Assembly: GCA_964016885.1 (NCBI GenBank)
Contig: OZ024740.1
Coordinates: 29,388,001 to 29,452,000, forward strand
Direction: 5' to 3'
DNA length: 64,000 bases
Source: Eledone cirrhosa
Lineage: Eukaryota
Part shown: positions 1 through 64,000 of the stretch, one piece after another
Position numbering within the stretch: position 1 is the stretch's first letter
How the letters are laid out: each line of letters opens with the position of its first letter
The notes under the pieces: generated by a model
Seen by the model: the letters and a program-made list of their open reading frames with translations, nothing else
Database searches by the model: none
Told to the model about the DNA's origin: nothing
Program-made: the position numbers and the translations under genes

Positions 1-3000
1 ACCTCCAACACTGGGTGATGACACCTCCATCACTGATTCAGGACAACTCCGGGACTGGATCAGGACACTTCCAACACTGAGTGAGGACACCTCTAACACT
101 GGGGGAGGACACCTCCAACACTGGGTGAGGACACCTCCAACACTGAGTGAGGACACCTCCAACAATGAGTGAGGACACATCCAACACTGGGTGAGGACAT
201 CTCTAAAGCTGGGTGAGGACACCTCTAACACTGGGTGAGGACACCTCCAACACTGGGTGAGGACACCTCCAGCATTGGGTGAGGACATCTCCAACACTGG
301 GTGAGGACACCTCCAACACTGGGAGATGACACCTCTAACACTGGGTGAGGACACATCCAGCACTGGGTGAGGACACCTCCAACACTGGGTGAGGAGACCT
401 CCAGCATTGGGTGAGGACATCTCCAACACTGGGTGAGGACACCTCCAACACTGGGAGATGACACCTCTAACACTGAGTGAGGGCACATCCAACACTGGGT
501 GAGGACACCTCCAACACTGAGTGAGGACACCTCCAACACTGGGTGAGGACACCTCTAACACTGGGTGAGGACACCTCCAACACTGGGAGAGTACATATCT
601 AACACTGGGTCAGGACACCTCTAAAACTGGGTGAGGACAAATCCAACACTAGCTGAGGACATATCTAACACTGAGTGAGGACACCTCCAGCACTGGGTGA
701 GGACACCTCTAACACTGGGTGAGGACACCTCCAACACTGGGTGAGGACACCTCCAGCACAGGGTGAGGACACCTCCAACGCTGGGTGAGGACACCTCTAA
801 CACTTGGTGAGGACACCTCTAACACTGGGTGAAGACACCTCCAACACTGGGTGAGGACATAACTAACACTGGGTGAGGACACCTCTAACACTGGGTGAAG
901 AGACCTCCAACACTGGGTGAGGACACATCTAACACTGGGTGACGACATCTCCAACACTGAGTGAGGACACCTCCAGCACAGGGTGACGACACCTCCAACG
1001 CTGGGTGAGAACACTTCTAACATAGGGTGAGGACACCTCCAACACTTGGTGAGGACACCTCCAGCACTGGGTGAGGGCACCTCCAACACTGAGTGAGGAC
1101 ACCTCTAACACTAGGTGAAGACACCTCTAAGACTGGGTGAAGGCACATCTAACACTGGGTGAGGACACCTCCAACACTGGGTGAAGACACCTCCAACACT
1201 GGGTGAGGAAACATCCAACACTGTGAGAGCACACCTCCAACATTGAGTGAGGACACCTCTAACACTGGGTAAATACACCTCCAACACTGGGTGAGGACAC
1301 ATCTAACACTGAGTGAAGAAACCTCCAGTACTGGGTGGGGACACCTCCACAGCTGGGTGAGGACATATCTAACACTGTGTGAGGACACCTCTAACACTGG
1401 GTGAGGACACCTCCAACACTGGGTGAGGACACCTCCAGCACAGGGTGAGGACACCTCCAACGCTGGGTGAGGACAGCTCTAACACATGGTGAGGACACCT
1501 CTAACACTGGTTGAAGACATATCTAACACTGGGTGAGGAAACCTCCAGTACTGGGTGGGGACACCTCCAGCACTGGGTGAAGACATATCTAACACTGGGT
1601 GAGGAAATCTCCAATACTGGGTGAGGAAATCTCCAACACTGGGTGAGGACACCTCCAGCACAGGGTGAGGACACATCCAACGCTGGTTGAGGACACTTCT
1701 AACACTTGGTGACGACACCTCCAGCACTGGGTGAGGGCACCTCCAACACTGAGTGAGGACACATCTAACACTGGGTGAGGACACATCTAACACTGAGTGA
1801 GGACACCTCCAGCACTGGGTGAGGGCACCTCCAACACTGAGTGAGGACAACTCTAACACTGGGTGAGGACAACTCAAACACTGGGTGAGGGCACCTCCAA
1901 CACTGAGTGAGGACACCTCTAACACTGGGTGAGGATACCTCTAAAACTGGGTGAGGACACCTCTAACACTGGGTGAGGACACATCTAACACTGGGTGAGG
2001 ACATCTCCAACCCTGAGTGAGGACACCTCCAGCACAGGGTGAAGACACCTCCAACGCTGGGTTAGGACACCAACTTCACTGGGTGAGGACACATCTAACA
2101 CTGGGTGAGAACGCCTCCAACACTGATTGAGGACATCTCCAACACTGAGTGTGGACACCTATAACTCTGGGTGAGGATACCTCCAACACTGGGTGAGGAC
2201 AATTCCAACACTGAGTGAGGACACCTCTAACAATGGGTAAGGACACCTCCAACACTGGGTGAAGACACCTCTAACTCTGGGTGAGGACATCTCTAACAGT
2301 GGGTGAGGACACCTCTAACACTGGGTGAGGACACCTCCAGAACTGGGTGAGGACACATCTAACACTGTGTGAGGACACCTCCAGCACTGGGTGAGGACAC
2401 CTCCAGAACTGAGTGAGGACACGTCTAACACTGGGTGAGGACATCTCTATCACTGCGTAAGGACACCTCTAACACTGGGTGAATACACCTCAAACACTGG
2501 GTGAGGACACCTCCAACACTGGGTGATGACATCTCCAACACTGGGTGAGGACACGTCTAACACTGGGTGAGGATACCTCCAGAACTGACTGAGGACACGT
2601 CCAACAATGGGTGAGGTCATCTCTAACACTGGGTGAGGACACCTCCAACACTGGGTTACGACACCTCTAAAATTGGGTGAGGACACCTCATACACTGAGT
2701 GAGGACACCTCCAACACAGAGTGAGGACACTTCTAACTCTGGGTGAGGAAACCTCCAACACTGGGTGAAGATACCTCTAAGACTGGGTGACGACACATCT
2801 AACACTGGGTGAGGACACCTCCAACACTGGGTGAAGACACCTCCAACACTGGGTGAGGAGACCTCCAACACTGTGTGAGGACACATCCAACACTGTGTGA
2901 AGACACCTCCAACACTGATTGAGGACACTTCTAACACTGGGTAAAGACACCTCCAGCACTGGGCGAGGACACCTCTAACACTGGGTGAGGACACATCTAA

Positions 3001-6000
3001 CACTGGGTGATGATATCTCCAACACTGGTTGAGGACACATATAACATTGAGTGAGGACACCTCCAGCACTGGGTGTGGACACCTCCAGAACAGAGTGAGG
3101 ACACGTCCAACACTGGGTGAGGACATCTCTAACGCTGGGTGAGGACACCTCCAACACTGGGTGAGGACACCTCTAACACTGGGTGAGGACACCTCCAACA
3201 CTGAGTGAGGACACCTCTAACACTGAGTGAGGATACCTCTAACACTGAGTGAGGATACCTCTAACACTGGGTGAGGACACCTCCAGAACAGAGTGGGGAC
3301 ACGTCCAACACTGTGTGGGGCCACCTCCAACACTGAGTGAGGACACATCTAACACTGGGTGAGGACACATCTAACACTGAGTGAGGACAACGCAAACACT
3401 GGGTGAGGACAACTCAAACACTGGGTGAGGGCACCTTCAACACTGAGTAAGGACAACTCTAACACTGGGTGAGGACAACCCCAACACTGGGTGAGAAAAC
3501 CTCTTAAACTGGGTGAGGACACCTCTAACACAGGGTGAGGAGCCCTCCAACACTGGGAGAGGTTATCTAACACTGGGTGAGGACACCTCTAACACTGGGT
3601 GAGGACACTTCCAACACTGGCTGAGGACACATCTAACACTGAGTGAGGACACCTCCAGCTCTGGGTGAGGACACCTCCAACACTGGGTGAGTACACATCT
3701 AACACTGGGTGAGAACACCTCCGAAACTGGGTGAGGACATATCTAACACTGGGTGAGGACACCTCTAACACTGGGTGAGGACACCTCCAGCACTGGGTGA
3801 GGACACCTCCAGCACAGGGTGAGGACACATCTAACACTGAGTGAGGACAACTCTATCACTGGGTGAGGACAACTAAAACACTGGGTAAGGGCACCTCTAA
3901 CACTGAGTGAGGACAACTCTAACACTGGGTGAGGCCAACACCAACACTGGGTGAGGACACCTCTAAAACTGAGTGAGGACACCTCTAACACTGGGTGAGG
4001 ACACATCTAACACTGGGTGAGGACATCTCCAACACTGAGTGAGGACACCTCCAGCACAGGGTGAAGACACCTCCAACGCTAGGTGAGGACACCTCCAACA
4101 CTGGGTGAGGACACATCTAACACTGGGTGGGAACACCTCCAACACTGGGTGAGGACATCTCCAACACTGAGTGAGGACACCTCTAACACTGGGTGAGGAC
4201 ACCTCCAACACTGGGTGAGGACACCTCCAACACTGGTTGAATACACCTCTATCTGTGGGTGAGGACATCTCCAACGCTGGGTGAGAACACCTCTAACACT
4301 GGGTGAGGACACATCTAACACTCGGTGAGGACACCTCTAACACTTGGTGAGGATACCTCTAACACTGGGTGAGGACACCTCCAGCACTGGGAGAGGACAT
4401 ATCTAACACTGGGTGAGGACACCTCCAACACTGAGTGAGGACACCTCTAACACTGGGTGAGAACAACTCCAACACTGTGTGAGGACATATCTAACCCTGG
4501 CTGATGACACCTCTAACACTAGGTGAGGACACCTCCAACACTTAGTGAGGACACATCTAACACTGGGTGAGGACACCTCCAACACTGTGTTAGGACATAT
4601 CTAACACTGGGTGAGGACATCTTCAACACTAGCTGAGGACACATCTAACACTGGGTGAGGCCACCTCTAACACTGAGTGAGATCACCTCCAACATTGCGT
4701 GAGGACATATCTAACACTGGCTGAGGACACATCCAACACTGAGTGAGGACACCTCTAACACTGGGTGAGGACACCTCCAATACTGGGTGAGGACACCTCC
4801 AACACTGAGTGAGGACATATCTAACACTGGGTGAGGACACCTCTAACACTGGGTGAGGACACCTGCAACACTGAATGAAGACACCTCTAACAATGGGTGA
4901 GGACACCACCAACACTGGGTGAGGACACCCCTAACACTGGGTGAGGACACCTCCAACACTGAGTGAGGACACCTCCAACACTGAGTGAGGACACCTCTAA
5001 CACTGGGTGAGGATACCTCTAACACTGGGTGAGGACACCTCCAGCACTGGGTGAGAACATATCTAACACTGGGTGAGGACACCTCCAACACTGAGTGAGG
5101 ACACCTCTAACACTGGGTGAGAACAACTCCAACACTGTGTGAGGACATATCTAACACTGGCTGAGGACACCTCTAACACTAGGTGAGGACACCTCCAACA
5201 CTGGGTGAGGACACATCTAACACTGGGTGAGAACACCTCCAACACTGGGTGAGGACATATCTAACACTGAGTTAGGACACATCCAACACTGAGTGAGGAC
5301 ACCTCTACCACTTGGTGAGGACACTTCCAACACTGAGTGAGGACATATCTAACACTGGGTGAGGACACCTCTAACACTGAGTGAGGGCACCTCCAACACT
5401 GGGTGAGGACACCTCCAACAATGGGTGGAGACACCTCTAACACTGGGTGAGGACACCTCCAACACAGGGTGAGGACACCTCCAACATAGGTGAGTACAGC
5501 TCCAACACAGGGTGAGGACACCTCCAACACTGGGTGAGGACACCTCTAACACTGAGTGAGGACACCTCCAACACTGAGAGAGGGCGCGTCCAACACTGGG
5601 TGAGGACATCTCTAACACTGGTGAGGACATATCTAACACAGGGTGAGGACACCTCCAACAATGGGTGAGGACACCTCTAACACTGGGTGATGACATCTCT
5701 AACAATGGGTAAGGACACCTCCAACACTGAGTGATGACACCTCTAAAACTGTGTGAGGACACCTCCAACACTGGGTGAGGACACCTCCAGCACTGTGTGA
5801 GGACCTCTCCAACACTGGGTGAGGACACCTCCAACACTGGGTGATGACACCTCCAACACTGGGTGAAGACACCTCTAACACTGGGTGAGGACACCTCCAA
5901 CACAGGGTGAGGACACCTCCAACATAGGTTAGTACAGCTCCAACACTGAGTGAGGACACCTCTAACACAGGGTGAGGACACCTCCAACACTGGGTGAGGA

Positions 6001-9000
6001 CACCTCTAACACTGGGTGAGGATACCTCTAATACTGGGTGAGGACACCTCCAACACTGGGTGAGGACACCTCTAACACTGGGTGAGGACACCTCCAACAC
6101 TGGGTGAGGACACCCACAGCAAAGGGTGAGGACACCTCCAACGCTGGGTGAGGACACCTCTAACACTTGGTGAGGACACCTCCAGCACTGGGTGAGGGCA
6201 CCTCCAACACTGGGTGAAGACACCTCTAAGACTGGGTGAAGGCACATCTAACACTGGGTGAGGACACCTCCAACACTGTGTGAAGACACCTCCAACACTG
6301 GGTGAGGAAACATCCAACACTGTGAGAGCACACCTCCAACATTGAGTGAGGACACCTCTAACACTGGGTAAATACACCTCCAACACTGGGTGAGGACACA
6401 TCTAACACTGAGTGAAGAAACCTCCAGTACTGGGTGGGGACACCTCCACAACTGGGTGAGGACATATCTAACACTGGGTGAGGACACCTCTAACACTGGG
6501 TGAGGACACCTCCAACACTGGGTGAGGACACCTCCAGCACAGGGTGAGGTCACCTCCAACGCTGGGTGAGGACAGCTCTAACACATGGTGAGGACACCTC
6601 TAACACTGGTTGAAGACATATCTAACACTGGGTGAGGAAACCTCCAGTACTGGGTGGGGACACCTCCAGCACTGGGTGAAGACATATCTAACACTGGGTG
6701 AGGAAATCTCCAATACTGGGTGAGGAAATCTCCAACACTGGGTGAGGACACCTCCAGCACAGGGTGAGGACACATCCAACGCTGGGTGAGGACACCTCTA
6801 ACACTTGGTGACGACACCTCCAGCACTGGGTGAGGGCACCTCCAACACTGAGTGAGGACACATCTAACACTGGGTGAGGACACATCTAACACTGAGTGAG
6901 GACACATCTAACACTGAGTGAGGACACCTCCAGCACTGGGTGAGGGCACCTCCAACACTGAGTGAGGACAACTCTAACACTGGGTGAGGACAACTCAAAC
7001 ACTGGGTGAGGGCACCTCCAACACTGAGTGAGGACACCTCTAACACTGGGTGAGGACACCTCTAAAACTGGGTGAGGACACCTCTAACACTGGGTGAGGA
7101 CACATCTAACACTGGGTGAGAACGCCTCCAACACTGAGTGAGGACATCTCCAACACTGAGTGTGGACACCTATAACTCTGGGTGAGGATACCTCCAATAC
7201 TGGGTGAGGACAATTCCAACACTGAGTGAGGACACCTCTAACAATGGGTAAGGACATCTCCAACACTGGGTGAAGACACCTCTAACTCTGGGTGAGGATA
7301 TCTCTAACACTGGGTGAGGACACGTCTAACACTGGGTGAGGACACATCTAACACTCGGTGAGGACACCTCTAACACTGGGTGAAGACACCTCTAACACTG
7401 GGTGAGGACACATCTAACACTGTGTGAGGACACCTCCAGCACTGGGGGAGGACACCTCCAGAACTGAGTGAGAACACGTCCAACACTGGGTGAGGACATC
7501 TCTATCACTGTGTGAGGACACCTCTAACACTGTGTGAGGACACCTCCAGAACTGAGTGAGGACACGTCCAACACTGAGTGAGGACACATCTAACACTGTG
7601 TGAGGACACCTCCAGCACTGGGTGAGGACACCTCCAGAACTGAGTGAGGACACGTCCAACACTGGGTGAGGACACGTCTAACACTGGGTGAGGACACCTC
7701 CAGAACTGAGTGAGGACACGTCCAACAATGGGTGAGGTCATCTCTAACACTGGGTGAGGACACCTCGAACACTGGGTTACGACACCTCTAAAATTGGGTG
7801 AGGACTCCTCATTCACTGAGTGAGGACACCTCCAACACAGAGTGAGGACACCTCTAACTCTGGGTGAGGAAACCTCCAACACTGGGTGAAGACACCTCTA
7901 AGACTGGGTGAAGACACATCTAACACTGGGTGAGGACACCTCCAACACTGGGTGAAGACACCTCCAACACTGGGTGAGGACACATCCAACACTGTGTGAG
8001 GACACCTCCAACACTGATTGAGGACACCTCTAACACTGGGTAAAGACACCTCCAACACTGGGCGAGGACACCTCTAACACTGGGTGAGGACACATCTAAC
8101 ACTGGGTGATGATATCTCCAACACTGGTTGAGGACACATCTAACATTGAGTGAGGACACCTCCAGCACTGGGTGAGGACACCTCCAGAACAGAGTGAGGA
8201 CACGTCCAACACTGGGTGAGGACATCTCTAACAGTGGGTGAGGACACCTCCAACACTGAGTGAGGACACCTCTAACACTGAGTGAGGATACCTCTAACAC
8301 TGAGTGAGGATACCTCTAACACTGGGTGAGGACATCTCCAACACTGGGTGAGGACACCTCCAGCACTGGGTGGGGCCACCTCCAACACTGAGTGAGGACA
8401 CATCTAACACTGGGTGAGGACACATCTAACACTGAGTGAGGACAACTCAAACACTGGGTGAGGGCACCTTCAAAACTGAGTAAGGACAACTCTAACACTG
8501 TGTGAGGACAACCCCAACACTGAGTGAGAAAACCCCTAAAACTGGGTGAGGACACCTCTAACACAGGGTGAGGAGCCCTCCAACACTGGGAGAGGTTATC
8601 TAACACTGGGAGAGGACACCTCTAACACTGGGTGAGGACACTTCAAACACTGGCTGAGGACACATCTAACACTGAGTGGGAACACCTCCAGCTCTGGGTG
8701 AGGACACCTCCAACACTGGGTGAGTACACATCTAACACTGGGTGAGAACACCTCCGAAACTGGGTGAGGACACCTCTAACACTGGGTGAGGACACCTCTA
8801 ACACTTGTTCAGGACACCTCAACCACTTGGTAAGAACACCTCCAGCACTGGGTAAGGGCACCTCCAACACTGAGTGAGGACACATCTAACACTGAGTGAG
8901 GACAACTCTATCACTGGGTGAGGACAACTAAAACACTGGGTAAGGGCACCTCTAACACTGAGTGAGGACAACTCTAACACTGGGTGAGGCCAACACCAAC

Positions 9001-12000
9001 ACTGGGTGAGGACACCTCTAAAACTGAGTGAGGACACCTCTAACACTGGGTGAGGACACATCTAACACTGGGTGAGGACATCTCCAACACTGAGTGAGGA
9101 CACCTCCAGCACAGGGTGAAGACACCTCCAACGCTGGGTGAGGACACCTCCAACACTGGGTGAGGACACATCTAACACTGGGTGGGAACACCTCCAACAC
9201 TGGGTGAGGACATCTCCAACACTGAGTGAGGACACCTCTAACACTGGGTGAGGACACCTCCAACACTGGGTGAGGACACCTCCAACACTGGGTGAGGAGA
9301 CTTCCAACACTGTGTGAGGACACATCCAACACTGTGTGAGGACACCTCCAGCACTGGGTGAGAACATATCTAACACTGGGTGAGGACACCTCCAACACTG
9401 AGTGAGGACACCTCTAACACTGGGTGAGAACAACTCCAACACTGTGTGAGGACATATCTAACACTGGCTGAGGACACCTCTAACACTAGGTGAGGACACC
9501 TCCAACACTGGGTGAGGACACATCTAACACTGGGTGAGAACACCTCCAACACTGGGTGAGGACATATCTAACACTGAGTTAGGACACATCCAACACTGAG
9601 TGAGGACACCTCTACCACTTGGTGAGGACACTTCCAACACTGAGTGAGGACATATCTAACACTGGGTGAGGACACCTCTAACACTGAGTGAGGGCACCTC
9701 CAACACTGGGTGAGGACACCTCCAACACTGGGTGGAGACACCTCTAACACTGGGTGAGGACACCTCCAACACAGGGTGAGGACACCTCCAACATAGGTGA
9801 GTACAGCTCCAACACAGGGTGAGGACACCTCCAACACTGAGTGAGGACACCTCCAACACTGAGAGAGGGCGCGTCCAACACTAGGTGAGGACATCTCTAA
9901 CACTGGTGAGGACATATCTAACACAGGGTGAGGACACCTCCAACAATGGGTGAGGACACCTCTAACACTGGGTGATGACATCTCTAACAATGGGTAAGGA
10001 CACCTCCAACACTGAGTGATGACACCTCTAAAACTGTGTGAGGACACCTCCAACACTGGGTGAGGACACCTCCAGCACTGTGTGAGGACCTCTCCAACAC
10101 TGGGTGAGGACACCTCCAACACTGGGTGATGACACCTCCAACACTGGGTGAAGACACCTCTAACACTGTGTGAGGACACCTCCAACACAGGGTGAGGACA
10201 CCTCCAACATAGGTTAGTACAGCTCCAACACTGAGTGAGGACACCTCTAACACAGGGTGAGGACACCTCCAACACTGGGTGAGGACACCTCTAACACTGG
10301 GTGAGGATACCTCTAATACTGGGTGAGGACACCTCCAACACTGGGTGAGGACACCTCTAACACTGGGTGAGGACACCTCCAACACTGGGTGAGGACACCC
10401 ACAGCAAAGGGTGAGGACACCTCCAACGCTGGGTGAGGATACCTCTAACACTTGGTGAGGACACCTCTAACACATGGTGAGGACACCTCCAGCACTGGGT
10501 GAGGGCACCTCCAACACAGAGTGAGGACACCTCTAACACTGGGTGAAGACACCTCTAAGACTGGGTGAAGGCACATCTAACACTGGGTGAGGACACCTCC
10601 AACACTGTGTGAAGACACCTCCAACACTGGGTGAGGAAACATCCAACACTGTGAGAGCACACCTCCAACATTGAGTGAGGACACCTCTAACACTGGGTAA
10701 ATACACCTCCAACACTGGGTGAGGACACATCTAACACTGAGTGAAGAAACCTCCAGTACTGGGTGGGGACACCTCCACAACTGGGTGAGGACATATCTAA
10801 CACTGGGTGAGGACACCTCTAACACTGGGTGAGGACACCTCCAACACTGGGTGAGGACACCTCCAGCACAGGGTGAGGACACCTCCAACGCTGGGTGAGG
10901 ACAGCTCTAACACATGGTGAGGACACCTCTAACACTGGTTGAAGACATATCTAACACTGGGTGAGGAAACCTCCAGTACTGGGTGGGGACACCTCCAGCA
11001 CTGGGTGAAGACATATCTAACACTGGGTGAGGAAATCTCCAATACTGGGTGAGGAAATCTGCAACACTGGGTGAGGACACCTCCAGCACAGGGTGAGGAC
11101 ACATCCAACGCTGGGTGAGGACACCTCTAACACTTGGTGACGACACCTCCAGCACTGGGTGAGGGCACCTCCAACACTGAGTGAGGACACATCTAACACT
11201 GGGTGAGGACACATCTAACACTGAGTGAGGACACATCTAACACTGAGTGAGGACACCTCCAGCACTGGGTGAGGGCACCTCCAACACTGAGTGAGGACAA
11301 CTCTAACACTGGGTGAGGACAACTCAAACACTGGGTGAGGGCACCTCCAACACTGAGTGAGGACACCTCAAACACTGGGTGAGGACACCTCTAAAACTGG
11401 GTGAGGACACCTCTAACACTGGGTGAGGACACATCTAACACTGGGTGAGAACGCCTCCAACACTGAGTGAGGACATCTCCAACACTGAGTGTGGACACCT
11501 ATAACTCTGGGTGAGGATACCTCCAATACTGGGTGAGGACAATTCCAACACTGAGTGAGGACACCTCTAACAATGGGTAAGGACACCTCCAACACTGGGT
11601 GAAGACACCTCTAACTCTGGGTGAGGATATCTCTAACACTGGGTGAGGACACGTCTAACACTGGGTGAGGACACATCTAACACTCGGTGAGGACACCTCT
11701 AACACTGGGTGAAGACACCTCTAACACTGGGTGAGGACACATCTAACACTGTGTGAGGACACCTCCAGCACTGGGGGAGGACACCTCCAGAACTGAGTGA
11801 GAACACGTCCAACACTGGGTGAGGACATCTCTATCACTGTGTGAGGACACCTCTAACACTGTGTGAGGACACCTCCAGAACTGAGTGAGGACACGTCCAA
11901 CACTGAGTGAGGACACATCTAACACTGTGTGAGGACACCTCCAGCACTGGGTGAGGACACCTCCAGAACTGAGTGAGGACACGTCCAACATTGGGTGAGG

Positions 12001-15000
12001 ACAACTCTATCACTGCTTGAGGACACCTCTAACACTGGGTGAAGACACCTCTAACACTGGGTGAGGACACCTCCAACACTGGGTGATGACATCTCCAACA
12101 CTGGGTGAGGACACGTCTAACACTGGGTGAGGACACCTCCAGAACTGAGTGAGGACACGTCCAACAATGGGTGAGGTCATCTCTAACACTGGGTGAGGAC
12201 ACCTCGAACACTGGGTTACGACACGTCTAAAATTGGGTGAGGACACCTCATACACTGAGTGAGGACACCTCCAACACAGAGTGAGGACACCTCTAACTCT
12301 GGGTGAGGAAACCTCCAACACTGGGTGAAGACACCTTTAAGACTGGGTGAAGACACATCTAACACTGGGTGAGGACACCTCCAACACTGGGTAAAGACAC
12401 CTCCAACACTGGGTGAGGAGACCTCCAACACTGTGTGAGGACACATCCAACACTGTGTGAGGACACCTCCAACACTGATTGAGGACACCTCTAACACTGG
12501 GTAAAGACACCTCCAACACTGGGCGAGGACACCTCTAACACTGGGTGAGGACACATCTAACACTGGGTGATGATATCTCCAACACTGGTTGAGGACACAT
12601 CTAACATTGTGTGAGGACACCTCCAGCACTGGGTGAGGACACCTCCAGAACAGAGTGAGGACACGTCCAACACTGGGTGAGGACATCTCTAACACTGGGT
12701 GAGGACACCTCCAACACTGAGTGAGGACACCTCTAACACTGAGTGAGGATACCTCTAACACTGAGTGAGGATACCTCTAACACTGGGTGAGGACATCTCC
12801 AACACTGGGTGAGGACACCTCCAGCACTGGGTGGGGCCACCTCCAACACTGAGTGAGGACACATCTAACACTGGGTGAGGACACATCTAACACTGAGTGA
12901 GGACAACTCAAACACTGGGTGAGGGCACCTTCAAAACTGAGTAAGGACAACTCTAACACTGTGTGAGGACAACCCCAACACTGAGTGAGAAAACCTCTAA
13001 AACTGGGTGAGGACACCTCTAACACAGGGTGAGGAGCCCTCCAACACTGGGAGAGGTTATCTAACACTGGGAAAGGACACCTCTAACACTGGGTGAGGAC
13101 ACTTCCAACTCTGGCTGAGGACACATCTAACACTGAGTGGGAACACCTCCAGCTCTGGGTGAGGACACCTCCAACACTGGGTGAGTACACATCTAACACT
13201 GGGTGAGAACACCTCCGAAACTGGGTGAGGACACCTCTAACACTGGGTGAGGACACCTCTAACACTTGTTCAGGACACCTCAACCACTTGGTAAGAACAC
13301 CTCCAGCACTGGGTAAGGGCACCTCCAACACTGAGTGAGGACACATCTAACACTGAGTGAGGACAACTCTATCACTGGGTGAGGACAACTAAAACACTGG
13401 GTAAGGGCACCTCTAACACTGAGTGAGGACAACTCTAACACTGGGTGAGGCCAACACCAACACTGGGTGAGGACACCTCTAAAACTGAGTGAGGACACCT
13501 CTAACACTGGGTGAGGACACATCTAACACTGGGTGAGGACATCTCCAACACTGAGTGAGGACACCTCCAGCACAGGGTGAAGACACCTCCAACGCTGGGT
13601 GAGGACACCTCCAACACTGGGTGAGGACACATATAACACTGGGTGGGAACACCTCCAACACTGGGTGAGGACATCTCCAACACTGAGTGAGGACACCTCT
13701 AACACTGGGTGAGGACACCTCCAACACTGGGTGAGGACACCTCCAACACTGGGTGAATACACCTCTAACTGTGGGTGAGGACATCTCCAACGCTGGGTGA
13801 GAACACCTCTAACACTGGGTGAGGACACATCTAACACTCGGTGAGGACACCTCTAACACTTGGTGAGGATACCTCTAACACTGTGTGAGGACACCTCCAG
13901 CACTGGGAGAGGACATATCAAACACTGGGTGAGGACACCTCCAACACTGAGTGAGGACACCTCTAACACTGGGTGAGAACAACTCCAACACTGTGTGAGG
14001 ACATATCTAACCCTGGCTGATGACACCTCTAACACTAGGTGAGGACACCTCCAACACTTACTGAGGACACATCTAACACTGGGTGAGGACACCTCCAACA
14101 CTGTGTTAGGACATATCTAACACTGGGTGAGGACATCTTCAACACTAGCTGAGGACACATCTAACACTGGGTGAAGCCACCTCTAACACTGAGTGAGATC
14201 ACCTCCAACATTGGGTGAGGACATATCTAACACTGGCTGAGGACACATCCAAGACTGAGTGAGGACACCTCTAACACTGGGTGAGGACACCTCCAATACT
14301 GGGTGAGAACACCTCCAACACTGAGTGAGGACATATCTAACACTGGGTGAGGACACCTCTAACACTGGGTGAGGACACCTGCAACACTGAATGAAGACAC
14401 CTCTAACAATGGGTGAGGACACCACCAACACTGGGTGAGGACACCCCTAACACTGGGTGAGGACACCTCCAACACTGAGTGAGGACACCTCCAACACTGA
14501 GTGAGGACACCTCTAACACTGGGTGAGGATACCTCTAACACTGGGTGAGGACACCTCCAGCACTGGGTGAGAACATATCTAACACTGGGTGAGGACACCT
14601 CCAACACTGAGTGAGGACACCTCTAACACTGGGTGAGAACAACTCCAGCACTGTGTGAGGACATATCTAACACTGGCTGAGGACACCTCTAACACTAGGT
14701 GAGGACACCTCCAACACTGAGTGAGGACACATCTAACACTGGGTGAGAACACCTCCAACACTGGGTGAGGACATATCTAACACTGAGTGAGGACACATCC
14801 AACACTGAGTGAGGACACCTCTACCACTTGGTGAGGACACTTCCAACACTGAGTGAGGACATATCTAACACTGGGTGAGCACACCTCTAACACTGAGTGA
14901 GGGCACCTCCAACACTGGGTGAGGACACCTCCAACACTGGGTGGAGACACCTCTAACACTGGGTGAGGACACCTCCAACACAGGGTGAGGACACCTCCAA

Positions 15001-18000
15001 CATAGGTGAGTACAGCTCCAACACTTAGTGAGGACACCTCTAACACAGGGTGAGGACACCTCCAACACTGGGTGAGGACACCTCTAACACTGAGTGAGGA
15101 CACCTCCAAACACTGAGAGAGGGCGCGTCCAACACTGGGTGAGGACATCTCTAACACTGGTGAGGACATATCTAACACAGGGTGAGGACACCTCCAACAA
15201 TGGGTGAGGACACCTCCAACAATGGGTGAGGACACCTCTAACACTGGGTGAAGACATCTATAACAATGGGTAAGGACACCTCCAACACTGAGTGATGAGA
15301 CCTCTAAAACTGTGTGAGGACACCTCCAACACAGGGTGAGGACACCTCCAGCACTGTGTGAGGACCTCTCCAACACTGGGTGAGGACACCTCCAACACTG
15401 GGTGATGACACCTCCAACACTGGGTGAAGACACCTCTAACACTGGGTGAGGACACCTCCAACACAGGGTGAGGACACCTCCAACATAGGTTAGTACAGCT
15501 CCAACACTGAGTGAGGACACCTCTAACACAGGGTGAGGACACCTCCAACACTGGGTGAGGACACCTCTAACACTGGGTGAGGATACCTCTAACACTGGGT
15601 GAGGACACCTCCAACACTGGGTGAGGACACCTCTAACACTGGGTGAGGATACCTCTAACACTTGTTGAATTCACCTCCACCACTGAGTGAGGACACATCT
15701 AACACTGGGTGAGGACACCTCCAACACTGGGTGAGGACATATCTAACACTGGGTGAGGATACCTCAAACACAGGGTGAGGACACCTCTAACACTGGGTGA
15801 GGACACATCCAACACAGGGTGAGGACACCTCTAACACATGGTGAAGACACCTCCAACACTGGGTGAAGACACCTCTAACTCTGGGTGAGGACACCTCCAG
15901 CACTGGGTGAGGACACATCTAACACTGGGAGGGAACACCTCCAACTCTCGGTGAAGACATATCTAACACTGGGTGAGGACACCTCTAACACTGGATGAGG
16001 ACACCTCCAATATATGGGTGAAGACACCTCTAACACTGGGTGAGGACACCTTTAACACTGAGTGAGGACACCTCTAATACTGGGTGAGAACAACTCCAAC
16101 ACTGTGTGAGGACATATCTAACCCTGGCTGAGGACACCTCTAACACTAGGTGAGGACACCTCCAACACTTAGTGAGGACACATCTAACACTGGGTGAGGA
16201 CACATCCAACACTGTGTGAGGACATATCTGACACTAGGTGAGGACATCTCCAACACTGGGTGAGGACACATCTAACACTGGGTGAGGACACCTCTAACAC
16301 TGGGTGAGAACACCTCCAACACTGGGTGAGAACACCTCTAACACTGGGTGAGGACATATCTAACACTGGCTGAGGACACATACAACACTGAGTGAGGACA
16401 CCTCTAACACTGGGTGAGGACACCTCCAACACTGGGTGAGGACACCTCCAACACTGAGTGAGGACATATCTAACACTGGGTGAGAACACCTCTAACACTG
16501 GGTGAGGACATATCTAACACTGGCTGAGGACACATACAACACTGAGTGAGGACACCTCTAACACTGGGTGAGGACACCTCCGACACTGGGTGAGGACACC
16601 TCCAACACTGAGTGAGGACATATCTAACACTGGGTGAAGACATCTCTAACACTGGGTGAGGACACCTCCAATACTGGTTGAGGACACCTCTAACACTGGG
16701 TGAGGACACCTCCAACACTGAGTGAGGACACTTCTAACACTGGGTGAGGATACCTCTATCACTGGGTGAGGACACCTCCAACACTGAGTGAGGACACTTC
16801 TAACACTGGGTGAGGACACCTCCAACACTGAGTGAGGACACATCTAACACTGGGTGAGGACACCTCCAAAACTGGGTGAGACATATCTAACACTGGGTGA
16901 GGACATCTCCAACACTGGGTGAGGACACATCTAACACTGGTGAGGACACCTCCAACACTGTGTGAGGACATATCTAACGCAGGGTGATGACATCTCCAAC
17001 ACTGGGTGAGGACATCTCTAACACTGGGTAAGGACACCTCCAACACTGGGTGATGACACCTCTAAAACTGGGTGAGGACACCTCCAACACTGGGTGAGGA
17101 CACCTCCAAAACTGAGTGATACACCTCCAACACTGGGTGAAGACACCTCTAACACTGGGTGAGGACACCTCCAACACAGGGTGAAGACACCTCCAACAGT
17201 GGGTGAGGACACCTCCAACACTGAGTGAGGACACCTCTAACACAGGGTGAGGACACCTCCAACACTGGGTGAGGACACCTCTAACACTGGGTGAGGACAC
17301 ATCCAACACTGGGTGAGGACACCTCCAACACTGAGTGAGGGCACCTCCAATACTGGGTGAGGATACCTCAAACACAGGGTGAGACACCTCTAACACTGGG
17401 TGAGGACACCTCTAATTCTGGGTGAAGACACCTCCAACACTGAGTGAGGACACCTCTAACACTGGGTGAGGACACCTCCAACACTGGATGAGGACATATC
17501 TAACACTGGGTGAGGACACCTCTAACACTGGGTGAGGACACTTCCAACACTCTGTGAGGACACCTCCAACTCTGAGTGAGGACACCTCCAGCACTGGGTG
17601 AGGACACATCTAACACTGGGAGGGACCACCTCCAACTCTCGATGAGGACATATCTAACACTGGCTGAGGACACATCCAACACTGAGTGAGGACACCTCTA
17701 ACACTGGGTGAGGTCACCTCCAACACTGGGTGAGGACACCTCCAACACTGAGTGAGGACATATCTAACACTGGGTGAGGATACCTCTAACACTGGGTGAG
17801 GACACCTCCAACACTGAGTGAGGACACTTCTAACACTGGGTGAGAACACCTCCAACACTGGGTGAGAACACCTCCAGTACTGGGTGAGGACATATCTAAC
17901 TCTGGGTGAGGACACCTCCAACACTGAGTGAGGACACCTCTAACACTGTGTGAGAACAACTCCAACACTGTGTGAGGACATATCTAACACTGGCTGAGGA

Positions 18001-18392
18001 CACCTCTAACACTAGGTGAGGACACCTCCAACACTTAGTGAGGACACATCTAACACTGGGTGAGGACACCTCCAACACAGAGTGAGGACATATCTAACAC
18101 TTGGTGAGGACATCTCCAATACTGGGTGAGGACACATCTAATACTGGGTGAGGACACCTCTAACACTGGGTGAGAACACCTCCAACACTGAGTGAGGACA
18201 TATCTAACACTGGGTGAGGACACCTCTAAAACAGGGTGAGGACACCTCCAACACTGGGTGAGGACATATCTAACACTGGGTGAGGTCATCTCCAACACTG
18301 GATGAGGACACATCTAACACTGGGTGAGGACACCTCTAACACTGGGTGAGGACATTTCCAACACTGAGTGAGGACACCTCTAACACTGAGTG
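1..18392. repeat. 22-bp tandem satellite, consensus AACACTGGGTGAGGACACCTCY, roughly 830 units, runs off the left edge
   Basis: Continuous 22-nt periodicity with point variants; abrupt end at ~18392. The minus-strand ORFs are translations of the unit. Confidence 0.98.
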
Positions 18393-18922
18393 TATTGAAA
18401 GGACTCTCCACAAATCTAACAATGTATTCTCCGGTCTCGAATAACACACCTCCTCCCCCAGCTTATTAATATTTCAGATTTTTTCCACACACCTCCTCTC
18501 ATATTCCACCCTACCCCACTTCCGCTTATTAAATTTTGCTATTTCATCTCCGGCGAAATTTTATTTTAAGTGGTAGCATTCCTGCGACAATTAATTTTCT
18601 TTAGATATTAAAAAACATTATACATAACAAAAAAGAACATTACTAGAAATCTCATACGAAATCTTAAATAAATAGGATGGGTTGGGTCTCAATATGTAAA
18701 CTAAATGACTAATTCTGGGGGTTTTTTTAAATCAACGGAGACAACCGAGAAAAATTACCGATATTCCACACACACACACACACACACTACACTTTTCTGT
18801 GGGGCTCGAGAGTAGATTACAAATATTGACTCAATGGTGTATATTATGAACATTTGCACCAAATTGTATCAGTATGTCCTGCACCAGTCCCAATAAAATA
18901 CCTTTGTGATCCAATAATATAT

Positions 18923-19103
18923 TTGTTTCTACTTTAGGCACAAGGCCAGCAATTACCCAGTTCATTACTGGTGCTTTATTTTATCGACTCCGTAAGGATG
19001 AAAGGCAAAGTCAAACTCGGCGGAATTTGAACTCAGATTGTAAAGGGACGTAACTATGCTGGAAAGCATGGCGTCCGACCCTCTACCGATACTGCCAATC
19101 CAC
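18923..19103 (-). mobile_element. tRNA-derived SINE, family 1 (Meta/MESC-like central domain)
   Basis: Minus strand has A-box-like TGGCAGTATCGG, B box GAGTTCAAATTCC, GCCTTTCATCCTTACGGAGTCGATAAAATAAAG and the end TAAAGTAGAAACA; about 15 copies in the window. Confidence 0.9.
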
Positions 19104-19180
19104 ATATTATAGCAAAACTGCACTACCTCTGCCCCTAGAAAACAAAATACATGTTGTACTCGTATAAACTTACACCTGAA

Positions 19181-19320
19181 GGCGCATGGCTTGGTGGTTA
19201 GAGCATTGGGCTTGCAATCGAAAGGTTGTGGGTTCAATTCTCGGACCGGGTGATGTGTTGTTTCCTTGAGCAAGACACTTTATTTCACGTTGCTCCAGTT
19301 TACTCGGCTGTAGAAATGAG
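19181..19320 (+). mobile_element. tRNA-derived CORE-type SINE, family 2
   Basis: A box TGGCTTGGTGG, B box GGTTCAATTC, then CCTTGAGCAAGACACT...GCTCCAGTTTACTCGGCTGTAGAAATGAG. Confidence 0.8.
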
Positions 19321-19638
19321 ATGATAGGACTGAGGTCCCTATCATTAAATCACCCAAGACACTTCCAACGAGATATATCTTGGAGGAGGCCAGCTAAACC
19401 TGCATACGTGTGAGCTGTCACACACAGACACACACACAAACTTTCACTGGTCAAAGAAAATTATGTGAAAAAGCTATTGAATAAAGACAGGCAGTACATA
19501 ATAAGCATGACATCATTCTATAGGAGATAAGAAACTCTCAGGAGAGCTGGATAGTAGAAAGTCTTTAGAGAAGAAATAACACCCAAGCAACTGTTTCAGC
19601 CTTTAACTTCTATATAACAAACACTATGAGAGCATATT

Positions 19639-19787
19639 GTTCTGAGTTCAAATCCCGCGAAAGTTAACTTTGCCTTTCATCCTTACGGGCTCGATAAAAT
19701 AAAGTACCAGTAAGTATTGGAGTTGATTTAATCGACTTTCCTCTCCCCTTCAGATTGTTAGCCTTTTGCCTAAAGTAGAAACAATTA
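19639..19787 (+). mobile_element. SINE family 1, 5'-truncated
   Basis: TCTGAGTTCAAATCCC...GCCTTTCATCCTTACGGG...TAAAGTAGAAACAATTA. Confidence 0.85.
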
Positions 19788-20022
19788 TTTATTGATATGT
19801 ATGCATAGTCCCGTAATTCCTGATGGAATCGTTGGGGTGCCGTATCTTCATATGACGTTAATAAGGAATATTTTAAATCCAACATCTCTCCAGAATTTGC
19901 TGACATAGTAATATCAAATGATTATAGCGCTGTGTAATAATAAGCTGAAAGGGTAGGGAATTACAATGACTAGAATATGGTGTAAAACATTATATCTAGT
20001 ACGGAACTCAGACCGTAAAGCG

Positions 20023-20146
20023 ATGCTTTCTAGCATAGTTATGTCCCTTTACGGTCTGAGTTCAAATCCCGTCGCGGTTAACTTTAATAAAGTACCAGTA
20101 ATGTACTGGATATTTGCTGGCCTTGTGCCAAAAGTAGAAACAATTA
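20023..20146 (+). mobile_element. SINE family 1, internally deleted
   Basis: B box and 3' end present; central GCCTTTCATCC block missing. Confidence 0.8.
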
Positions 20147-20713
20147 TATCAAGTACGGTATCTATCTATCGTATTATATGTAACTAGTACAACTGAAATT
20201 ATACAAAAAGACTTCTGTTTTAATATTGAGAATTTACCAATGAGGATAGACATATGTACGTTCTAGAAAATGGTAGTACTTTGCCCTGTAAATATGACAT
20301 TCTCTGCAGACTTTCTTAATCAAGAAAATATTTTTAACATTGCATATTTATGTTATCTTTGAACATTCTTGTTAAATTTGAAGATTTTTATACATATTTT
20401 CCAAGCTGTGTCTCATTATTTGATCTATATCTCCAAAGATGAATAACAAATATAATAAAAATGGTGATTTATTACTTGTTTTACTTACATAGTCAAGCAA
20501 TTTATCGTTTGGATATGTCTATCAAATATGTGATTATATTCTAATAAAACTCATTTAGATTAACTTATAGCACAGTAAGAATGTAAGAAGTTCATAGTTA
20601 ATAAATTATTGAATCTCTTTCGATAAATAATAATCGTCTTAAGATTATAGAGACGTCATTTAATGTAACGAAATCTATTTATAAGAAAGTATACCAATAT
20701 TATATCTTACTAA

Positions 20714-21040
20714 TGTGTATGAGTACATGTATATATGTATATGTGTATGTATGTATGTATGTATGTATGTATGTATGTATGTATGTATGTATGTATGTAT
20801 GTATGTATGAATCTACGTACATACGTATGCATATATGTATGTATGTTTGTTTGTATGTATGATATATGTATGCATGTGTGTATGTGTGTATGTAAATATG
20901 TATATATGTATGATGTATACATGATGTATGTAAGTATGTATGTATGTTTGTATGTATGTATGATGTATACATGATGTATGTAAATATGTATGTATGTATG
21001 TATGTATCTAACTATCTAACTATGTATTCATATATGTGTA
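20714..21040. repeat. (ATGT)n microsatellite
   Basis: Direct reading. Confidence 0.95.
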
Positions 21041-21261
21041 TTCTCTTCCTCATTGCAATTTTAGAGTATCTTCCTCGGGTAGTGTACTAGTAAAGCCAAT
21101 CAACACAAGAGAAATTGTCTTAATTTATAAAGATGGTCAATATAGTTTCTTGATTCCAGAAACTGCTGCTAGGGAATAGATGTGAGTGAAACACTCATGT
21201 ATTAGTTGACTCTACTAGTACTCTACCCGGTGGAGACTTGGCATAAGTTTTTCTGTTTACT

Positions 21262-21462
21262 TACGAGGGTCGGCTCAAAAGTTCATTGGCTGACTATGAA
21301 GCATTGATGCTAGAGCTGTGAAATCTCGCATGCATTAATTTTAACTCGTCTTATTAATAACTGCATTGTTTTTTCCAGGGACTATGCTGGAAATTAAACC
21401 TCATTTGGTCATTCCATGAGAGTATCTTGGTCAGCCTATTGAATGTTCAATGACAGTCGTAT
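21262..21462. mobile_element. mariner-like MITE, degenerate
   Basis: Left end TA-CGAGGGTCGGCTCAAAAGTTCATTGGCTGAC; right end GTCAGCCTATTGAATGTTCAATGACAGTCG-TA is an imperfect inverted copy; a similar terminus lies at ~34741-34766. Confidence 0.55.
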
Positions 21463-21518
21463 ATATATATATAGTGACGAAACATAAGTCAATTGCATGA
21501 ACTCATAATCCTTTATTT

Positions 21519-21574
21519 ACTGCTATATATATTTCGATGATAGCCATTGAATGGCTATGGCCTCATCAGGCAGT
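21519..21574 (-). ncRNA. type I hammerhead ribozyme in TA-flanked island 21473-21638
   Basis: ACUGC CUGAUGA GGCCAUAGCCAUUCAAUGGCUAUCAUC GAAA UAUAUA UA/GCAGU: stem I ACUGC:GCAGU, palindromic stem III, AUA site, then AAUAAA. Confidence 0.85.
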
Positions 21575-21633
21575 TAGTCAGTTCTTAGATATGCCAGCTC
21601 TGTTTTTATAGTGTTGATGGTATCAGTGCCTTG

Positions 21634-21680
<47 letters not shown>

Positions 21681-21836
21681 TTGGAGCTCTGAAATAGCCA
21701 TATATATATGAATGTATATATAATGTATTTTGCAATACACTTTATGCTTAATTAAAAGCATTTTGAAGACCGTATGCTATTGTTTTAGAGTAGTGACAGA
21801 CTCACTTACTTTAATCTCAGCAAAGAGGGGGAGATA

Positions 21837-21882
21837 AGCCGACAAGGCCTTGTTTCTGCATTTTTTTATGCTTATCAAGGCT
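21837..21882 (-). ncRNA. hammerhead ribozyme variant with U3:A8 core
   Basis: AGCC UUGAUAA GCAU AAAAAA AUGC A GAAA CAAGGCCUUG UC/GGCU. Confidence 0.7.
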
Positions 21883-22213
21883 AACTACTCCCTCCCGTCT
21901 ACTGAGAGCACTGATGTTATATTCTTATAGAATTCTAGTAAATAATCAGGAACTGATTATACAGAGCAGTTGCCGGTCAGGCAGAAATTAAAAATTAGAA
22001 TTGGAGCTCTGAAATAGCCATATATATATGAATGTATATATAGTGTATTTTGCAATACACTTTATGCTTAATTAAAAGCTATTTCAGAGCTCCAATTCTA
22101 ATTTTTAATTCCTGCCTGACCGGCAACTGCTCTGTATAATCAGTTCCTGATTATTTACTAGAATTCTATAAGAATATAACATCAGTGCTCTCAGTAGACG
22201 GGAGGGAGTAGTT

Positions 22214-22259
22214 AGCCTTGATAAGCATAAAAAAATGCAGAAACAAAGCCTTGTCGGCT
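22214..22259 (+). ncRNA. hammerhead ribozyme variant with U3:A8 core, inverted-arm copy
   Basis: AGCC TTGATAA GCAT...ATGC A GAAA CAAAGCCTTG TC GGCT. Confidence 0.65.
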
Positions 22260-22384
22260 TTATCTCCCCCTGTTTGCTGAGATTAAAGTAAGTGAGTCTG
22301 TCACTACTCTAAAACAATAGCTTACGGTCTTCAAAATGCTTTTAATTAAGCATAAAGTGTATTGCAAAATACATTATATATACA

Positions 22385-22461
<77 letters not shown>

Positions 22462-22465
<4 letters not shown>

Positions 22466-22842
22466 GTGAAGTGAAAGAGTGAAGAATAACATGGTCGACT
22501 GTTCCAAAAGGGTTTTATTTACAGCAGTATTAACAGAGACACACACTGTATTTAAGGTTGAGTGGCGCAACTTCGAATGATCAGCAGCATTTAGACTCAC
22601 CTGATCAATGAAACAATTGTTAATACTGTAAATAAAACCCTTTTTGTACAGCCGACCATGTTATTCTTCACTCTTTCACTACTATTACTCCAAGAATAAC
22701 CTGCATGGAGTTTCTCGCATACTCGCTACCTAACTATGGAAACTTCTTGTTGAGTCAAACAATGGCGTACGTTAAAACTATCCATAGTACAGAGTACTCA
22801 CAACCTCTAACTGGATTACCTAAAACGATAACTTGTTATCCC
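22462..22842. mobile_element. TA-flanked inverted pLTR-like island carrying only the 3' half of a hammerhead
   Basis: 22468-22534 is inverted against 22618-22680; GAAA CAATTG TT AATACTG at 22610-22628, then AATAAA. Confidence 0.65.
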
Positions 22843-22872
22843 ATATATATATATGTGTGTGTGTGTGTGTGT

Positions 22873-23110
22873 ATACTGTAATATAAGTTTGGCAGAGATA
22901 TCCAAGGGTAAGAGCACTCAGTCCATTGGACGACTTAACTTTAATTAGTTACAACAGTGATATATACAGGTACTTAAGTCTCGCTGGGTTAGTTATACAC
23001 CCCAGCGCTTTCAACATGTTATATAAAAAGAAAAATATAACAGGCTGAATGAGTTGGGGTGTATAACCCAACGAAACTTAAGTAACTGTGTATGTCACTG
23101 TTGTAACTAA
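22873..23110. mobile_element. microsatellite-flanked inverted pLTR-like island
   Basis: ATTAGTTACAACAGTGA...CACCCCA (22944-23004) inverted against 23055-23111; left arm has an extra tail. Confidence 0.75.
23040..23089 (+). ncRNA. hammerhead ribozyme with a 1-nt core insertion (CUGAAUGA)
   Basis: ACAGG CUGAAUGA GUUGGG GUGUAUAA CCCAAC GAAA CUUAAG UA/ACUGU; the inverted arm reads UA/CCUGU, a perfect stem I partner. Confidence 0.7.
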
Positions 23111-23127
23111 TATATATATATATGTGT

Positions 23128-23171
<44 letters not shown>

Positions 23172-24014
23172 GTATAAGCGGTCCACCAAACATGAACTAC
23201 CCCAGGGCTCACTAAAAATCTAAATATGGTCTTGTAAGAACAATTTGTGACAGCAAGTGTGTATCTTATACATGATGACATGGCAGTCCGTTCGGTGGTA
23301 TGTCTTAGCTGAGATAGTTTGGCTATTTTAATGGAAAGACTAATGGCAATTAAGAGATATTTAATGAGATTATTAATGGCAGGTGACAACCATTTGAACA
23401 CGTCTAACGTACACTTGATCTTCTTTCTATAAGGGATTGTTAAATCTCTGTGAAAAACACTTTAATAAGGACTTGGTGTTTTCTGATTGTCGATTTCTCC
23501 AGGATTGTTCTTCTACCCAGCCATTAATTTTATATTCTTTCTCTCCATGTTTACAGAAGACCTCTTCTGGTGTTTGCTGCCATAAAAATTGTTTGTTGAA
23601 TTCATCCTTTCTTCCCTAAATAGGCATCCAGTAGATTTCGACTGCAGTTATTTATATTGAAGCTAAGATTTGGGGGTCTGTACGTATGTATGTATGGTGT
23701 GTGTATGTATGTATGTGTGTGTATATATGTATGTGTGTGTATATATGAATGTATGTATGTAAGCGTGTGTAAATGTGAATGTGTTTATGAGTGTGTGCGT
23801 ATATATATATGTGTGTGTGTGTATGTGTCTGTGTGTGTGTCCGTGTGTGTGTGTGTGCGTGTGTGTGTCCGTGAGTGTGTGTGTGTGAGTTAAATTACTT
23901 GCTGATTTGCCGCTGAGAAAAAAATTCCCTTCACAGCGGCAAAACAACTTAAGTAAATTTCAATAAACACAATTTTGGCTCAAGCAGACGACAATCAGTC
24001 TCCATGGATTTTCT

Positions 24015-24081
<67 letters not shown>

Positions 24082-24243
24082 GAGAGAGTGAGAGGGAGAG
24101 AGAGAGAGAAATGTGCATGTATACTCACCGATGTACATAGAGTTACTATTTACAAATAAATATACATTCTCAAGCTACGCATGAGGCTTCCACTGCGACA
24201 ACACATTGGCTAAAACCAGTAATATATATATATATATATATAT

Positions 24244-24524
24244 ACGATATTAACAAATGGAAACTATATTTATAAAACCATATTTATTTCATTATACATA
24301 TTTCAAGGACACCAAGTTAAATTATGGTGTGCTTTCATCAGACAAAATATAATATAGGTCAGTTTTATAAATAAATATTGACATACCCTTAAAAAATGCA
24401 ACCATTACTGTTGGAAGCTCCCGGATAGTCCCAAATACTTATTCCAAATACTTGTTGAGTGCTTTATATCAGTTATAAAAATATTTGCTTGTTGTATCCC
24501 AACAATGTAAATAGAACTTTTGCA
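24244..24524. mobile_element. Penelope-like pLTR fragment, family P1, two-arm insertion in (TA)n
   Basis: Left arm starts ACGATATTAA and right arm ends TTTGCA-TATA, the same ends as 25146-27569 and 32905-33011. Confidence 0.75.
24285..24349 (-). ncRNA. type I hammerhead ribozyme, family P1
   Basis: UAUUUUGU CUGAUGA AAGCACACCA...UGGUGUCCUU GAAA UAUGUA UA/AUGAAAUA. Confidence 0.85.
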
Positions 24525-24547
24525 TATATATATATATATATATATAC

Positions 24548-24617
<70 letters not shown>

Positions 24618-24620
24618 CAC

Positions 24621-25147
<527 letters not shown>

Positions 25148-25187
25148 GATATTAAATAAATGGAAACTATATTTATAAAACCATATT

Positions 25188-25253
25188 TATTTCATTATAT
25201 ATATTTCAGGGATATCATATTAAAAATATGTTATGCCTTCTTCAGACAAAATA
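25188..25253 (-). ncRNA. type I hammerhead ribozyme, family P1
   Basis: UAUUUUGU CUGAAGA AGGCAUAACAUAUU...AAUAUGAUAUCCCU GAAA UAUAUA UA/AUGAAAUA. Confidence 0.85.
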
Positions 25254-26029
25254 CAATATAAACAGTCTTATAAATAGATAGATTCGACATACCTTTCAAC
25301 TTCGACTTCTATTTGAAAAGTTGATTTGGTAGTGGAAAAAATATTAGGGACAGTTATAAAAAGAAAGAAAGAAAAACGAAGAAAAAGAAGAAATGCATGC
25401 AACTAAATAGAGAGAGATAGATATAGAGAGATAGATAGAGAGAAGAAATTCATGTAAAGAAACAGAGAGAGATATATAGAGAGAGGAAAAAAACCACAGA
25501 GGGAGATAGATAGAGAGAGAGAGAGAAGAGAGGAGAGAGAGAGAGAGAGAGAGAGAAAATATAGAGAGATAGATATAGATAGAGATAGAGAGAAAGAAAA
25601 TAGGTAGTTGTGCACCAGTTGAATGACGTATCAATGATATATTTATTTATTTATTTATTTATTTAGCTCTAGTATTAATGTAGAGAGAGATATATGTGGT
25701 TAAGAGAGAAACCAGCCGTTACATAGAGGGAAAAGAAAAATATCCAGACAAAAACGAGGCAGATTTAAAACACTATGTATCATCAATGTAAAAAATATCA
25801 ATTCGTATAAAACAGGCATTATAATGTAAATATCAGTATTCATGAATGAGACACGTATCAATGTGTGAAAAATATTGATCATATGTCTAGTTTAAAATTC
25901 ATAGGTTTATATTTATACTAAAATTCCCTTAATTTACGGACAAATTTATTCAGTTGCTGCAGACATAGATTGAACTCAACTTTTAAATATAAATATAAAT
26001 TTAAAATGTAGTATATTTAATTTGATTTA

Positions 26030-26670
26030 TAATTATTTATGAAACTCGCCGATAAATCTTTCGATTCCTTTTTATTTTAAACATTCTTCATGAATAATTA
26101 AACTACCCTAAAAGCTGATGCTCCAAATATATCGAATAAATTTTACACTAGATAAACCTCTTAAATATAAGACCATCTGTAGATCAAATGGGTATCCTAA
26201 ACTTTTGGAATGTTTTCTGCTAGACAGGATTTGGTAAATAATTTTTGGTTTTGTTTGCTTTTGATTCTGATGCTCATAACGAACTTGGCAATATATTGTC
26301 AATTAACTTTGAAGGGTTGATCTCTGTGGTTGATTTGCGGGGCATACTATGTTTCATTTTTATTTTTATATTTTTAATATTTTTAATATTTTTATTTTTA
26401 TTTTTATTTTTAATATTTTTTTGTATTTTTTTGATTTTTTGTTTTTTATTTACTTTTTGTTTCTGATATTTTTATTGATATATTGATATCTGTTCTCTAT
26501 TTATGCTTGAACGATAATCATGTAGAGTAAAGACATGAATAGTATTGTTAAAATTAATGTAGACTCTATATATATTTGTGTGTATGTACGCATATATGTA
26601 TACTAGAATTTTTATAGCACAATGAGAATGTTTTCGTGTGAAATAGGAATTTGCAGAGCTGATCACGTAA
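26030..26670 (-). pseudogene. possible decayed Penelope RT-thumb plus GIY-YIG endonuclease remnant
   Basis: Broken frames in the expected order: NSYFTRKHSHCAIKILVY..YRVY..LHDYRSSINREQI, a Lys-rich linker, then RVV*LF...FIGE (compare GVVY...YIGE). Confidence 0.4.
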
Positions 26671-27109
26671 ATTCACATGGATGTATATAGTATAAAATCT
26701 GGGATAACCTTCTATTTTGTCTCAACTCTAATATAAACCTATGAATTTTAAACTAGACATATGATCATTATTTTTCACACATTATTGATACGTGTCTCAT
26801 TCATGAATACTGATATTTACATTATAATGCCTGTTTTATACGAATTGATATTTTTTACATTGATGATACATAGTGTTTTAAATCTGCCTCGTTTTTGTCT
26901 GGATATTTTTCTTTTCTCTCTATGTAACGGCTGTTTTCTCTCTTAACCACATATATCTCTCTCTACATTAATACTAGAGCTAAATAAATAAATAAATAAA
27001 TAAATATATCATTGATACGTCATTCAACTGGTGCACAACTACCTATTTTCTTTCTCTCTATCTCTATCTATATCTATCTCTCTATATTTTCTCTCTCTCT
27101 CTCCTCTCT

Positions 27110-27140
<31 letters not shown>

Positions 27141-27372
27141 CTGTGTTTTTTTTCCTCTCTCTATATAACTCTCTCTGTTTCTTTACATGAATTTCTTCTC
27201 TATATCTATCTCTCTCTATTTAGTTGCATGCATTTCTTCTTTTTCTTCGTTTTTCTTTCTTTCTTTTTATAACTGTCCCTAATATTTTTTCCACTACCAA
27301 ATCAACTTTTCAAATAGAAGTCGAAGTTGAAAGGTATGTCGAATCTATCTATTTATAAGACTGTTTATATTG

Positions 27373-27438
27373 TATTTTGTCTGAAGAAGGCATAACATAT
27401 TTTTAATATGATATCCCTGAAATATATATAATGAAATA
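27373..27438 (+). ncRNA. type I hammerhead ribozyme, family P1, inverted-arm copy
   Basis: TATTTTGT CTGAAGA ... GAAA TATATA TA ATGAAATA. Confidence 0.85.
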
Positions 27439-27565
27439 AATATGGTTTTATAAATATAGTTTCCATTTATTTAATATCGTAAATATACTCCAAATACTTG
27501 TTGAGTGCTTTTATATCAGTTATAAATATTTACTCGTTGTTAACCCAACAATTTAAATAAAACTT

Positions 27566-27657
<92 letters not shown>

Positions 27658-27662
<5 letters not shown>

Positions 27663-27900
27663 CATTATAAAGAAAGAAGAAACATTAGATATAATTAATA
27701 ATATGCCACGAAACTGCGTAGACGAGGAGTAATCAGGAATTTGGGTATGGTATATCTTATTAATTATATCTAATGTTTCTTCTTTCTTTATAATGTATTA
27801 TATAGCTCTGATACTGAATCAATCCATTCGGATTATTTTGTCCCAGTTATTCATAGAGCAACAATGGTTGAGGTTGGCACCACAAATTCAGGGATATATA
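27658..27900. mobile_element. TA-flanked inverted island (~44-bp arms), possible hammerhead 3' half
   Basis: TAATACATTATAAAGAAAG...TTAATAA inverted against 27757-27800; GAAACTGCGTA at 27710. Confidence 0.5.
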
Positions 27901-28329
27901 TGGATATATTCATGTATATGTATGTGTTCGCATGTATCTGTGTATTTCTTTATATTGTATATATATATATATATATTATTGAATAAACAAGAGAGATGAA
28001 CACTAATATAAACATACATGTGTTCGAATCGTAAGGACCAAAATTTACTAGGGTGAAAAAATACTAACTACAGCAATATGGTTTGTTATACTTAACTTTA
28101 AATATTAAATTAAGAAAAATTAAGAATAATAACAGACCTATATTGGGTAAAACGCCTGGTAACAACTAGACAGTATTGGAGACTGTTCCGAAACGACTTA
28201 TTAAGTGAAGTTCTCACGTTTCCCTGCTCCTCAGTGGTTGTTGAGAAATTAGTGATCCTTTCACTTCTAAAAATATTAGAGAATGAATTGTGTACGATAT
28301 GAATTATCGCACGTGTCATTCGGAACCCC

Positions 28330-28390
28330 GAAGAAGAAGAAGAAGAAGAAGAAGAAGAAGAAGAAGAAGAAGAAGAAGAAGAAGAAGAAG

Positions 28391-28433
<43 letters not shown>

Positions 28434-28680
28434 GGAATATCAACAACAACAACAACAACAACAACAACAACGACGACAGCAACAACGACAAAAACAACGA
28501 CAATATCAACAATATCAACAATATCAACAACACCACCACCAACAACAACAACAACAATATCAACATCAACAACAACAACAACAATATCAATAATATCAAC
28601 ATCAACAACAACAACAACAATATCAACAAGAACAATGACAGCAACAATGACAAAAACAACAACAATCACACCAACAACAA
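28330..28680. repeat. (AAG)n followed by (AAC)n trinucleotide tract
   Basis: Direct reading. Confidence 0.95.
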
Positions 28681-28834
28681 AAAGCAAAACTGTTGGAAGT
28701 TTTAACGTCAGATTAAATGTGATGGAGGGACGATGGTTGAGACGGCGTCTCAATAATTAGTGACTAAACGAACAATACTGGTAGAAGTGGGAGGTCATTT
28801 TATATAGGGATCACTTGATGTGTTGTATGAGATA

Positions 28835-29556
28835 TGGTGGGAGGCGGTGACGGGGTGCTGGTGGTGGTGGTGCTGGTGGTGGTGGTGGGGTGATGGTGGT
28901 GAGGGTTGGGAGGTTAGTGTGGGGTGTAGTGGTGGGGGTGGGGGTGGATGCAGTGGTGGTGGTGGTGGTGGTAGTGGGGGAGGGCGGTGAGGTGCTGCTG
29001 GTGAGGGGGTGAGAGGGGTAAGTGTGGGGAGGTGGAATGGTGGGGTGGAGGCGTTGCTAGTGGTGGTGGTGGTGGTAGTGTGTGTGTGTGTGGGGGGGGG
29101 GGCTGCTGGTGAGGCAGCCGCTGGGGACATAGAATTGGAAAAGGACGGATTTGATAGATGGATAAATAGATGGATTGTCTGATAGGTTGGTGTTGGGTAG
29201 GGGTAGGGTAGTAGGTGGTGGGGTGGGTAAATATATAGATTGGAGGATGTGCAGAGAACTGGGTTGATAGATAGCTGGGTAGATGGATGGGTGGATGGCG
29301 GGATGGGTGGATGGCGGGATGGGTGGATGGTTGGATGGGTGGATGGGTGGATGGGTGGATAGTTGGATGGTTGGATGGGTGGATGGGTGGATGGTTGGAT
29401 GGTTGGATGGGTGGATGGTTGGATGGGTGGATGGTTGAATGGGTGGATGGGTGGATGGTTGGATGGGTGGATGGTTGGATGGGTGGATGGTTGGATGGGT
29501 GGATGGGTGGATGGGTGGATGGGTGGATGGGTGGATGGATGGATGGGTGGATGGGG
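28835..29556. repeat. G-rich low complexity: (GGT)n then (GGAT/GGGT/GGTT)n
   Basis: Direct reading. Confidence 0.9.
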
Positions 29557-30059
29557 TGAAGGAAAGAGGAAAAGAAGGAAGGAAGAATGTGATAGGGAGA
29601 GAGCAAGGAAGAAAGGAAAGAATGAAAAGTGGTAGGAAGGAAGGAGAGAGTAAAGTGGGCGAGAAGAGAGAGCGGGGAAAGTGATAAAGAAATGGATATA
29701 ACGCTGTTGATATAGAAAAGTAATAAAGAAAATAGGAAAGATTTAGACTATAAAAGACATTTTAGGAGAAAAACTGAAATAATGGAGTTGGATAAATATT
29801 TGAACAGGAATATAGAGAATAAAGAGAGGGTGGAGAGGGGGAGAGACAGGGAGAGAGGGGGAGACAGACAGTGAGAGAGAATGATTGCTAGATAGAAAGA
29901 TAGATAGATAGATAGGATTTGTATCGCATCTACATATTCATCAGAAGCGATACACACACACACAGATATATATACACATACATAAATACACATATATTTA
30001 AATATATATATATATATACATATATTTAAATATATATATATACATATATATAAATATAT

Positions 30060-30110
<51 letters not shown>

Positions 30111-30117
<7 letters not shown>

Positions 30118-30720
30118 CGTAAAATAAGAAAATTTAAAAAAAATTTTTAAAAATTAACTTACTAAAATTTTCACTCCAACTAATTAGTTTCTGCAATGGG
30201 ATAAAGACAGTTACGTAATAAACTGTTGAGAATTCATTGCGTCATCAGGGAGGTCTATTCTCAGCTAAGTCTCCAGGCAATGCGCGGACACTGGGGACTC
30301 ATATAAAAATAATAATAATTCGGTAAATGGAACAGCTAGCGGGGACTGGATTCCATGCACTGAAAATCTCGCTGTCACTGGTCAAATGGTAGATTCTAAA
30401 GAATCAATCACGTGACACTGAGGCTAGTCGGTAGGAGTGGGATGGTAAGATGACAGAAGCCTACTAACACACCAAAAAATTGGTAGTGGTTTTGGCAGGT
30501 TTGCTCGACAAATAAGTGATTTGGAGATAAATATAGAGAATTTAGTATATCTACTAATAGCGTACAGATGTACGCTAATGCCAGCAAATACACAGGTTAC
30601 GTCTTTTATATTATTGTTCTGCATCCTCCTGCATTGAACCACCTAGGTACTATGACATAACCTGTGTATTTGCTGGCATTAGCGTATATCTGTACGCATA
30701 TGTTAGTAGATATACTCAAT

Positions 30721-30722
<2 letters not shown>
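30111..30722. mobile_element. retrozyme/pLTR-like element of the 553-bp family, copy 1
   Basis: Homologous to 46131-47450; left arm 30111-30599, inverted arm 30598-30722; TA-flanked. Confidence 0.85.
30174..30252 (-). ncRNA. type I hammerhead ribozyme, 553-bp family
   Basis: CUCC CUGAUGA CGCAAUG...CAUUGCA GAAA CUAAUUAG UU/GGAG. Confidence 0.85.
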
Positions 30723-30761
<39 letters not shown>

Positions 30762-30826
30762 ATATGTATATATATATACATATATATATACAGTATATTT
30801 ATATATACATACATATATATACAGTA

Positions 30827-30890
<64 letters not shown>

Positions 30891-30893
<3 letters not shown>

Positions 30894-31029
30894 CAAAGGA
30901 AATGTGGTAAGGAACCAGATGGACCATAACGCACCAGAGTATTCAATACTTAGGGTAGTAGAGTGGGATTTAATCCAGAAATAGCTGTCGAAATGGCTTG
31001 AGCTCTGTCATCGGGGTCATACTTTTTCC

Positions 31030-31031
<2 letters not shown>
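30891..31031. mobile_element. TA-flanked two-arm island, same family as 53923-54120 and 47502-47630
   Basis: Shares GTGGTAAGGAACCAG...CAATACTT...GTAGAGTGGG and GTCGAAAYGGCTTGAGCTC...GGGGTC...TTCCTATA. Confidence 0.7.
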
Positions 31032-31060
<29 letters not shown>

Positions 31061-31126
31061 CAAGGAGACAACAAACAGAGACACAAAAGGCTTAGTTTCA
31101 CGCTTTATATTGGAAAGAGGTAAGAA

Positions 31127-31164
31127 AGTTCGACGTGTCGGGCCTAAGCCCTTCTTAGGGAGTT
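31127..31164 (-). ncRNA. degenerate minimal hammerhead
   Basis: CCUAAGA A GGGC UUAG GCCC GACA CGUC GAAC: stem II intact, both core segments mutated. Confidence 0.45.
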
Positions 31165-31343
31165 AAAATAGAGACAGGATCACAATGGAGAAACGGAAAG
31201 AGGGTCCAGTAAAGACACAAAAAAAAACGAAAATGAAAAGGGAAAACAAATATATATATACTATGTATAGACATTTTAACGATTTTAAGAAGCCGTAGCT
31301 ATGCAAACACCTCTGGTGGTGTTCAGCAGTAGCAAGGGGGACA

Positions 31344-31387
31344 ACCGTCTATGCATTTCAGGCTTGACTGGCCATCGTCAGGACGGT
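31344..31387 (-). ncRNA. type I hammerhead ribozyme
   Basis: ACCGUC CUGACGA UGGC CAGUCAA GCCU GAAA UGCA UA/GACGGU. Confidence 0.88.
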
Positions 31388-31649
31388 CTCTCCCACCGAA
31401 TGCTACTGCTGGACTTGAAAACAGTCGAGAATATATAGTTTTCTCGTCTGTGTAAATGAGGTGATTAATCTCATTTGCATATGAAGCTGCATAATTTGGC
31501 TGAACTTATGATAGAATGGAAATAAGATTTCGCTTCAAGCATAGCTTTATACAATATGTATAGAAATTTCGTTAATCACCTCATTTACACAGACGATAAA
31601 ACTATATATTCTCGACTGTTTTCAAGTCCAGCAGTCGCAATCGGGGGGA

Positions 31650-31699
31650 GGGAGCGTCCTGACGATGGCCACTCAAGCCTGAAATGCAAAGACGCTCCC
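31650..31699 (+). ncRNA. hammerhead ribozyme with mutated cleavage triplet (AAA)
   Basis: GGGAGCGUC CUGACGA UGGC CACUCAA GCCU GAAA UGCA AA GACGCUCCC; 9-bp stem I. Confidence 0.8.
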
Positions 31700-31863
31700 T
31701 GCCATCGCTTGCTTCTGCTGGACACCACCAGAGGGCGTTAGCCCCTCGGTGTTTTCATAGCTACGGCTTCCTAAAACCGTATTTCTTTAGAAATACGAAA
31801 TTTCTATATATATTGTATAAAGCTATGCTTGAAGCGAAATCTTATTTCTTTTCAAATATATAT

Positions 31864-32275
31864 ACTAGCAGAGGTACCCGGCGTTGCTCGGATATTAAAT
31901 AGCAGTTGTGTATACCATTTTGTCAATACTTCAGTGCTGCTTCGAAAACTATACTTTTACAAAACATCGGCTTTTTCCAAAAGGGGGTTCCTGCCTTCAG
32001 GGGTCCCCTACTCAATATGTGCCAATTCTGAGAGTTCACATTCATCTGTAGGACAAACGTAGCCCATGTGTCAAGTTTTGTGAAAATCGATTGCGAACTC
32101 CAGAAGTTATGACGTTTTGTTGCATTGCACTGCAGTGTTAAAGGGGTTATCTGCCGGGGGGCCCTATAATCAATATCTAGAAAAATGAAAGTGCCCATGA
32201 CCATCCGGAGTTCATAAGTAACCTATGTCTTAAGTTTGGTGAAAATACTGTAGAAATGCATAAGGTTTATACATA
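31864..32275 (+). mobile_element. non-autonomous Helentron-like (HINE/DINE-type) element
   Basis: Starts ACTAGCAGAGGTACCCGGCGTTGCTCGG; close copy at 42810-43232. Confidence 0.6.
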
Positions 32276-32872
32276 GTAGATTTGTTTATATATGAATGAC
32301 AAAAAGAAAAGTACAAAACTATACATGAATTGTTTCTACTAAACCTTCAATTTAAGACACAACCTACATATTTGATAGGACTCCAGCTCACACCTTCTTC
32401 TTCTTCTTCTTCTTCTTCTTCTTCTTCTTCTTCTTCTTCTTCTTTTGCTCCTCCTGGAACATTGGGCTGCGAGCCACCCCCACACAACGCCATGTTCTGA
32501 GTCTGCTTTTCAACTCCACCGTGATGCACGGTGCGTCATGGTGTATCTAACCATTATTTTAGGTCTTACTACGGCTGATTTCTTCCAGAGAGAAAGAAAG
32601 AGATGGAAAAATGCAGAGAAGATTCATCGCCGGAGGAATAATAAAAAATGTTTACACTGCATATTTCATTTTTCCAAAGCTAAAGCTGCCGATCCAAAAT
32701 CAGTAATTCAACTCCCTGAAAACTTTCAAATATATGCTGTTCTAGCATGAATATTATGCTAAGGGGCAGCTGTCCACAAAGTAAGATTTACTTGCATATC
32801 CCCGCTCATATAAACACATAAATACATGCATACATACATTACAGTTGATATTTTTTTTATTAAAGCGTTTTC

Positions 32873-32904
<32 letters not shown>

Positions 32905-32907
<3 letters not shown>

Positions 32908-33011
32908 GATATTTAATATCGTAAATATACTCCAAATACTTGTTGAGTGCTTTTATATCAGTTATAAATATTTACTCGTTGTGACCCAACAATTTAAATA
33001 AAACTTTGCAT
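32905..33011. mobile_element. minimal family P1 insertion (8-bp left arm plus right tail)
   Basis: TATA-CGATATTTAATATCGTAAATATACTCCAAATACTTGTTGAGTGC...CTTTGCA-TATA. Confidence 0.75.
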
Positions 33012-33034
33012 ATATATATATATATATATATATA

Positions 33035-33222
33035 GTTGTCTCTACTTTAGGCACAAGGCCAGCAATTACCCAGTGCATTACTGGTACTTTATTTTATCGA
33101 CCCCGTAAGGATGAAAGGCAAAGTCAACCTCGGCGGGATTTGAACTCAGATCGTAAAGGGACGTAACTATGCTGGAAAGCATGGCGTCCGACCCTCTACC
33201 GATACTGCCAATCCACCGCCCT
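33035..33222 (-). mobile_element. SINE family 1, full length
   Basis: Complete from AGGGCGGTGGATTGGCAG to TAAAGTAGAGACAA on the minus strand. Confidence 0.9.
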
Positions 33223-33224
33223 AT

Positions 33225-33799
33225 AATGGGTGGTGGTTGAAATTCAGTTGTGCACGGTTAAATGGGAGTAGACGTAGTCGGACGGACATGAAAATTTACA
33301 CACCTATGTAAAAAGTGCCAAGGAAGCAAATAGATGAGGTTTGAAATCTCTAACTTGAAAAATGTGGTCCCTGGGGCCCCAAAACGGTCTATTTACTATC
33401 GCGTTCGGTGAGTTATTTGCCCCTGTTCTAATACTTGTGTCTTATTTACAATTTCATACAAATAAAGCAGTAAAAAAAGGATTATGAGTTCATGCAATTG
33501 ACTTATGTTTCGTCACTATATATATATATATAGTGACGAAACATAAGTCAATTGCATGAACTCATAATCCTTTATTTACTGCTTTATTTGTATGAAATTG
33601 TAGGCAAATAACTCACCGAACGCGATAGCAAATAGACCGTTTTGGGGCCCCAGGGACCACATTTTTCAAGTTAGAGATTACAAACCTCGTCTATTTGCTT
33701 CCTTGGCACTTTTTACATAGGTGTGTAAATTTTCATGTCCGTCCGACTACGTCTACTCCCATTTAACCGTGCACAACTGAATTTCAACCACCACCCATT
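33225..33799. repeat. large palindrome (arms ~270-290 bp) centred on a short (TA)n
   Basis: 33225-33516 inverted against 33533-33799 with one ~26-bp indel; inner 50 bp match 21473-21524. Confidence 0.9.
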
Positions 33800-33892
33800 T
33801 CCCAAACATATATTAGATTTCGTTTTAACATAAATTCCCGTGGTTGTTATAATGTGTTTAATAAAAAAAAAACACCGGGAATTTATGTTACA

Positions 33893-33943
<51 letters not shown>

Positions 33944-33945
<2 letters not shown>

Positions 33946-34118
33946 GTTATTCCGGGTTGAATCGGAGGTAACCACAGTAAGTAAGGTACTCAATACATAG
34001 CAGAGTATAACAGTTTTAATATAGATGAGATTCTACAGGACTAGAACTGTTTCATTCATTAGAAATGATTCCTGATGATTTCTAATGAATGAAACAGTTC
34101 TAGCCCTGTAGAATCTCA

Positions 34119-34122
<4 letters not shown>
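33944..34122. mobile_element. TA-flanked inverted island with a hammerhead-like core at 34072-34105 (+)
   Basis: CTGATGA TTTCTAATGAAT GAAA CAGTTCTAG; 34021-34066 inverted against 34078-34123; related core at 46049-46082; stem I not evident. Confidence 0.6.
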
Positions 34123-34160
<38 letters not shown>

Positions 34161-34229
34161 TCACGGGAGAACAATGCAACACAATGATACATATATATCA
34201 GTTTAACACTTGATATAGTAGGAAAAGAG

Positions 34230-34266
34230 TTTTAACGTTTCAGACATTAGTCCTTCATCTGATAAA
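34230..34266 (-). ncRNA. degenerate minimal hammerhead, family of 54212
   Basis: CAGAUGA A GGAC UAAU GUCU GAAA CGUU AAAA (U4 changed to A). Confidence 0.55.
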
Positions 34267-34449
34267 AATTGGTGGCGTCCTTGTTAATGAAAAAGTTTAC
34301 GAGCCCCTGCGCAACATACACCCGTTGTCTACATTCTGAGCTCACGGGTCACGCAGTGAGGCTTTACGTGGGCGCTCTGCCTGCTAGAAATAATTCAACT
34401 CATGCCACATCCCTCTAACTATGGGAATAAATCACCTGTAGATGGAGTG

Positions 34450-34690
34450 GAGGTGCGTGGCTTAGTGGTAAGGATGTTGGAATTATGATCATGTCAAGGA
34501 TTCGATTCCTGAACTGGGGTGTGTGTTGTATTCTTGAGCAAAACACTTCATTTCACATTGCTTCAGTATACTCAGCTGTAAATGAGTACCAGCAATACCT
34601 GGGGGTTTACCCTACGATAGACTGGCGTCCTGTCCAGGCGGAGAGAGCCTTGTACTCTCCTGGATACCGGGATAAGCCCCGGTCTAACGA
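34450..34690 (+). mobile_element. CORE-type SINE, family 2
   Basis: TGGCTTAGTGG, GATTCGATTCC, CTTGAGCAAAACACTT...ACTCAGCTGTAAATGAGTAC. Confidence 0.75.
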
Positions 34691-34854
34691 GCCTTCTAGC
34701 TTTAGACAGACTTTAGACTTTAGAGAGCTCTAGGTACATTCTATGAACTTTTCAGTCGACCCTTCGACCTTCGTCAAATCGGACTGAGGAAACATTGGTT
34801 TCGTCGGTCTTTCCAATTGCTAATACTATTTATCGGTCGCAACTCCAGGTAGAA

Positions 34855-34972
34855 GGAGCAACGTGAAATAAAGTGTCTTGCTCAAGGTCATAACGCATCG
34901 CCCGGTCCAGGAATCGAACTCACAACCTCAAGATTATGAATCCAATTCCCTAACCACTCATCCACACACCTT
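34855..34972 (-). mobile_element. CORE-type SINE, family 2, 5' part
   Basis: Reverse complement GAGTTCGATTCCTGGACCGGG...CCTTGAGCAAGACACTTTATTTCACGTTGCTCC. Confidence 0.75.
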
Positions 34973-35356
34973 CAGCCGACCCTTGTATAGATTTAACACA
35001 CAATACTTTCTCAGACTTACTAAGAATCCCCATCAAATATCTGAGAGATATTTTATATTGAGTTTACAGACTAGTGACTGTTTGATATTCTAGGATTGTG
35101 AATATATTTCGGGATACAACAAAGAATTGGTAGAATCGTTGGCGTGTGGGATTATAGTATTTATGGCATTTGTTCCAGATTTCTGCGCTCTGTGTGGAAA
35201 TCCCACCGAAGGCTACTTTGCCTTTCATCTTTTAGGTTCGATAAATAAAGCAACAGTCCAGAGGTGATGGTTTGGAAAAAGTTGTTGCAACGTTGCATGA
35301 GATGCTTTGTGATATCTCTGCCGCTTCTAAGTTCAAATTACGCTTGAACGTGATAA

Positions 35357-35752
35357 ATAATTGTTTCTACTTTTGGCATAAGGCCAGAAATTACCCCAGT
35401 GTGTTACTAGTACTTTATTTTATCGACCCCGTAAGGATGAAAGGCAAAGTTAACTTCGGCGGGATTTGTACTCAGAATGGAAAGGGCCGTAACTCTATGC
35501 GTCAAAGCATGGTGTCCGACCCTCTACCGATACTGCCAATCCACCACCCCAACGTGATAAATAATTGTTTCTACTTTAGGCACAAGGACAGCAATTACCC
35601 AGTGCATTACTGGTATTTATTTTATCGACGCTGTAAGGATGAAAGGCAAAGTCAACCTCGGCGGGATTTGAACTCAGATCGTAAAGGGACGTAACTATGG
35701 TGGAAAGCATGGCGTCCGACCCTCTACCGATACTGCCAATCCACCGCCCTAC
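35357..35752 (-). mobile_element. two tandem SINE family 1 copies
   Basis: Copies at ~35357-35550 and ~35561-35751, delimited by ACGTGATAAATAAT at 35348, 35552 and 35751. Confidence 0.9.
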
Positions 35753-36031
35753 GTGATAAATAATGGTGACCTATCACGTTTACTCTCTATTCAAATGGCA
35801 GAAGGATAAAAAGAGTGGGCTGCTGTGAGAGCGGTCATGGTCCGAACTGTTTATGCTATGAAGTAGATGATAAACAATTCAAAGATCCTGGTTTGACAGA
35901 TACTACGTCGTGAATCTGTCGGAGAATTGCGTTAATAGCAAAAATGTCTGAAATAGACATTTACGAATTAATATAATTAGTAGACAATTCAGTTGATCAA
36001 ACAACTAGCTGGGACACAGATCATCGAAACC

Positions 36032-37089
36032 GTTAGTTGGATGGTTGGCTGGCTGGTTGATTGGCTGGTTGGTTAGTTGGTTGGTTGATTGATTGGTTAG
36101 TTGGATGGTTGGTTGGTTGATTGGTTGGTTGGTTGGTTGGTTAGTTGGTTGGTTGATTGGTTGGCTTGTTGGTTGGCTGGTTGGTTGGTTGATTGGTTGG
36201 TTAGTTGGTTGTTGACTGGTTGATTGGTTGGTTAGCTAGTTGGTTGGTTGGTTAATTGGTTGGTTGGTTGGTTAGTTGGTTGGTTGGTTGATTGGTTGGT
36301 TGGTTGATTGGTTGGCTTGTTGGTTGGCTGGTTGGTTCATTGGTTGATTGGTTGGTTAGTTGGTTGATGGGCTGGTTGATTGTTTGATTGGTTTGGTTGG
36401 TTGGTTGGTTGGTTGGCTGCTTGGTTGGTGGTTGGCTGGTTGGCTGGTTGGTTGGTTGGTTTGTTGGTTGTTTTGTTGGATGGCTGTCTGGTTGGCTGGT
36501 TGGTTGACTGGTGGCTGGTTTGTTGGTTGGTTGGTTAGTTGGTTGGTTGGTGATTGGCTGGTTGGCTGGTTGGTGGTTGGTTAGTTGGTTGGTTGGTTGG
36601 TTGGTTGGTTAGTTGGTTGGTTGGTTGATTGGTTGGATGGTTGGTTGGATGGCTGATTGGTTGATCGTTTGATTGGTTGGTTGGTTGGTGGTTGGCTCGT
36701 TGGTTGATTGGTTGGTTGGTTGGTTGGTGGCTGGCTGGTTGGCTGGTTGGTTGGTTTGTTGGTTGTTTTGTTGGCTGGCTGTCTGGTTGGCTGGTTGGTT
36801 CGTTGGTTGACTGGTGGCTGGTTTGTTGGTTGGTTGGTTAGTTGCTTGGATGGTGGTTGGCTGGTTGGCTGGTTGGTTGGTTAGTTAGTTGGTTGGTTGG
36901 TTGGTTGGTTGGTTGGTTGGTTGGTTGGTTGGTTAGTTGGTTGGTTGGTTAATTGGTTGGTTGGTTGGTTGGTTGGTTGGTTGGTTAGTTGGTTGGTTGG
37001 TTGGTTGGTTGGTTGGTTAATTGGTTGGTTGGTTGGTTGGTTGGTTGGTTGGTTAGTTGTTTGGTTGGTCGGTTGGTTGGCTGGTTGGT
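36032..37089. repeat. (GGTT)n microsatellite, ~1 kb
   Basis: Direct reading. Confidence 0.97.
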
Positions 37090-37890
37090 ATTTGACATTC
37101 TTAAGCTCCCAGAAAACAAGTTATAATCTGTGTGGGGAAAATTCGGGATCGATTTTCATTGTAGAAAATATCTGTGGAAGGAAGAGAGGGGGTGATAGAG
37201 TGGTAGTGGGAGTGGTGGTGGGAGTGGTGGTGGGAGTGATAGAGTAGTAGTGGTGGTGGGAGTGAGAACATGAAGGTGGAATGGAAAGGGTCCCCTTATT
37301 CTTAATGATTATTTATTGTAATCTTTAATCTTCCTTATAATAACCAGATGAGAGTTCTGTCTTTGTTCCTATTATGTTTAATTAAAATTGTTTTAGGAAA
37401 GCCAATACAATGTTAAGAATAAGGAGTGAAGGCGGAATTCATGTAAGACAATTGTTTGCAGGTTTACCTTATATTTCATGATATTACGGGGCTAAAACCT
37501 CTTTTCAAAGGAAAATAAAATGGAGTGTAATGGAGGTGGCTCGCTATTTGTTTATTTGTATGTTTGTTTGTTTTATATGATATGTTGTTTAAATTGTTTG
37601 ATTTAATGAAAGACTGGTGAAATAAGGAGGGAGTAAGGAAAGAGTAAGAGAGGGAGAGAGAACGAATTAAGGAACAAATACAGAAAGAAAGAGTGAAAGA
37701 AAGAAAGATAGAAAGAAAGAATGAAAAAAAGAAAGAAAGAGCGATATAAGAAAATAATGAGTGGAAGAATGAAGAAAAAAACAGTTAAAGAGAAAAAAAT
37801 AAAAAAGAAGAGAAACAGAAGAAAGAGCGATAGATAGACAGACAGATAGACAGATAGACAGATAGATAGATAGGTAGATAGATAGATAGA

Positions 37891-39608
37891 TTTCTTTATT
37901 TGCCACAAGGGCGTACAAGAAAAGGGGACAATACGAAGACACATGCCGTGGATTTTACATACAATCATGTAAAAATATTATTAAATCAAACAAAGTTAAC
38001 AATCGAAATCCCCAATAGGGGGGAGGCGTTACAAATGGGTTGTTTAATACCCCATCGATAGAACAACCCTCAACTTCAGGAGCATGTTGTGCAAGTGCTC
38101 CCTTCCTCATTTTGCTCTCTTCTTTATCCTACAGGTTTATAAACAGAGAAGGCCTAATCACTCGGGCCAATTTTGTTACATTCACCCACCTTTCAATAAA
38201 TTTACTGGGGTGCAGTACCTCTCTCTCCACTCTGATTCCCCTTCTAATGTGGTACTTAAAGAAGGGAATCAATTGTTGTCCGGAGAGAAAGGCATCTGTC
38301 CTCAGTCCTCTCAATCTCGTCCACCATATAGCTTCTTTCACCATAGCCACTGTACAGAGGAAAACCGCCTCTCTTTCGGTTTTGAAAGAGGCTGGCGGTT
38401 TGATCCTTACTATGGACTCGGCAGTCAACTGGATTTGTCCCATACGCGACAGCAGTTGTTCTGCGTAGTTCCACAGGTCGGTTACGCCCGGGCAGTGTAC
38501 AAATGCGTGCAGGACGGTTTCAATGTGCTGCTCGCATCCTGGACACGTCCTCTTGGAAGGATGCCTGCTGGGGCGTCCGTGCTTTTAGATCTTGTCTCGA
38601 ACTGGTAGAGCTCCTGCCAGGCTAGGGACTATTGGAAATTGTCCATAGGACCCGGGCAGAAAGTTCTACCGAACTGATTGGTGAGCTCGTCGTCTTCGAC
38701 GCCCAGAGTCTCTCGGAGCACGTCGTCGCACTTGTGAATTACTAACCCTCTATAAAATGTCGAAGTGGAGCCTCCACTTATTGCTGTGCCCGCTTCACAG
38801 AGGACTATGAGCGCCTGAGCGCATTCAATGTGCCAAGCGCCCATTTTCGGTCTCCGTTTGACCCAGGACTGCAGCTCCGTCAGCCAGACAAGTTGCGGGA
38901 AGGCCTGTCTCACAAACGGTGCCCACACCGGTTGGTCAGTGAGGAATACCTGGAGATGCCGTAGCCTCAGCTCATATTTGCGCATCATCAGCAACGGCAT
39001 TCTCAGCCCTCCGTTGGAAAGGTGCTGACAGCAGACGGATCTCCTCACCAGTGGAGCCTGCTTCTTTCAAAGGGACTGGAAGATCATGCGTTCCATCTTG
39101 GCGAGGTGTTCATGGGGACAAGGCACGACGGTCAAGCGGTAGTAGATGACGGACGCTATGAAAGTGTTCGCCACTTCCGCTCAACCTTTCAAGGACAGTT
39201 TGCACTCTGCCCACTTCTGGGTGAGCGCAAATACCTTGGCCGTTACCTCGTTCCAGTTTTTCTCCACCTGGAGGTCCGGACCGAACCAGACCCCGAGCAA
39301 TTTCACCGCTCCGTCCGTCCAGCGTCCGACGACGCTGTCGGGCGGCATCGGTTTGCCTCTCCACGTACCGAGTTGCAAACCGACAGGCTTGTCCGGGTTA
39401 GTTTTGCTCCTGTGAACCTTTCGTATTCCTGCAGTAAGTTGCCGATCGCCCCGAATTCCGAGGTTTTCAACACCATTACCGTCTCGTGGTCGGCATAAGC
39501 CGACGCCGCTTTCCGCAGTCTCGGTTCCAACGGGATGCCCTGCAGTAGCTCCAACTTCCGCAGTAGTGGATCTAGAGTCAGTACATACAGAATGGTGGAG
39601 AGAGGGCA
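37891..39608 (-). mobile_element. Tx1/L1-clade non-LTR retrotransposon, 5'-truncated, frameshifted RT
   Basis: CPLSTILYVLTLDPL, AYADH (YADD), VKLLGVWF, LSLKG; 3' end CCCTTGTGGCAAATAAAGAAA followed by (TCTA)n. Confidence 0.85.
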
Positions 39609-40029
39609 GACAGACAGATAGATATCTTCAGACAGACTAACAGGCAGACAGATAGACAGACAGAGAGAGAGAGGAAGGTTAGAACATGTGTTTCAAATAG
39701 CGCAGTATTAACTAAATGAGTACTCAATACTGTGGCTAGAGTGTAAAAATATATTAAAATAAGACTCCAGTTGCATTTTCGATTTCACTCGTGTAGGACA
39801 CCTCGGTTATTTTTCATTTTGTAAAAAAACCTCACTTTCTAATATATATATATATGTATATATATATATAGAGAGAGAGAGTGAGAGAGATAGAGAGAGA
39901 GTGAGAGAGAGAGATATATACACTCCTATACGGAGAGGGAGCGATAGATAGATATATTTCTTTATTTAGACAGACAGACATTGAAAGATAGAGGGAGAGA
40001 TTGAGAGAAAGAGAAAGAGAGAGAGGGGG

Positions 40030-40060
<31 letters not shown>

Positions 40061-40214
40061 TGACAATCGTTTATTCTCATTTTAGAACAGTGTACTCTGA
40101 CGTAATTCATTGTGTCCATTTTGTTTTAAATGACGGCAGGGTGGGATTCGGTGGAGATTTGGTTGCAATTTCTAGCAGGTCGAGTGACCACGTGGAAGTC
40201 ACATTGTGTAGTAG

Positions 40215-40425
40215 TTGTTTCTACATTTGGCACAAGGCCAGCAATTTGAAGGGGAGGGGGAAAGTCAACTAAATAGACTCCAGTGTGTTACTGGTACTTT
40301 ATTCATCGACCTCGTAAGGATGAAAGGTGAAGCTAACCTCGGTGGGATTTGAACTCAGAACGCAAAGGGACGTAACTCTATACTGCAAAGCATGTTGTGC
40401 GACGCTCTACCGATACTGACAATCC
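40215..40425 (-). mobile_element. SINE family 1, long variant
   Basis: TTGTTTCTAC...GGCACAAGGCCAGC...GGATTTGAACTCAG. Confidence 0.85.
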
Positions 40426-40654
40426 GAATAATAAAAGCTTGAAAAGAGAAATCACTGTGAGAGAGGTGTGTGAGGAGAGGGGGAGGAGGGGAGGAGAGGG
40501 TGAGGGGGTGAAGGGAACTATTAAGTGTATATTGTAATAGATCGATAATGAATCACTGACTGTCATATAGGGTGGGGGTGGGGTGGTAGAGTTAAGGGTT
40601 GGTAGTGGGAGAGGGAGTGGTGGTAGGGGTGAGGGGTAAAGAGAGACTTTTGTA

Positions 40655-40967
40655 GTGGTGAGATGGTGCGGTGGTGGTGGTGGTAGTGGTAGTGGTTGTG
40701 GTGGTGGTAGTAGTGGTGGTGGTGGTGGTATGATGGTGTTGGTGGAGGTAGTGGGAGTGGTTGTGATGGTGGTGGTAGTGGTGGTAGTAGTGGTGGTGGT
40801 AGTGGTGGTGGTAATGGTGGTAGTGGTAGTGGTAAGGGATGGTGTTGATTGTGGTAGTGGTGGTGGTAGGGGCGGTAGTGGTGGTGGTGGTGGTGGTAGT
40901 GGTGGTAGTAGTAGTGGTGGTGGTGGTGGTAGTGGTAGTGGTGGTGGTGGTGGTAGTGGTGGTTACC

Positions 40968-41025
<58 letters not shown>
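40655..41025. repeat. (GGT/AGT)n followed by (GATA)n
   Basis: Direct reading. Confidence 0.95.
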
Positions 41026-41711
41026 GCAAAAACAAATAACTGCTTGGATCGATAGTGCAATGGGCAACGAGTTGGGGAAAAATGCATGGAAGAGTAACTG
41101 GATTAATATGATGGAAAGGGTGGAGAATGGAAGTGGGAAGGGTGAAAAGGGTGGCTTTGGTGGCCGGTTTGATGGTATGCATGCTTGCCCCATCACGGCT
41201 AAAGCTTGGCCATCCGGTTGAGTCACTCGGTTCACTATTGGCTGGTTGTAACATGGAATTTACATTAAGACAACAAACGCCCTCTTCACTCCTGCCCGCC
41301 CACCCAACCCGCACCCCGGTGGCCGACGAAGTCGTGTGCTGACATCAAAGTATTTATAAAACACCTTCTACCCCACTGCTCAGTTGACACAAAATATAGA
41401 CCACACACATATACACACACACACATATACACATACACACATACGGACGCATATATATACACATCACACATAAATACCCCAAAACAAATACATACACACA
41501 CGTATATATATATATATATATATACGCACGCATATACAAACACACGCACATATACACACACATATATACACACACGCGCATAAATATATACACACGCACT
41601 CAAACACACAGAGATACACAATCTATGACACACACACGAACACACATATACAAACACACAGACATGTAGACATATAGGGGTGTGTATGTATGTGTGTGTG
41701 TGTGTGTGTGA

Positions 41712-41885
41712 TTTAGACACAAGGCCAACAATTTATATATATTTTGTGAGGAGAAAGTCGATTAAATATGCCCCAGTTCGTTGCTGGTATTTTATTTTAT
41801 CGACCTCGTAAGGATGACGGGCAAAACCTACCTCGGCGGGATTTCAACTCAGAACATAAAGGGATGTAACTCTATGTCGCAAAGT
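41712..41885 (-). mobile_element. SINE family 1, diverged
   Basis: CACAAGGCCAAC...TTTTATCGACCTCGTAAGGATG...GGGATTTCAACTCAG. Confidence 0.8.
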
Positions 41886-41917
41886 GTGTCCATTATATAT
41901 ATATATATATATATATA

Positions 41918-42271
41918 CTAGCCGAATTACCCGCGCCTTGCTGCGTGTCACACATTTTTTTTGTGAGAAAATGATGATTGATTTTAAATCAGTGATATAA
42001 ATTATGGAGAAAAACTCTGCATTTCAATATTACTCAATGTAATGCGTGAAAAAGTTAGAAAACATTATTTTTTGTAATATATCAAATCAAAATTACATTA
42101 TTAAATCTTATTCTTATTTTGTTTCTTGTAAATAATTTTTTTTTAAAACATCAATTCAAAACTTGATCATTTCATTTTTGTGAAATTTCAGAATATATAC
42201 GATTATGGGGGTCTATCTCCAAAACCATAGGAGGAGTTCGTGAACAAACAAACAAACTGACAGGAACTACA

Positions 42272-42276
<5 letters not shown>
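41918..42276 (+). mobile_element. Helentron-like non-autonomous element
   Basis: Starts ACTAGCCGAATTACCCGCGCCTTGCTGCG; ends AGGAGGAGTTCGTGAAC(AAAC)n...CTTTATATA. Confidence 0.55.
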
Positions 42277-42327
<51 letters not shown>

Positions 42328-42371
42328 ATAAGAAACGGAGAATCAGTGGTACGAAGAATTAAAATTTATTA

Positions 42372-42466
42372 GACATATTACAATCGTTTCCCTGGCGACC
42401 AGCTCGAGGCACGATCGATGAAATGATCGAACCTAACTCTGAAATCGCAAGATCCTTAGATACGTC
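42372..42466 (-). ncRNA. degenerate hammerhead with long stem II, in inverted island 42323-42635
   Basis: GACGUAU CUAAGGA UCUUGCGA...UCGCCAGG GAAA CGAUUG UA/AUAUGUC: 7-bp stem I, G5 changed to A. Confidence 0.65.
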
Positions 42467-42656
42467 TCGACTCTTCGAAGCAGAGTTTCCAAATTTGGAA
42501 TATGTCTAATAAATTTTAATTTGTCGCGCCACTGTTTCTCCGTTTCTTATGTGATATTATACGCTGCTCTGTAAGAGCATCGAGTGCTCAAACGGCCTGC
42601 CGCATACGGACGCTTTAAACATCCCACACCAATTATATATATATATATATATATAT

Positions 42657-42810
42657 TTATAAATAAAATAACAGGATGCTGGACTGGTGTAAATCCTTGA
42701 AAAGTTTATTATACTATGATCATTTCAATGACCGGTCATTGAAATGATCATAGTATAATAAACTTTTCAAGGATTTATACCAGTCCAGCCTCCTGTTATT
42801 TTATTTATAA
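42657..42810. repeat. spacerless palindrome (77-bp arms) made of two hammerhead 3' halves
   Basis: Centre TGACC|GGTCA at 42733/42734; arms homologous to 55325-55375. Confidence 0.9.
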
Positions 42811-43232
42811 CTAGGAGAGGTACCCGGCGTTGCGCGGGTATTAAATAGCAGTTATGTATACCATTTATGTCAATACTTCAGTGCTGCTTCGAAAACTATA
42901 CTTTTACAAAATCATCGGCTTTTTCCAAAAGGGGTTCCTGCCACCAGTGGTCCCCTACCCAATATGTGCCAATTCTGAGAGTTCACATTCATCTGTAGGG
43001 CAAATGTAGCCCATGTGTCAAGTTTTGTGAAAATCGGTTGCGAATACCAGAAGTTATGACGTTTTTTTGCATTGCACTGCAGTGCTTCAGTCGACTCCAA
43101 AGAAGTGGTTAAAGGGGGTTATCTGCCGGGGGCTCTATAATCAATATCTGGAAAAATGAAAGTGCCCATGACCATAAGTAACCTATATCTTAAGTTTGGT
43201 GAAAATACTGTAGAAATGCATAAGGTTTACAC
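42810..43232 (+). mobile_element. Helentron-like element, copy of 31864-32275
   Basis: ACTAGGAGAGGTACCCGGCGTTGCGCGGG start and shared body; followed by (GT)n. Confidence 0.6.
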
Positions 43233-43249
43233 ACTTGCGCGCGGCGCAC

Positions 43250-43413
<164 letters not shown>

Positions 43414-43506
43414 ATTTGTGTGTGCGTATGTATGTGTATGTTCGTCGGCGCATACGTATGTACTGACCTAAATCTTCACTATTTACTTTTACTATGTTAA
43501 GGCAAA

Positions 43507-43617
43507 ATTCAAATCCCGTCGAGGTTAACTTTGCCTATCATCCTTACGGGGTCGATAAAATAAAGTACCAGTAATGTACTGGTTAATTGCTGGCCTTGTG
43601 CCAAAAGTAGAAACAAC
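43507..43617 (+). mobile_element. SINE family 1, 3' part
   Basis: TTCAAATCCCGTCGAGG...AAAAGTAGAAACAA. Confidence 0.85.
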
Positions 43618-43844
43618 TATTTTAATAACCTGTCATTTTCGTTTACAATTTTATTTACATCATTCTTAAATTCTGGGGCTGGAAATCATTCGGTTATTTT
43701 AAATAGAATATTAGTCTAACGACTCCATTTACACCATAAACTTAGTCTTGTCTTTGCATGAAATTGTTCTTCTCGGTCCACCGCGTCGTTTATACGTAGC
43801 ATAAATAGATAAGCAAATGACTCCATAAAAGGGAAATAACTCGT

Positions 43845-44032
43845 CTCTCATCTCTATATATACATTTGAACTGAAAAATCAATATATTACAAATTCGATT
43901 TTTGCACTTGGCGTGGGTCGATTTGAAAATTTTTTTGACCGATTTCTCCGCCCGATTTTCATCTATGAGTGTAGCAATTTCACCGAAATTTGAACGTACG
44001 GTTTAGGAGGAGATATGTGCCGACGGTTTTAG

Positions 44033-44079
<47 letters not shown>

Positions 44080-44138
44080 CCTTAGTTTTATATATATAGA
44101 CTAGCAGAAAACCACCCTGTGGGTGGTTTTCTGCTAGC
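43845..44138 (+). mobile_element. Helentron-like end followed by a fold-back of a Helentron start
   Basis: GTTTAGGAGGAGATA...(AGAC)n...TTTTATATATATAG, then palindrome CTAGCAGAAAACCACCC-TGT-GGGTGGTTTTCTGCTAG. Confidence 0.5.
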
Positions 44139-44641
44139 AAATCTAGTGTATATACTAATATTGTTGAGATTTGGATGAGAAATGTTTTCGGCACCACATG
44201 TTCACCGTCTCTCGGTGTGTCTTTTATGCATGTATAAATATAAATGCTATCTATACGGTGAAATCTTTGAAATAAATATATGATAAAACGAAAAAGGAGA
44301 AAAAGAGATTAGTGACGGAAATATAAACGTTATGATACATAAACGTTATGATATAACGATGGAAATGTATCTTCAAATGGTCCTTGGCATGGTGTCAAGT
44401 CAGAACCGCCTCGAACTGGTTACTTCTGGATTGTGCAAGGTGTCTCTATAGAAACCAGCGATTCCCTCGGCCTCAGTGACCAAAGTCAGTGGAGAGGGGA
44501 AGGTAATGTTTCTATAGCGACAGTGTTTCTCTTGGTAGTACCAAAGTGGAGAAAGGAAGGGGAAGGTAATATTTCTGTAGCACCTACATTTGAGTTTTAG
44601 GGAAGGACAGACAGACAAACAGAGAAATGCCCATATATTTC

Positions 44642-44680
<39 letters not shown>

Positions 44681-44706
44681 CACACACAGAAATGTATATA
44701 TATTTC

Positions 44707-44739
<33 letters not shown>

Positions 44740-44960
44740 TACACACACAGAAATGTATATATATTTCTGTGTGTATATATATATATTTTTGTGTGTGTAT
44801 ATATATATATATTACACACACAGAAATGTATATATATTTCTTAGAACAAAATTATTATTAATGTTTTGCTGTTCATAACAATTGGAATTGAAAAATTATT
44901 TTTGAAATTATTAGTTATTTTACTAATGCTTAGATATGTAAAAATGAAGCAATGTTTCTA

Positions 44961-45153
44961 ATAATTGTTTCTACTTTTGGCACAAGGCCAGCAATTATCC
45001 AGTACATTGCTGGTACTTTATTTTATCGACCCCGTGAGGATTAAAGGCAAAGTTAACCTCGGCGGTATTTGAACTCAGACCGTAAAGGGACGTAACTCCA
45101 TGCTATGAAGCATGGTGTCCGACTCTCTACAGATTCTGCCAATCCACCGCCCT
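44961..45153 (-). mobile_element. SINE family 1, full length
   Basis: Complete consensus match. Confidence 0.9.
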
Positions 45154-45581
45154 AATGTCTGTACGTAATGAGGGAGTGAGAGGGGAGAGAAAGAAAGGCA
45201 GAGGTGAAGTGACGAAGTGACTCTCTCCTCCTCCTCCTCCTCCTCCATCTCCCCATTCGTCACAGCGAAAGAGGGGAGGAATGTTAGTGTGTTACAAAGA
45301 GAAAGAGTGAGAGTGAGAGAAACAGACAGACTAAAAGAGAGGGATAGCTGGAGAGAGAGAGAGATAGCAACCACGCGCGCACGTGTTTCCACTGTCGGAC
45401 AGACAGACAGAGAAATTGCTGGTTATATATTATAAGGAGATAATTAACTCTGTATTAGCACCACCAACTACACAAACGAAGACGGGTGAACTGCACTACG
45501 TTGAGTACTCTCCATAATATTACATCAAGATTGACCATACGGAATGACCAATTATATCCAGTGGTGCACCAACAAAACTAA

Positions 45582-45673
<92 letters not shown>

Positions 45674-46102
45674 TTGAGGAGGGTCATATTGTTGTAATAT
45701 TGCCAGAAATAATAACAGAACACATTCACTGTTTGGTTGGAGTCACAAAATCCCATTAGTCCCTGTAATGAGGTCAAAGGAAAACGAATCCTGGGCTCTT
45801 CAAATATAATATAGAGAAGGTAACACACTAGAGAGTATGTTTATCAAGTTACAGGGAATACCACTAGCGTATGGAACCTCTAAACTAAGACAGGTGATAC
45901 ATTATAATTAAAAATATAAATTAGAATGATGAAAATCCACCTTTAAAATTATATATCACACACGTACAAACTCGGGGAGATTGTTTCGTCAGACAATCAG
46001 TCTTTGGAATGGACTCATCCAGGTTCATACTCGACCTCGACGTATTACCTGATGATTTCTCCCGAATGAAACAGTTCTAGTCCTGTAGAAGCCTTTTCTA
46101 TA

Positions 46103-46133
<31 letters not shown>

Positions 46134-46320
46134 GATAATTTAATATATCTACTAACATAAGCGCACAGATGTACGCTAATGCCAGCAAATACACAGGTTA
46201 TGTCATAGTACCTAGGTGGTTCAATGCAGGAGAATGCAGAACAATAATATAAAAGACGTAAAATAAGAACATTTTTTAAAAAAATTTTTTAAAAAATTAA
46301 CTTACTTACTTAAATTTTCA

Positions 46321-46400
46321 CTCCAACTAATTAGTTTCTGCAATGGGATAAAGACAGTTACGTAATGAACTGTTGAGAATTTCATTGCGTCATCAGGGAG
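46321..46400 (-). ncRNA. type I hammerhead ribozyme, 553-bp family
   Basis: CUCC CUGAUGA CGCAAUG...CAUUGCA GAAA CUAAUUAG UU/GGAG. Confidence 0.88.
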
Positions 46401-47299
46401 GTCATTCTCAGCCGAGTCTCCAGGCGATGCGCGGACACTGGGGACTCATATAAAAATAATAATAATTCGGTAAATGGAACAGCTATCGAGGACTGGATTC
46501 CAGCTACTGAAAATTCTCACTGCCACTGATCATATGGTCGATTCTAAAGAATCAATCACGTGACACAGAGGCTAGTCAGTAGGAATGGGATGGTAAGATG
46601 ACAGGCGCCTACTAACACCCCAAAAAAATTTTAGAAGTGGTTTTGGCAGGTTTGCTCGACAAATCAGTGATTTGGAGATAAATATAGATAATTTAATATA
46701 TCTACTAACATAAGCGCACAGATGTACGCTAATGCCAGCAAATACACAGGTTATGTCATAGTACCTAGGTGGTTCAATGCAGGAGAATGCAGAACAATAA
46801 TATAAAAGACGTAAAATAAGAAAATTTTTTTTTTAATTTTTTTTTAAAAATTAACTTACTTACTTACATTTTCACTCCAACTAATTAGTTTCTGCAATGG
46901 GATAAAGACAGTTCTCCTGCATTGAACCACCTAGGTACTATGACATAACCTGTGTATTTGCTGGCATTAGCGTACATCTGTGCGCTTATGTTAGTAGATA
47001 TATTAAATTATCTATATTTATCTCCAAATCACTGATTTGTCGAGCAAACCTGCCAAAACCACTTCTAAATTTTTTTGGGGGGTGTTAGTAGGCGCCTTTC
47101 ATCTTACCATCCCATTCCTACTGACTAGCCTCTGTGTCACGTGATTGATTCTTTAGAATCGACCATATGATCAGTGGCAGTGAGAATTTTCAGTAGCTGG
47201 AATCCAGTCCTCGATAGCCGTTCCATTTACCGAATTATTATTATTTTTATATGAGTCCCCAGTGTCCGCGCATCGCCTGGAGACTCGGCTGAGAATGAC

Positions 47300-47379
47300 C
47301 TCCCTGATGACGCAATGAAATTCTCAACAGTTCATTACGTAACTGTCTTTATCCCATTGCAGAAACTAATTAGTTGGAG
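47300..47379 (+). ncRNA. type I hammerhead ribozyme, 553-bp family, inverted arm
   Basis: CTCC CTGATGA (47304) ... GAAA (47362) CTAATTAG TT GGAG. Confidence 0.88.
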
Positions 47380-47444
47380 TGAAAATTTAAGTAAGTAAGT
47401 TAATTTTTTTTTTTAATTTTTTTTTTTAATTTTCTTATTTTACG

Positions 47445-47501
<57 letters not shown>

Positions 47502-47505
<4 letters not shown>

Positions 47506-47630
47506 AAAAGAGTTAGGCCCCTGACGGCGAGATCCGGCTGTTTCGCCAGAGCTGTCGAAATGGTCGGAGCTCAGCCGTCGGGATCCTGACTCTTTTCATA
47601 TTACCCACTCTGCAAAATACTAGTATTATC
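47502..47630. mobile_element. inverted island related to 30891 and 53923
   Basis: GAAAAGAGTTAGG...GACGGC inverted against GCCGTC...CTGACTCTTTTC, then ATTACCCACTCT. Confidence 0.6.
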
Positions 47631-48205
47631 ACTGCCTCCGTCTCTCTCCCTCTCCCCATCTCTCACACAGGCCCGGGGGACAGAATAGAGAAGGTGTTTC
47701 CCTGGAGGATGGTTAGGGAGGTGCGTTGGAAGGACCATTTCAGCTCGCAAGGCTCACACCTGCGGGTAGCCAACCCTGTCCCGATGGTGGTGAGTAGGGA
47801 GATGTTCCTAGGGCCAAGGACACCAGAAGTTTCCACTGCTACAGGCTAGACCACGAACCTGTAGGAGAGTTTTGTGTGTGTGTTCCAGCCAAGCAGCTAA
47901 GGCCATACTGGTGCACCACCACTACAGTTTTTACAGCCAGCCTTTCTTGATTGGCTATTGATGCAAAAGGGAGTTTGTTGCTGCTCTTATTTGTGCTTCG
48001 CCTCGTGCTGTGGGTTCACCCGGGATGTTGGTCAGTAGAATGTCGAGATTTCTCTTGAAACCAACTACATGTACACCATATAAGAACTCTCAGATTTTTC
48101 AGATTTTTTCACATCTCTGCGCATGAGCACATCATTCTTTACAGAAATAAGAAACTGGTTGAGTTTGTTGTCCGACGATAGTTTTACATAATGGGACTAA
48201 CCCTA

Positions 48206-48510
48206 ATAATTGTTTCTACTTTTGGCACAAGGCCAGCAATTACCCAGTGCATTACTGGTACTTTATTTTATCGACCCCGTAAGGATGAAAGGCAAAGTTA
48301 ACCTCGGCGGGATTTGAACTCAGAATGGCAAGGGCCGTAACTCTATGCATCAAAGAATGGCGTCAGACCCTCTACCGATAAATAATATTATATTTTCTCC
48401 ACAAATCCCGCTGAAGTTAACTTTGCCTTTCATCCTTACGGGGTCGATAAAATAATGTACCAGTAATGTACTGGGTTATTTCTGGCCTTGTGCCAAAAGT
48501 AGAAACAATT
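48206..48510. mobile_element. two SINE family 1 copies in opposite orientation (48206-48380 minus, 48403-48510 plus)
   Basis: Consensus match on both strands; TTATATTTTCTCCACAAA-like sequence flanks the second copy. Confidence 0.85.
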
Positions 48511-48952
48511 ATATATTTTCTCCACAAACTACCAAAACACACATCTATTTGTATATACGCTACAATTGACTGAAGGACATCTGACTGATAAAATGACAAG
48601 TCAGTCAATCATATTGGTGGCCGCCCCACAGCCCCGGCGGACAGAATGGAGAAGGCGTTTCCCCGGTGGACGGCATAAGTATATTTATAAAAGATGTCAT
48701 TTCTATAAATCCTGTGTTATATCTAGCATGTCAAATTAACTATCAGGCAGATACTCTCTAGTATTGACTAGTCATCGTGTAATTAACCAAAATCTTTAAT
48801 TATGTCTAAGGCTGTATGATGGAAGAGTTCGTTTGACCTCAGATATTGTGACCTCAGTACATTTAGCTTCATATCATCTGACCTCACATAGCGTGGAATT
48901 TCTTAATTTGGAGAGAGAGAAGTGGGAAGAAAGATCTTTACATTCATATTCT

Positions 48953-49400
48953 CACTACTACCACTACTACTACTACTTCTGCTACTACTATTACTAGTAC
49001 TACTACTACTGCTACTACTGCTGCTGCTACTGCTGCTGCTACTACTACTGCTGTTACTACAACTAGTACTACTACTTCTGCTACTACTATTACTAGTACT
49101 ACTACTGCTGCTACTACTGCTGCTGCTACTACTACTGCTGTTACTACAACTACTACTACTACTATTACTACCACTGCTACTACTACTACTGCTGCTACTG
49201 CTATTACTACTACTGCTACTACTACTACAACTTCTACTATTACTACTACCACTACAACAACAACAACTACTATTACTATTACTACTGCTACTACTACTGC
49301 CACTACCACCACTACTATTACTGCCATTCCTACCACTACTACAACTACTGCCACTACTACTACTACTACTACTACTGCCACTACCACAACTACACCAACC
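48953..49400. repeat. (CTA/CTG)n trinucleotide tract
   Basis: Direct reading. Confidence 0.95.
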
Positions 49401-49570
49401 ATGAGATACCTATCCATAGCCAAAATGTATGAATGATATTTACACTGTTGTTGTTATTGGTGATGTATGGGCGGAGATCTGTATGACTAGAGGTCAGCCT
49501 TGATTCAACAAAGATGTTCAGAAGCGTTCCAACCCTGACCATCCCGTCATTATATCAGTTGTCTATTTAT

Positions 49571-49758
49571 AATAATTGTTTCTACTTTTGGCACAAGGCC
49601 AGCAATTACCCAGTACATTACTGGTACTTTATTTTATCGACCCCTTAAGGATAAAAGGCAAAGTTAACCTCGGCGGGATTTGAACTCAGAATGATAAGGG
49701 CCGTAACTCTATGCTAGAAAGCATGGCGTCCGACCCTCTACCGATACTGCCAATCCAC
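49571..49758 (-). mobile_element. SINE family 1
   Basis: Consensus match. Confidence 0.9.
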
Positions 49759-50207
49759 AAATCTGTCATTCCATTTTTAACACAGTAGAGCAATGGTTCC
49801 AAACCATTTTGATGTCACTTTCCATGAAACATTTTCCACCCTCCACCTCTATAGTAAATATTTAAGAGTATACATTCCAAATGGGCATTTTTGGGGAGAA
49901 TTCTGCCCGCCGGGGTCACGGGGTGGCCAACGCGTGGGCCCCCATTTGGTTATAATAGTTAGAGACGGAGGTAGTGACTATACCAGCATTGCTGAAGTAT
50001 TTTGTAGAGTTACAGGTTAAGTGATTTTATTATATCTGTGTAGGACTATCGTAGTACGCTTGTTTGTACAAAAAACTGCAATAAAGACTATATGGGTAAC
50101 GTGATCACCTCGCAGTCATGAAATGCCGGATTGGATATCATTGCGTAATATCTTGGCCCAAGCCTTATGGGTAAAATTGCCTCAACGGAAATGGTTAACG
50201 GATTTAA

Positions 50208-50427
50208 CCCTTTAGCATTTATATTTCTCTATATATAATGTTATATTTTCACAGTAAACATTTTACCTCCCATAATATCTCACTTAATATCGAATCTATG
50301 AGATTTCAATATTATTTATTTTGAGAACAATATCTTAACAGCTGTATGAGTGGCCGGTTACGACCGGTTTGAACAAAAACATGTGCGAGAATTCTGGTCG
50401 GATACTGTCGTTTTAAATGCTAAAGGG
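50208..50427. mobile_element. piggyBac-like MITE
   Basis: Perfect 14-bp TIR CCCTTTAGCATTTA / TAAATGCTAAAGGG with TTAA on both sides. Confidence 0.85.
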
Positions 50428-51000
50428 TTAACAAAGGGCAAAGTGTAACGGTCATAAAACGTCAGTTTACCAACAAGTAATAAACCGTTGCCAGTTTTTT
50501 TAACTCTCACAAAACAATATGAGATATTTTATTGAAAGTAATGCAATAAGTAGAAACATCGAATATTTTGGCACACACATACCATGTTTATATATGGCAA
50601 AGTCACGTGAGACAGAGCTCAGCCTAGCCGAAGAATGCTAGAAAGAACTGTAGACTGATCGCTGTATCTACATTTTAACTTCTGGTTAGCAAAATGAGGA
50701 ACTAAAAAGACGATGCATCATCTTTAGTATTGAACTCTTTACATTGTGTTGTTTAAGATTTACGCTGACATAACTGCCAGTTGTACCTTTCAACGACCCT
50801 GAGAACCTTATTTTAGAAACGTCTTTTTTTTTAAAGTGATATTGCAAATATTTATCTTTGAATTCTTTATAATATTACTTATCGATTAGCTTAAATATTT
50901 TATATCCTTGGATACTGGGTCCGATTATTCTATTAATTATAAAAGACTATTTTTACTATTAATTTTTTATTTTATTATTTTCTAATTTTGGTGTATAAGC

Positions 51001-51092
<92 letters not shown>

Positions 51093-51095
51093 AGG

Positions 51096-51181
51096 GGTCT
51101 GACGAGCCGCGGATTTACAGAGTCGGGTCAGATTGAAACAGATCGAACCTTGAACTGATCAGTGGCGAAACGCGCGTCACC
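51096..51181 (+). ncRNA. type I hammerhead ribozyme with long stem II, in island 51092-51235
   Basis: GGU CUGACGA GCCGC...GUGGC GAAA CGCGCG UC/ACC, then AAUAAA; canonical GUC site. Confidence 0.85.
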
Positions 51182-51230
51182 AACCAATAAACGTAATGAA
51201 GGAGTAACCAATCGTCTTGTTATTTTTATT

Positions 51231-51316
<86 letters not shown>

Positions 51317-51362
51317 ATTAAGTCTATGCTAAGGTATATCAATATCTTAACAATAAATATTA

Positions 51363-51422
51363 TATTTTATCTGATGAAAGCACACAAAAACTTTGTGTCC
51401 TTGAAATACGTATATAAAAATA
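51363..51422 (+). ncRNA. hammerhead ribozyme, family P1 variant
   Basis: UAUUUUAU CUGAUGA AAGCACACAAA AAC UUUGUGUCCUU GAAA UACGUA UA UAAAAAUA; stem I imperfect. Confidence 0.75.
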
Positions 51423-51462
51423 AATATGGTATCATAAAGATATTTTCCATTTATTAATATTG

Positions 51463-51528
<66 letters not shown>

Positions 51529-51557
51529 TTTTTACGCTCGATATAATAGGAAAAGTG

Positions 51558-51593
51558 TCTTAACGTTTGGGACGGCAGTCCTTCATCAGAAAA
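51558..51593 (-). ncRNA. minimal hammerhead, G12 mutated (CAAA)
   Basis: UUUU CUGAUGA A GGAC UGCC GUCC CAAA CGUU AAGA; flanks homologous to 54180-54380. Confidence 0.65.
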
Positions 51594-52202
51594 TAAAAGA
51601 GAAATTAAAGAAGAAACAGAAAGATTGAGAAGACGGGCAAGGCGGCAAAAAAAAATTTAAAGAAAAAACAGGTCAGTTCATGTTCTCACCCCTTGGAAAA
51701 CTGTTGATCTTGGCGATTTGTGCATGATATACGGAGAGACAGGGGGAAAACACAGAGAACGAAAGCATAATTTGAGCACTTCCAATGATCTGTAGAATAG
51801 GAAATCGGAGATTTGGTTGCTATTTCTAGCAGGTTAAATCATCACCTACACATTCCCTTCGTTTACGAACGTGGGTTTTCTAAAATTAAACAACTCAGTC
51901 ATGGACACGAAGCAATACCACAGTACCTCTAACGAAGCACGAACTGTCAACTGTTTATACCAGCTTTATGTCAGATATTCTAACACTAACCCTTCACTTT
52001 TCACCTTTTTACTTATGTTTTTCTTCTATAGTTTTATTATTTTCGGTCCGTTTTTCTAAGTCGACATATAAACCGTACACTCTTTTTACTCCCCATCCCC
52101 CTCTCTCTCTGTCTCTCGCTCACACACACACACACACTCGCTCACTCTCTCTCTCTCTCACACACACACTCTCACTCTCTCTCCCTCTCACACACACACA
52201 TT

Positions 52203-52240
<38 letters not shown>

Positions 52241-53407
52241 CCCTTCATCTCTCAGTCTCTTTCTATATATATCTTTTCCCTTCATCACTCCCCACTCTCT
52301 CTCACGCTCGCTCGCTCTCTCTCCCCCCCCTCTCTCTCTCCCTCTCTCTCTGCTTACCGTTGATCTCTATTTTACAGTCACCCCCTCATTCTATATTACC
52401 CCCCCCTCCCCCTCTTACATCCCCATCACATCCAAATCAAACTAAATCTCAAATCGATCCCAAATACATTCCCCATCCCAAACAATATATAATCCTTTCT
52501 TTTTATAGACCATTCCGTAACGCTGAATCTCTTTTCCCACTCTTTCTATATGCGGTCGTCTGCTATAGCACGCCTTGCCATACAACCTCTTTACGCCATT
52601 TTACTTTTTACTTAACTCGTACTATTTTCCATTATCTTTATCCTTATCTTGTAGTTCATCTTGTTTTTTGTTTTTGTTTTTTCCTCATATTTCTTGCTTG
52701 AAAATCTAGTTGTTATTGTTGTTGCTGGGTGACATTGATGTTGTTGTTGTTGTTGTTAATGCTGCTATTGCTGTTACTGTTGTTGCTATCTTTTATCTTT
52801 CTATTGGTTTCGTTCAAAGTTATATTTATTACTACTGTTGCCTTGCCTTTCTTATATTTTTAGATTTGATAATCTTCCATAACTCTCTCTCTCTCTCTCT
52901 CTCTCACTCTCTCTCACTCTCTATATCTATCTCTCTCTCCCTCTCTCTCTCTCCCCCAACTCGCCATATTTCCCATCCGATATATTTTCATATATCTTTC
53001 GTCTTTAAATTCAGTCTTCTGTACGGAATGTTACACCCAAAACAACTACGTCAATACAAGACATTGGTGGAGAAAGTGGGAGGGTACAGTCGATTAGACT
53101 GGCCACAGTATATAACTGGTAGCCAATCCAATCCAAGACATTCTCACTCCTGTAGAGGGAACCCCTCTCTGGTTGACCTCCACTCATTTCTATTTGCTAT
53201 TGGTCATGTCTTCTGGGGTGTATTGGCCAATTGCGGGTTGGTGAGACTATTAAACCCATAGTTGAGGTGGATGGCAGTTGACTCTTAGGAGTTCATCCGC
53301 TCACTTATTTAACAGCTTTGTTTTTTGTGCTGCTGGGGTTCCACTTACCCTCCTCAATACACACACACACACACATATATATATTTTTTTGTTTGTTTGT
53401 CATTTTC

Positions 53408-54120
<713 letters not shown>

Positions 54121-54211
54121 ATATATATAAGATAAACAGAAATAACAACACAATCGGTACATTATATGGAAGGTATATATTAGGTTAACGATTGATATAG
54201 CAGGATGAGGG

Positions 54212-54247
54212 TCTTAACGTTTCGGACGCTAGTCCTTCATCAGAAGA
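54212..54247 (-). ncRNA. minimal type I hammerhead with loopless palindromic stem III (dimer type)
   Basis: UCUU CUGAUGA A GGAC UAGC GUCC GAAA CGUU/AAGA. Confidence 0.85.
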
Positions 54248-54651
54248 AAGAATGAGAAATAAGATAGATTGAGGGGACGGGCGTGATGGATTTGGAAAAC
54301 ATGTTAGTAGTTAAAAATAACAGGTCCATTCATGTTGACATCTCTTGCAAAACTGTTGGTGCTAGCGTTTTGTGTATGATTTATTTTTTAGAAAAGTGGA
54401 TGACGGCAGGCGTCTACCTGAAATGGAAAAAAAAACGTTTTGTAAAAAGAGATATATTTGTGCACACAATATGTATAAATCGAAGTTGTAGCCGCAGTAT
54501 AGCAGGTACTAATCGAATTGTTTGAGGAAGTACACAGCAGCACTCAATGGTTTAGAAAGTTAATACATTTTCATCCAGAGTAAGTGATATATGTGACCAT
54601 AGTTAATACCACAATATCGATATATACAAACAGGTCCAACTATATATAGAG

Positions 54652-54984
54652 AGTGTATCCCCGGCATTCGCGGACCCGACATTCGTTATTCCGGTTATTC
54701 GCTAAATTTTCCTTAGAACATAACTAATAATTGTTGGTGGAAACCACTTTATTCGCGGAATCGTAAGTATCTTGTTATTTTTTCATCGCTTTTTTCGTGG
54801 TAATATATATTTTTTTAGCGCTTTTTCACGCTAAATTATTAATAACACGATACCGTATTTGCCGGCTTATATTTTACCTTTTGACGTTTATAGGCATGTT
54901 TATGGACCACGTACAATATTCGCTGTTTTTCACTGTTCGCGGGTGCTTTAGGAACGTAACCCCCGCAAATAGCGGGGGAAAACT
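54652..54984. mobile_element. pogo/Tigger-like MITE
   Basis: Imperfect TIRs AGTGTATCCCCGGCATTCGCGG / CCGCAAATAGCGGGGGAAAACT near TA. Confidence 0.55.
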
Positions 54985-55067
54985 ATATATATCCCACTCT
55001 CAAGCGTGAAACTAAAAACATACCATTTGTACTGCCTCTCTGTTTTTTGTTCTTTGTACATTTATTC

Positions 55068-55156
<89 letters not shown>

Positions 55157-55350
55157 TATTTGGGTTTGTTGGTTGACCACTGGATAGAACTGGTCATTCT
55201 GTGTGGTCAGCCACGATGTAATGTTATGGAAAGCACTCAACGTAATGCAACCACCCGTCTTCGTTTGTGTAGTTGGTGGTGCGAGTACGGAGTTGATTAT
55301 TACAAAATAATAGGAGGCATGTTCTGGTGTAAATCCTTGAAAGGTTTATT

Positions 55351-55408
55351 TTACTATGATCATTTCAATGACCGGGTTCAGTATGAATCCCGTGACATCA
55401 TCAGGTAA
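55351..55408 (-). ncRNA. type I hammerhead ribozyme in island 55158-55430
   Basis: UUAC CUGAUGA UGUCACGGGAUUCA UAC UGAACCCGGUCAUU GAAA UGAUCA UA/GUAA AAUAAA; tail homologous to 45457-45582 (+). Confidence 0.85.
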
Positions 55409-55435
55409 TTCAAAATATTTTGAATATATATTTTG

Positions 55436-55469
<34 letters not shown>

Positions 55470-55505
55470 GTTTACATATATATATATATAAAGTCATAGA
55501 TATAT

Positions 55506-56461
55506 ATGTGTTTTGCAACAGGTCACCTTGTGGCTCAATGAAGAATTAATAAATTAAATAATCAGAGCTATATATCATAAAACATGTTTATAGAATCACC
55601 AGATAGAATATATACCGTTTCCTCTCCCAATTAGCATAATTAACTATATAAAAAATCAATTAGACCAAGCTATAAGAATAAAGGCTCCTATGAAGAAATC
55701 TCCGACAAATAACCGAAAGCAGCCCCTTCGCGGCGGTTGCGACGGATCATTTATCGAACATTTCGACAGTATGTATAAATCGACCAGATATACAGTCAAC
55801 TAAACAGAATTAGGTGTAAAATAAACTAGACGAAAAGTGTACATATTTAATTACCTCTACCATGGTTTCGTCCGCATTTTAAGACATCCTATAACATTGG
55901 ATATCTAGAGCTTCGGATTCTTCAGGAGTTAGCTCAAATTTAGACAATATATTTTCCAAAGTGATCGCGCCAAGAATACATTCAAAAATGGCTAAGAATC
56001 GTTACGTGGCAGCGGTCAAGTTAGAAAGGATGTGATTAGTTGCTTACGGCTGGTAGGCTTATTGCTAGAAAGCGCAGCCCAATACAGCCAAAATTGTATC
56101 TCAACCTGACGGGAGATTATTACATATATATATATATATGTGTGTGTGTGTGTTTTGCAACGGGTCACTTTGTGGCTCAATGATGAATTAATAAATTAAA
56201 TAATCAGAGCTATATATCATAAAACATGTCTATAGAATCACCAGATAGAATATATACCGTTTCCTCTCCCAATTAGCATAATTAACCATATAAAAAATCA
56301 ATTAGACCAAGCTATAAGAATAAAGGCTCCTATAAAGAAATCTCCGACAAATAATCGAAAGCAGCCCCTTCGCGGCGGTTGCGACGGGGCTGCTTTCGGT
56401 TATGCTAATTGGGAGAAGAAACGGTATATATTTTATCTGGTGATTCTATAGACATGTTTTA

Positions 56462-56465
<4 letters not shown>
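55506..56465. mobile_element. retrozyme/pLTR-like element, ~640-bp monomer, 1.35 copies plus a short inverted arm
   Basis: TTTTGCAAC at 55511 and 56153; inversion at ~56386; TA-flanked. Confidence 0.8.
55852..55931 (-). ncRNA. type I hammerhead ribozyme
   Basis: UAACUC CUGAAGA AUCCG...CGGAC GAAA CCAUGG UA/GAGGUA. Confidence 0.82.
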
Positions 56466-56546
<81 letters not shown>

Positions 56547-56607
56547 AACAATTCACGATCCCAACGGCTGAACTTCTGCCGTTTCAACAGCTACATCCGA
56601 ACAATAC

Positions 56608-56638
<31 letters not shown>

Positions 56639-57132
56639 TGTGTTGTCACAACACATTTTTAAGAGAGGGAAACTCTGAAAAAAAAACCTGCAGCTGCGGA
56701 AGCATCCGATGATGTTGACTAGTTCTCCTTTTCGGGTAGTGTTTGCGATGTTCAGAGAGTGGGATTGGTCGAATGCAAGGCCTTTCCCCACTTAAAAAAC
56801 CTTCAAATCACAGGCATTGCTTGTTCAGTGTCTGTTACAGGTTCATGTGGCTGGCCGTAGCCTAAAAGTACACCAAACTCTATAACCTGACAAGCGATTG
56901 CAGTACTCTTAACAGAGTTTGCAGCCATTATGTATGTATGATGTATGTATGCCAACTCTGTGCAAGACATTTTAGATCATTGGCTGCGCTAAAAAGCCAC
57001 ATTCGATCGCAGCACTGTTGATTGTTATCGTGTGTGTGTGTGTATGTGTATGTGTATATGTATATATAGATATGTATATATGTGTGTGTGTGTGTGTATA
57101 TATATATTTTTTTTATTATTATCATTATTAAT

Positions 57133-58730
57133 GATGGCACCTTATTGAAGGAATATGAAAGGTTGACAGGAGCCAAACTTAACCCGGAAAAGTCGGTGGG
57201 CTTGCAACTCGGAACCTGGAGAGGCAAGCCCATGCTGTCCAACAGCGTCGTGGGGCGCTGGACGGACGGACCGGTAAAGTTGCTCGGGGTTTGGTTAGGA
57301 CCAGACCTCCAGGTGGAAAAGAATTGGGACGAGGTAACGAGCAGAGTAGCCAGTCTCACCCAAAAATGGGCTGGGAAGAAGCTATCACTGAAAGGTCGCG
57401 CGGAGGTGGCGAATGTGTACATCGCGCCCGTCATCTACTACCACCTGACCGTCGTGCCTTGCCCCCCGTCCGCGCCTCGTCAAGTTGGAACGGCTCCTCT
57501 TTAAATTCTTGTGGAGGGGACAAGTTCCGTTGGTGAGGCGGTCCATCTGCTGCCAGGACCCTCTACGCGGAGGGCTGGGCATTCCGTGGCTAATGATGCG
57601 CAGACATGCGTTGAGGCTGCGACATCTCCAGATATTCTGCCTAAACGGTGAACAGGTGTGGTCGCCTTTTATCAGACAGGCTTTTCCGCAGCTCATTTCT
57701 TTGACTGAGCTGCAGTCAAAGCTGGGTCAAGAAGAGACCGAGAGTGGGTGACTGGCACCTGGAATGTTGCCAGGCACTCACTGCCCTCTACCAAGAGGGC
57801 AATGCGATCAGTGGAACTTCCACTCTCGAGTTCTATAGAGGATTAGTGGTGGGAAAGTGCGATGACGCACTCGGAGAAACTTTGGGCCTCGACGAAGTCG
57901 AACTGACCAGTCTGTACCGGAGGACTTTTGAGCCGGGGACGATGGACAATTTCCAGAAATCCATCGCTTGGCAGTGCTACCGGTTCGGGATAAACTCTAC
58001 AGGCACGGAAGTGCTGTCAGACGGACGTGCCCAAGATGCGCACAGAACGACGAAACCGTTCTGCACGCACTTGTCCAGTGTCCGTGCATTACTGACTTGT
58101 GGAATTATGTCGAACAGCTGCTGTCGCGTGTGGAGCGAATCCGGCTATCGGCTGAGTCCATAGTGAAGATCGACCCACAGCCTTCCTTAGGTCAGGAAGA
58201 GCAGGAAATTTTCCACTGTCTCGTGGCAGTTGCCAAAGAGGTTATATGGTGGACCAGATTAAAAGGACTGAAGACAGACACTTTTCTCTTCGGCCAATTC
58301 CTCATCAACTTCTTCATGTTTCACCTGGAAAGGAAGGTGAGGGTGGAGAGAGAGGTGGTGCCCCCCCCCCCCACACACATTTGCTAAAAGGTGGATGAAT
58401 GTCGCGATAATGGCACGTGTGAATGGGCCTACTCTGACCATGTGCCTATAGGCTAGCTAACTTGAGGAGAGGGGTGCTCTCCCTGGGTGCCCTAGAAGCG
58501 CAGGGTGGTTCAGGATTGGTGGGGTACCCGAGTCACCCCAGGGTCGTCCACCCCATATCGGGGAATTTATTTTGTTATATTTATGCATAGTTTATTTTAT
58601 ATTTTTATATCTTCATTGTTAAATTAGTCTTGCCATTGTGAACTTTTACTCAACCTTATTGTAAACCCCCACTGTCCTTGTCTTTGTATTGTCCCCTACA
58701 TGTCGGTCCTTGTGGCTAATAAATGAAATC
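57133..58730 (+). mobile_element. Tx1/L1-clade non-LTR retrotransposon, 5'-truncated, frameshifted
   Basis: YERLTGAKLNPEKS, VKLLGVW, LSLKGRAEVAN, GGLGIP, zinc knuckle CPRC..ETVLHALVQC; 3' end CCTTGTGGCTAATAAATGAAA. Confidence 0.88.
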
Positions 58731-58749
58731 ATTATTATCATTATTAATA

Positions 58750-58940
58750 AGGGCGGTGGATTGGCAGTATCTGTAGAGGGTCAGACACCATGTTTTGAGA
58801 CATAGAGTTACGGGCCTTGCCATTCTGAGTTCAAATCCCACCGAGGTTAACTTAGCCTTTCGTCCTTACAGGACGATAAAATAAAGTACCAGTAATGTAC
58901 TGGGATAATTACTAGCCTTGTGCCAAAAGTAGAAACAATT
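58750..58940 (+). mobile_element. SINE family 1, full length
   Basis: GGGCGGTGGATTGGCAG...AAAAGTAGAAACA(ATT)n. Confidence 0.9.
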
Positions 58941-59843
58941 ATTATTATTATTGTTATTATTATTGTCGTCATGTTTTTTTTTTGTTTTTTTTTGGTGCAA
59001 TGGCCATACTCGATAACGAGGAGGGCAGCCATCATCATCATGTATGTATGTATGTATACAAAAATATATATATTTATATATCCAAACATATATATATCCT
59101 ATGATAAAGAGGAACACAGAGACAAAAGCTGTACAGCTATTCCGGGTAGTAACAAAGACATTTGACAGACGAGTATAGAAGGTTTTAATCTACTTTAGTA
59201 ATGCCTCATAAAGTAGGTTATTTATTAAACGGAACATCTTACTTAACAGACATTTATAATTAATTACAATACTTTGTTAAATAATCACCAGAATGACATC
59301 GACCATCAATCAAACCATTTAATTATGTATATATTGATAAGTGTGTATTTACATATATATATATATATGTGTGTGTGGGGGGGGGGGGGGGGGGGCGTAT
59401 GTGTCTCTGTGCGTGTATACATATATATATATGTATATATATATGCATATATATAGATATGTATATATATGTGTATGAATATATACGTATATATTCTTAT
59501 ATGAGTGTATTTACATACATACATACATACATATATATATATATATATGAATATATATGTATATATATAATTATATATATTATTCGTATGTATATATATG
59601 TCTATATATATATGTGCGTGTGTGTGTGTGTGTGTAATACATATATGCGTAAATATATGTATGTGCTAATACAAACACACACATATATATATATATATAT
59701 ACATACACACACACACGCACATATATATATATATATATTATATATATAAATATATATATATGTATATATATAATATAAATATATGTGTATATATATACAT
59801 ATATACATATACATAGATATATATTCATACATATGTATATATG

Positions 59844-59885
<42 letters not shown>

Positions 59886-60583
59886 CATGTATATATGTAA
59901 CAGTGCGTGCGCGCCTTTACGTGTGTATAAATATATAAATACATACCTATTTGTGTGTGTTTATATATATATACATATATGCGGGGGTATGTGTATGTGT
60001 GTGTAAACATATATACACTAGATATGCTAGCTGGGGTTAGCCGACAGCGCCATTATAAGAGACGGTGCATTGTCACAGCTGGAGCACCATAAAAATTATA
60101 TATGTGATGATGGTGGAGAGAAAGTTATGGAAAGACAAGTGTTGAGAGAAGTGGATTTGGATAGAAGATATTTCACAGATGTGAGTGTTTGTATGTGGAC
60201 ATGTATGAGATGGAGAATGAGATTAATTCAAGTTTCATGGTGACAGTGCCACAGCATGGCCTTGGTTGAGTAAGAGAGTAAGTTAAAAACTAAATAATCA
60301 CCACAGGAAAAAAATATATTTCCCTCGAAAACACCCAAATTTCATACATACAAAGGTTTATGAATTTGTATTCTGGTCCAAAAATGTTCCCCGGGGTCGA
60401 ACTCATCCATATGAATACAAATGTTACATTGTTTTCTTTTGGTTTGTAAAGATGTAAGAAAATATAACTTTCTACAAGCAAAAAAAGTATTAAAGAAAAA
60501 ATGATTAAATAAATTTAATATAGAGGAAGATAAGGGACTTCGAAGGCTGTTATTCAAACTTCACACAACACCTCATTCTCTTA

Positions 60584-60730
60584 ATAATTGTTTCTAATTT
60601 TGACACAAGGCCAGCAATTATGCCAATGTATTACTGGTACTTTATTTTATCGACCCCGTAAGGATGAAAGGCAAAGTTAACCTAGGCGGGATTTGAAGCC
60701 AGGCCATAAAGGGGCGTAACTCTATGCTGA
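60584..60730 (-). mobile_element. SINE family 1, head-truncated
   Basis: Consensus match. Confidence 0.85.
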
Positions 60731-61405
60731 TTCTGTGAATAATGGTTTCGTTCTGTTAATAATGCCACGAGAATTATAAATAGCTGCTAAATTTCTCTCA
60801 AATGATTTAAAGCTGCAATTGAGTAATGTATACTGACATAAGCTATGTCTGAGATGGTGGGATAGACGCGGATGTTACATCTTTGATCTCATGTCTCTTG
60901 GATCAGGTCTAACCTCCTGCTAAGCAACAACAACAACCACAACACTATCAGAATATATTTATAACTTAGGAGGTAAAGAAAAGGCCATCTACATACATTT
61001 ACAATAATAGATAAAGAGCCAGTATTTAGAAATCGAACTACTGTGACCTCCGTCTATCAGAGAAACTTCATATTATACGTCATTTTAGTAGAATCTTAAA
61101 CTAGGGAAATAAATTCATTTCGATCTGCAAGAATTTGGCTAAATGACCTCTTGTGAACATTTGAGGCATGATGAATAGCAATTGGTGTCAAAGAACACAT
61201 GAATACCTGGAGCAGTCCCGAACGCAATTTCAACCATGATAAGTCATGTCTCACACCGCCTCTCACCGCATTGCCCCGCTCCACCACAATTTTGAGGGAT
61301 TCGTACAATCGACCAAAAGAGAGGCATTGAAAGAAAGGTTGGTTCAGATCAGATGATGTGTAATCCTGTTTACAACATATATGACAAATATATATATATA
61401 TATAT

Positions 61406-61994
61406 ATAAACGGAAAAAATGAAACGAAATTTCATTTCTCACTCTTAGTACGGCTGTTACTTAAATATAAGTATGTATACGTACATACATATATGTATAC
61501 AGACGTACAGTAGTATGTATATATATACATACTACTGTACGTCTGTATACATATATGTATGTACGTATACATACTTATATTTAAGTAACAGCCGTACTAA
61601 GAGTGAAAAATGAAATTTCGTTTCATTTTTTCCGTTTATCGTTTTCGGTACCCCGGCCGATTAAACTCACTCGATATGCAAATTAGGCTGCTCAGCCGTT
61701 AATATGCATAAGGAAAGTATATACTTTCAGACGCAGGAAGGTATACGTTGCTGACGATAGCTAATAAGCTTGAAACTAGAACAGCGTTCCTTTGTCAGTG
61801 TTGAACAAATGAGCAACGATGGTTGCTAGACACTATACGGTTTAATTCGGGATGTTTGTTTACAAACACACCGAGCATTATAATAAATGTTCGGTGAATC
61901 CATATGTACATATATATATATGTGTGCATGTATGTATATATATATATACATACTACTGTACGTCTGTATACATATATGTATGTACGTATACATA

Positions 61995-62000
<6 letters not shown>
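61406..62000. mobile_element. retrozyme/pLTR-like element, 421-bp monomer with fold-back (palindrome 61406-61639)
   Basis: ACTACTGTACGTCTG at 61531 and 61952; left arm is the reverse complement of 61523-61639. Confidence 0.8.
61745..61787 (+). ncRNA. hammerhead ribozyme with mutated cleavage triplet (GAA)
   Basis: ACGUUG CUGACGA U AGCU AAUA AGCU U GAAA CUAG AA CAGCGU. Confidence 0.75.
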
Positions 62001-62063
<63 letters not shown>

Positions 62064-62064
62064 G

Positions 62065-62096
<32 letters not shown>

Positions 62097-62127
62097 TATA
62101 ATGGCGAGCTGTGTGGTTGCAATTAAG

Positions 62128-62346
62128 TATAATGAAAATAAAAGTTACGGGCGAAAGAGGGTTATATCGTGGCTGTTTACATTTTTTCTCTCCCCCCCCC
62201 TTTTTTTATCCCAATAACTTATTTTAGTTATTGTTCACCCTAGGCTGAGATATCTTGTCTCTAACGCGAAGAATTACCTATGATTCCTAGCAGAAGACTG
62301 ACGATGGATATTACTCTCTTTCGCCCGTAACTTTTATTTTCATTAT
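62128..62346. repeat. inverted repeat, ~40-bp arms, TA-associated
   Basis: TATAATGAAAATAAAAGTTACGGGCGAAAGAG / CTCTTTCGCCCGTAACTTTTATTTTCATTATA. Confidence 0.85.
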
Positions 62347-62359
62347 ATATATATGTATG

Positions 62360-62548
62360 AGGGCGGTGAATTGGCAGTATTGGTTGAGGGTCGGACGCCA
62401 TGCATTCCAGCATAGTTACGTTCCTTTACGATCTGAGTTCAAATCCCGCCGTGTTTGAATTTGCCTTTCATTCTTACGGGGTCGATAAAATAAAGTACCA
62501 GTAATGCACTGGGTAATTGCTGGCCTTGTGCCTAAAGTAGGAACAATT
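62360..62548 (+). mobile_element. SINE family 1, full length
   Basis: Consensus match. Confidence 0.9.
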
Positions 62549-62574
62549 ATATATATATATGTATGTGTCTGTAA

Positions 62575-62825
62575 ATTAAAGGTGGAAAACTGGGAGAGGG
62601 CACTTGCCCTGGTGGTCAGGGTCACTGTGACCTTTTAATGGGCTTTCTCCACGAATGTCCCTCGGAAGTCTCCCCCCTATTGGGGAATTTTTCATTGTTA
62701 TTTTCTTGTTACATCCTCTGTTTTGGTTTTTTACACGCAGAAATGACTATTTGTACCGTCCTGTATTGTCCTGTACTGTCCTTAATGTCTACTTTATGTA
62801 AACCCTTGTGGTTAATAAAGAAAGT
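62575..62825 (+). mobile_element. Tx1-like LINE 3' UTR fragment
   Basis: Ends CCCTTGTGGTTAATAAAGAAA like the two Tx1 copies. Confidence 0.6.
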
Positions 62826-64000
62826 ATTATTGTTCTTTGGGTCTCAGTCATTGATGTTAGTTAACTGGAAAGTTTGTTGAAATGAATATCAAGCTACTAC
62901 CTGCATCCTCAGATATTCAGGACGTATCGGAGGGTTCTTGCTGTTCCCAGCAAGCATGCCTTTTGAAGCGTTCCAAAAAGCGTGGCGGGGCCAATTTCCT
63001 TTAACCATCCCTGGAAACTTTTTGAGATAGTACCTATTGCGCCTATGGCAATCGGGACCACTTTGACTTCATGGCAGTTCCAAATCCTTTTTACGGTATC
63101 AGGTATCGGTTAATTTTCTCCCTCTCCTTCTCTTGCACTCTCGTGTCGAATGGGCAGGCCACATCCACAATCAGGCACGATCTTTTTTCCTTGTCCAAAA
63201 CCACCAGGTCAGGTATATTGTGTTCCAGTTTCTTGTCCGTCTGTATCCTAAAATCCGACAGCCACTTTACCTGATCGTTTTCTATCACCGACTCTGGCTT
63301 ATGCTCATACCACTTCTCAGAATGTGGTACATTGTTTACTTTGCATAGGTGCCAGTGGATCACCCTGCCCATCACATCATGTCTCCAGCCCTTATAGTGA
63401 GTCTGTGCTAGGTGTTTACACTCGGATACAATGTGAGCCACAATCTCCTCTCTCTCTCCACAGATCCTGCACAGTGGGCTAGCCTCCTCCTTGTAAATAT
63501 GGTGTTTCAACCACTTCGTTTTGAGGGCCTGCTCTTGCGCAGCCATTAGCATTCCTTCTGTAGCCTTTTTAAGGTCTCCTCTTTTCAACCAGTTCCATGT
63601 CTGTGGATCTCTGAATTCAGTTTTCTCAAAGAAGGTACTATGAAGGGATTTTTCATGAAGGTTGCTCTTTCTCCTTGTTGTTATTTCCTCCTTGGACATC
63701 CCCTGGTCTATTGTCCTCGCCTTCAGTACAATTCTGAGCATTGGCTCCTTACTATCAGTCACGTATTTGTGTAGGTTGTTTTTCTCCATCTTAAGACAGT
63801 CCTCTATGCTGATAAGACCTCTTCCACCTTCAGATCTCATTAAGTAGAGTCTATCGTTATCACTCCTTTTGTGGAACATGTTGTACATAGTCAATAGCTT
63901 CCTAGTCTTCCTATCAATTTTTTTTGTTCAGCAACATTCCATCTCAGAATTCCCGCACTGTACCTAATAATAGACACAGCTCGGGAATTTACTGCACTTA
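62826..64000 (-). mobile_element. R4/Dong-like non-LTR retrotransposon with restriction-like endonuclease, 3' part, frameshifted
   Basis: RLYLMRSEGGRGL, CRICG..E..AHIVSEC, RHD, PDLVV..IVDVACP in ORF 63091-63894; runs off the right edge. Confidence 0.85.

Follow-up and report, generated by a model that had tools for sequence, protein, structure and literature searches.

Do the hammerhead ribozymes of Penelope-like elements cut RNA in vivo, and can the cut RNA serve as a template for reverse transcription? Tail fusions, in which the sequence 3′ of a ribozyme cut is joined to something else, could speak to this question, and a 2014 paper reports that no in vivo evidence exists for hammerhead cleavage of Penelope-like elements (PMC4209133). 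We examined one such fusion, at positions 33225–33799 of a 64,000-nt stretch of DNA (the window), which the initial annotation had described as a genomic fossil of in vivo cleavage.

An inverted pair and its hammerhead-bearing counterpart

The window is microsatellite-rich and apparently eukaryotic. Within 18000–64000 (46 kb) lie about nine distinct hammerhead-bearing families; most have tails that end in (TA)n and several form head-to-head inverted pairs, which matches the anatomy described for Penelope-like elements (PMC4209133, PMC8557442, PMC3846280). One hammerhead family—47304 (+), 46396 (−), and 30248 (−)—has an unusually long stem II with ~50 nt between CUGAUGA and GAAA, a 4-bp stem I, and an 8-nt palindromic stem III; another hammerhead, at 51093–51234 (+), has ~60 nt inserted in stem II as well as a CGCGCG palindrome and occurs as a single copy between microsatellites. 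Positions 1–18000 hold a long tandem array of ~22-nt units (GC ~52%, strong AT skew). Near-perfect inverted repeats (98–99%) flanked by (TA)n occupy 21700–22397 and 24715–25034, with no hammerhead core found in them.

The locus itself consists of two inverted arms on either side of (TA)8 at 33517–33532, each joining a repeat (repeat X) to a short tail (Table 1). The initial annotation had matched this tail and its inverted twin to a hammerhead-bearing copy (copy H), and the match holds: 33533–33583 is identical to 21474–21524 at 51 of 51 bases, and the twin at 33466–33516 agrees at 50 of 51, differing only at 33475. Its start in copy H, given as 21473, shifts by one base to 21474. The composite of X and tail ends at the same base as copy H and adjoins (TA)n; a 3′ end and terminal base common to the partner family are what is expected of a non-autonomous element mobilized by Penelope-like machinery.

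Table 1. Coordinates of the locus, of copy H, and of their parts in the window
Feature	Position	Strand	Remarks
Copy H, short, hammerhead-bearing; likely a 5′-truncated Penelope-like pLTR with tail	21474..21637	-	Between two (TA)n tracts
Tail of 50 nt, on the 3′ side of the predicted cut and running up to (TA)n	21474..21523	-	Deepest part of the aligned stretch in runs X1 and X11
Minimal type I hammerhead, predicted	21519..21574	-	Motif-and-helix scan
Dispersed repeat, which we take to be SINE-like	33018..33223	+	Left arm of X begins directly after its end
Repeat X, left arm, 242 nt	33225..33466	+	Unrelated to the hammerhead; lacks a long ORF and an Rfam family
X–tail junction	33462..33467	+	Break at −5 to −1 of the predicted cut; first base past the cut is G33467
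Tail, left arm	33467..33516	+	49/50 identical to copy H
(TA)8, center of the tail-to-tail inverted repeat, presumed target	33517..33532	.	Sequence
Tail, right arm	33533..33582	-	Identical to copy H
Repeat X, right arm, 217 nt	33583..33799	-	Without 25 bp of the left arm, 3 substitutions; may reach ~8 nt further

Copy H carries a hammerhead with a predicted self-cleavage site at 21524/21523 on the minus strand. The call comes from a scan for CUGANGA, GAAA, and NUH together with the helices, and the predicted structure comprises CUGAUGA from 21569, GAAA at 21535–21532, a 5-bp stem I, a stem II of 2 bp followed by an internal loop and an 8-bp hairpin, a palindromic UAUAUA, and UA/GCAGU at the cut. 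PMC4209133 describes the minimal type I hammerhead of metazoan Penelope-like elements by CUGANGA and GAAA boxes, NUH, a stem I of 4–5 bp, G10.1–C11.1, and a palindromic loop III, and copy H has all of these. An Rfam search returned no hammerhead match at copy H; minimal variants may fall outside the Rfam models. As a monomer, its hammerhead fold reaches −8.3 kcal/mol versus −15.2 kcal/mol for the minimum-energy fold, a gap of 7 kcal/mol. Within the window, this is the only core joined to this tail.

The family of copy H is likely Penelope-like. Its tail downstream of the hammerhead ends at an AT-rich target, and it has many copies. The assignment rests on anatomy because no Penelope ORF (linked RT and GIY-YIG) was found in the 18 of 75 window ORFs of at least 100 aa that were scanned; these gave only zf-RVT and unrelated weak hits, and no autonomous partner of the family. 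The zf-RVT Pfam hits (38129–38584, 57932–58387, and 63091–63927) are likely decayed LINE fragments.

Repeat X and its junction in other samples

Four of 13 listed runs (X1, X3, X5, and X11, from organisms A, B, C, and A) were aligned to 33225–33524 at 85% likeness. X was covered in all four, and part of its left arm is present in 7 of the 13 listed runs, from three studies. No RNA run containing the stretch was listed, which carries no information on expression. Summed contig depth—which is not copy number, and which lies far above the depth of 2–37 of individual listed contigs—was 2,000–17,000 along X in run X1 (organism A) and 50,000–200,000 over 33265–33374 in run X5 (organism C), where a diverged continuation of X appears as loose ends behind 33368–33394. 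X is a repeat in three organisms, separate from the hammerhead element. At 33437 in run X1, a variant of X carries an insert of 36 nt in which a short motif from just upstream recurs, a hint of a decayed internal tandem unit.

The nature of X was approached by elimination. A coding sequence was rejected on the ground that no ORF >59 aa overlaps X, and a decayed hammerhead on the ground that similarity was no better than in shuffles. Rfam gave no family, only below-threshold miRNA-type hits due to hairpins and microsatellites. Exact scans yielded 0 matches for the X motif in metagenomes and 0 for the tail motif in metagenome, viral, and prokaryote collections; the X motif in three viral contigs matched over only 18–21 nt and was treated as chance. 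X may resemble HINE/DINE-type elements. HINE/Helentron elements are described as having 12–15-bp subterminal inverted repeats near their ends, a 3′ stem-loop, and a TT target (PMC4067079). No such repeats were found near the ends of X, whose longest inverted repeat (11 bp) is internal and confined to the right arm. X may be truncated at both ends, so the missing repeats lower membership without excluding ancestry.

The tail's usual partner is the hammerhead, which forms the loose ends 5′ of the tail in four of four runs. The X–tail junction nevertheless recurs beyond this locus. In organism B, record 15 of run X3, a 160-nt contig aligned without gaps over 33336–33495 (4 differences), crosses the junction and extends 29 letters past the cut, below the 31-letter bridging rule (34 letters if the break is at −5); it appears to stop where the last X-specific 31-mer would end. 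In organism A (run X1), a depth of ~3,160 is left at 33455–33464 after subtraction of hammerhead-type contigs, and 1,395 of the 50,629 depth at 33465 is not hammerhead-type; no loose end stands behind the junction among the rows listed. From this depth, we infer that the junction is multicopy in organism A. The equivalent values in run X5 are ~19 and 48 of 4,707, so organism C, in which 99% of the depth at 33465 is hammerhead-type, combines abundant X with little of this junction at 85% likeness.

Five letters common to both arms are unlike the majority letter in the sequencing runs. Together with the junction seen in other samples, they indicate that a single copy likely gave rise to both arms, which differ mutually by a 25-bp indel and four substitutions, and that the junction probably stems from one founder event, inherited from elsewhere, rather than from two. 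Two independent insertions are disfavored by the same letters, with the proviso that a species-specific subfamily would give an equal pattern. The initial annotation had placed the event at this locus; given the organism-B contig and the organism-A depth, that placement is abandoned and the junction counts once.

Position of the break relative to the predicted cut

Exact identity between the X arm and copy H extends without a mismatch to −1, the base just 5′ of the predicted cut. Four of the five bases before the cut also match between X and H, and BLAST and the read aligner both carry the match to −5 (33587 and 33462). Because both sides are A-rich, the break is placeable anywhere from −1 to −5, and on these alignments the true break is within that interval. 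A break within one base of the cut, as first described, is right for exact identity and too narrow for the break itself. The −5 position sits inside a (TA)4 loop, which matches the (TA)n tracts among which the H family lies.

Upstream of the junction the resemblance ends. Over 20–100 nt, X was no closer to the hammerhead than dinucleotide shuffles (16 tests, p 0.07–0.95), which bears out the observation that the ribozyme continues at 21524 and that unrelated sequence stands at the arms. No poly(A) tract is present at the junction. The candidate that X is another ribozyme was rejected, since junction-region folds were no better than shuffles (z −0.41 and −0.01).

If cut RNA were a regular template, 5′ ends might be expected to gather at the cut, and the initial annotation had tied its reading to such enrichment. 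The outcome leans negative. In run X11, 838 of the 876 reads covering 33475 have the hammerhead as their 5′ loose end (712 + 51 + 75), at most 38 are not itemized as hammerhead, and at least 96% of tail reads thus read through it; these counts are of reads, not loci. X11 is a RAD run whose molecules end at AATT sites (33241, 33293/33296, 33453, and 33499), and because two such sites flank the X junction 50 bp apart, it is blind to X-type junctions and was rejected as a count of them. At 33466–33468 in the same run, 126 tail reads carry a hammerhead variant with an altered GAAA box, likely from one or two dead copies.

Ten other hammerhead-family 5′ ends in the window lie at −138, −119, −114, −86, −60, −35, −29, −28, −21, and +37 from their predicted cuts, none within 20 nt. 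In this tally, the ends at 51357 and 34262 are limits of detectable homology and the family-C cut is uncertain (weak stem I); the copy at 61751, with no partner and no confident cut, is omitted. For 11 tries and an interval of 3–11 nt, the probability of one hit is 0.17–0.51. Enrichment at the cut was accordingly not found within the window and the X11 reads, the truncated class being sampled in the window only. Four of the ten ends or inversion points (42732/42735, 34069, 34262, and 46913) fall at −21 to −35, two of them in stem II and the other two where the core begins, which suggests that reverse transcriptase stalls or folds back within the ribozyme there, not at the cut.

Origin and spread of the composite

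We consider the two arms best explained as an inverted pair of one ~290-bp composite element, repeat X plus the 50-nt tail. Combined with a likely Penelope-like donor family, a single inherited founder, and run-off of reverse transcriptase from ribozyme-cut RNA, the account as a whole falls a little short of an even chance. As described in PMC11167929, a purified Penelope-like protein nicks both strands of AT-rich DNA and extends them; its reverse transcription begins internally, where the tail downstream of the hammerhead ends. Because synthesis starts there, copying of a cut RNA would stop at the cut and leave a cDNA of the tail alone. At the founder event, reverse transcriptase primed at a nicked AT-rich target would have started at the tail end and run off the cleaved 5′ end after 50 nt; X would then have been added to this tail-only cDNA, whether X served as the target DNA or the enzyme jumped to an X RNA, two routes that are indistinguishable. 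R2 offers a precedent, in which ribozyme cleavage sets the 5′ junction and cut ends are joined by microhomology (PMC3774820).

The subsequent spread can be stated with more confidence. The fusion would have kept the start signal for reverse transcription and lost the ribozyme; X transcripts would no longer be cut from the tail, and X–tail transcripts would be copied in trans into (TA)n. That the composite ends at the terminal base of copy H and adjoins (TA)n points to spread by Penelope-like machinery in trans, and we judge this sequence of loss, retention, and trans copying probable. Penelope-like elements are described as mobilizing unrelated sequence in trans (PMC3846280). The tail-to-tail pair may go back to a single source copy, through use of both strands of one (TA)n tract as primers, through fold-back, or through 3′ self-priming, the last of which PMC3846280 names among the ways in which tail-to-tail repeats form.

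Run-off from ribozyme-cleaved RNA as the maker of the founder junction remains a tentative proposal, held at slightly under even confidence. It concerns a single event, none of the ten other ends lies near a cut, and the break can also be placed at −5. In the in vitro work, uncleaved RNA was the main template and cleavage was dispensable for insertion, and in the RNA-seq part of that report no read ended at the hammerhead cut (PMC11167929). Metazoan minimal hammerheads are reported to cleave poorly, and their monomers were not seen to cut (PMC4209133). The same junction would result, without cleavage, if A/T microhomology in the (TA)4 loop had guided an ordinary 5′ truncation, a template switch, or a recombination, and a single event does not separate the two. 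This is a serious possibility, if one we would still bet against: the four matching bases and the aligner limits at −5 allow it with one later substitution, the other window ends (−21 to −138 or +37) show breaks away from cuts, microhomology 5′ junctions are known for Penelope-like elements (PMC3846280), and insertion in vitro proceeds uncleaved. It requires one extra substitution in the founder, or a coincidence of 2–4% for a single event. Selection, we infer, would favor a near-cut position in either case, because a fusion spreads only if the tail is kept and the working ribozyme lost. What stands of the fossil reading is that the junction position fits run-off; the event at this locus, the enrichment, and the ligated circle are not borne out.

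The ligated circle is part of an account that takes X for the Penelope-like element's own 3′ end: the cut RNA would have been ligated to this end or circularized before reverse transcription. Circular templates have been proposed for Penelope-like elements (PMC4209133), and the greater depth of the tail over X in organism A is what 5′ truncation would produce. In organism C the order is the opposite, X at 50,000–200,000 (33265–33374) exceeding the tail at 16,000–33,000 with 99% hammerhead-type depth at 33465, and X has neither a long ORF nor a poly(A) tract at the junction. The reversal of the X-to-tail depth ratio from organism A to organism C makes the ligated-junction option of the initial annotation unlikely. 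Equally improbable is a tail-only insertion that landed once in a copy of X, after which X multiplied by a mechanism of its own, such as that of a Helentron-type non-autonomous element, and carried the tail along: X is abundant alone in organism C and may resemble HINE/DINE-type elements, but lacks 12–15-bp subterminal inverted repeats near its ends, and the last base of the tail is also that of the unit, in (TA)n. The pair might instead be an assembly fold-back of a single copy, which would touch the duplication only and leave the junction unaffected. The palindrome is centered on (TA)8 and no reads were aligned across its center; against this, the substitutions and indel distinguish the arms, the right arm carries the majority letter of the runs at two of the four differing sites, and at the other two no row opposes the left-arm letter among the rows listed, so that we hold a fold-back to be very unlikely. 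Hardly credible is a reading of X as the upstream region of a sister Penelope-like family in which the hammerhead decayed and the tail was conserved, with no true junction. A loose likeness by eye near the junction speaks for it; that likeness is no better than in shuffles, X has no core motif, and the tail is 98–100% identical while upstream similarity is at background.

Relation to known systems

Run-off followed by trans mobilization would set the composite beside several described systems. It resembles Penelope-like pLTRs (PMC4209133; PMC11167929; PMC8557442) through its partner's minimal type I hammerhead (short stem I, palindromic loop III), a tail that lies past the cut and stops at an AT-rich site, 5′ truncation, and inverted pairs. 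It departs from them in that the arms keep the tail only, with an unrelated repeat in place of the ribozyme and no Penelope ORF found in the 18 of 75 window ORFs scanned, and in being tail-to-tail rather than in the head-to-head arrangement described as usual for Penelope-like elements (PMC3846280). Non-autonomous Chlamys elements share a 3′ end with an autonomous partner (PMC8557442), and pLTR-framed captured DNA in Adineta combines an unrelated body with a Penelope-like cis signal (PMC3846280); both are presumably moved in trans. Unlike these cases, the composite shares only ~50 nt, starting from the predicted ribozyme cut, and has no pLTR on both sides.

The boundary recalls R2 5′ junctions and SIDEs, where cleavage fixes the RNA 5′ end and junctions map to the cut (PMC3774820). 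R2, as described there, differs in having an HDV-like ribozyme at its 5′ end and a family-wide rule, whereas here at least 96% of sampled tail reads pass through the hammerhead. Animal non-LTR retrozymes are likewise short non-coding Penelope-derived units, described as head-to-tail tandems with a hammerhead per unit (bioRxiv 10.64898/2026.07.22.740005); the X–tail unit is an inverted pair without a hammerhead. By analogy, the best reading is that the composite works like a non-autonomous element borrowing the 3′ end of its partner. The main texts of the open-access literature searched describe no tail fusion at a hammerhead cut.

The locus is one candidate, compatible with in vivo cleavage and not proof of it. 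A broader proposition, that Penelope-type hammerheads cut in vivo and that tail-only 50-nt cDNAs are grafted onto other repeats to found new non-autonomous families, is unlikely as matters stand. If true, it would amount to tail donation with a ribozyme-defined boundary, in which the start signal for reverse transcription is passed on without the ribozyme. Tail fusions that break at the cut would then be a genomic readout of cleavage and would show how short parasites gain the Penelope start signal.

Follow-up and report, generated by a model that had tools for sequence, protein, structure and literature searches.

The 553-nt repeat inserted at 46131-47452 of the window (the whole 64,000-nucleotide stretch of DNA analysed here) is, judging from its sequence, quite probably a non-autonomous Penelope-like element, which would be mobilized by a Hydra-like protein of the reverse transcriptase (RT)/GIY-YIG type from an RNA template for which a circular form is slightly favoured. 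The repeat is a real, young and high-copy element, with 3945 exact matches to its 33-nt cleavage-site motif in the 3.0-Gb genome and 8320 to the motif for sister variants. In the preliminary description, retrozyme and Penelope element had been treated as alternatives; the data indicate instead a non-autonomous Penelope-type element, and the family is likely a Penelope-type retrozyme of a kind already known. To this kind, the pairing of two fixed ends in inverted insertions (the A+B rule), a bulged hairpin shared with Penelope elements and arm-Penelope chimeras are useful and testable additions. Fixed starts located beside predicted hairpins that are common to the unit and to Penelope elements would make a poorly understood copying mechanism accessible to experiment.

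The insertion and its ribozyme

The insertion consists of two arms flanked on both sides by (TA)n tracts (Table 1). A scan of periods 20-759 ranked 553 top for the left arm, as had been described, and between its two passes identity is 95.8% over 236 nt, the differences being one substitution and an A/T tract. The unit has a GC content of 37% and, when circularised, folds at z -6.9 (against 25 shuffles). It contains no RT + GIY-YIG reading frame and, in agreement with the first reading of this DNA, no ORF at all when circularised, the longest stop-free stretch being 89 codons and the longest Met-started one 29.

Table 1. Coordinates of features of the 553-nt family in the window (minus strand, RNA sense of the left arm; plus strand, RNA sense of the right arm)
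Feature	Coordinates	Strand	Basis
(TA)n target microsatellite, left flank	46114..46130	.	sequence
Left arm, ~1.42 turns of the 553-nt unit; outer end is fixed site A	46131..46913	- (RNA sense)	
Tail, ~120 nt from site A to site B, found at one end of inverted insertions	46131..46250	-	
Predicted bulged hairpin directly 3' (RNA sense) of site B; UUC/GAA stem, UU bulge	46220..46241	-	
Second copy of the predicted site-B hairpin	46773-46794	-	
Complete predicted type I hammerhead; stem I, CUGAUGA 46396-46390, long stem II with closing C.A mismatch, GAAA, palindromic stem III, cleavage between 46325 and 46324	46321..46400	-	
AT-rich zone, unit positions 311-339; family inner ends pile up there from the second pass on	46441..46469	-	
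Predicted bulged hairpin directly 3' (RNA sense) of site A; CUC/GAG stem, UC bulge	46655..46677	-	
Second cleavage site, between 46879 and 46878, with ribozyme 3' half only	46875..46913	-	
Inversion junction, 2-nt (TT) microhomology	46912..46913	.	
Inverted right arm, 0.98 turn; outer end is fixed site B	46912..47452	+ (RNA sense)	
(TA)n target microsatellite, right flank	47450..47503	.	
Second family insertion: B-ended arm 30108-30603 and inverted A-ended arm 30597-30733	30108..30733	.	

Both GUU cleavage sites reported earlier are present, on the minus strand. The second pass of the left arm stops at unit position 229, ahead of the CUGAUGA core (260-266), and the site at 46878 is for this reason accompanied by the 3' ribozyme half only. 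The right arm carries one complete hammerhead (CUGAUGA 47304-47310, cleavage between 47375 and 47376) and a site-A hairpin at 47022-47044. Since there is one complete ribozyme per arm, this copy is probably a product of the process and not an efficient source. In contigs of four sequencing runs from one study, the 553-nt family occurs at high depth; no listed piece there covers the whole insertion, and its junction is unsupported in these contigs.

The insertion at 30108-30733 is homologous, as claimed before, with about 90% identity. The ends of the two copies had been described as circularly permuted, which proved to be a misreading. The 30111 copy starts at the TATAAAAGACG point, where the right arm also has its outer end (47452 side), and the inverted arm of the 30111 copy ends at the ATATAGA point. 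Both insertions thus have the same two ends in flipped order, which means two fixed sites and no free permutation.

The ribozyme of the left arm, read on the minus strand, consists in order of stem I, CUGAUGA, long stem II, GAAA, palindromic stem III and GUU. Covariation of its stems between subfamilies supports the assignment as a type I hammerhead. Among 17 sequences chosen for diversity, 98.6% of cells pair and 4/13 pairs are changed on both sides, against 34-48% pairing for slid control structures. Stem II, for instance, reads GCAAUG/CAUUGC, GUAAGG/CCUUAC, GAAAGG/CCUUUC or GGAAUG/CAUUCC, depending on subfamily. Rfam gave no match at gathering thresholds, and the ribozyme region, folded as a single strand, did no better than shuffles (z +0.8). 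In 74/74 distinct sequences stem II is closed by a C.A mismatch; the search motifs partly dictated the A. A C.A pair at this position may lower cleavage; a literature search on such a closing pair returned no paper matching all terms. Two complete ribozymes within one arm were found in 26/217 family arms.

Hammerhead-like cores are common repeats in this genome, and the window holds 11 of them. Eight further type I cores (21569-, 24341-, 25245-, 27381+, 31381-, 34072+, 53708+, 55404-, the sign giving the strand) belong to several unrelated TA-flanked repeat families, two of which have two fixed ends and a bulged hairpin. High-depth repeats also lie within or beside the same TA tracts as the insertion. 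The left one (46040-46110) has a CUGAUGA..GAAA core resembling that at 34072, and the right one (47504-47600) is an imperfect inverted repeat. A satellite with a 22-nt unit, present in 837 copies, occupies positions 1-18392 of the window.

Fixed ends and bulged hairpins

Copies of the family were mapped onto the circularised unit in two samples. Sample 1 comprises the 58 regions containing the first 100 listed motif matches on contig C1; 97 arms were kept at an identity of at least 80%, and 4/101 arms below 80% were dropped. Sample 2 is end-anchored and lies outside the sample 1 interval, being drawn from 50 of 121 B matches and 30 of 127 A matches; 79 regions were analysed after one locus (L212) had been dropped as a duplicate of another (L211), and three unclassified arms were dropped as well.

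Among the 97 arms of sample 1, 45 have their outer end at B and 43 at A, with 9 unclassified, and a TA-type run lies directly outside 84/88 classified arms. Inverted pairs combined one A and one B end in 29/34 cases, the remaining 5 having an unclassified arm, and AA or BB pairs did not occur. Sample 2 gave 45/49 A+B pairs, 1 BB and 3 unclassified. Taking both samples together, 74/75 classifiable inverted insertions follow the A+B rule. Sites A and B are about 120 nt apart and adjoin (TA)n, with the cleavage site ~75 and 195 nt upstream of the two starts; two fixed outer ends of this sort reproduce the Penelope "tail" pattern. Random circular permutation of ends is rejected, the outer ends being sites A and B in both samples. 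Arms longer than one turn amount to 36/88 in sample 1 and 37/125 in sample 2, and reach up to 3.7 turns. Inner junctions are scattered, with overlaps of mostly 0-3 nt.

Several peculiarities of individual copies were recorded. In 5/34 and 6/49 inverted pairs (L082, L106, L107, L129, L137 and six end-anchored loci), both arms stop at an identical unit position, forming a near-perfect palindrome, often in AT-rich tracts; such pairs possibly arise by fold-back synthesis. A ends (L120, L111, L083 and others) often have extra (GA)n or short repeated units beside the TA tract, which suggests slippage at initiation. At one locus (L037:5781-8230), the inner end of an A arm adjoins a Helitron-like frame (PF14214).

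Each start site has UAU(AU), matching (TA)n, and is followed a few bases 3' by a predicted hairpin of its own. Two stems make up this hairpin, one of them YUC/GAR, and its 3' side has a U-Y bulge. The strict pattern matches the circular unit at exactly two places, one following A and the other B, and is absent from the antisense strand; it was defined after viewing five of the sites and later loosened (UA bulge, loop up to 75). Sister subfamilies retain the hairpin with changed inner stems. Five unrelated hammerhead families, both TA ends of which had been mapped, were inspected too, and 3/5 have the hairpin after the inner end, where chance is ~0.009 per 10-nt window; 1 of the five passed the unchanged definition, 2 the loosened one, 1 showed a by-eye variant with a 1-nt bulge and 1 failed. 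We infer from this arrangement that the hairpin may position the RT. In the main texts consulted and in titles and abstracts of the accessible literature, neither the hairpin nor the A+B rule was found; the supplements of PMC8557442 and PMC11167929 may already show such ribozyme or stem-loop features.

Candidate partner and template

At two loci an arm of the family is fused to a Penelope element. At L038, an A arm directly adjoins a complete Penelope-like element, with no TA spacer in between. This element ends at TA, has direct repeats of ~1.4 kb and a frame of 820 codons, and carries a hammerhead-like core of its own; both arms at L038 have a tail-type end, an exception to the A+B rule. The other locus, L139, has a B arm fused to a second family (47% amino-acid identity), of which a 5'-truncated copy is present. 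None of the 13 unpaired arms of the end-anchored set added another such chimera. The two cases are suggestive of a link between the unit and Hydra-like Penelope elements and fall short of proof; similar structures could result from a deletion or a nested insertion.

The first partner family (P0001) is represented by 84 scored copies, 97-100% identical, many with full frames, and has inverted arms and two fixed TA-flanked ends ~85 nt apart. One of these ends has the strict hairpin, and at the other a form with a UA bulge is recognised by eye. The second family (L139/L319) has the hairpin at both ends, and its intact copies are abundant. Motif inspection of the partner proteins revealed RWT/RWK, DKT, CxCX5C and a C-terminal endonuclease, together with a hammerhead and a (TA)n target. 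These motifs fit the description of the Hydra clade by Craig et al. (PMC8557442); Pfam gave no match for P0001. Both Hydra-like families of this genome are young, with many intact frames of ~785-821 codons, and related Penelope families together yield >50,000 first-look candidates.

Homology of the unit to the partner families was not detected (local score 32 against a shuffled mean of 31), and a parent with a homologous pLTR was not found among 30 loci of the first family and 20 of the second. It had been asked earlier whether any copy runs into a Penelope ORF. By tblastn with P0001, no family copy continues in sense into an ORF of its own, either at the sampled loci or beyond unpaired arms. 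A same-sense neighbour at L101/L171 was considered as a parent and rejected, being a separate element that ends at TA sites; in 1/12 loci examined (of 55 matches) it touched the unit.

The copying cycle that we propose would run as follows. Its source would be a copy in which one arm contains two ribozymes, and the transcript of this copy would be cut twice and circularised. A Penelope protein would bind both hairpins on one RNA and nick both strands of a (TA)n tract. Each 3' end would then pair with UAU(AU) near a hairpin and prime cDNA, one at A and one at B; the cDNAs would pass the cleavage junction, stop at variable points and be joined by microhomology into an inverted pair.

Arms longer than one turn, 111 crossings of the cleavage site in sample 2 (against 6/125 arms ending at most 5 nt from it) and the near-identity of turns argue for a continuous, probably circular template. 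With homopolymer and end zones masked, turns of one insertion differ from each other at 65/7932 (0.8%) and 74/4753 (1.6%) positions and its arms by 0.9% and 1.3%; median divergence between insertions is 7.5% and 5.3%. Ten private variants, each confined to one insertion, are found in all its passes. A template continuous across the cleavage site, whether circle or multimer, is thus supported. The preliminary description had proposed just this; continuity speaks for it, and the argument from permuted ends has to be abandoned. A circular RNA is the form that we cautiously prefer.

A linear, uncleaved multimer with its 5' end near unit position 330-340 could instead serve the same element and the same partner; a few long arrays would be its source and the circle would be unnecessary. 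We regard this as rather unlikely, even though the inner ends provide an argument for it. From the second pass on, they fall at unit positions 300-345 in 7/17 cases of sample 1, against 3/61 on the first pass, in a window picked post hoc; the corresponding numbers in sample 2 are 4/11 and 6/72 (p=0.024), a neighbouring second-pass window being likewise high (12/23). At 12 loci with TA-joined ends at 300-345 (leaving out L173 and L174, both already in sample 1), the end is a first-pass one in 2, and the control at unit position 21 gave 4 matches. The pile-up lies ~1.4-1.6 turns in, and stop frequency drops again past ~1.6 turns. As a circle has no fixed end, this counts against a pure circle, and the AT-rich zone of Table 1 is a possible template 5' end. 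First-pass ends at 300-345 are, against the linear multimer, not elevated. Moreover, the site-A hairpin lies outside the copied A end and inside the next turn, so that a linear template would be expected to cost a lineage one unit per round, yet 30-41% of arms exceed one turn.

Long arrays do exist. One of 19 turns (L031-L034, G000:C3:20669104-20680310) ends at A and includes an inverted arm. It is organised in a higher-order pattern of 4 units, in view of which its origin as one rolling-circle product is unsupported; a LINE-like frame of 1156 codons lies upstream. Its existence suits the uncleaved multimer. Its neighbouring units differ at many sites, in contrast to the homogeneous turns of dispersed copies with their few recurrent differences, and this argues against such arrays as the source. 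At a further locus (L085), successive turns of one arm come from two subfamilies (11 differences in 211 sites), for which template switch, mixed source or nested insertion are suggested readings; a multimeric template would accommodate it. For the Poseidon element of Anolis, Frangieh et al. (2024, PMC11167929) also proposed a multi-copy mRNA, and unprocessed RNA predominated in vitro. Mixed use of circular and linear templates is likely.

It is improbable that the template is a linear cleaved monomer, from whose 5' end the RT jumps back to its 3' end or over to that of another molecule and so produces tandem turns without circles. This would account for homogeneous turns, could explain L085 as a jump between two RNAs, and would leave an excess of ends near the cleavage site, at unit positions 185-205, where 13/99 first-pass arms of sample 2 do end; these ends may reflect cleaved linear templates or AT palindromes. 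Jumps would, however, be expected to leave indels, and the 18-mer across the cleavage site is identical in 103/107 passes (a sample biased by the need for one intact site per region), the other four showing substitutions or one end gap. Least probable is an origin of multi-turn arms and their homogeneity at the DNA level, by slippage, unequal crossover or gene conversion acting on insertions of at most one turn: conversion can homogenise neighbours and the 4-unit pattern of the 19-turn array points to later DNA-level duplication or an assembly effect, but arms of 1.0-1.9 turns are common with short overlaps only, haplotype sharing is as close for inverted arms as for tandem turns, and fixed A/B ends with TA flanks require a retrotransposition step regardless.

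Within the circular-template model, a more far-reaching version is advanced here tentatively. Two copies of one small hairpin (YUC stem, U-N bulge, GAR) on the same RNA molecule would position Hydra-type proteins and all insertions would be twin-primed at A and B; the 553-nt RNA would be an unrelated parasite that has captured this code, and, with the A hairpin lying outside the copied end, it could persist only via a ribozyme-made circle. If true, this would give one model for the Penelope tail, pseudo-LTRs and the role of the hammerhead, and would name the mover enzyme of an animal retrozyme. The 553-nt element offers a small test substrate, with two mapped starts, a shared hairpin and intact candidate partners in the same genome, and its RNA makes partner identity, start-site recognition and circular versus linear template testable.

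Comparison with known systems

In L1 twin priming, inverted arms are joined by short microhomology. The 553-nt family differs from it in priming at fixed internal sites and in having no poly(A) tail. A literature search on twin priming in Penelope elements returned no paper matching all terms.

PAc, the Poseidon element of Anolis studied by Frangieh et al., shares with the family two internal RT starts downstream of the hammerhead, which define the tail, and an AT-rich target that is cut and extended on both strands; its starts are likewise tied to a stem-loop. Uncleaved RNA was the main substrate in vitro, and hammerhead activity was dispensable for PAc (PMC11167929). Its starts lack target homology and are alike on both strands, whereas those of the 553-nt family have UAU(AU) matching (TA)n and hairpins of their own, with one start of each kind in 74/75 classifiable insertions.

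With Hydra-clade Penelope-like elements (PMC8557442), the family has in common (TA)n targeting, partial tandems, an inverted 5'-truncated arm, a tail at one end and a canonical hammerhead, and the 553-nt copies indeed display this Penelope structure; the co-inserted proteins share the RW(K), DKT and CxCX5C motifs. Craig et al. (2021) called the origin of the tandem and inverted structures and of the tail undefined. The 553-nt unit differs by the absence of an ORF and by a tail of ~120 nt against 30-40, and it is linked to these partners through a short hairpin pattern and not through sequence homology.

Closest are the metazoan non-LTR retrozymes. In the accessible portions of their texts, Cervera and de la Pena (2020, PMC7229834) describe units of 170-400 nt in coral, mussel and axolotl and merely suggest Penelope elements as movers, and Li et al. 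(2026, 10.64898/2026.07.22.740005) give a unit range of 51-972 bp and propose that animal retrozymes are non-autonomous Penelope sequences. The unit had been thought longer than is typical, which is true of the former range and not of the latter. The family shares with metazoan retrozymes a non-coding tandem unit, a type I hammerhead, thousands of copies and a proposed circular RNA copied by Penelope RT. Li et al. call elements active that have at least two consecutive complete hammerheads; here these are restricted to the minority of arms counted above, and the copy at 46131-47452 has one per arm. No pLTR homology of the present unit to a partner was detected in the two families compared. Metazoan retrozymes are described as plain tandems, whereas the 553-nt family forms mostly inverted two-arm insertions with fixed ends.
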